Shown: positions 1 to 32,000 of the stretch, one piece after another | Layout: each line of letters begins with the position of its first letter | Numbering within the stretch: position 1 is the stretch's first letter | NCBI GenBank assembly: GCA_016700015.1 | Contig: CP064995.1 | Span: 60,001-92,000, forward strand | DNA from: Candidatus Saccharimonadota bacterium | Lineage (GTDB): Bacteria > Patescibacteriota > Saccharimonadia > Saccharimonadales > Saccharimonadaceae | Direction: 5' to 3' | DNA: 32,000 nt | Notes under the pieces: model-generated | What the model was told of the DNA's origin: nothing | Seen by the model: the letters and a program-made list of their open reading frames with translations, nothing else | Database searches by the model: none | Position numbers and translations under genes: made by a program

Positions 1-1
1 A

Positions 2-1831
2 ATGGCAATCGCAATTGAGCAGAATTATACAAAAGACCAGATACTCATGATGTATCTAAACTCAGTCTATTATGGGGAAAACGCCTTTGGGATTGAAGAA
101 GCGGCCAAAACCTACTACGGAAAAACACCGAAGGATCTGACATTGGCTGAAAGTGCAATGCTTATCGGCATACTCCCCGCCCCGAGCGCCTACTCGCCAA
201 TTAGTGGCAATGCGGACTATGCTAAGCAGCGTCAAGAAAAAGTGTTAACCAGAATGGTGGCTGAAAAATATATTACCGAAGATCAAAAAGCAGCTGCACT
301 CGCTGAACAACTGACGTACGCAAAATCGGCCGATACACCTGACTCAATTGCACCGCATTTTGTTGAAATGGTGATTGGTGAGCTGAGCGAAAAGTATGGC
401 TATGAGCAGGTAATGCGCTCAGGGTTTCAAGTGACCACAACGCTTGATACTAATGCGCAGGGCATCCTCAACCAAAGTGTTGCCGGTCAACTTGGCTATG
501 TGAACCGCAATGGTGGGAGCAACATCAGCGCAGTAATTATCGACCCAAAGTCTGGCGAAATTAGGAGCCTTGTTGGTAGTGCCGACTACAACAATGACAA
601 ATGGGGCAAGGTGAATATGGTAACGACTGCAAGGCAGCCGGGCAGTAGCTTCAAGCCAATCTACTACTCGCAGGCGCTCGCCGACGGTGTTATTACGCCG
701 GCTACAATCTACCATGATGAGCTAACCGACTTTGGTGGTGGCTACAAACCAATGAACGCTAGTCGTCAGTGGTATGGCGATGTCACTGTTCGCAAGGCAC
801 TAAACTGGTCACTCAACATACCGAGTATCAAAGTGATGCAGGATTACACGATTGATAAATCAGTGGCTGGCGCGAAGAAGCTCGGCATACAGCTCGATCA
901 AAATCGTGATCACAACTTGACTCTTGCACTTGGCTCCGAAGAAGTGCCGCTACTTACTATGACCAATGCCTATGCCGCGTTTGCCAACCAGGGTCAGCAG
1001 TATAAGACCGCTGTCATTAAGAAAGTTGACGATAAGTTTGGGAAGCGTATCTTGATGAACAGCCAGACAAGGAACCAGGCAATTAACAAAGAAGGCGCGT
1101 ACCTTATATCGAATATTTTGTCTGATAATCAAGCGAGGTCGGGTATTTTTGGAAGCTCATTAAATATACCGGGACACACAGCTGCAGTAAAAACGGGCAC
1201 TACCAACGATAGTCGTGACGCCTGGACGATCGGATACACGCCCGACTATGTAATTGGAGTTTGGGTTGGCAATAACGACAATTCACCGATGAACAACGGT
1301 GGTTCTGGAATGGCGGGGCCAGTGTGGCGTAACACACTTATCAAGTTGCTTGTCGGTGTGCCAGATAAAAAGTTTGATATGCCTAGCGGCATAGTTCAGC
1401 GAAATATCTGTACGGCAAATGGCGGCCTGGCAAGCAAAACTGGCAGTGGAACGTACAGTGAGTATTTTATGGCCGGTGCGCTACCGACAAAATCCTGTAC
1501 ACCAGATCCGGTGATTATCACAGTGTGTAATCTTGATACGAAGAAGACTGAGTCAATTGACGAAGAGACGTTTGATTCCGTACGTTACTCAAAAAATCTT
1601 GACGACTGTAAACCAGTTACTATCGCTGTTTGCGATCTTGCCACTGGCCAGATAAAGATAATAGAAGAGATTGACTATGACACTGACCTACAATCGAAAG
1701 ATACTGGAGACTGCGTTGCTCATGTCAAGGCATGTGACACGACAAACGGCACTGTTGTTTGGGTGAGGACAGCCGAGTTTGTGCTACCTCGCTATACCAA
1801 TGACATTGAAAATTGTGTCGCATCGCCTTAA
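2..1831 (+). CDS. Class A penicillin-binding protein (GT51 transglycosylase + transpeptidase), N-terminus cut by window edge
   Basis: ORF is open to the window edge. It has a GT51 tail (MMYLNSVYYGENAFGIEEAAKTYYGK) and transpeptidase motifs SxxK (SSFKP), SxN (SLN) and KTG (KTGTT). About 109 aa of extra C-terminal Cys-bracketed repeats follow. Confidence 0.9.
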   Translation: MAIAIEQNYTKDQILMMYLNSVYYGENAFGIEEAAKTYYGKTPKDLTLAESAMLIGILPAPSAYSPISGNADYAKQRQEKVLTRMVAEKYITEDQKAAALAEQLTYAKSADTPDSIAPHFVEMVIGELSEKYGYEQVMRSGFQVTTTLDTNAQGILNQSVAGQLGYVNRNGGSNISAVIIDPKSGEIRSLVGSADYNNDKWGKVNMVTTARQPGSSFKPIYYSQALADGVITPATIYHDELTDFGGGYKPMNASRQWYGDVTVRKALNWSLNIPSIKVMQDYTIDKSVAGAKKLGIQLDQNRDHNLTLALGSEEVPLLTMTNAYAAFANQGQQYKTAVIKKVDDKFGKRILMNSQTRNQAINKEGAYLISNILSDNQARSGIFGSSLNIPGHTAAVKTGTTNDSRDAWTIGYTPDYVIGVWVGNNDNSPMNNGGSGMAGPVWRNTLIKLLVGVPDKKFDMPSGIVQRNICTANGGLASKTGSGTYSEYFMAGALPTKSCTPDPVIITVCNLDTKKTESIDEETFDSVRYSKNLDDCKPVTIAVCDLATGQIKIIEEIDYDTDLQSKDTGDCVAHVKACDTTNGTVVWVRTAEFVLPRYTNDIENCVASP

Positions 1832-2343
1832 TCGACAAACATCGGCATTGCAACTGACGATAAGTGGTATGAATTTTCGTAAAGCCATGCGGCGACGTCG
1901 TCGGGTGCTCGTAGACGTACGAGCCCTCCGTGTTGTATAGCATGGGCTATTGCGTCAACACTTACGAATAATTCTGTGCCAAAGTGAAGTATCGGATACC
2001 GCGTATGCCACTGCTTTTCTAATTTGCCTATAGGAGAAATTTCGACACAGTATTGAAGTGTGAGCCGGCCATGGGGGAGGACTGTCACGGGGTACTGTAG
2101 GTCGGGAGCATCAATTGGCGAACTGATGATTTTGCCAGCTAACGGTGCATTGCCTACATAGAGCTCAATCGCAGCCTCTTTGTATGCATTGGCGGCATCC
2201 TCTGCCGGTACAGTTAGCATACTAAGCAGTGTTGCGCTACGTGCCATATCAATGAAGTAGCGAGGGGTGGGCATGTCGAACAAATCTTCGTTGATGTATC
2301 TCACCATTTGCTCTAGTTGCTCTTGGTGTGTAATGCCGCTCAT
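1828..2343 (-). CDS. Hypothetical protein (172 aa), no domain recognised
   Basis: The track ORF is 1828..2418. I prefer Met26 (ATG at 2343) because TACAAT (2355->2350) lies exactly 6 nt upstream, and a start at 2418 would overlap ruvA by 12 nt. I recognise no motif. Confidence 0.5.
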   Translation of the reverse strand: MSGITHQEQLEQMVRYINEDLFDMPTPRYFIDMARSATLLSMLTVPAEDAANAYKEAAIELYVGNAPLAGKIISSPIDAPDLQYPVTVLPHGRLTLQYCVEISPIGKLEKQWHTRYPILHFGTELFVSVDAIAHAIQHGGLVRLRAPDDVAAWLYENSYHLSSVAMPMFVD

Positions 2344-2349
2344 GACGTC

Positions 2350-2355
2350 ATTGTA
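2350..2355 (-). promoter_or_regulatory. -10 box TACAAT, 6 nt upstream of ATG 2343 (predicted leaderless)
   Basis: The reverse complement reads TACAAT-gacgtc-ATG, with no Shine-Dalgarno. Confidence 0.45.
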
Positions 2356-2393
2356 CGGTTCGCACAGTATTCGTGCAACAGCCCGAGGTGTGA

Positions 2394-2399
2394 CATAAT
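2394..2399 (+). promoter_or_regulatory. -10 box CATAAT, 7 nt upstream of the ruvA ATG 2407
   Basis: CATAAT-agtaagt-ATG, with no Shine-Dalgarno. Confidence 0.4.
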
Positions 2400-2406
2400 A
2401 GTAAGT

Positions 2407-2979
2407 ATGATTGCGCATGTTGACGGCACGGTTGCAGAAAAATTCGCAGGGGCGCTCATTGTTGATGTAGCAGGTATTGGCTACGAAGTAGCGGTTGCGG
2501 CTGGTGAGTATGATGCTGCGCAGCTAGGACAGGGTATTAAACTGTATACCTATCATCATATTCGCGAACAGAGCCAGGAGCTATTTGGCTTTAGTAGTTT
2601 GGCTGCGAAGAAACTATTTGAATTACTTATTACAGTGCAAGGTGTAGGGCCCAAGGCTGCGCTGGCAATTCTCAGCATTGGTGAGGCTGAGCATGTGCGT
2701 AATGCGATTGCCAATGCCGATAGTGCGTTCATCGTGCAGGCGAGCGGCGTGGGCAAAAAGACCGCCGAAAGTGTCATCGTGAAATTATTTGACAAAGTCG
2801 GCATGCCGATTATTTACAAAAAACAGAGCGGCGTGCAGACAGAATTAAATACCAGCGATGAAGCACTCGAGGCGCTGATTGCCCTTGGGTACACATTGAG
2901 TGACGCCACGAAGGCACTCGAAACAGTCGATCCAAAGCTTTCGACAAGCGAGCGCGTGCGCGAGGCACTGAGGGGCTAA
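2407..2979 (+). CDS. ruvA: Holliday junction DNA helicase subunit RuvA
   Basis: Canonical N-terminus MIAHVDGTV at ATG 2407 (the track ORF is extended to 2317). It has HhH motifs [12 protein letters not shown] and [10 protein letters not shown] and a C-terminal domain III. ruvB follows 2 nt later. Confidence 0.9.
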
Positions 2980-2981
2980 CT

Positions 2982-3998
2982 ATGGCAATTGAGCGCATTG
3001 TTGATACCAGCACGCATAATGATGATGCGGATGAGCAGCAGATTGAAGTGACGCTGCGGCCGCAGAGTTTTAAAGAATATGTCGGGCAGGAAAGGCTAAA
3101 GAAAAACCTAAAACTTAGTATTGATGCCGCCAAAAAACGCAGCGAACCAATCGACCACGTGCTCTTATACGGCCCGCCAGGCCTCGGCAAAACTACCATG
3201 GCGACTGTGATTGCGAACGAAATGAGTGCGAGTATTCGTGTCACAGCGGGGCCAGCCATTGAGCGGGCAGGCGATCTAGCTTCAATTCTGACGAATCTCC
3301 AAGACGGCGACATACTATTTATCGATGAGATCCATCGTCTGAGCCGCACAGTTGAAGAGGTGTTGTATGCGGCGATGGAGGACTACAAACTAGACATTGT
3401 CATCGGCAAGGGTCCGGCAGCTCGCAGCGTTCGGCTCGATCTTCCTCGTTTCACAGTTATCGGTGCCACTACTCGTACCGGTGCACTTGCGGCACCATTG
3501 CGAGACCGTTTCGGTCATATCTACCGACTTGAATTCTATACGCCCGATGAAATTGCGCGTATTATCACGCGCTCGGCGGGGATTCTTGGAAGTAAGCTTG
3601 AACAATCGGCAGCCGGTATGTTGTCCACGCGCGCTCGGTTGACACCGCGTATTGCGAATCGTTTACTAAAACGCGTACGTGATTACGCTGATGTTAATGG
3701 CGATGGGATTATTGACACAACAACGACTGCTAAGGCGCTCGAGATGCTCGAAATCGATAGTATGGGGCTTGATCCGGCCGATCGCAACATGCTTAGCCTC
3801 ATGATCGATACGTATGGAGACAATCCGGTAGGGCTAGCGACTATTGCCGCACTGACTGGAGATGAAGCAACAACTATTGAAGACTTTTATGAACCATTTT
3901 TGCTACAAATTGGTTTCATTGAGCGAACACCTAGGGGTCGCCGAGCGACGACGCGCGCCTACTTACATTTAGGTAAAAATCCTTCGCAACAACCCTAA
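2982..3998 (+). CDS. ruvB: Holliday junction DNA helicase RuvB (AAA+)
   Basis: Motifs [12 protein letters not shown], Walker [10 protein letters not shown], Walker [10 protein letters not shown] and sensor GATTR. The winged-helix C-terminus ends in RTPRGR. Confidence 0.95.
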
Positions 3999-4007
3999 GC
4001 CATAGCG

Positions 4008-4013
4008 TATAAT
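4008..4013 (+). promoter_or_regulatory. -10 box TATAAT, 6 nt upstream of ATG 4020
   Basis: TATAAT-aatagc-ATG, with no Shine-Dalgarno. Confidence 0.45.
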
Positions 4014-4019
4014 AATAGC

Positions 4020-4838
4020 ATGGGCCACATGATGGAACGATGGGTTCACCGGGACACATTAAAAGAAGATAATATCGAGTCGAGTTTGATGTCAAACGAG
4101 CAAGAATCTGAACTAATACAAAAGCCAGTTGCCTACGATGTTGATGGTAGGCCTCTGTATGCTGCACCGGTCATGCCGTCACCACAGCCTCGAGTAGTAC
4201 ATGTTGCACGCTCGACCGAGCCAATACCGGTTGAAGTTTCTGAGACAACAAAGCAACGACACCAAGAATCAATGCGTGCATTTCCTTGGCTTAATCTTAG
4301 TGATCACGAGTATATTATTAGCGCTGTGCGCCGTCACCCCATAGGCATGTGGGGTCCATTGCTCGCAACCTCTATCGCGGTCTCGACAGTGTTTATTATG
4401 CTTATGAACTATCCGTATATCAGTGAATTACTCGGCTTGCCAGTGGCATCGTATGGCACTGTACTGCTAATAGGTGTGCTGATGGCGATACTATTTCTTA
4501 TTGGTGGCTACCTGGCGATATGGGTATACACCAATAATCGTTTTTTTCTTACCAACGAAAGTGTTATTCAGGAAATACAAGCCAGTATATTTTCTAAGAA
4601 GGAACAAACTGTCAGCTTGATGAATATAGAAGACGCCAGTTTTAGTCAGCGCGGACCAATGCAAACGTTACTCAACTATGGCTCAATTCGTCTCAGTACC
4701 GAGGGCGAAGAGACAACCTATCGGTTTGATTATGTGTCGAACCCAAAAGTTCAAATCGCTATTTTGAATAACGCTGTCGAGGCATTCAAAAACGGTCGTC
4801 CCGTTGAGGGTCCCGCTAGCACGAACGAAAACGACTAG
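4020..4838 (+). CDS. Membrane protein with bacterial PH domain (YdbS/YdbT-like, bPH_2)
   Basis: Two TM helices are followed by FFLTNESVIQ...SLMNIEDASFSQRG...YGSIRLSTEG, which is typical of the bPH_2/DUF304 family. TATAAT (4008..4013) lies 6 nt upstream of the ATG. Confidence 0.6.
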   Translation: MGHMMERWVHRDTLKEDNIESSLMSNEQESELIQKPVAYDVDGRPLYAAPVMPSPQPRVVHVARSTEPIPVEVSETTKQRHQESMRAFPWLNLSDHEYIISAVRRHPIGMWGPLLATSIAVSTVFIMLMNYPYISELLGLPVASYGTVLLIGVLMAILFLIGGYLAIWVYTNNRFFLTNESVIQEIQASIFSKKEQTVSLMNIEDASFSQRGPMQTLLNYGSIRLSTEGEETTYRFDYVSNPKVQIAILNNAVEAFKNGRPVEGPASTNEND

Positions 4839-5231
4839 TTACTTATTGCGATTGGTTTTTATAAAGTCGTCTTCGCGCTCCATGGCGCTCCGTAGACTGT
4901 AGCCGCTGCACTTTCCAGCGGTGTCACAACCGGTGCCTTCATAGCGATAATCGCTTGCTGAGTCACCCAGCTTGACGCCATCTGGGTCGGTAAAGAGCGC
5001 TGGGTCGACGGATCGGAGCACCTTACTATCAATGCTTGCAGGGTAGCTTTTGTTTTTTTCGTAGTACACCTCTTCAAGACTATAGTACATAGCATTGATA
5101 GCGACCTTACGCTGTGAGTCGCGAACGACCGCGCTGACCGTGCCTTTTTCGCTGTAGAACACCCAACCACCAACGACGAGGATGACAATAACGACCATGA
5201 GCTCAAGAACAGTAAAGCCGCGATGTTTCAT
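4839..5231 (-). CDS. Type IV pilin / pseudopilin with class III signal peptide
   Basis: N-terminus MKHRG|FTVLELMVVIVILVV has the prepilin peptidase motif G/F with Glu at +5 and a hydrophobic alpha1-N. A C-terminal Cys pair (GCDTAGKC) suggests a D-region disulfide loop. Confidence 0.85.
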   Translation of the reverse strand: MKHRGFTVLELMVVIVILVVGGWVFYSEKGTVSAVVRDSQRKVAINAMYYSLEEVYYEKNKSYPASIDSKVLRSVDPALFTDPDGVKLGDSASDYRYEGTGCDTAGKCSGYSLRSAMEREDDFIKTNRNK

Positions 5232-5238
5232 GGTGCTT

Positions 5239-5244
5239 ATTATA
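5239..5244 (-). promoter_or_regulatory. -10 box TATAAT, 7 nt upstream of the pilin ATG 5231
   Basis: The reverse complement reads TATAAT-aagcacc-ATG. Confidence 0.45.
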
Positions 5245-5266
5245 GCAAAACAACGCTCTGCTGCGA

Positions 5267-5272
5267 TATACT
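5267..5272 (+). promoter_or_regulatory. -10 box TATACT for recA (leadered, 26 nt to the ATG, GAGGA Shine-Dalgarno)
   Basis: TATACT, then aaatacagtaataaagtGAGGAatgt, then ATG. Confidence 0.4.
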
Positions 5273-5298
5273 AAATACAGTAATAAAGTGAGGAATGT

Positions 5299-6336
5299 AT
5301 GGCAAAGAAGTCTGAAAGCAAAACACTGGCCGAGAAACCGACTGCCGACGAAGGTAAACTAAAGGCACTTGGTCTCGCGATGGACCAGATTACCAAGCAG
5401 TTTGGTGATGGTTCAATTATGAAGCTCGGTGAGTCGAAGAAAGTTGATGTTGAGCTATTGTCCAGCGGCAGTTTGAGTCTTGATATAGCATTGGGCGGCG
5501 GGTACCCGAAAGGACGCATTATCGAAATTTATGGTCCAGAGAGCTCGGGTAAAACCACGCTGACGCTCCATGCTATCGCCGAAATTCAAAAACAAGGCGG
5601 CACCGCAGCGTTTATTGATGCCGAGCATGCGCTTGATCCGGCCTACGCTAAGCGGCTCGGTGTCGATACAGAGAATCTTTTGGTTAGCCAGCCCGATAAC
5701 GGCGAACAGGCGCTTGAAATTGTCGAAACGCTGGTACGCAGCAACGCCGTCGACCTGATTGTTATTGACAGTGTTGCGGCACTCGTCCCACAAGCTGAAA
5801 TAGATGGTGACATGGGCGATAGCCATATGGGTCTCCAGGCACGACTGATGAGTCAGGCACTCCGCAAGCTCACGGGTATCATCAACAAAAGTCACGCTAC
5901 TGTGGTCTTCATCAACCAAATTCGCATGAAAATCGGCGTCATGTTTGGTAACCCTGAAACCACCACTGGTGGTAATGCATTGAAATTCTATGCTAGTGTA
6001 CGCGCTGACATTCGCCGTATCGGTCAGATCAAAGAGGGCGAAGAAATCATCGGCAACCGTACCAAGGTAAAAATTGTCAAAAACAAGATCGCGCCGCCAT
6101 TCAGAACTGCTGAATTCGACATCATGTATAACGAAGGTATCAGCAAGACAGGCGATGTACTCGACCTCGGTGTACAGCACGGTATTGTCGGTAAGAGCGG
6201 TGCATGGTTTGACTATAATGATGCAAAGATCGGCCAGGGCCGTGAAGCCACCAAGAAGTACCTCAAGGAGAACCCTAAGGTGTTGGCTGAAATCGAGCAA
6301 AAGGTCCGAGCAAAAGTAGCTGCCGAAGTGGAATAG
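5299..6336 (+). CDS. recA: Recombinase RecA
   Basis: Walker [27 protein letters not shown] and L2 loop [25 protein letters not shown] Shine-Dalgarno lies 4 nt upstream of the ATG. Confidence 0.97.
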
Positions 6337-6917
6337 TGAAAAAACGCGCTGTTATTTTACACGGCACCGACGGCAGCCCAACTCAGCTTGCCTGGCAAGT
6401 ATGGCTGAAGGAACAGCTTGAAGCTAATGGCTACGAAGTTTATTTTCCGCAGCTTCCCGAGTGCCATACGCCGAACTTGGCTACGTATGATAGGTTCTTA
6501 AAAGATTCGGGGTGGGATTTCGCTGACAATATTGTCATTAGCCACTCATCTGGGGCAACGACTGCACTCCATCTCTTGCAGCAGGACTGGTTCCCTCACG
6601 TGAGGGCTACGGTGCTCGTCGGTACATTCTTAAATGAGAGGCTCTTGGACGCAGCTAGCTGGTATGTAAAAGGCCAATTCGATCATCTGTTTGTTGACGA
6701 GCTTAGCGTTGACACCATCAAGGCGCGCTCTACATCATTTTATTTTGTTCACGGGGATGATGATCCGTATTGCGACTATGGCGAGGCGGGGCAGTTATGT
6801 AAGCGGCTTGGTGGGGAATTCATTACTCTTCACGGAGCTGGCCATATTGGTAAATATGCTAATATCCAATCTATCCCATCTCTTATGAAGGCGCTAAAAG
6901 ATAGTAGAGTGTTATAG
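6336..6917 (+). CDS. Alpha/beta serine hydrolase, YdeN/RBBP9-like family
   Basis: VILHGTDGSP, nucleophile elbow SHSSG, later HGDDDP (Asp) and GAGHIG (His). The GTG start overlaps the recA TAG stop by 1 nt. Confidence 0.6.
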   Translation: MKKRAVILHGTDGSPTQLAWQVWLKEQLEANGYEVYFPQLPECHTPNLATYDRFLKDSGWDFADNIVISHSSGATTALHLLQQDWFPHVRATVLVGTFLNERLLDAASWYVKGQFDHLFVDELSVDTIKARSTSFYFVHGDDDPYCDYGEAGQLCKRLGGEFITLHGAGHIGKYANIQSIPSLMKALKDSRVL

Positions 6918-6933
6918 CGTATTTGAAACTACT

Positions 6934-7575
6934 ATGAAAATTACCAGCATCTCAGCGCAAGTTCGTAACCCCGATCGGGTGAATATTAGTATCGACGGCA
7001 TGTATCGTTTGAGTTTGGATATCTTACAGGTCACTGATCTAGGAGTGAGGGTTGGCAGGGAACTGGGGGAGCAGGAATTGGCCGAACTCGAAACTGAGAG
7101 TCAGTTTGGCAAGCTCTATACTCGTGCTCTGGAATATTGTCTGATGCGGCCACATTCAGTACGCGAGGTTCGCGACTATTTGTATAAAAAAACGCTTGCA
7201 AAAAAGTATAAAGACAGGCAAGGCCAGCTTCATGAAAAAAATGGCTACCTCCCCGCTCTCACCGAGCGTGTATTGACAACATTACAACAAAAGAAATACG
7301 TTGACGACGAGCAATTTGCACGCTGGTGGGTTGAAAACAGGAATCTTACAAAAGGTACTTCCCTGCGCAAACTAACCGCTGAGCTGAGGGCAAAAGGAGT
7401 GAGTGGTGAAATAATCGATCAGGTGATGCGGCAATCAGATCGCGATGATAAAAGTGAGCTAGCAAAAATCATTGCGAAGAAACGATCAAAATACCCTGAT
7501 GATCAAAAAATGCTTCAATACTTAGCGCGCCAGGGTTTTTCATATGATCAAGCGAAAGAAGCATTGGCCGAGTAA
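6934..7575 (+). CDS. recX: Recombination regulator RecX
   Basis: RecX-like layout: I..I..Q.RNPDRVNISIDG, then three-helix repeats (ALEYCLMRPHSVREVRDYL; LQQKKYVDDEQFARWW; LARQGFSYD). It lies in a recA context. Confidence 0.8.
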   Translation: MKITSISAQVRNPDRVNISIDGMYRLSLDILQVTDLGVRVGRELGEQELAELETESQFGKLYTRALEYCLMRPHSVREVRDYLYKKTLAKKYKDRQGQLHEKNGYLPALTERVLTTLQQKKYVDDEQFARWWVENRNLTKGTSLRKLTAELRAKGVSGEIIDQVMRQSDRDDKSELAKIIAKKRSKYPDDQKMLQYLARQGFSYDQAKEALAE

Positions 7576-7583
7576 TAACGATA

Positions 7584-8165
7584 CTATTCTTGCGGTTGTA
7601 TAGAATCCGCCGCTGGTTCAGATTTGCGGAATGGATTAACATAGCTTGCTGCGGCTTGGTTGCGCTCAGGCTCGGGCGCTTTCGCTTCGGAATGAACAAC
7701 AATTGCATCATTGTTGATTTCGATAATTTGGCTGCGATGAATAAGTAGTTCAGTATCAGTAAAGCTTTTTAGAAATGGCCGCTTAACGGTCAACTGTTGT
7801 ACAAAAAATCCATTTGTCTCAAGTGTGAAGTCGGTTACCTTACCGAGTCGCTGTCGTTTTTCATCCGCTATAGTCATTCCGACAAGATTAAACTTAAGTT
7901 TGTAAATCTCATGTAATTTAATGACATCCCCGGGCGCAACAAATTCGTCACTCGAGTCGACTATCATACCAACATCACTGAGCTCGCGCACGTCAGCGAT
8001 GCGTACTAATGTTGGATGGCTTTCTAACATAGCACCATCTAGTTCATAGGCGACGATTGATAAGTTGCCAGGATCGATAATAGGGCGGCCGAGCTTTGCT
8101 AGTTCACTACCGGTTTGTAGTCCCATAACGGGCATATGAAGCAGTGTTGAGCCAATAAGTATCAT
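7584..8165 (-). CDS. Tandem PRC-barrel domain protein, last gene of the pilus operon
   Basis: Two PRC-barrel-like halves (LLHMPVMGLQTGSELAKLGRPIID...IVAYELDG; LVGMTIADEKRQRLGKVTDFTLETNGFFVQQLTV). An ATGA overlap joins it to the upstream 94-aa gene. Confidence 0.5.
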   Translation of the reverse strand: MILIGSTLLHMPVMGLQTGSELAKLGRPIIDPGNLSIVAYELDGAMLESHPTLVRIADVRELSDVGMIVDSSDEFVAPGDVIKLHEIYKLKFNLVGMTIADEKRQRLGKVTDFTLETNGFFVQQLTVKRPFLKSFTDTELLIHRSQIIEINNDAIVVHSEAKAPEPERNQAAASYVNPFRKSEPAADSIQPQE

Positions 8166-8446
8166 GAGCCGGTAAACGGGTTTGTCCTTCCTGCCGGTAC
8201 CTCAAGCGGCTTAGCTTCACTCGTCGTTTTGCTGAGTTTTTTAACACGTTCCATTGTTTTCTGGTCAAAGACTGCAGTTGATTGGGAGTTGGGGATATCG
8301 GTGTTTGAGCTAAGCGTTTGATTAAGCATAAAGGTGGCGACCGATAAACCACCGACGACAGTGAGCACAAACACTAGTACATGGAAGCGATGTAGAAAAT
8401 GTGTGAGCAGAGCGCCAATTTGACTGATAGAAATAGATGATTTCAT
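8162..8446 (-). CDS. Small single-pass membrane protein in the pilus operon
   Basis: 94 aa with one TM helix (VLVFVLTVVGGLSVATFML). It overlaps the pilO-like stop (TAATG) and the PRC gene start (ATGA). No known domain. Confidence 0.5.
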   Translation of the reverse strand: MKSSISISQIGALLTHFLHRFHVLVFVLTVVGGLSVATFMLNQTLSSNTDIPNSQSTAVFDQKTMERVKKLSKTTSEAKPLEVPAGRTNPFTGS

Positions 8447-9060
8447 TAGCGGATATAGACCTCTATTGTTAGAATGTCGCTTGAAACGAGAGCGCCATCT
8501 TTTGCATCGGCAGTTTTCGATAACCCTACCTGTTTAATATGCATGATGAAGAGACTTTGTTCAATATAGTGCAGGAAATTAAGCATACGAGTGTATTCCA
8601 CGGGGTTCTTTAGGGCGACGGTGATCGTCATTGATTTAACTCCTGATGGAGCTGTCATAACAGCGGCTGTGGTGGCTGTTCCAGACGGTGTAGTCGCCGA
8701 TGTTTGTTGTGAGTTTGTAAAACTGATACTTGTAATGGTCAGGCCGGCCTGGGCGGCATACGATGGCAAGATGGTATTGGCAATATCTTGATACTCATAG
8801 CTTCGACTTTGCGCTACAATGCGCGAAGCACGATCAACGACGTCGGCGTTCTCCTCGAGTTCTTTCTTTGTCGTTATTAGGTCTTGTAAGCTTGAGTTAC
8901 TTGCCTGTGCCTGTGACGCAAGTGAGCGTGATGACTGTGAAAAATCTGTTAATATGCCGTAGCCAATTGTAAACACTCCAACTCCAGCTCCTGTCAGCAT
9001 AACCAGTAGGATGGCGAGGATTAGCCGTAGTTTTGTGGGGGTAAGGCTCGCCGGCTTCAT
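8446..9060 (-). CDS. pilO: Type IV pilus assembly protein, PilO-like
   Basis: N-terminal TM helix, then a coiled segment and an alpha/beta domain. It sits directly after pilN with an ATGA overlap. The call rests mainly on architecture and synteny. Confidence 0.55.
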   Translation of the reverse strand: MKPASLTPTKLRLILAILLVMLTGAGVGVFTIGYGILTDFSQSSRSLASQAQASNSSLQDLITTKKELEENADVVDRASRIVAQSRSYEYQDIANTILPSYAAQAGLTITSISFTNSQQTSATTPSGTATTAAVMTAPSGVKSMTITVALKNPVEYTRMLNFLHYIEQSLFIMHIKQVGLSKTADAKDGALVSSDILTIEVYIR

Positions 9061-9617
9061 GACTTTAGTAGGTCCTTAGAAAAGATAACATTATAAATGA
9101 CGGAAAAGTTATAGCCTCCGTTGCCGTTTTCGACTTGCGTAGTTGACTGAATACTCACATCGGAAAATGCCCCTGATTCTTGTAGTTTTTGTTTGCCTTT
9201 CGTTGCACCGACAAACGACGTGGTGTGGGCGTTAAGCGTTGATGCGGTACCAAATGTGTCTGGGTTGATTGTGAGCGAGTCAAGGACGACATCGGCGGGA
9301 AGTGTCGTGGCGATCTTCATAAAAATTGAAGTGTAAGGCACTTGTTTATCGAGGATATATTTTGCCGTTGCGAGGTCAGACTGGAACTGAGAAGCGCTCA
9401 CTTTTATTGGCGCATAGTCAGATGTCTTTGCGGCGTTTTCGGCGATGATCTGATTGTTACGATCATTTTCGGCGCTGATTGCAGCATGGAATGCTGTCAT
9501 TTCAAGCACAATGATAACGATAAAGACGATTAGTAGAAAAATGTATCGCCGTAGAATAGTGTTAGTGCGAGCTGCGGCCAATTGCCTACGGTCATTTGGA
9601 GGAAGTAGATTGATCAT
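9057..9617 (-). CDS. pilN: Type IV pilus assembly protein PilN
   Basis: The true start is probably Met37 (ATG 9617), giving MINLLPPNDRR. That is the conserved PilN INLLP motif, which binds PilM. A TM helix follows and there is an ATGA overlap with the pilM stop. The track ORF extended to 9725 is not supported. Confidence 0.75.
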   Translation of the reverse strand: MINLLPPNDRRQLAAARTNTILRRYIFLLIVFIVIIVLEMTAFHAAISAENDRNNQIIAENAAKTSDYAPIKVSASQFQSDLATAKYILDKQVPYTSIFMKIATTLPADVVLDSLTINPDTFGTASTLNAHTTSFVGATKGKQKLQESGAFSDVSIQSTTQVENGNGGYNFSVIYNVIFSKDLLKS

Positions 9618-10672
9618 TTCCAGATTTTCTCCCTGGGTATGTTTGCGAGCCCAGCGACAGCGATGTAGCGCGGACGGAACTGTTTGTTTGGTTCTTGGAG
9701 TGCGCCAAAATCTAATTTTTGCCATGGACTACCAACGCGCGCAGGCATGACCAGCTCATTGGTGAAGTACTCGCCTATACCTGGTACATTGGCTCCTCCG
9801 CCAACTACGAGCACTTGTTCAATTTTGCGATCGTCGTTTAGTCGTTCATTGTAATACCGAATCACCTTACGCACTTCGGTCGTAATGCGCTGTAGGCTTG
9901 GGCGAAGTGCGGCGGTGATATTCGCCTGCTTTGGTCCTGCGCTAAGACCATTTAGCACCTTTAGCTGGTGGGCATTTTCGAGTGCGACGTCGAGTTTCTT
10001 GGCGATATCCAGAGTAAAGGTGTTGCCACCTATACCAACCCCGCCCGATACACGGATTGCGCCTTTATCAAGGACGGCGATATCGGTGTTTGCGGGACCA
10101 ATATCGACGATCAACGTTGATAAATGGCCTTCTTCGGTTGCCTCAATTACGCGCGCAACGGCATTGATACTCGGCTCAGCCATGACAGGAGTCAATCCAA
10201 CGGCACGGACGGCGCTGAGACAGGCATCAACTAACGTCGCTGGTACTGCCGCCATAACAACAGTGAGGGTATCTTTCGTGCGTTCGATAATCTCGTAATC
10301 AAGATAGAGTGAACCAAGGGGGATGGGGATGTATTGATCCACTTCGACCTCTACTGCTCCTGCTAGCTGCCTTTCTTGGGAGGCTGGCAGGGTAAACGTA
10401 CGAGAGAAAGTGCGTCCGGTCGGTAGTCCTACAACTACATGGTCGGAGTCAAGTGACCCAACAATATTTTCTTTGAGTAGAGTAGCAATACTCTCCTTGA
10501 GGTAGGCGTCTTCTTGGTTATCCATTGATACCTGAACTTTTGCAGGGTCGAGATCGAGTGACCCATAACCAAGAACCAACCACTTTTTTGGGTCGATAGA
10601 CATGACTTTAATGCCAGTTTGGCTGATGTCAAGTCCGATGACTGGTTTGTCTTTGTAGAAAAGTTTTGACAT
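9614..10672 (-). CDS. pilM: Type IV pilus assembly protein PilM (actin-like ATPase fold)
   Basis: VIGLDISQTGIKVM (phosphate-1), LIVDIGPANTDI and VVGGGANVPGI match the ASKHA/FtsA-like PilM pattern. It lies between pilC and pilN. Confidence 0.85.
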   Translation of the reverse strand: MSKLFYKDKPVIGLDISQTGIKVMSIDPKKWLVLGYGSLDLDPAKVQVSMDNQEDAYLKESIATLLKENIVGSLDSDHVVVGLPTGRTFSRTFTLPASQERQLAGAVEVEVDQYIPIPLGSLYLDYEIIERTKDTLTVVMAAVPATLVDACLSAVRAVGLTPVMAEPSINAVARVIEATEEGHLSTLIVDIGPANTDIAVLDKGAIRVSGGVGIGGNTFTLDIAKKLDVALENAHQLKVLNGLSAGPKQANITAALRPSLQRITTEVRKVIRYYNERLNDDRKIEQVLVVGGGANVPGIGEYFTNELVMPARVGSPWQKLDFGALQEPNKQFRPRYIAVAGLANIPREKIWK

Positions 10673-10732
10673 TGGTGCCCACTAATAGAATTTCTCTCCT
10701 GTATAGTATAGCATGAGCAGGATAGAAATACT

Positions 10733-11962
10733 CTAGCTTTTGATGCTTTGTGCCAAGCCGGCAATCGGCCCCATAACACTCGCAGCAATCAGTCCAACCA
10801 TTGACCCCATAACGACAATCATGACCGGTTCAATAATGGAGCTAAGACCATCAATTGCAACGTCAACCTCTTCTTCATAAAAATCAGCAACTTTTACTAA
10901 TACAGTATCAGTTTGACCCGTTTCTTCTCCTACGGCTAACATTTGCGAAACAATGGGCGGGAAGAGGTCGCCTTGCGCCATCACCGCAGAGAGCTGTTTG
11001 CCATTTTTGACCTGATCGGCCGCATCAATAAGTGCTTTTTCGTAAACAACATTTCCTACCGCATGAGCGGTGACATTGAGTGCCTCGAGTACCGCCACTC
11101 CCGCTCCCATGAGTGCAGAAAAAGTGCGGGCGAATCGCGCGACGGCAACTTTCTTAATAAGACTTTTGATAACCGGGACTTTTAAAACGAACCTATGGAA
11201 TATCGCGCGCCCATTGGGTGATTTTAAGTAACGAATGAAAAGGATGATTAGGACGACAAAAACCGGTAAGAGAAAAAGTCCATATTTGATGAGAAAATCA
11301 CTAATGCCAAGCATAAACTGGGTGAGCGGCGGCAGCTGCGCGTCGGGACCGCCCAGGTCTTTTAATATGCCACCAATTTTCGGAATAACAAAAAGCATCA
11401 GTCCAAAGAAGGCACCAATAGTGATGACAATCAGTACAGCCGGGTATGTCATAGCACTTTTGATTTTTTTACGCATCGTGGCGTTTTTTTCTTGCTGAAT
11501 GGCTAGGCGTTTTAAAATGTCATCAAGAATACCTGCCGCCTCACCAGCGCGCACCATATTGACATAGACGTCATTAAAGGTGTTCGGATATTTTGCTAAC
11601 GCATCGGCAAGAGTTGAACCCCCTTCGACATTTTTAACGATACCCTCGACAACAGTTTTCAGTGCTTTGCTATCGGTGTGATCATGAAGTGAGGTAAGGG
11701 CACGGAGGATCGGTACCCCGGCACTCACCATTGCGCTGAGCTGTCTGGTAAACATAACGAGATCATCATTTTTGACTCGATTTGCGCCAAGAAAATCAAA
11801 AAAACTGAATGACGATTTATGCGTCGAACCCTCTTTAAGACTGATTGGTTTTAGGTCCTGTTTTGCAAGCATAGCAAGCGCACTTGTGCGATCCTGTGCA
11901 TCGAAAGCTCCTGTGGCTACTTTGCCCTGTGAATTTGTCGCCGTATATAGGTAGTTGGGCAT
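10733..11962 (-). CDS. pilC: Type IV pilus platform protein PilC (GspF family)
   Basis: Two repeated T2SSF domains (FTRQLSAMVSAGVPILRAL; FARTFSALMGAGVAVLEAL) and 3 TM segments. It is adjacent to pilB. Confidence 0.9.
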   Translation of the reverse strand: MPNYLYTATNSQGKVATGAFDAQDRTSALAMLAKQDLKPISLKEGSTHKSSFSFFDFLGANRVKNDDLVMFTRQLSAMVSAGVPILRALTSLHDHTDSKALKTVVEGIVKNVEGGSTLADALAKYPNTFNDVYVNMVRAGEAAGILDDILKRLAIQQEKNATMRKKIKSAMTYPAVLIVITIGAFFGLMLFVIPKIGGILKDLGGPDAQLPPLTQFMLGISDFLIKYGLFLLPVFVVLIILFIRYLKSPNGRAIFHRFVLKVPVIKSLIKKVAVARFARTFSALMGAGVAVLEALNVTAHAVGNVVYEKALIDAADQVKNGKQLSAVMAQGDLFPPIVSQMLAVGEETGQTDTVLVKVADFYEEEVDVAIDGLSSIIEPVMIVVMGSMVGLIAASVMGPIAGLAQSIKS

Positions 11963-11968
11963 GGTGGG

Positions 11969-13750
11969 CTATTCCCTTGTCACTCTCAGGACTTCTTCAA
12001 GTGTTGTATTGCCACGTAGTGACTTCACAAGCCCATCAGTTTGCATTGTGATCATACCTTCAGAAATTGCTTGGTCTTGCAGCTGATTGCTTGTGGCATT
12101 GGCTACGATCATTTGTTGTACCGGTATGCTGACGCCTAATACCTCATAAATTCCGATGCGCCCCTTATAGCCCGTGTGGCTACATTCATCACACCCTTCA
12201 GGGTTGGCCTTCCAGAGGGCAACTACTGTTTGTTCACTGGTACCCATGGGGGTGTCGCCACCCACTTTTTGATCAACAGCTTGCTGTTCAAGCTCATGAA
12301 TATGAGCGAACGTTTCACCTTGGCGGAGATTGAATAGCTTGACTAGTTCATCGATTTCTGTTTGCGTAGGCGTGTGCTGCTGGCGACATACCATGCATAG
12401 TCGGCGCACTAAGCGCTGACCAACGACTGCTTTTACGGTACTGGCAATTAGGAAAGGTTCGACGCCCATATCGAGGAGGCGCGGCAAGCATGTTGCGGCA
12501 TTGTTGGTGTGAAGGGTGCTAAAAACCAAGTGACCAGTGAGCGCTGCCTGTACACCAAGATTAGCCGTTTCGCCATCGCGGATCTCTCCCACCATGATAA
12601 TATTTGGGTCTTGGCGTAAGAGGGCACGTAGACCGTTTGCAAAAGTCATACCAGCTTTGGGGTTGGTCTGTGTCTGGTTCACACCGGGAATTTTATATTC
12701 AACTGGGTCCTCGATGGTCGATATATTCACATTGGGACGATTGAGCATCGTTAAGATACTAAAGAGTGAAGTCGATTTACCACTTCCGGTCGGTCCAGTA
12801 ACGAGTACCATACCATTTGGTTCGGAGATAGCTTCCGAAACTATTGCCAGCGAGTGTCCCCAATAACCGAGGTCGCTTAGCGTTACTGCTTGGTTGGATT
12901 CATCGAGAATACGCAGCACAACTTTTTCACCATCCGCGATAGGGAGTGTACTGACGCGAAGCGCGTACTGTTTGCCCGCGACTTTAATTTTGAAGCGACC
13001 ATCCTGTGGTACGCGGCGTTCGTCAATTTTTAGATTGGACAAGATTTTAATGCGGCTGACGAGCGCACCCAGCACATTGCGCGGTAGCTGGTTGACTTCG
13101 TTTAATACACCGTCAATACGGTAGCGGATCTGTACAAAGCTTTCGCGTGGCTCGATATGAATGTCGGATGCCTGAGAGCGTATAGCATATTCGAGCAGTA
13201 GGTTGACTGTCTGTGCGATAGGCGAATCCTCTGCGACTTCAGCTTCAGTAACCTGTTGAGCTGTACCGTCATCTTCGCGTTGAATATCGATAACTTCGTT
13301 AAGTTCTTCGTTGACATCACCACGGTAATTCTCAAGACACTGCAAAATATTCTCTTGAGATGCGATGTAGATGCGAGTATTTTCACCGATTTCCTTCTGG
13401 ATGAAGCTTACTGCTTGTACATCATCTGGGTCGTCCATGGCCAGATGAATAAGTCCATCATCATCGATCTGAAAAATAATGGCGTTGTATTGCCTGGCGA
13501 TGCGCTCAGGAATGCGGTTAAGAACATCTTGAGGAATGTCACGGGGGTCAATTTCGACGTAGGGGATATCGGCATAATTTGCGAATAGCTTTTTTAGGGC
13601 GGGTTCATCGATGATTTGCTTCTCGATGACCTCGTCTTGCAAAGCTTTATTCAAACGAGTGCTCTCTTGCTTGAGAGCATCTAATTGCTCATTGGTTGCG
13701 ATGCCACCGTTTTTGAGCAGCTTCACTAATGTATCATCTGAAATGCGCAT
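11969..13750 (-). CDS. pilB: Type IV pilus assembly ATPase PilB (GspE family)
   Basis: N-terminal T2SSE_N domain, Walker A GPTGSGKST, Walker B IIMVGEIRD and His box GHLVFSTLHTN. Tetracysteine motif CMVC...CDEC. Confidence 0.93.
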   Translation of the reverse strand: MRISDDTLVKLLKNGGIATNEQLDALKQESTRLNKALQDEVIEKQIIDEPALKKLFANYADIPYVEIDPRDIPQDVLNRIPERIARQYNAIIFQIDDDGLIHLAMDDPDDVQAVSFIQKEIGENTRIYIASQENILQCLENYRGDVNEELNEVIDIQREDDGTAQQVTEAEVAEDSPIAQTVNLLLEYAIRSQASDIHIEPRESFVQIRYRIDGVLNEVNQLPRNVLGALVSRIKILSNLKIDERRVPQDGRFKIKVAGKQYALRVSTLPIADGEKVVLRILDESNQAVTLSDLGYWGHSLAIVSEAISEPNGMVLVTGPTGSGKSTSLFSILTMLNRPNVNISTIEDPVEYKIPGVNQTQTNPKAGMTFANGLRALLRQDPNIIMVGEIRDGETANLGVQAALTGHLVFSTLHTNNAATCLPRLLDMGVEPFLIASTVKAVVGQRLVRRLCMVCRQQHTPTQTEIDELVKLFNLRQGETFAHIHELEQQAVDQKVGGDTPMGTSEQTVVALWKANPEGCDECSHTGYKGRIGIYEVLGVSIPVQQMIVANATSNQLQDQAISEGMITMQTDGLVKSLRGNTTLEEVLRVTRE

Positions 13751-13846
13751 ACTGCTTGTGCCTATTGTATCTGATTATTGGTTACCGCACCAGCCCTTAG
13801 ATTTTCCCGACTTCTAACGCTTGACACCAACCGTCTTGGATTATGT

Positions 13847-13852
13847 TATACT
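13847..13852 (+). promoter_or_regulatory. -10 box TATACT (TGT-extended), 8 nt upstream of the tsaE ATG
   Basis: TTGACA at 13821..13826 lies 20 nt upstream, which is long spacing. The element reads tgtTATACT-gataccgt-ATG, with no Shine-Dalgarno. Confidence 0.35.
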
Positions 13853-13860
13853 GATACCGT

Positions 13861-14316
13861 ATGGAATTCGTGATATCATCAGTCGAAGCAATGATGACCT
13901 TCGGCAACAAACTTGGTGCAGTCTTAAGGGGTGGCGAAGTAATCGAACTGATTGGTGATATCGGCGCTGGCAAAACGACTCTCACAAAAGGAATAGCGCA
14001 AGGACTGGGTGTAAAAGACGACGTACAAAGCCCGACGTTTACAATCAGTCGTACGTATACCGCCGGGAATGATCTCGTACTTGCTCATTATGACTTCTAT
14101 CGTCTTGTCGATGCGGGAATTATGACGATGGAGCTGCACGAATCAGTTAGTGATCCGCATATTGTCACAGTGCTTGAGTGGGCCGGCATTGTCGCAGGGG
14201 TCCTGCCTAAAGACACGCTTACGATCCGGATTGAATCCATGACCGAATTGTCACGACGTGTCACGCTGACAGCAGGCGGCGCCAAGGCACGACGTCTCAT
14301 GGAGGTAGTTAAATGA
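13861..14316 (+). CDS. tsaE: tRNA t6A37 biosynthesis ATPase TsaE
   Basis: P-loop GDIGAGKTTLTKGIAQGLG, SPTFT and HYDFYRL motifs. Confidence 0.9.
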   Translation: MEFVISSVEAMMTFGNKLGAVLRGGEVIELIGDIGAGKTTLTKGIAQGLGVKDDVQSPTFTISRTYTAGNDLVLAHYDFYRLVDAGIMTMELHESVSDPHIVTVLEWAGIVAGVLPKDTLTIRIESMTELSRRVTLTAGGAKARRLMEVVK

Positions 14317-14699
14317 TTGTGTTATGGAATAGTGCTGCCGCCGCAGTGCACTGTACACTTGTTGACGGACAAAATCATCATGACTATGTATGGCAGGCCG
14401 ATCGAACGTTGGCGCGAGACATCTTCAGTTTGCTGGAGGATGCATTGAAGGATCAAGGTAAAAAGCTCGGTGACATTGATTATATTGCCGTTTTTCGCGG
14501 GCCAGGGAGTTACACGGGTTTACGAATTGGTTTGACGGTCATGAACACTCTTGCTACTACACTGGGCGTGCCAATTGTGGGAGAAACCGGTGATAATTGG
14601 CAAGCTCGCTGTAGAGAGCGTTTGGCCAGCGGTGATAATGATCAGATTGTTCTGCCCGACTATGGCGGTGATGCGCATATTACAAAACCGCGAAAATAA
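14313..14699 (+). CDS. tsaB: Truncated TsaB-like protein (t6A37 pathway), 128 aa
   Basis: The core YIAVFRGPGSYTGLRIGLTVMNTLATTLGVPIVG matches the TsaB N-terminal ASKHA subdomain. An ATGA overlap joins it to tsaE. It is about 100 aa shorter than typical TsaB. Confidence 0.7.
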   Translation: MIVLWNSAAAAVHCTLVDGQNHHDYVWQADRTLARDIFSLLEDALKDQGKKLGDIDYIAVFRGPGSYTGLRIGLTVMNTLATTLGVPIVGETGDNWQARCRERLASGDNDQIVLPDYGGDAHITKPRK

Positions 14700-14701
14700 G
14701 C

Positions 14702-14731
14702 TTGCGACACACACCGTAAGAGCGCTACAAT
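14702..14731 (+). promoter_or_regulatory. Candidate rny promoter: -35 TTGCGA, 18-nt spacer, -10 TACAAT
   Basis: TTGCGA at 14702..14707 and TACAAT at 14726..14731. This implies a 5' UTR of about 125 nt. Confidence 0.45.
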
Positions 14732-14740
14732 AGATACATC

Positions 14741-14753
14741 TGACAGTTGTCAG
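14741..14753. promoter_or_regulatory. Palindromic site TGACAGtTGTCAG (operator-like), 9 nt downstream of the -10 box
   Basis: Inverted repeat TGACA-N2-TGTCA. A near-identical copy lies at 19332..19344. Confidence 0.4.
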
Positions 14754-14864
14754 TTTCCCAATCATCTTAAACTATTGAAATTTCCGATTCAGCCTGCATC
14801 ATTACCACTTTGATCACATTTCCCAGTCGGTAGCTGTACGCATGAGTCAGAAGAAAGGACAGAT

Positions 14865-16352
14865 ATGATAGAGTATATTGCCGCTGCAGTGGGCCTTCTT
14901 GCTGGCGTAGGGGGAAAAGTTGTCTACGATAAACAACGAGTTACGAGTAGTAAGCATACTGCTGAGAAAGAAATTGCCCGAGCTGAACGAAAAGCTAGCG
15001 ACATCGTCTTAAAAGCAAAGGACGATGCTTTGCGTATTGAGCAAGAACGCCGGAAAGAAATGCAGAAGGTTGAAGCCCGGCTTGCAGATCGCGAAACCGC
15101 GCTCGACAAGAAGCTTGACGAGCTTGACCGGCGGAGCGAAAAGCTTAGAAGTGCTGAAGATGAAGTCGAGGTTCTCAAGAATGATGTCCGTGACATTCGC
15201 ACCAAGCAACAAGAGAAGCTTGAAAAGATTGCGGGGCTGAAGAAAAAAGAAGCGGCCGAGAAACTCATGCAAATGACTGAACGCGACATTAAAGAAGATC
15301 TGCTCGGACTTGTTGCCAAGCTGCAAAAAGATGCTGTCGACGACGCTGAAGAAAAGGCTCAGCTGGTGATTGTCAGTGCGATGGAACGCATGGCAAGTGA
15401 GGTGACAGCTGAGAGAACCGTCACCGCCATCAAGCTAGCCGATGAAGAAATGAAGGGGCGTATTATCGGCAAAGAGGGTCGCAATATTCAGACCTTACAG
15501 CGCGCAACTGGTGTAGACATATTGGTTGACGACACACCGGGAATGATTGTACTTTCGAGTTTTGATCCCATTCGTCGTCAGGTTGCGCGAATTGCACTGG
15601 AAATGCTGATGAAAGACGGCAGAATTCATCCGGGTCGAATCGAAGAGGTAGTTGCGAAAGCTGAGAAGCAAATTGAAAAAGAAGTCGTAATGGCCGGTGA
15701 GGATGCGGCACGCGAAGTTGGCGTTACTGGTATTCCAAAAGAACTGCTACGCCTTGTTGGTGAGCTTAAATTTCGTACAAGCTATGGTCAAAATGTCTTG
15801 ATGCATAGTGTCGAGATGGCACACATGGCGGGGCTGATTGCTGAAGAGATTGGTGCTAATGTCCGCGTAACAAAGGTAGCCGCGCTACTACACGACATGG
15901 GCAAAGCAGTTACACACAAGGTTGAAGGCAAGCATCATCATATTGGTGCAGAACTTGCCCAAAAGGCCGGTCTTGCTCCCGAGATATGTCATGCAATCGA
16001 AGCACATCACGATGATATCGATGCAACCACGCCTGAAGCTATGGTGATCCGAGTTGTCGACGCCGTCAGTGCCGCTCGGCCGGGTGCACGCAACATTAGC
16101 GCCGAAAACTTTGCTGAGCGTATGCGTGATCTCGAAAATATTGCACTTGGCTTTAAGGGTATCGATAAGGCCTATGCGATTAGTGCTGGTCGCGAAGTGC
16201 GTGTCATGGTGCGCCCTGAATCAATTGATGACCTGAGCGCTATTAAAATCGCCCGCGACATCGCCAACAAGATCGAAAGTACTATGCAGTATCCTGGGAC
16301 GATCAAAGTGAATGTGATTCGCGAAACTCGTGCGATCGAATTTGCGAAATAG
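14865..16352 (+). CDS. rny: Ribonuclease Y
   Basis: N-terminal TM anchor, Lys/Glu coiled coil, KH domain (IIGKEGRNIQTL) and HD domain (LLHDMGKA...HH...IEAHHDD). A GAAAGGA Shine-Dalgarno is present. Confidence 0.95.
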   Translation: MIEYIAAAVGLLAGVGGKVVYDKQRVTSSKHTAEKEIARAERKASDIVLKAKDDALRIEQERRKEMQKVEARLADRETALDKKLDELDRRSEKLRSAEDEVEVLKNDVRDIRTKQQEKLEKIAGLKKKEAAEKLMQMTERDIKEDLLGLVAKLQKDAVDDAEEKAQLVIVSAMERMASEVTAERTVTAIKLADEEMKGRIIGKEGRNIQTLQRATGVDILVDDTPGMIVLSSFDPIRRQVARIALEMLMKDGRIHPGRIEEVVAKAEKQIEKEVVMAGEDAAREVGVTGIPKELLRLVGELKFRTSYGQNVLMHSVEMAHMAGLIAEEIGANVRVTKVAALLHDMGKAVTHKVEGKHHHIGAELAQKAGLAPEICHAIEAHHDDIDATTPEAMVIRVVDAVSAARPGARNISAENFAERMRDLENIALGFKGIDKAYAISAGREVRVMVRPESIDDLSAIKIARDIANKIESTMQYPGTIKVNVIRETRAIEFAK

Positions 16353-16353
16353 C

Positions 16354-16845
16354 ATGCAGGAGTTTAGTAAAGAAGAAACACTCAACTGGATGAGTGGAGT
16401 TGAAAAACGTATGTCCAGTGGGGCTGTCGCCTTGGTAACGAGCGACAATAAGGTGGTTGTTGTTAAGGCGCACTATAAAAAATACTGGTCATTTCCAGGA
16501 GGTGTCGTGGATGCGGGTGAAACACCGCGTGTGGCTGCAGCACGGGAAGTCGATGAAGAAGTGGGTATCGTTCTTGATCCTGGCCAGCTTGAATATAAAT
16601 TTGTTGTCGATCGTGTCAGTGACATAGCTCAGACGTATCAATTTGTGTTTGAGGCGACTATCGATGCGGCCCAATTCGGTCATCTGCGACCAGCGGAAGA
16701 TGAAATCGAAGAAATAGCGGTTGTATCACGGCAACAAATACAACATAATGACCGCTACTACTCGCAGTCCGCTCGCTTCTGGGCTTCGGGAGGTTCGGGA
16801 TATATAGAGCAGCAGTTTGGAGCTGGAGCGCAGAGCGACATCTAG
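16354..16845 (+). CDS. NUDIX hydrolase
   Basis: Nudix box GGVVDAGETPRVAAAREVDEEVGI. ATG 16354 lies 1 nt after the rny stop, whereas the track start at 16330 overlaps rny. Confidence 0.8.
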   Translation: MQEFSKEETLNWMSGVEKRMSSGAVALVTSDNKVVVVKAHYKKYWSFPGGVVDAGETPRVAAAREVDEEVGIVLDPGQLEYKFVVDRVSDIAQTYQFVFEATIDAAQFGHLRPAEDEIEEIAVVSRQQIQHNDRYYSQSARFWASGGSGYIEQQFGAGAQSDI

Positions 16846-17447
16846 GTTCTATTAAGGGCAACCTGGCCAAGTGGTTTTGCAACCACAACTACTCTCCCCG
16901 CTTCGGGACCGCTAAGCTCGCAGCTATAAAGTGTCAACTTGGCGTCTGATGTGCGTGCTTCTATCTCGGTGTGCTCTGGAGTAACTGTAAACAACTGATC
17001 GATTTCGTAACCAAAGCGCGTACCGTTGTAGTCGACAACGATTTTGTCACCAACCACTAGTTTATCAATTGAAAAAAATGGCGACTTCGTAACTGTTTCT
17101 CCAGGCGTTGGGGCGAGGGTGAAACGGTGAGCGGCAATGATAAAATTTCCACCCGATTCAGGATCCCCACGTTCAGGGTATCGCCACTGAGCGCCATGTT
17201 CAAGTGCTGATATGCCTTTTCCATAGACAACATTCACGCCAATTTTTGGGATAATAATCCTGTTTTCTGTCTTTTTTGGTGACGGCAGTGTATTGACGTC
17301 GATAGGCTTCGTGAATACAAGTGGCGCGATTGCGGGTGCGCCAACTAGCGATAGTAAGTAGCCACCTCCGCATAGTAATACAACAGCCAGAAGTGTTGCT
17401 ATGCGTCGAACCACGATTAAGTTACGTTCTCTCTTTATTTTAAGCAT
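16842..17447 (-). CDS. Sortase-family transpeptidase
   Basis: N-terminal TM anchor, His (IIAAHRF), Cys in TLYSCE (a variant of TLxTC) and Arg (GRVVVVAKP). The start is ATG 17447 (GGGG Shine-Dalgarno 4 nt upstream) or 17468. The track start at 17570 overlaps the subtilisin gene. Confidence 0.8.
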   Translation of the reverse strand: MLKIKRERNLIVVRRIATLLAVVLLCGGGYLLSLVGAPAIAPLVFTKPIDVNTLPSPKKTENRIIIPKIGVNVVYGKGISALEHGAQWRYPERGDPESGGNFIIAAHRFTLAPTPGETVTKSPFFSIDKLVVGDKIVVDYNGTRFGYEIDQLFTVTPEHTEIEARTSDAKLTLYSCELSGPEAGRVVVVAKPLGQVALNRT

Positions 17448-17499
17448 ATTACCCCTATGGTTACCCATAGTATATCCGATTACAAGATAGCTGGCAACT

Positions 17500-19332
17500 T
17501 TATTTCGAAAACAATATATATGAAGGTGATAGTCGAGAGCCCTGCATAGCACGTACCGACCACTCACCATTCTGCAGCAGAGAACCCGACCACTGCCATC
17601 CTGTCATTCCGCCGCTGTCGCTAAGCGAATAGGGGAGGAAGCGTTCGAAACCCTGGCTGTTTGTAAAGCGTATCGTACAGTAGCTGCTAGCAGTCACAGT
17701 GCAGCCACTACTCATTGCGGCACCAGTCGAGAAGCTATGTTCAGAACGGTAGTCTCCGGTTTGCAGCAGTGTTGGTGAGATACCGGCCGTACTGTTAAGT
17801 GACGCGGCAATCGTCATACCGGTATTGCCATTGACTAGACCGTGGCCATACTCATTGGTATATGTAGCACTATTCATTCCAGCTACTTTTACGGCGCTTC
17901 CATCGATAAGTGCGGTAATTTCGTCAGCTGTTGCAGAAGGGCGAAACGACAGAATTAGTGATGCCAGACTAGCCACAAGTGGTGTCGAGAATGAAGTACC
18001 ATAAAGGCTACCGGAGTAAGCGCTCGTGTAGTTGAAGGTTGCGGGATCATTTGGCGTTGCTCCTCGACTAATGAGGGGTGAAACAATAGCCCCAGAACCT
18101 GGAGCAACAACATCAAGTCCGGGGCCATAACTACTGAATGTTGCTCGTACATCATTGGCATCTGATGCGCCTACTGCGATAACGTGACTATAAAGGGCAG
18201 GATAGCTCATTGCACCGGGCTTCGAAGGGTTGCAGCCGTTTTCACTACCAGTGCCGCAATTACCGGCTGCGGCGACAATGACAACTCCGTGGCTATAGGC
18301 ATAATTAATGGCCGCTTCCATTGCGCTATCTTTCGTATCTCCGCCAAGACTCATACTAATAATCTTTGCACCATTATCGACCGCATAGTAAATTGCTGCC
18401 ACGATGGTACTTGTCCAGCCGCTGCCGTCATCGCCAAGTACTTGCAGTGGCATAATTTTAGTGTTCCAGTTGAGACTAGCAATTCCCTTGCCGTTGTTGG
18501 TGGTAGCCCCAACGAGTCCTGCAGTAGAAGTCCCATGAGAAACAGCGACGAATGGATCTCCAAGGTTACTCCCAGAACAGGTCTGCTGTTCTTGATAGTA
18601 GATGTCATCACCAGACTGTCCGGCTTGGGGATTATTATTTGTAGCATAGCTACCCACACCATCTGGGGCACATGGATTGCCGGTGGTCTGGTACCGACCA
18701 TAGAAGTTCCAGCCTCTCCAATCATCACTATAGCCATTATTGTCATCATCACAGCTGTTCGATGATTTGCTGACACTCACGCCAGTCCAGCAGTGATCAC
18801 TAATTTGTGTCATGCCCGATTCGCCAGGGTTAATGTACCACTGTGAAGCCAGGTCCTCATGCTGCAACGCAAACCCGGTATCAATAACCGCTACTACAAC
18901 GGGCTCTCCAGTTGTGTTTGACCAAACACCCGGGGAACCCATATGGGTCAAGGCCCATGGTGGGTAGAGAGTGCTAGTATAAAAAGGATCGTTTGGGGTT
19001 GTAAGTGCTCTATAGGGGTATTCAGTAGTAATATCAGATACAATGGCAGCTTGCTTTGGCGCTTCAGCGTAAGTGGTGTCAGGTGAGCTGTATCGTGTGG
19101 ATGTAGCAGGCTCTGTAGTATGAGAAGAAGGCGAAGCGGGTAAGTCTGGTGTGGCCTGTCCACTGGTTGTACCTACAACACCACCGATGCGTTGCGAAAC
19201 ACTGATGGGAGATGTTGGAATAACCGGTGACTCTGACTTACTGGTATGTACCAAAGTAGTATAAATAACAAGTCCCGCCATAAGTGCGATACAGAACGAC
19301 GTTATTACTATGAGCGAAGTGTTGGTTTTCAT
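17500..19332 (-). CDS. Subtilisin-like serine protease (S8), membrane-anchored or secreted
   Basis: Catalytic triad Asp (VAVIDTGF), His (HGTSTAGLV) and Ser (GTSFSTPLVASL). It has a Ca-site-like DDDNNGYSDDWRGWNF, an N-terminal signal anchor, a Pro/Ser/Thr linker and a C-terminal domain of about 100 aa. Confidence 0.9.
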   Translation of the reverse strand: MKTNTSLIVITSFCIALMAGLVIYTTLVHTSKSESPVIPTSPISVSQRIGGVVGTTSGQATPDLPASPSSHTTEPATSTRYSSPDTTYAEAPKQAAIVSDITTEYPYRALTTPNDPFYTSTLYPPWALTHMGSPGVWSNTTGEPVVVAVIDTGFALQHEDLASQWYINPGESGMTQISDHCWTGVSVSKSSNSCDDDNNGYSDDWRGWNFYGRYQTTGNPCAPDGVGSYATNNNPQAGQSGDDIYYQEQQTCSGSNLGDPFVAVSHGTSTAGLVGATTNNGKGIASLNWNTKIMPLQVLGDDGSGWTSTIVAAIYYAVDNGAKIISMSLGGDTKDSAMEAAINYAYSHGVVIVAAAGNCGTGSENGCNPSKPGAMSYPALYSHVIAVGASDANDVRATFSSYGPGLDVVAPGSGAIVSPLISRGATPNDPATFNYTSAYSGSLYGTSFSTPLVASLASLILSFRPSATADEITALIDGSAVKVAGMNSATYTNEYGHGLVNGNTGMTIAASLNSTAGISPTLLQTGDYRSEHSFSTGAAMSSGCTVTASSYCTIRFTNSQGFERFLPYSLSDSGGMTGWQWSGSLLQNGEWSVRAMQGSRLSPSYILFSK

Positions 19333-19344
19333 GACAGATGTCAG
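19332..19344. promoter_or_regulatory. Palindromic site TGACAGaTGTCAG overlapping the subtilisin start codon
   Basis: The minus strand reads TATACT-agtagc-TGACATCTGTC-ATG. It matches the 14741..14753 site at 12 of 13 positions. Confidence 0.4.
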
Positions 19345-19349
19345 CTACT

Positions 19350-19355
19350 AGTATA
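19350..19355 (-). promoter_or_regulatory. -10 box TATACT for the subtilisin gene (17 nt to the ATG)
   Basis: The reverse complement reads TATACT, followed by the palindrome and the ATG. Confidence 0.4.
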
Positions 19356-19385
19356 GTATGTCGCAAGCTGAGAGGCAAGAGATGT

Positions 19386-19973
19386 CTACCAGACACTATC
19401 AAGATCAACACGCAGCAGTTTTACCGCCAGCAGTTGCGTCCCAAACCAGACGATAGTCCAAATGAGGCAAAACCATGCGACTGCCCAAATAGCAGCTGGG
19501 TCAAGTTGGGGTATTGATGGGGCTGCAACTAGCACAATACATCCCGCTACTGCCACAATGAGCTTAATAATTGTCATCGATTTATACGTGAGTCGGACGA
19601 GTTGTCTACGAGGAGTTTTCTTACTATGGGCCAGGGAGAGTGCAACTACTTGCGCTGTGGCGCGAGTGATTCTTGCGCCGCCCCTGCCGATTTGCCGTGG
19701 AAGACGTATCACGTATATGGCGGTAAAACCCAGGATGATAAGGCTAATCGCGGTAGCAATGACAAACACAATCGGAGAGAAGGCACCAAAACCAATCGTC
19801 TGTGTTTGTGGTACGGCACGGGGTGCATCGGTAGGAAATAATATTGAATGATCACCACTAATAAATGGGTAGCCTAGAACGACGAGCGCCCAGCCCCATT
19901 GCGAGAGCAAAGATAAATAGCCGAGAGTTCCAAGTGAGTTCACGACCCAAAGGCGTCTTGAAGCGGTTTTCAT
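19386..19973 (-). CDS. Hypothetical polytopic membrane protein (about 4 TM)
   Basis: I prefer the start at Met12 (ATG 19973) because TATGAT lies 6 nt upstream, and the track ATG at 20006 sits in the loop of a hairpin after the tRNA. No known domain. Confidence 0.5.
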   Translation of the reverse strand: MKTASRRLWVVNSLGTLGYLSLLSQWGWALVVLGYPFISGDHSILFPTDAPRAVPQTQTIGFGAFSPIVFVIATAISLIILGFTAIYVIRLPRQIGRGGARITRATAQVVALSLAHSKKTPRRQLVRLTYKSMTIIKLIVAVAGCIVLVAAPSIPQLDPAAIWAVAWFCLIWTIVWFGTQLLAVKLLRVDLDSVW

Positions 19974-19979
19974 ACTTCT

Positions 19980-19985
19980 ATCATA
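19980..19985 (-). promoter_or_regulatory. -10 box TATGAT, 6 nt upstream of ATG 19973
   Basis: The reverse complement reads TATGAT-agaagt-ATG. Confidence 0.4.
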
Positions 19986-19990
19986 GCAAA

Positions 19991-20014
19991 TTAAAATAAC
20001 CACCATAAAGGTGG
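19991..20014 (-). terminator. Weak intrinsic terminator-like hairpin after tRNA-Pro
   Basis: The minus strand reads CCACC-tttat-GGTGG, followed by TTATTTTAA. The stem is only 5 bp. Confidence 0.3.
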
Positions 20015-20024
20015 ATAAATTAAT

Positions 20025-20100
20025 TGGTCGGGGTGAAAGGACTTAAACCTTCGACCTCTCGGTCCCAAACCGAGCGCGCTATCAACTGCGCCACACCCCG
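20025..20100 (-). tRNA. tRNA-Pro (anticodon UGG), CCA encoded
   Basis: The reverse complement folds as a cloverleaf. The parts are acceptor CGGGGTG/CACCCCG, D-arm GCGC-AGTTGATA-GCGC, anticodon arm CTCGG-TTTGGGA-CCGAG (anticodon TGG), T-arm GAAGG-TTTAAGT-CCTTT, discriminator A and CCA. Confidence 0.9.
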
Positions 20101-20126
20101 ATATATTGGTATCAATCTACCCCAGT

Positions 20127-20154
20127 ATTATACCTTAGTTGGACAAAATGTCTA
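20127..20154 (-). promoter_or_regulatory. Candidate tRNA-Pro promoter: -35 TAGACA, 16-nt spacer, -10 TATAAT
   Basis: On the reverse complement, TAGACA is 20154->20149 and TATAAT is 20132->20127. The tRNA 5' end lies 26 nt downstream. Confidence 0.45.
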
Positions 20155-20184
20155 TATGCGACCTTCGTTGGTAGTAAAATTTAG

Positions 20185-20190
20185 TACAAT
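20185..20190 (+). promoter_or_regulatory. -10 box TACAAT, 6 nt upstream of ATG 20197
   Basis: TACAAT-aatgac-ATG, with no Shine-Dalgarno. Confidence 0.45.
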
Positions 20191-20196
20191 AATGAC

Positions 20197-21684
20197 ATGA
20201 AGCGATTTCTCAAACGAACTATGCGCCATGTGAATACAAAGAACCTTCCTTACATGATCGGTTGCGTTGCGGCGGTTGCGATGGTAGCGAGCTTGTTTAT
20301 TGGAATGAAGCAAAGTGTTTGGTTCGACGAAGCATATTCAATACTCGTGGCCCGCCACTCGCCATCGGAAATCATCTCACTCACTGCCGTTGATACTCAT
20401 CCCCCTGCTTACTACTTACTCCTTCATGTATGGGGTGCTATGGTGGGATGGAACGAATTTGCACTGCGCAGTCTGAGTGTTCTCGCTTACGGAGGCTCAA
20501 TCTTTGTCGCTGGGCTCTTGGCGAAACGACTGTTTGGTACGCGCGCAGCAGTGATAACAAGCATCTTTCTGCTCATGGCGCCCCTGTTGATGCGCTATGG
20601 ATTCGAAATAAGAATGTACGCACTTGCGTCGCTAATAGGGGTACTCGCAACGCTATGTCTAGTTGCAGCTCACGAGTCGCCAAGGAAGTGGTGGCTCTGG
20701 GTACTATATGGCGTTCTAGTTGCAGTGGGAGTTTATACACTCTACTACCTCGCCCTACTCTGGATTGCCCATCTCGTATGGCTGCTATATATTGACCGCA
20801 AGCAACGTCAAACATTTTGGCGACAGTCTTGGTTGTGGTCCTACGCAATAGGAATCGTGCTCTTTCTTCCTTGGCTGCCAACATTCCTTAAGCAGGTCAA
20901 TAACGGTGCTCTTGCGAGCATTGGCCAACCGATGAATTTCGAACAGCTTATCGGTATCGTATCGTTTAACGCACTTTATAAGCCATTATGGCAGATCTCG
21001 GTGCTTGAAACACCGCTAATGCTATACGTACTGGTGGTAGGGTGTTGGTTTGTTGCTCGTGCTTACAAAATGCAGCGTAGTACGAAGTATCTAACGCTTC
21101 TTTTGCTTTATATCGGTGTTCCCGTGCTTGTGCTGGGTGTTGTATCGCTGTTTCGACCGATGTATGTTGAACGCTATTTGTCGCATGTTGCCGTAGGTCT
21201 TGTCATGTTGGTAGCGTGTTCGGTTGCAATTGTGTGGTCATATGATCAATCGCGACGTGTCGCTGCCATGAGCGTGTCTTTCTTTCTGATTATGGCACTT
21301 GGCACACTTCAGCTTATGAATGTCGGCAACTTCAATTTTCAGCGCATGGAGCACCCGAAGGTAGACGAAGTCACTGTTTCGATACCGTCATGTCGGTCTA
21401 CCGATACCGTGGTTGCTGCTGATCCCTATGTAGCAACCGAGCTGTCATACTATTTACCGGCATCATGTCGTATGTTGTTCTATAGCGATACCGCCGAACT
21501 TGGCGGTGGTTACGCACCCTTTTCTTATAGTGATAGGCGGCTGGCTTCGAAAAACTTGCCTTTAGTAGGGCAAAACATGTGGTATGTGTACTATGGACAG
21601 CCGCAACTGGTGCCAGACACTTCGTATCGACGCACAAACATTAGTACTCTTGGCACACTGACGGTCACTCGCTATGAAAAATAA
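20197..21684 (+). CDS. GT-C membrane glycosyltransferase, family 39 / PMT_2 (ArnT/Pmt-like), copy 1
   Basis: More than 10 TM helices. The first loop has VWFDEAYS (DE motif) and HPPAYYLLL. A soluble C-terminal domain is present. Confidence 0.75.
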   Translation: MKRFLKRTMRHVNTKNLPYMIGCVAAVAMVASLFIGMKQSVWFDEAYSILVARHSPSEIISLTAVDTHPPAYYLLLHVWGAMVGWNEFALRSLSVLAYGGSIFVAGLLAKRLFGTRAAVITSIFLLMAPLLMRYGFEIRMYALASLIGVLATLCLVAAHESPRKWWLWVLYGVLVAVGVYTLYYLALLWIAHLVWLLYIDRKQRQTFWRQSWLWSYAIGIVLFLPWLPTFLKQVNNGALASIGQPMNFEQLIGIVSFNALYKPLWQISVLETPLMLYVLVVGCWFVARAYKMQRSTKYLTLLLLYIGVPVLVLGVVSLFRPMYVERYLSHVAVGLVMLVACSVAIVWSYDQSRRVAAMSVSFFLIMALGTLQLMNVGNFNFQRMEHPKVDEVTVSIPSCRSTDTVVAADPYVATELSYYLPASCRMLFYSDTAELGGGYAPFSYSDRRLASKNLPLVGQNMWYVYYGQPQLVPDTSYRRTNISTLGTLTVTRYEK

Positions 21685-23218
21685 TCGGCGCTCATTGACA
21701 AAGCTTGATATTGCTCTACTAGGTTCTGGACTCGCGGTGACATCGGTGCTCAGCATTGGTAACATGACGCGCTGGTCAGTATGGTTCGATGAAGCATTTA
21801 GTGCGATGATTGTTCGCCATAGCTTCATCGATATCGCTCGCTACACGGCAAATGATGTTCATCCGCCACTTTACTACTGGTTACTAAAGCTTTGGACGAT
21901 GGTGTGGGGTCATTCACCACTAGCACTTCGGTCGCTTAGCCTCGTGTTACTGTTGGTTGCAATGACAGTCGTTTTTGTGTTTGTTCGGCGTGTATTTGGG
22001 CGCCTGGCTGCAGTGGTTAGCTTGCTGCTCATTTCTATCGCACCCATGCTTATTCGCTATAGCGAAGAGGCGCGCATGTATACGATGACGTTGGCAATCG
22101 TTGTTGCCGCAACATCTGTTCTTTACGAAGCCACTCGTCGTCCTACTCGACGCAAATGGTTGCTCTACGGGATACTGGTCGGGGTGGGGACTGTCACTCA
22201 TTATATGACGCTTATCATGTGGGCATCACATTGGTTGTGGCGTTGGTATGAGGTACGGCAGGTGAGCTTACGCGGTCAACTAAAAGCGTTCTTTTCGCCC
22301 GAGTGGCGCCGGGCGCTGCTCGTCACACTAGGGGTGGTTGCACTTTGGTTACCACTGCTACTGTGGCAGGTTATCAACATACAGGGTGGAGGATTTTGGA
22401 TTGGTCCGGTATCGGTGGATACGCTGTCGAACTATTTGACGAATCTTTACCTGTACTACGATCACCACCAGGTCTTTAGTTGGCTGGCTGTTGTGCTACT
22501 GGCGCTCATTGCGCTGACTGGCGCGCTTGCTCCTGTCGCCTACCGTCAACTCGCCAGTGAGGAGCAGCGAGGCTATCGACTGATTATCTCTATGGCATTT
22601 TTGCCACCAGTCATTCTGATGTTAGGCTCTCTCCCTCCTCTTAGGCCCGCATTTGTTGATCGCTACATTCTCGCAGCAATCTTATTCTGGTCGGTATGGG
22701 TTGGTATAACCTATGCTATATTGCTACGCAAAAGTGGCCGACAACAAAAACTAGTTGCGGGTATGCTAGCCGCAACAATGGTGATGAGTGTTATGGGTAT
22801 TGAGCATGTCTATGCGATTGGCAACTATAACAAAGATAACAATAGTCCGCACACTGTCCGAACGATTATGGAGCTGGTAGATCGCGAGACAATGGGCGTA
22901 GAGCCGGTCGTTGCAGAGTCCTCCTGGCTGTTCTTTGAGGTGGCATACTATGAAACGGCAAAGAATCCAACATTCTTCCGCTCTGAAGACAGCACGAAAA
23001 TTGGTGCATATGCAATGCTTCGTGATGATGCCAAACGTAAGATTGTGAACACTGAATTATTCACCAAGGATTACGATAAATTGTGGCTTGTCGTCCGTAA
23101 AGACTCTATTCCGACGATGTCGGCAAGTTTCAATGGCTGGCGCATCACGAGAATATTGCAGACTAACACAAAATCATCAGAACTACGCGCGGTAGAAATG
23201 CGACGCTCTGGTGTTTAG
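21674..23218 (+). CDS. GT-C membrane glycosyltransferase, family 39 / PMT_2, copy 2 (tandem paralog)
   Basis: Same architecture as copy 1, with VWFDEAFS and HPPLYYWLL. Its start overlaps the end of copy 1 by 11 nt. Confidence 0.75.
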   Translation: MKNNRRSLTKLDIALLGSGLAVTSVLSIGNMTRWSVWFDEAFSAMIVRHSFIDIARYTANDVHPPLYYWLLKLWTMVWGHSPLALRSLSLVLLLVAMTVVFVFVRRVFGRLAAVVSLLLISIAPMLIRYSEEARMYTMTLAIVVAATSVLYEATRRPTRRKWLLYGILVGVGTVTHYMTLIMWASHWLWRWYEVRQVSLRGQLKAFFSPEWRRALLVTLGVVALWLPLLLWQVINIQGGGFWIGPVSVDTLSNYLTNLYLYYDHHQVFSWLAVVLLALIALTGALAPVAYRQLASEEQRGYRLIISMAFLPPVILMLGSLPPLRPAFVDRYILAAILFWSVWVGITYAILLRKSGRQQKLVAGMLAATMVMSVMGIEHVYAIGNYNKDNNSPHTVRTIMELVDRETMGVEPVVAESSWLFFEVAYYETAKNPTFFRSEDSTKIGAYAMLRDDAKRKIVNTELFTKDYDKLWLVVRKDSIPTMSASFNGWRITRILQTNTKSSELRAVEMRRSGV

Positions 23219-24282
23219 CGGGGAATGATTTTTCTTATAAGCGGCAGTCGGATGACTCCACAGGTAAGCAAGACGGTTGCGAGCCCGAGCACAGTATTGA
23301 GCAGCCAATCATTCGACTTCACAAACAAAATGGTTGCTATGCAAAGGATAAGCCCATGGACAATATACGCAGTGAGCGAGTGCGTACCGAAATACTCTAC
23401 AATGCCGAACGTATAGCGCGACAAGTAGGATGTAATACGGTTAAAAAGTAGGATCAGAGAAGTAAACCAAATACCAGTTAGCAGTAACCGAGCTGGCATA
23501 AACGGTTCGGCCGAGAAGATGCCGTTGACTTCTGATGAATGGGGGACGATTGTCGGAAAAAATATATAGATTACGGAACAGACTAGAAAAAACGCGCCAA
23601 TGACGAGGGTGCCTATTTCGGCGAACTGGCGCCTCTGCACTGTAAGGTTGGCCCACCAGTGCCGTATCTTATCGAGGTAAAAACCAGCGATAGCCGGTAT
23701 GAAGAAGAGAATTTGCCACTGCATCCACTCGCTACCAAGCCCAAAGCCACAAATGTAGAGTAGTACCGATATGACACCAAGGAGCCGTACGTAGTTATTG
23801 CGTAGCAACCATACGGCGCCAATGGCAACAAATAGGAAGATGGCATAGAGCGCTAAAAAGTGGATCCACACGTGGGGCATTTGGAGTGTAATAAGTCGAT
23901 GCCACATATACGGCCAGTTACCGACTGGACTGTCAAACCATGGCAGCGGACCAATGCCAGAGTACCAGGTGATAGTGGCATAGACAAGCGTCATAATGAC
24001 TGTCCATATATAGAGAACTGCTGAGCGTGCAAGTAGTTTTTTCGCGATGACAGGGAATGGGGTTGCCAGACCCTTATATCCCCGTACATAGCCGACGAGT
24101 AGGCCAGATATCATGACGAAGCCTTCGGCAGCGGTCACCCATAGACGACCGGTGCCAGTAATCAGCGCCCAAAAACTCGGGAACCGGTCGAGATGATCAA
24201 TAATAATAACCAGTACAAAATATCCACGCAAGTAATCGAGTGCTAGGAGGCGACTGGCGCTGGAATGGGCCTTCTGAAGCAT
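23215..24282 (-). CDS. Integral membrane acyltransferase (acyltransferase_3 / OpgC-like)
   Basis: N-terminal LALDYLRGYFVLVIIIDHL signature and about 10 TM helices. I prefer the start at Met4 (24282), which has TATAAT 7 nt upstream. The track ATG at 24291 overlaps that -10 box. Confidence 0.65.
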   Translation of the reverse strand: MLQKAHSSASRLLALDYLRGYFVLVIIIDHLDRFPSFWALITGTGRLWVTAAEGFVMISGLLVGYVRGYKGLATPFPVIAKKLLARSAVLYIWTVIMTLVYATITWYSGIGPLPWFDSPVGNWPYMWHRLITLQMPHVWIHFLALYAIFLFVAIGAVWLLRNNYVRLLGVISVLLYICGFGLGSEWMQWQILFFIPAIAGFYLDKIRHWWANLTVQRRQFAEIGTLVIGAFFLVCSVIYIFFPTIVPHSSEVNGIFSAEPFMPARLLLTGIWFTSLILLFNRITSYLSRYTFGIVEYFGTHSLTAYIVHGLILCIATILFVKSNDWLLNTVLGLATVLLTCGVIRLPLIRKIIPR

Positions 24283-24289
24283 GGTGTCC

Positions 24290-24295
24290 ATTATA
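24290..24295 (-). promoter_or_regulatory. -10 box TATAAT, 7 nt upstream of ATG 24282
   Basis: The reverse complement reads TATAAT-ggacacc-ATG. The box overlaps the track-predicted ATG at 24291. Confidence 0.45.
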
Positions 24296-24323
24296 GCAAA
24301 GGATACTTGTAGCAGCGGGAGAG

Positions 24324-24329
24324 TATAAT
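24324..24329 (+). promoter_or_regulatory. -10 box TATAAT, 6 nt upstream of the bcp ATG 24336
   Basis: TATAAT-agtact-ATG, with no Shine-Dalgarno. Confidence 0.45.
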
Positions 24330-24335
24330 AGTACT

Positions 24336-24800
24336 ATGAACAACACCCCTCCATACCCAGCACCATCCTTTACTCTTAAAGACGTAGATGGCAGACTTCA
24401 CTCACTCGAAGATTATCGTGGCCAGTGGATCGTGCTATATTTTTACCCCAAGGATGATACCCCGGGCTGTACTATCGAGGCCTGTGGTTTCCGTGATATG
24501 AGCAAAGCGCTTCTTGCAAAGAAAGCGTCTATAATCGGCGTGTCACGTGATGAACCGGCGTCTCATGCAAAGTTCCAAGCTAAGTACTCGCTCGGCTTCA
24601 CACTCCTTTCTGATCCGGATCATAGCGTGATGGATCGATATGGCGCTTGGGGGAAGAAGATGTTTGGGCAAGATGGTGTATTACGCAAGACGTTTATCAT
24701 TAATCCTTTAGGCGAGGTCGTAAAAGTCTATGGGCGCGTTACCCCAGTCGGTCATGCCGAAAAAGTTGTGGCTGAGCTCGAGCGTCTCCAGTCTATTTAG
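24336..24800 (+). CDS. bcp: Thiol peroxidase Bcp (peroxiredoxin)
   Basis: YFYPKDDTPGCTIEACGFRD with the peroxidatic Cys. The length and overall pattern are Bcp-like. Confidence 0.9.
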   Translation: MNNTPPYPAPSFTLKDVDGRLHSLEDYRGQWIVLYFYPKDDTPGCTIEACGFRDMSKALLAKKASIIGVSRDEPASHAKFQAKYSLGFTLLSDPDHSVMDRYGAWGKKMFGQDGVLRKTFIINPLGEVVKVYGRVTPVGHAEKVVAELERLQSI

Positions 24801-25522
24801 CGAGGTCGTTTTGCTGCAGCTTGTCGAGCCGCTTCTGCCAAGTGATCATCGATAACTTGGGGGTGATAGGTGCCAAACTTCCTTAAAATAGCTTTTTCGA
24901 TCAGATAATCAGCCACTGCTGGGTTTTTGGGTAGTAGTGAACCATGCAAGTAAGTTCCAATTACGTTTCTATACCACGCCCCCTCAGTCCCATCGCTGCC
25001 GTTATTGCCTGCTCCTTTCACTACTCGGCCGAATGGTTTGGCACGCGCGCCAAGTGTTGTTTTGCCGCTATGGTTTTCGTAGCCTATGATTGACCCAAAG
25101 ATTTCGTTTTCAGTGACAATATTGCCGATCATACGCTCGTCGCTCCCATGCGTTTCAACATCGAGCAGACCGATACCCCGTAGTGTGACGCCGTCTTTGG
25201 TTTTGAAAAAGTGTCCGAACTGCTGGTAAAGGCCGCAGATGACGAGTATTGGTACATCATCTTCGGCAAGATCAACTAGCTTTGGGCCAATTTTCAGTAA
25301 GTCTTCACTAATCTTTGTCTGGCCGCTGTCCTGCCCGCCACCACCAATCACCAGGTCAACTACTTCAGGAAATTCATCACCGGGATTGTAGGTCATTACG
25401 TTTACGTTATAGCCGTGCCATTCGAGCCGGCGCCTAAGTGTGAGGGTATTGCCCCAATCGCCATAGATATTCATATCACGCGGGTAGAGCTGTAGAAGGT
25501 TGATGGTATTGTCGCTACTCAT
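24797..25522 (-). CDS. gatD: Lipid II isoglutaminyl synthase, glutaminase subunit GatD (CobQ-type GATase)
   Basis: Nucleophile Cys in VICGLYQQFG and His in TYLHGSLLPKNP. An ATGA overlap joins it to the murT stop. Confidence 0.85.
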   Translation of the reverse strand: MSSDNTINLLQLYPRDMNIYGDWGNTLTLRRRLEWHGYNVNVMTYNPGDEFPEVVDLVIGGGGQDSGQTKISEDLLKIGPKLVDLAEDDVPILVICGLYQQFGHFFKTKDGVTLRGIGLLDVETHGSDERMIGNIVTENEIFGSIIGYENHSGKTTLGARAKPFGRVVKGAGNNGSDGTEGAWYRNVIGTYLHGSLLPKNPAVADYLIEKAILRKFGTYHPQVIDDHLAEAARQAAAKRPR

Positions 25523-26799
25523 AGCACCGCCTCAACTTTTGTGCGCTTTCCGAGCTCGCGCCGGATAGCAAGCATTGCCGTGTACGTACAGTAAATTCGT
25601 TTCGGTTTGTCCATGTAACTATCGATCAAAAAGGCTAGTCCAGTGGCCAAATTCTCATCGACCTGGCGAAAATCCACCTCATCATATTGGAGCCGAAGGG
25701 CCATGTCGTAGGCGCGCACTCCACTAACCACACTGACACCTGTTTCTTTCAAGCTCGTGAAGTCAACATCCCACAGCCAGCTCATGTCACGGCCATCAGC
25801 ATAGTTGTCGTTAATTGCGATCATTGTTGCGTACCCATCTGGGTCAAATGATTTGAGGCTAAGACGAAAGCCAGCAGGGTTTTTTACGAGTACTAGTTCA
25901 CAAGCATTGCCGTTTATCGTCACTGATTCTCCACGACCAAATGCTGGCGTGACTGACTTTAGGGCAGCCAGCATGGCTGGTTCATCAAGATTATCAGCCA
26001 TAATCATTCGGGTAAGAGCCACGGCGCCGACGGCGTTTTGGACATTATATATTCCATTGAGCGCTAAGTCGATCGCATGATGTTTGCCATCGTAACTAAT
26101 AACTGCATGAGTGCCGTCTATCGAGTCAAGGTTGACATCATCAATTTTTGAGCCTGTCATGCCGGTTGGGGAAGACGCCTCGTGAAGTTGATCGTCAGAA
26201 GGGAAATGTGTGAGCAGGTCGGCGTGTACTCCATATGTACGCACTGGGACAGAGATCGCTTTTGTAAATGACGGATTACCGAGCCGGGGGTCATCACGAT
26301 TAATTACTACGCCGCCCTTTGTATGCAAGGCGACGGTGCGTAAGAGCTCTGCTGTCTTGTCAATTTCTCCAAAGCGATCGAGTTGGTCGCGCATGACATT
26401 GAGGAAGAGGCAGTAGGTTGGAGCTATCGACTGAGCAAAAAGTACGGCATAGGCTTCGTCAAGCTCGAGAACGGCAATATCAGCATGGAGTTTGCCTCCT
26501 GCGTCGACTTCACCAAGCAGGGCTGCTGCAACGCCTCGGGTAAAGTTGCTACCAGTTCGGTTGGTGAATACGCAGAGGCCTTGGCTTTCGAGAAGTTCAA
26601 CAACCATTTTAGTTGTTGTCGTTTTGCCATTGGTACCGCTAATGACGATAATACCACGAGGGAGTTGCATGAGTGTGCGGCGAATATAGCCTGGGTCAAT
26701 TTTTTCAACGAAAAGCCCAGGTAGCGCTGAGCCCCCACCGCGCAGCTGCGCCAGTGAGCGTACCCCTTTGCCGAGAACAGTCGTAAATGCTTGCTGCAT
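25519..26799 (-). CDS. murT: Lipid II isoglutaminyl synthase, Mur-ligase-like subunit MurT
   Basis: P-loop ISGTNGKTTTT and a DUF1727-type C-terminus (INDNYADGRDMSWLWDVDF). The start is either the track GTG at 26817 or, as I prefer, ATG 26799, which has TATACT 6 nt upstream. Confidence 0.85.
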   Translation of the reverse strand: MQQAFTTVLGKGVRSLAQLRGGGSALPGLFVEKIDPGYIRRTLMQLPRGIIVISGTNGKTTTTKMVVELLESQGLCVFTNRTGSNFTRGVAAALLGEVDAGGKLHADIAVLELDEAYAVLFAQSIAPTYCLFLNVMRDQLDRFGEIDKTAELLRTVALHTKGGVVINRDDPRLGNPSFTKAISVPVRTYGVHADLLTHFPSDDQLHEASSPTGMTGSKIDDVNLDSIDGTHAVISYDGKHHAIDLALNGIYNVQNAVGAVALTRMIMADNLDEPAMLAALKSVTPAFGRGESVTINGNACELVLVKNPAGFRLSLKSFDPDGYATMIAINDNYADGRDMSWLWDVDFTSLKETGVSVVSGVRAYDMALRLQYDEVDFRQVDENLATGLAFLIDSYMDKPKRIYCTYTAMLAIRRELGKRTKVEAVL

Positions 26800-26805
26800 A
26801 TACTT

Positions 26806-26811
26806 AGTATA
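26806..26811 (-). promoter_or_regulatory. -10 box TATACT, 6 nt upstream of the murT ATG 26799
   Basis: The reverse complement reads TATACT-aagtat-ATG. Confidence 0.4.
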
Positions 26812-26843
26812 GCGCACCCATGGTGTATTGAAGCAGGCTAGCG

Positions 26844-26849
26844 TACAAT
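26844..26849 (+). promoter_or_regulatory. -10 box TACAAT, 6 nt upstream of ATG 26856
   Basis: TACAAT-agggct-ATG, with no Shine-Dalgarno. Confidence 0.45.
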
Positions 26850-26855
26850 AGGGCT

Positions 26856-27239
26856 ATGGTTATTGTGGGCCTGGTCTGTTGGTGGTATAGCGCAGGATGG
26901 AAGCGTCGTATTGAGGTAGCCAAGGAGCAATTTGTTAGTCTGTACGATTACTTCTCAATTGATTTACTGGTGCGCACGTGGTTTTCGCCCTTTCGTCAAA
27001 TTTCAGCTGGTACGGTGCGGGGTCCGCTCGGCATTCAGTTGAGAGCATGGTTTGACCGACTGATCTCACGGGCTGTTGGTGGTGTTATACGTACTATCGT
27101 CATCATTTTTGGCGTTGTTACACTAGCACTCTCATTTCTGGTTGGTATTCTGACGGTTATTATATGGGCGCTTATACCCATGTGCCCTATTATTGGTGTT
27201 GGTCTGATGTTGGCGGGATGGATTCCATGGCACATTTAG
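26856..27239 (+). CDS. Small hypothetical membrane protein (127 aa), coupled to the Clp-like ATPase
   Basis: Hydrophobic N-terminus and two C-terminal TM helices. TACAAT lies 6 nt upstream of the ATG. The 3' end overlaps the next gene by 13-22 nt. Confidence 0.55.
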   Translation: MVIVGLVCWWYSAGWKRRIEVAKEQFVSLYDYFSIDLLVRTWFSPFRQISAGTVRGPLGIQLRAWFDRLISRAVGGVIRTIVIIFGVVTLALSFLVGILTVIIWALIPMCPIIGVGLMLAGWIPWHI

Positions 27240-29668
27240 ACTACGATTATCACTTGCTAAGGGCTCAAAAGGCTAGGCTTTTGATAAGGCTTGGCGCTGG
27301 CATGGTTACCATGCTCGCCTGGTTGTGTGGGGTAATGGTAGTTGGCGGCATAGGCCTGCTAGTCATAGCACAGCCTGTTGGTTGGCTCGTACTCGGGTTT
27401 GCCGCACTGCCATATATGGTGGTTACATGGTTTTATCATGACCTCCGTCATTTACCAACCGGGAAGGGCGATACAGTGACAGACATTTTGTCTGGCGATA
27501 TTCTTGGACAACTGCCAGCAAAGCCAACACCGCTTGATATCGCCAATGCGACGGGGCGTACGGTGAGTGGTCAGTTTATGACGATACGATTTGGTATTAC
27601 ACCAACAATGCTCCAGTCACTCGCTAGTAATGATCCGGCCGCTATGCAACAATTTTGGCAGGTGGCTGATCTGGTGCGAGCGAAAAATGGTTTGCAACAT
27701 ATCACGGGTAGCGTGCTCGCGGTTGCCCTAATGCGAAGCTTTGCGGACTATGAAAGTCTGATCGCTCAAATTCATCTTGACGACAACGACCTAGACAGGG
27801 GTATACAGTGGCAGGATCACCTTCGTCAGCTAATTGCAAAACATACTTCCCCAAGGCGTACGGGCGGAATTGCACGAGACTGGTCATTTGGCTACATCCC
27901 GCTCTTGACACGATTTGGTCATAATATCAGCGAACAGATCGGTCGAGGGAGTGGCATTTTAACGGTTGACGTGGCTTCTCACACGCAAGCGATCGATCTG
28001 CTGATCGACACTTTTAGTACAGGGGGGCGCCAGAACGCAGTACTTGTCGGTAGCGAAGGCGCTGGTAAAACAACAATCATCCATGCCTTTGCTGAGCGCT
28101 TGCTCGATGCGAATGCTGATCTACCCGACACACTCAAGTTTCGCCAAGTGTTCATTCTTGATTCAGCGGCTCTTATTGGCGCGGCACCTGGGCGTGGTGA
28201 ATTGGAAGAGTTGGTGATGCGCGTGCTAGGCGAGGCTTATAGCGCAAAAAATATTATCATTTGTCTCGACAATGCTCAGTTGTTTTTTGAAGAAGGTATT
28301 GGAGCGGTAGATCTATCAAATGTATTGCAGCCGATCCTGGATGCTGGTAACCTGAGGGTCATTTTATCCATGGATGAACAGCGCTATCTACAGATTAGTC
28401 AGCGAAATGCTACGCTTGTTAATTCGCTTAATCGTATCAATGTGGCACCCGCCGATCAGACCGAAACGATGGTCGTGATGCAGGAGCAGTTGATTTACAC
28501 TGAAATCCAAAGACACGTTACCTACATGTACCAAGCGCTCAAAGAAGCTTACCGGCTTGGTGAGCGTTATGTTTATGATCTTGCGATGCCCGGTCGAGCG
28601 ATTCGTCTACTTGAAAGTGCGGCTGCGTACCACGAAAATGGGATCGTCACTATGAACTCGGTGCAGCAAGCAATCGAAAAAACACTTGACGTAAAGGTGA
28701 GTGTGGCAAGTGCGGCCGAAGATCGTGAGAAGTTACTTAATTTGGAAGAGCTAATTCATAAACGCATGGTCAATCAGTCGCGAGCGGTTAGTGTAGTTAG
28801 TGATGCACTGCGACGAGCGAGAGCGGGTGTGCGTAATCAAGATCGCCCAATAGGCACCTTTCTTTTTCTAGGTCCAACGGGTGTTGGTAAGACGGAACTT
28901 TCAAAAGCACTCGCCGATGTCTATTTTGGCGGTGAAAATCGCATTGTACGGCTTGATCTCAACGAATTTGTGCGTGCCAGCGATGTGGCGAGGCTAATCG
29001 CTGATGGCGCAACAGATGCATCTAGCCTAACGGCACAAATGATGAAGCAACCATTTAGTGTTGTTTTGCTCGATGAAATCGAAAAAGCGGCGCCAGAAGT
29101 TCTAGCCACGCTACTACAGATGCTCGACGAGGGCATACTTCGTGACGAGAAAAACCGTGAGATCAGCTTTAGAGATGCAATCGTTATTGCTACTAGTAAT
29201 GCGGGTGCGGATCGAATTCGTGAGTATATTGAACGGGGCTATGAGGTTGCGCAATTTGAGACAGATTTTGTGAATGAGCTTATTTCTACCAACCAGTTCC
29301 GTCCTGAATTTCTTAATCGCTTCGACGAGATTGTTGTGTTTCGACCCTTCACCAAGGAGGAGCTGGTGCAAGTGCTCGATCTTATCCTCGCCGGTGTTAA
29401 TAAAACACTGGCCGCACAAAAAGTCTCGGTCAGTGTAGCGGCTGAAGCCAAGCAATTGCTTGTTGAAAAAGGATATGATCCACGATTGGGTGCTAGGCCT
29501 ATGCGCAGGGTTGTGCAAAAGGCGGTTGAGAATACTGTTGCAAAGCAAATGCTCAGCGGTCAGGTAAAGCCTGGAGATACTGTCAACGTTACTTTGGCGC
29601 AGGTGAAGGAAATCTTTGACAAAGACAAAACCATAAAGCAGATAGTAGAGTCATCGAAGAATACATAG
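27227..29668 (+). CDS. Membrane-anchored double-AAA+ Clp/Hsp100-like ATPase (atypical)
   Basis: Two N-terminal TM helices. D1 has Walker A GSEGAGKTT and Walker B IIICLDNAQ. D2 has GPTGVGKTE, VVLLDEIEKA, IATSN, EFLNRFDE and GARPMRR. The start is ATG 27227 or 27218; the track start at 27164 is less likely. Confidence 0.8.
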   Translation: MAHLDYDYHLLRAQKARLLIRLGAGMVTMLAWLCGVMVVGGIGLLVIAQPVGWLVLGFAALPYMVVTWFYHDLRHLPTGKGDTVTDILSGDILGQLPAKPTPLDIANATGRTVSGQFMTIRFGITPTMLQSLASNDPAAMQQFWQVADLVRAKNGLQHITGSVLAVALMRSFADYESLIAQIHLDDNDLDRGIQWQDHLRQLIAKHTSPRRTGGIARDWSFGYIPLLTRFGHNISEQIGRGSGILTVDVASHTQAIDLLIDTFSTGGRQNAVLVGSEGAGKTTIIHAFAERLLDANADLPDTLKFRQVFILDSAALIGAAPGRGELEELVMRVLGEAYSAKNIIICLDNAQLFFEEGIGAVDLSNVLQPILDAGNLRVILSMDEQRYLQISQRNATLVNSLNRINVAPADQTETMVVMQEQLIYTEIQRHVTYMYQALKEAYRLGERYVYDLAMPGRAIRLLESAAAYHENGIVTMNSVQQAIEKTLDVKVSVASAAEDREKLLNLEELIHKRMVNQSRAVSVVSDALRRARAGVRNQDRPIGTFLFLGPTGVGKTELSKALADVYFGGENRIVRLDLNEFVRASDVARLIADGATDASSLTAQMMKQPFSVVLLDEIEKAAPEVLATLLQMLDEGILRDEKNREISFRDAIVIATSNAGADRIREYIERGYEVAQFETDFVNELISTNQFRPEFLNRFDEIVVFRPFTKEELVQVLDLILAGVNKTLAAQKVSVSVAAEAKQLLVEKGYDPRLGARPMRRVVQKAVENTVAKQMLSGQVKPGDTVNVTLAQVKEIFDKDKTIKQIVESSKNT

Positions 29669-29692
29669 CTCACGCAAACGTTGTAGTACCAA

Positions 29693-29701
29693 TGTTATAA
29701 T
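29693..29701 (+). promoter_or_regulatory. Extended -10 TGTTATAAT for the Zn-peptidase gene (leadered, AAGGAG Shine-Dalgarno)
   Basis: TGtTATAAT lies 24 nt upstream of ATG 29726, and the Shine-Dalgarno is at 29712..29717. Confidence 0.4.
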
Positions 29702-29725
29702 CAGTGTACATAAGGAGCGGATAAT

Positions 29726-30565
29726 ATGGCGAATTGGGATACGATTTCAGGTAATGGGGATGTTGAAGATAGGCGCGGTACAACGCCAGCTATTGCTTTT
29801 GCGGGTGGCGGTGGGCTAGTCGTGCTACTTTTGACACTTGGATTAAATTTTCTTGGCCTCAATATCCCTCAATCAACAGTAGAGGATGTTTTAAGCGGCG
29901 TACAAGCACTTGGCACTACTCAAGCTACGCCTCAGGAGCAAGCAACTGAATTCCGCGGCGTCGACTCTTACGAATTATTCACGAAGAAAGTACTAGGAAG
30001 CACGAACACACTTTGGGATGGGGTTTTTGCGCAAAACAATTTGTCGTACATTCATCCAAAACTTGTGCTATTTCGCCAGGCTACGCAGTCGGGCTGCGGC
30101 GTTGCCACAACACAGGTTGGACCGCATTTTTGCCCGAATGACAGCACGATCTACCTAGACGAAACATTCTTTGATGAACTTCATACTCGGTTTGGAGCTG
30201 ACACTGGTGAAGTCGCTCAAGCTTACGTGATTGCTCACGAGGTTGGACATAATGTTCAGAATCAACTCGGAGCTTTTGATAATCGTGTCGCCCAGACTCA
30301 GCAGGGTTCAGTGGCTATCGAACTACAAGCAGACTGTTATGCGGGGGTATGGGCGTATTCGATTGCAAAACAGGGTGTGTTTCAGGGTAATGAAATTGAG
30401 CAGGCACTCGGCGCGGCTGCTGCTGTTGGTGATGATCATATCCAGCAAGTCGAAACGGGATATACCAACCCAGAAACTTGGACACATGGAAGTAGCGCTG
30501 AGCGCGTAGCTGCTTTCACAAAAGGCTATACAACGGGCAAGCCTTCAACGTGTCAGGGCTTTTAG
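29726..30565 (+). CDS. Neutral zinc metallopeptidase, YpfJ family, N-terminal TM anchor
   Basis: HExxH motif in AYVIAHEVGHNVQNQLG with a downstream ELQADCYAG. An AAGGAG Shine-Dalgarno lies 8 nt upstream. Confidence 0.8.
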   Translation: MANWDTISGNGDVEDRRGTTPAIAFAGGGGLVVLLLTLGLNFLGLNIPQSTVEDVLSGVQALGTTQATPQEQATEFRGVDSYELFTKKVLGSTNTLWDGVFAQNNLSYIHPKLVLFRQATQSGCGVATTQVGPHFCPNDSTIYLDETFFDELHTRFGADTGEVAQAYVIAHEVGHNVQNQLGAFDNRVAQTQQGSVAIELQADCYAGVWAYSIAKQGVFQGNEIEQALGAAAAVGDDHIQQVETGYTNPETWTHGSSAERVAAFTKGYTTGKPSTCQGF

Positions 30566-30568
30566 CGG

Positions 30569-31165
30569 CTACTCATTGTTATCATCAAGATTGACTTTGA
30601 TTGTGACGTAGACAGGTGAAGCGCTTGATGGATTTTCAAGAGTTGCTGGCATGTCATTTGGTGTCGCGGTACCATAGATAATCGTATCTTGCCAGTCCTT
30701 AGGGACTACCGAAACGCGCACGTATTCGTTCTGTGTATTTTTAAAGTGAAGCTGGCGAGCCATCCCACCATAGATATCTTCAAATTGGCTAAAACCTGCT
30801 GCCTTAAGCTTGGTCGTAAGGTCGGCAAAGGTATTGGCGGTCGTATCATTATGCCCATATTCAACGGTCGAAGCGTAGGTTCGTGACTCGTCCCAACTAT
30901 AAATACGCTTGTCACCAAATACATCAGACTTTGCGACACGATATTCATCGCCCAGCTTTAGACTGTTATATATGCGCTCAATCCTATCTAGTCGAGACTT
31001 GTTGGTGTATGCGACCGATATGTTATGTATTGTGTAGGCACTGAGGCTAACAAGAATGAATAAAATAAATACGATAAATGCATAAACGACAACACTTTTT
31101 CTTAATAAAATGTGAGTATCGTTTGCCGAAAAGTGTTTTTTGCGGGTTAATTTTTTCTTTGCCAT
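30569..31165 (-). CDS. Hypothetical membrane-anchored protein (198 aa)
   Basis: The likely start is Met41 (ATG 31165), giving MAKKKLTRKK plus a TM helix, with an AAGGGGG Shine-Dalgarno-like element upstream. The extracytoplasmic domain has no recognised motif. Confidence 0.5.
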   Translation of the reverse strand: MAKKKLTRKKHFSANDTHILLRKSVVVYAFIVFILFILVSLSAYTIHNISVAYTNKSRLDRIERIYNSLKLGDEYRVAKSDVFGDKRIYSWDESRTYASTVEYGHNDTTANTFADLTTKLKAAGFSQFEDIYGGMARQLHFKNTQNEYVRVSVVPKDWQDTIIYGTATPNDMPATLENPSSASPVYVTIKVNLDDNNE

Positions 31166-31313
31166 GTAGCTATTTGCCCCCTTACTATTACCATAGTCGT
31201 TATGAAGGTAATATGCAACTGGTAGTTGTGCACAATGGGGCAATACCTCCACTTGTACCAATTTAGTGCAACGCACCAAGGACATTATGCACCACTATGG
31301 TATGATAGGGTGA

Positions 31314-31319
31314 TATAAC
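31314..31319 (+). promoter_or_regulatory. -10-like TATAAC, 7 nt upstream of the small-ORF ATG 31327
   Basis: TATAAC-agattgg-ATG. Confidence 0.3.
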
Positions 31320-31326
31320 AGATTGG

Positions 31327-31419
31327 ATGAAAATGGCTAAACACCGCAACTGGCATAGTGCCGATATCAAGCGCAAATTGAAAAAGAAACTCAGAGCAAT
31401 TAAGAAGAAACGAGCCTAG
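31327..31419 (+). CDS. Candidate small basic protein (30 aa, MKMAKHRNWHSADIKRKLKKKLRAIKKKRA)
   Basis: Not in the ORF track because it is too short. TATAAC (31314..31319) lies 7 nt upstream of ATG 31327, the same geometry as other gene starts here. The sequence is strongly Lys/Arg-rich. Confidence 0.3.
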   Translation: MKMAKHRNWHSADIKRKLKKKLRAIKKKRA

Positions 31420-31546
31420 CTGCTCATTTCTTATATGGCTACCAACGCACGTCGTCGGCCTAGACGTTTGGCGGAGAGGCTTCAAGGCTCCCGACTGGTA
31501 AAGTCGACATGTGTCGCAAGTGACATGCAAAACAGATGGAACCTGC

Positions 31547-31552
31547 TATGAT
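31547..31552 (+). promoter_or_regulatory. -10 box TATGAT, 6 nt upstream of ATG 31559
   Basis: TATGAT-tgaact-ATG, with no Shine-Dalgarno. Confidence 0.45.
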
Positions 31553-31558
31553 TGAACT

Positions 31559-32000
31559 ATGGATAACAAAACTTTAACTGCCCTGAATGGTGTTCGTGTT
31601 GGACATGCAACACACCTAGACAAACTGACAGGCTGTACTGTAATTCTTTTTGATAAGCCATACCAAGTCGCTTACAAAGCCTACGGAGGAGCTGTCGGCG
31701 CATATGGAACAGAGGCAGTTAGGGCAGAGAAGACGAACTACGGTCAAGATGGCATTTTCATTGCTGGCGGCAGCAACACCGGCCTAATGTCGGCAAGCGA
31801 AATTATGGAGTGCCTACGCCGCGATCAAAAAGGCTCGCGCTCCGGCAAGGACAAGCAGATCTTCAACCCGTCGATAACAGGCGCAATTGTCTATGATCAG
31901 GGTATGAATGTAGCGCTATACGACCCCGTGTACGGACGCGAGGCATATGAAAACGCCGGCAAAGATCCAGTGCTAAGCGGTAATGTTGGTGCAGGTACTG
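31559..32000 (+). CDS. P1/S58 family peptidase (DmpA/L-aminopeptidase-like), C-terminus cut by window edge
   Basis: I translated this frame by hand and it stays open from ATG 31559 to the window end. It reads MDNKTLTALNGVRVGHATHLDKLTGCTVILFD...GNVGAGT, typical of DmpA/S58. TATGAT lies 6 nt upstream. Confidence 0.75.
   Translation, partial: MDNKTLTALNGVRVGHATHLDKLTGCTVILFDKPYQVAYKAYGGAVGAYGTEAVRAEKTNYGQDGIFIAGGSNTGLMSASEIMECLRRDQKGSRSGKDKQIFNPSITGAIVYDQGMNVALYDPVYGREAYENAGKDPVLSGNVGAGT

Follow-up and report, generated by a model that had tools for sequence, protein, structure and literature searches.

A predicted membrane-tethered Clp-like ATPase without gripping loops, paired with a small membrane protein, in Saccharibacteria and other Patescibacteria

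Results

Two overlapping genes encode a Clp-like ATPase and a small membrane protein

The window examined in this study is a stretch of 32,000 nt from a Candidatus Saccharimonadota bacterium (GCA_016700015.1, contig CP064995.1, positions 60,001 to 92,000), and it carries two overlapping genes on the + strand. The first (26856..27239) encodes a 127-aa small membrane protein, and its stop overlaps the start of the second gene (27227..29668) by 13 nt. The latter encodes a double-AAA+ protein related to the ClpB/ClpC protein-unfolding motors. The open reading frame of this ATPase runs from 27164 to 29668. A start at 27227 (M22) gives a protein of 813 aa, although the ATG at 27218 (M19) is an equally possible start that gives 816 aa, which is the length of the 99%-identical sequence P0001.

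Pfam searches of the ATPase identified AAA_2 (1.3e-41), ClpB_D2-small (6.5e-24) and AAA_lid_9. A phmmer search of PDB sequences matched ClpB, ClpC and ClpA (E 1e-75 to 1e-101), with Thermus thermophilus ClpB (1qvr) at E 1.8e-101. An AlphaFold model (pLDDT 93.1, pTM 0.85) was matched by Foldseek to ClpC, ClpB, ClpC1 and ClpA with TM 0.82-0.86 and an rmsd of ~4 A over ~575 columns. However, the protein shares only about 30% identity with canonical Clp proteins and scores below every NCBIfam Clp equivalog cutoff, reaching 400.6 bits against a cutoff of 1232.1 for ClpB (TIGR03346) and 355.3 against 993.15 for ClpA (TIGR02639).

The original prediction held that this protein is a membrane-anchored Clp/Hsp100-like double-AAA+ ATPase with a degenerate D1, an intact D2, no pore-loop tyrosine in either tier, no M-domain and no ClpP-docking tripeptide. 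Each of these structural claims was confirmed by the profile, structure and family-wide comparisons described below. The prediction had not noted the membrane partner encoded just upstream, nor that the protein represents a large family found across Patescibacteria (CPR).

A membrane hairpin and a divergent N-domain precede the ATPase body

The only stretch of the ATPase with Kyte-Doolittle hydropathy above 1.6 comprises residues 18-70 (nt 27278-27436), which AlphaFold models as two helices (residues 11-46 and 51-73). The predicted transmembrane hairpin has a short AQPVG turn, and basic flanks on both sides imply that both termini and the ATPase body are cytoplasmic. A TM segment is present in 372 of 375 full-length family members, even though the sequence itself is poorly conserved (3.09 bits).

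The hairpin is followed by a divergent Clp_N-like helical N-domain (residues ~78-207, nt 27458-27847). Pfam does not detect Clp_N in the query, and Pfam and NCBIfam searches with the N-terminal 254 aa gave no significant hits. Nevertheless, hhalign comparison of the family N-domain with canonical Clp N-domains gives a probability of 96.2% and an E value of 2.2e-9 over 110 columns, precomputed Pfam annotation lists Clp_N in many members, and the Foldseek alignments to full-length ClpC span ~780 columns. Between the N-domain and D1 lies a family-specific linker motif, GGIARDWSFGYIPLL (nt 27863-27907; consensus GGI[GA]RDWxxGYTPxL), in which W219, G222 and L227 are near-invariant. With an entropy of 1.47 bits, this is the best-conserved segment N-terminal of D2.

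D1 is degenerate whereas D2 retains its catalytic motifs

To assign the motifs of the two AAA+ modules we used the alignment to T. thermophilus ClpB. The D1 module (residues ~251-500, nt 27977-28726) keeps its Walker A motif, GSEGAGKTT (residues 275-283, nt 28049-28075). The Walker B segment ILFIDELH of ClpB aligns to IICLDNAQ, such that the DE pair is replaced by D348-N349 (nt 28268-28273). The Arg-finger segment ERRFQ aligns to NSLNR (nt 28415-28441), and the alignment also places non-canonical residues at the ClpB D1 'GATT' sensor-1 segment. The D1 pore loop AGAKYRGEFEERL of ClpB aligns to GAAPGRGELEELV (residues 318-330, nt 28178-28216), with KYR replaced by PGR. D1 is likely to be able to bind nucleotide but catalytically degenerate.

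It is unlikely that these changes reflect a decaying paralogue. The motifs AAPGRGELE, CLDNAQ and NxLNR, as well as K281 of Walker A, are invariant among 120 close homologues. Across the family, the Walker A glycines are at least 90% conserved, the Walker B DE is kept in only 13/123 members, and Arg is essentially absent at the finger positions.

The D2 module together with the ClpB_D2-small domain (residues ~501-790, nt 28727-29596) has complete catalytic motifs: Walker A (nt 28871-28897), Walker B (nt 29060-29089), sensor-1 (nt 29183-29206), the Arg finger with R698 (nt 29303-29329) and sensor-2, GARPMRR (nt 29489-29512). These motifs are 100% conserved in close homologues and invariant or near-invariant in an alignment of 123 diverse family members, with entropies of 0.07-0.77 bits. 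As the Arg finger acts in trans, its invariance is indirect support for an oligomeric ring.

The M-domain and the ClpP-docking loop are missing. ClpB residues about 409-521, corresponding to the M-domain, have no counterpart, whereas ClpA aligns in one stretch. In addition, no [ILVM]G[FL] ClpP-docking loop lies between sensor-1 and the Arg finger in any of the 123 family members.

The pore-facing loops of D2 are short, non-aromatic and variable

The two pore-facing loops of D2 lie within nt 28961-29038. The secondary loop, VRASDV, corresponds to MEKHSV of ClpB. The primary loop (residues 592-600, nt 29000-29026) reads ADGATDASS in place of GAPPGYVGYEEGG of ClpB, and is 5 residues shorter, acidic and lacking an aromatic residue. 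In position-specific motif tests, 65/68 canonical Clp proteins have the D1 aromatic motif and 67/68 the D2 motif, against 0/361 and 3/361, respectively, in three sets of family members, and therefore the absence of these motifs is not due to chance.

Across the 123 diverse members, the two pore-facing loops are the most variable part of an otherwise highly conserved D2 (2.8-3.5 bits against a D2 mean of 1.48). Per-position entropy is 2.9-3.5 bits at residues 583-585 and 2.4-3.4 bits at residues 593-600, between the near-invariant flanking positions R575, D577, E580, L601 and P609. This result strengthens the proposal made in the original prediction that the protein works differently from threading unfoldases. 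In contrast, it argues against the alternative, also raised there, of a very specific client, as a client read by the pore loops should have left those loops conserved.

A small membrane protein is encoded upstream of the ATPase across the family

The 127-aa product of the upstream gene has a long N-terminal cytoplasmic helix, a conserved loop, TWFSPFRQISAG (consensus TLFSPFRQISAG), a juxtamembrane helix and a C-terminal hydrophobic hairpin. The hairpin is inferred from hydropathy and from the topology of gene fusions, whereas AF2 drew it as one continuous helix (pLDDT 89). Searches against Pfam, NCBIfam and PADLOC gave no significant hit, Foldseek against the PDB gave nothing below E=1, and the 535 homologous clusters are all annotated as 'hypothetical'.

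An HMM of this protein hits the ORF just upstream of the ATPase in all assessable family loci and in none of the canonical Clp loci that served for comparison (L008-L079). The corresponding ORF was also found in 73/74 metagenome loci and in loci L168-L171. In some members the two genes are fused. The partner is joined to the ATPase in 13 of 135 full-length representatives, including end-to-end fusions that keep all four TM helices (P0173, P0194 and P0235), and locus L080 carries a two-TM fusion. These fusions require a 1:1 stoichiometry and a same-side (cytoplasmic) topology. We considered that the small protein might be a single central 'shaft' in the ring pore, by analogy with FliJ or the F1 gamma subunit and as suggested by its helical-hairpin shape, but this is disfavoured because 1:1 fusions imply six copies per ring.

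Phyletic distribution, gene neighbours and fitness data

The family forms a single clade separate from ClpA/B/C in an NJ tree (44/44 against 36) and is found across Patescibacteria. A scan of genome contigs with the whole-protein alignment picked generic Clp motifs and returned mostly canonical ClpB/ClpC, which we used as negative controls, whereas a scan with the linker motif returned only Saccharibacteria-level relatives. Literature searches found no prior description of the family.

The gene downstream of the ATPase in the window (29726..30565) encodes a YpfJ-type Zn-metallopeptidase, which raised the possibility of a split-FtsH arrangement. However, this gene is adjacent in only 5/64 Saccharibacteria loci and absent in other lineages, and this possibility was rejected. 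Other neighbours are murT and gatD in Saccharibacteria (46/55 and 50/52 loci), mraZ-rsmH-ftsL-ftsI directly downstream in 5/5 Parcubacteria-type loci, a MraY-family gene 4 nt downstream in locus L172, and LCP, sugar transferase and GT2 genes elsewhere. By a rough estimate, about 6/13 independent contexts contain such cell-wall or division genes, against ~35% expected by chance, and thus the neighbours give only a weak hint towards cell-envelope or division functions. No conserved third partner was found.

A role in defence was also considered. PADLOC gives a partial match of D2 to the ClpB-like Dodola protein DolB (2e-29), but this match covers only the generic AAA core, no DolA-like partner is present, and the small protein has no PADLOC hit.

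Published Tn-seq data are available for the cultured saccharibacterium Southlakia epibionticum (PMC10633639, Tables S1/S2). The apparent orthologues SEML1_0700 (ATPase) and SEML1_0701 (127-aa partner) sit in the same MurT/GatD/OpgC synteny, although orthology here rests on synteny, length and Pfam coordinates rather than on sequence alignment. Both genes are called NE, NE, GD, that is, non-essential with a late growth defect, with read counts falling from 4124 to 1638 and from 258 to 51. The same genome encodes a ClpC-like ATPase with Clp_N and UVR domains (SEML1_0512) and ClpP (SEML1_0493).

Although non-essentiality, the 'broken' D1 motifs and the DolB match might point to a decaying paralogue or an accessory, defence-island gene with no conserved cellular role, this reading is very improbable and is largely refuted by the conservation data. 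The altered D1 motifs are themselves invariant among close homologues, D2 is under very strong constraint, and the family is listed as a 'core family' (PMC10633639, Table S1) and shows stable synteny.

Discussion

Taken together, these observations lead us to propose, tentatively and without biochemical or structural data for any member, that the gene pair encodes a two-component, membrane-tethered AAA+ complex that is characteristic of Patescibacteria. The ATPase is a Clp/Hsp100 class-I derivative that most likely forms a hexamer at the cytoplasmic face of the membrane, with its Clp_N/D1 side facing the bilayer, although both the hexamer and its orientation are extrapolated from Clp/Hsp100 structures. 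In this model D1 binds ATP without hydrolysing it and acts as an assembly tier, and D2 is the only motor. The complex would not feed ClpP, as it has no docking loop, and would not cooperate with DnaK as ClpB does, as it has no M-domain. Because the pore loops are short, non-aromatic and unconstrained, we infer that it is not a processive polypeptide-threading unfoldase. Instead, the ATP cycle of D2 is probably converted into rigid-body movements that would be passed through the conserved N-domain/D1 linker to the membrane hairpin of the ATPase and to its stoichiometric (1:1) partner, although contact between the linker motif and the conserved loop of the partner is conjecture. The complex would therefore act on the partner, or on membrane-embedded or membrane-proximal clients bound at surfaces.

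Non-aromatic pore loops do not strictly exclude translocation, and it remains possible, though less likely in our view, that the protein is a substrate-threading extractase or unfoldase for membrane proteins, analogous to FtsH or Msp1. Such an enzyme would grip clients with non-canonical pore residues or with help from the partner, and release them for refolding or for degradation by other proteases. Consistent with this view, the N-terminal anchor would point the Clp_N/D1 face at the membrane as in FtsH-type extractors, D2 is a complete motor, a Clp_N substrate/adaptor domain is retained, and the mild mutant phenotype is as expected for a quality-control factor. Moreover, a few members keep a partial GAPPGY-like D2 loop (P0238, P0222 and P0259), such that an ancestral or lineage-specific threading activity is possible. 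However, both primary pore loops lack aromatic or bulky aliphatic residues, D1 lacks a catalytic Glu, Arg fingers and the pore Tyr, there is no protease partner loop, and the D2 pore loops are the least constrained positions in D2, which is the opposite of every characterised threading AAA+.

An ATP-dependent switch is a similarly unlikely alternative. The nucleotide state of the ring would gate or regulate the small membrane protein, for example as a channel-like or scaffold assembly of 24 TM helices, or would report cellular energy state to an envelope process. The strict pairing and 1:1 fusions, the appearance of D1 as a permanent ATP-binding site and the unconstrained pore agree with this idea, and Torsin and clamp-loader-type AAA+ proteins work as switches (PMC5425593). 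On the other hand, the TM hairpins of both proteins are poorly conserved in sequence, with only W104 and P108 conserved in the partner, which fits anchors better than a selective channel, and D2 keeps all elements of a fast-hydrolysing motor.

It is more doubtful still that the protein tethers or modulates the canonical Clp system by co-assembling with ClpC/ClpP or recruiting them to the membrane. Saccharibacteria do encode a ClpC-like ATPase and ClpP (PMC10633639), and databases annotate the present protein as ClpC, but it belongs to a separate clade and has no ClpP loop, its invariant Arg finger and sensor-2 suggest homotypic rings, and nothing links it to clpC or clpP in gene order.

Among known systems, ClpC, ClpA and ClpB share the domain order (Clp_N, D1, D2, D2-small), the fold and identical D2 catalytic motifs. 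Like ClpA the protein has no M-domain, and like ClpB it has no ClpP loop, but it differs from these proteins in its TM hairpin, pore loops, D1 motifs, family-specific linker and membrane partner. FtsH also places an AAA+ ring at the cytoplasmic face through an N-terminal TM anchor, with its entry side towards the membrane. However, FtsH has one classical-clade AAA module with an aromatic pore loop and a fused M41 Zn-protease, and no Peptidase_M41 hit was found here. In type-II AAA+ proteins with one degenerate tier, such as NSF (D2) and PEX1/PEX6 (D1), that tier appears to bind nucleotide without hydrolysis and to serve assembly while the other is the motor, but there the active tier keeps aromatic pore loops and threads substrate.

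A documented precedent in logic is Torsin, a Clp/Hsp100 relative without aromatic pore loops that is membrane-associated through an N-terminal hydrophobic segment and works with transmembrane cofactors (LAP1/LULL1), and for which a non-threading mode of action is presumed (PMC5425593). The resemblance is only functional; no specific homology beyond the Clp superfamily was shown. Torsin has a single AAA+ module, sits in the ER lumen and lacks its own Arg finger, which is supplied by the AAA-like cofactor, whereas the present protein has two tiers, is predicted to be cytoplasmic and keeps an invariant Arg finger in D2, and its partner is a helical hairpin with no AAA-like fold. A more speculative and rather improbable possibility is that six ATPase subunits and six partners form a lineage-defining machine with 24 TM helices that uses ATP to act on the membrane or on lipid-linked envelope and division machinery, as a bacterial counterpart of the Torsin principle that is perhaps tied to the unusual envelope biology of these ultrasmall episymbionts.

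Public databases currently label these proteins 'ClpC' or 'Clp protease ATP-binding subunit', which is probably misleading. The family is a core family of unknown function in Patescibacteria, a group that makes up a large share of uncultured bacterial diversity, and its apparent orthologues in a genetically tractable saccharibacterium already show a measurable fitness phenotype. Aromatic pore loops are regarded as central to how Hsp100/Clp motors work, and the only well-known parallel, Torsin, remains mechanistically unsolved. This large, ancient and strongly conserved bacterial family keeps a perfect D2 motor while leaving its pore loops free to vary, and tethers that motor to the membrane with an obligate partner. 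It would give AAA+ research a bacterial example of a non-threading Hsp100 derivative.

Identification of the ORF and its conserved motifs

The ORF at 27164..29668 (+) is real. With the start at 27227 that was chosen in the original prediction it encodes 813 aa, although an ATG at 27218 is an equally plausible start and the 99%-identical database protein (P0001) is 816 aa. Either start overlaps the stop codon (27237-27239) of an upstream 127-aa ORF. Pfam searches identified AAA_2 (residues 540-702, 1.3e-41), ClpB_D2-small (709-788) and AAA_lid_9 (414-498), whereas D1 gave only weak generic P-loop hits. NCBIfam scores were far below every Clp equivalog cutoff, with values of 400.6 against 1232 for ClpB and 355 against 993 for ClpA.

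To examine the motif assignments, we aligned the protein to ClpB (1qvr) and related solved structures by using phmmer (E down to 1.8e-101). The alignment places every motif where the original prediction had placed it. Specifically, KYR of the D1 pore loop is replaced by PGR, DE of the D1 Walker B is replaced by DN, the ERRFQ Arg fingers are replaced by NSLNR, and D2 GAPPGYVGYEEGG is replaced by AD-----GATDASS. The M-domain of ClpB (residues about 409-521) has no counterpart, while ClpA aligns in one piece. Kyte-Doolittle hydropathy exceeds 1.6 only in residues 18-70.

Predicted architecture

An AlphaFold model built on a 123-sequence family alignment is confident (pLDDT 93.1, pTM 0.85), and shows a long helical hairpin (residues 11-46 and 51-73), a helical N-domain (residues 84-207) and two AAA+ tiers. 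A Foldseek search of the PDB returned ClpC, ClpB, ClpC1 and ClpA as the best matches (TM 0.82-0.86 on the target, rmsd about 4 A over about 575 columns), and some full-length ClpC alignments span about 780 columns and include the N-domain. A profile-profile comparison of the family N-domain with canonical Clp N-domains taken from control loci gave 96.2% probability (E 2.2e-9), and precomputed Pfam assignments list Clp_N for many members. The architecture is therefore TM hairpin, Clp_N, D1, D2 and D2-small. Basic residues flank the hairpin and its turn is very short, which implies that the whole ATPase body is cytoplasmic.

Conservation of the unusual features across the family

Among 120 homologues of at least 70% identity, the degenerate D1 motifs are themselves invariant (AAPGRGELE, CLDNAQ and NxLNR), and D2 Walker A, Walker B, sensor-1, Arg finger and sensor-2 are 100% conserved. 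We consider it very unlikely that this is a decaying or defence gene. An exhaustive phmmer search of 1.84 billion cluster representatives gave a top 150 running from 60% down to 30% identity, and nearly all of these share the N-terminal TM segment and lack both aromatic pore motifs. The only canonical, TM-less Clp protein among them (P0269, 806 aa) has KHRG instead of KYRG in its D1 pore loop but a normal GYIGY D2 loop, and may be a CPR ClpC variant.

Position-specific tests were then applied to three family sets and to canonical Clp controls fetched by the same scan. The D1 aromatic-[RK]G motif was found in 0/120 close homologues, 0/123 representatives and 0/118 Parcubacteria-type sequences, compared with 65/68 canonical controls. 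Similarly, the D2 G-aromatic-x-G motif was found in 0/120, 3/123 and 0/118 sequences of these sets, compared with 67/68 controls. In the 123-sequence alignment, the D2 large subdomain averages 1.48 bits of column entropy and its catalytic motifs 0.07-0.77 bits, whereas the primary pore loop scores 2.95 bits. Per position, the two pore-facing loops (residues 583-585 and 593-600) reach 2.4-3.5 bits between near-invariant flanks. The pore lining is thus the least constrained part of the motor. A threading extractase that operates by a non-canonical mechanism is possible, but we consider this explanation unlikely.

No member of the 123-sequence set carries an [ILVM]G[FL] ClpP loop (0/123). The D1 Walker B is DN, DD, EN and similar, with DE in only 13/123, and Arg is essentially absent from the finger positions, while the D1 P-loop glycines are at least 90% conserved. 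The best-conserved family-specific element is the linker GGI[GA]RDWxxGYTPxL (1.47 bits).

A small membrane protein encoded upstream

The upstream ORF, 26856..27239, encodes a 127-aa protein with no Pfam, NCBIfam or PADLOC match. To determine whether this gene is generally associated with the ATPase, we built an HMM from seven such upstream ORFs. The HMM hits the ORF immediately upstream of the ATPase in every family locus fetched (the window and loci L001-L005, L007, L066 and L081-L087), although the L085 hit is weak, and hits none of the canonical Clp control loci L008-L079. It also hits 73 of 74 assessable metagenome loci, where the exception is a frameshifted assembly that still contains fragments, and all four additional Parcubacteria-type loci. 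The two genes usually overlap by 4-13 nt.

In one further locus (L080) the small-protein domain is fused in frame to the ATPase, and 13 of 135 full-length representatives are such fusions. In three of these (P0173, P0194 and P0235) the fusion keeps a hydrophobic stretch of about 85 residues, consistent with all four TM helices. The fusions argue for a physical 1:1 complex, and also require an even number of membrane passes in the partner, so that its N-terminal domain is cytoplasmic. The ATPase could be a nucleotide-gated switch or regulator of the partner, which we consider unlikely. The partner has 535 homologous clusters, all annotated as hypothetical proteins. An AlphaFold model (pLDDT 89) gives a long N-terminal helix (2-33), a conserved loop (TLFSPFRQISAG) and a long C-terminal helix running into the hydrophobic segment, and Foldseek finds no PDB match below E = 1.

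In Parcubacteria-type loci, one or two further small ORFs of 109-136 aa precede the partner gene on the same strand (L007 8218-8919 and the upstream genes of L169-L171). None has a Pfam hit, and one in L007 (8566-8919) has hydrophobic segments near both ends. The operon may be larger in these genomes. In L171, a 40-aa called gene (9766-9888) with a weak ClpB_D2-small hit lies ~1.2 kb downstream of the ATPase gene, and may be a remnant of a duplicated or decayed copy.

Distribution and phylogeny

Named members come from Candidatus Saccharibacteria/Saccharimonadales, 'Patescibacteria group', Parcubacteria DG_74_3 and Nealsonbacteria, although this range rests on the minority of sequences that carry names. 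Two members carry non-CPR labels ('Microbacteriaceae bacterium' for P0042 and 'uncultured Gammaproteobacteria' for L080), which probably reflect mis-binning or epibiont contamination of host MAGs. Alternatively, they could indicate members outside Patescibacteria. In an NJ tree of the D1-D2 core, calculated without bootstrap support, one bipartition separates all 44 sampled family members from 36 canonical Clp proteins. A few members (for example P0238) keep a GAPPGY-like remnant, which suggests descent from a canonical ClpC-like ancestor.

Genomic context

We also considered the genes that neighbour the pair. Within Saccharibacteria, murT and gatD are conserved divergent neighbours (46/55 and 50/52 loci, respectively). 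In the window, MurT/GatD (lipid II isoglutaminyl synthase; 24797-26817, -) is transcribed divergently from the pair, which begins at 26856 (+), with only ~40 bp between the start codons, and co-regulation is possible. In five Parcubacteria-type loci (L007 and L168-L171) the pair sits directly upstream of mraZ-rsmH-ftsL-ftsI(-murE), and in L172 it lies between mraZ-rsmH-ftsL and a MraY-family gene that follows 4 nt downstream, a possible link to the dcw cluster. Elsewhere the neighbours include an LCP protein, sugar transferases and CDP-alcohol phosphatidyltransferases. In general, these contexts suggest an envelope or division link, but by our rough estimate this is not clearly above chance and we treat it only as a lead.

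The downstream gene at 29726-30565 (+) encodes a YpfJ/KPN_02809-family neutral Zn-metallopeptidase (NF050010, 6e-84; Pfam Zn_peptidase, 1e-74) with a hydrophobic N-terminal segment (residues ~20-45), and is not a conserved neighbour (5/64 loci). A 238-aa ORF at 30569-31285 (-), with a central hydrophobic stretch that looks like a TM segment and no Pfam or NCBIfam match, is found next to the ATPase in only 8/57 related loci. On the other side, two tandem PMT_2-family (dolichyl-phosphate-mannose-type) membrane glycosyltransferases are followed by an OpgC/Acyl_transf_3 gene on the opposite strand (20197-23218, +), and a sortase gene (16842-17570) overlaps the 3′ end of a subtilase S8 gene (17500-19332) by ~70 nt (16842-19332, -), which may be a cell-surface protein processing pair. 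The window also carries a type IV pilus gene cluster (8446-13750, -) consisting of a PilB-like T2SSE ATPase (11969-13750), PilC/T2SSF (10733-11962), PilM (9614-10672), PilN (9057-9725) and an unassigned 204-aa ORF (8446-9060), and a separate pilin-like gene with an N_methyl motif is located at 4839-5231 (-).

Relationship to known AAA+ proteins and a possible mechanism

By fold and domain content the protein is a member of the Clp/Hsp100 class-I superfamily. However, it does not satisfy the defining criteria for ClpB (M-domain and score cutoff), for ClpA/ClpC (ClpP loop and score cutoff), for Torsin (a single tier with no Arg finger) or for FtsH (protease domain). Literature searches found no description of the family, whose members are called ClpC or AAA family ATPase in databases. 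We consider this departure from the known Clp/Hsp100 proteins to be of considerable interest.

D1 keeps its P-loop but lacks the catalytic Glu, Arg fingers and pore Tyr, whereas D2 has complete catalytic motifs, including a trans Arg finger, together with shortened and unconstrained pore loops. Without inspection of coordinates or of a modelled complex, we infer that the complex is a hexamer on the cytoplasmic face with the N/D1 side towards the membrane, in which D1 acts as an ATP-bound assembly tier and D2 as the sole motor. We further infer that the work is not processive threading, but conformational action passed to the membrane hairpins or partner, or exerted on surface-bound clients. 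This is the logic proposed for Torsin and its TM cofactors (PMC5425593). We favour this explanation over the alternatives, but only tentatively.

Fitness data from a cultured Saccharibacterium

Published data are available from a Tn-seq study of the cultured Saccharibacterium Southlakia epibionticum (PMC10633639, Tables S1/S2). SEML1_0700 ('AAA family ATPase') has Pfam coordinates equal to those of the window protein plus 4, and SEML1_0701 is a hypothetical protein of 384 nt, which is 127 aa. The pair lies next to MurT (0702), CobQ/GatD (0703) and OpgC (0704), the same order as window 23215-29668. Orthology is inferred from this synteny and from length and domain coordinates, rather than from sequence alignment. 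Both genes are called NE, NE, GD, and normalized reads fall from 4124 to 1638 for the ATPase and from 258 to 51 for the partner, which corresponds to a modest, concordant fitness cost when either gene is disrupted. The ATPase is flagged as a 'core family'. The same genome has a ClpC-like ATPase with Clp_N and UVR domains (SEML1_0512) and ClpP (SEML1_0493), both non-essential. The module is therefore an addition to the standard Clp system, not a replacement for it. A role for the module as a tether for ClpC/ClpP is a further possibility, although we regard it as quite improbable.
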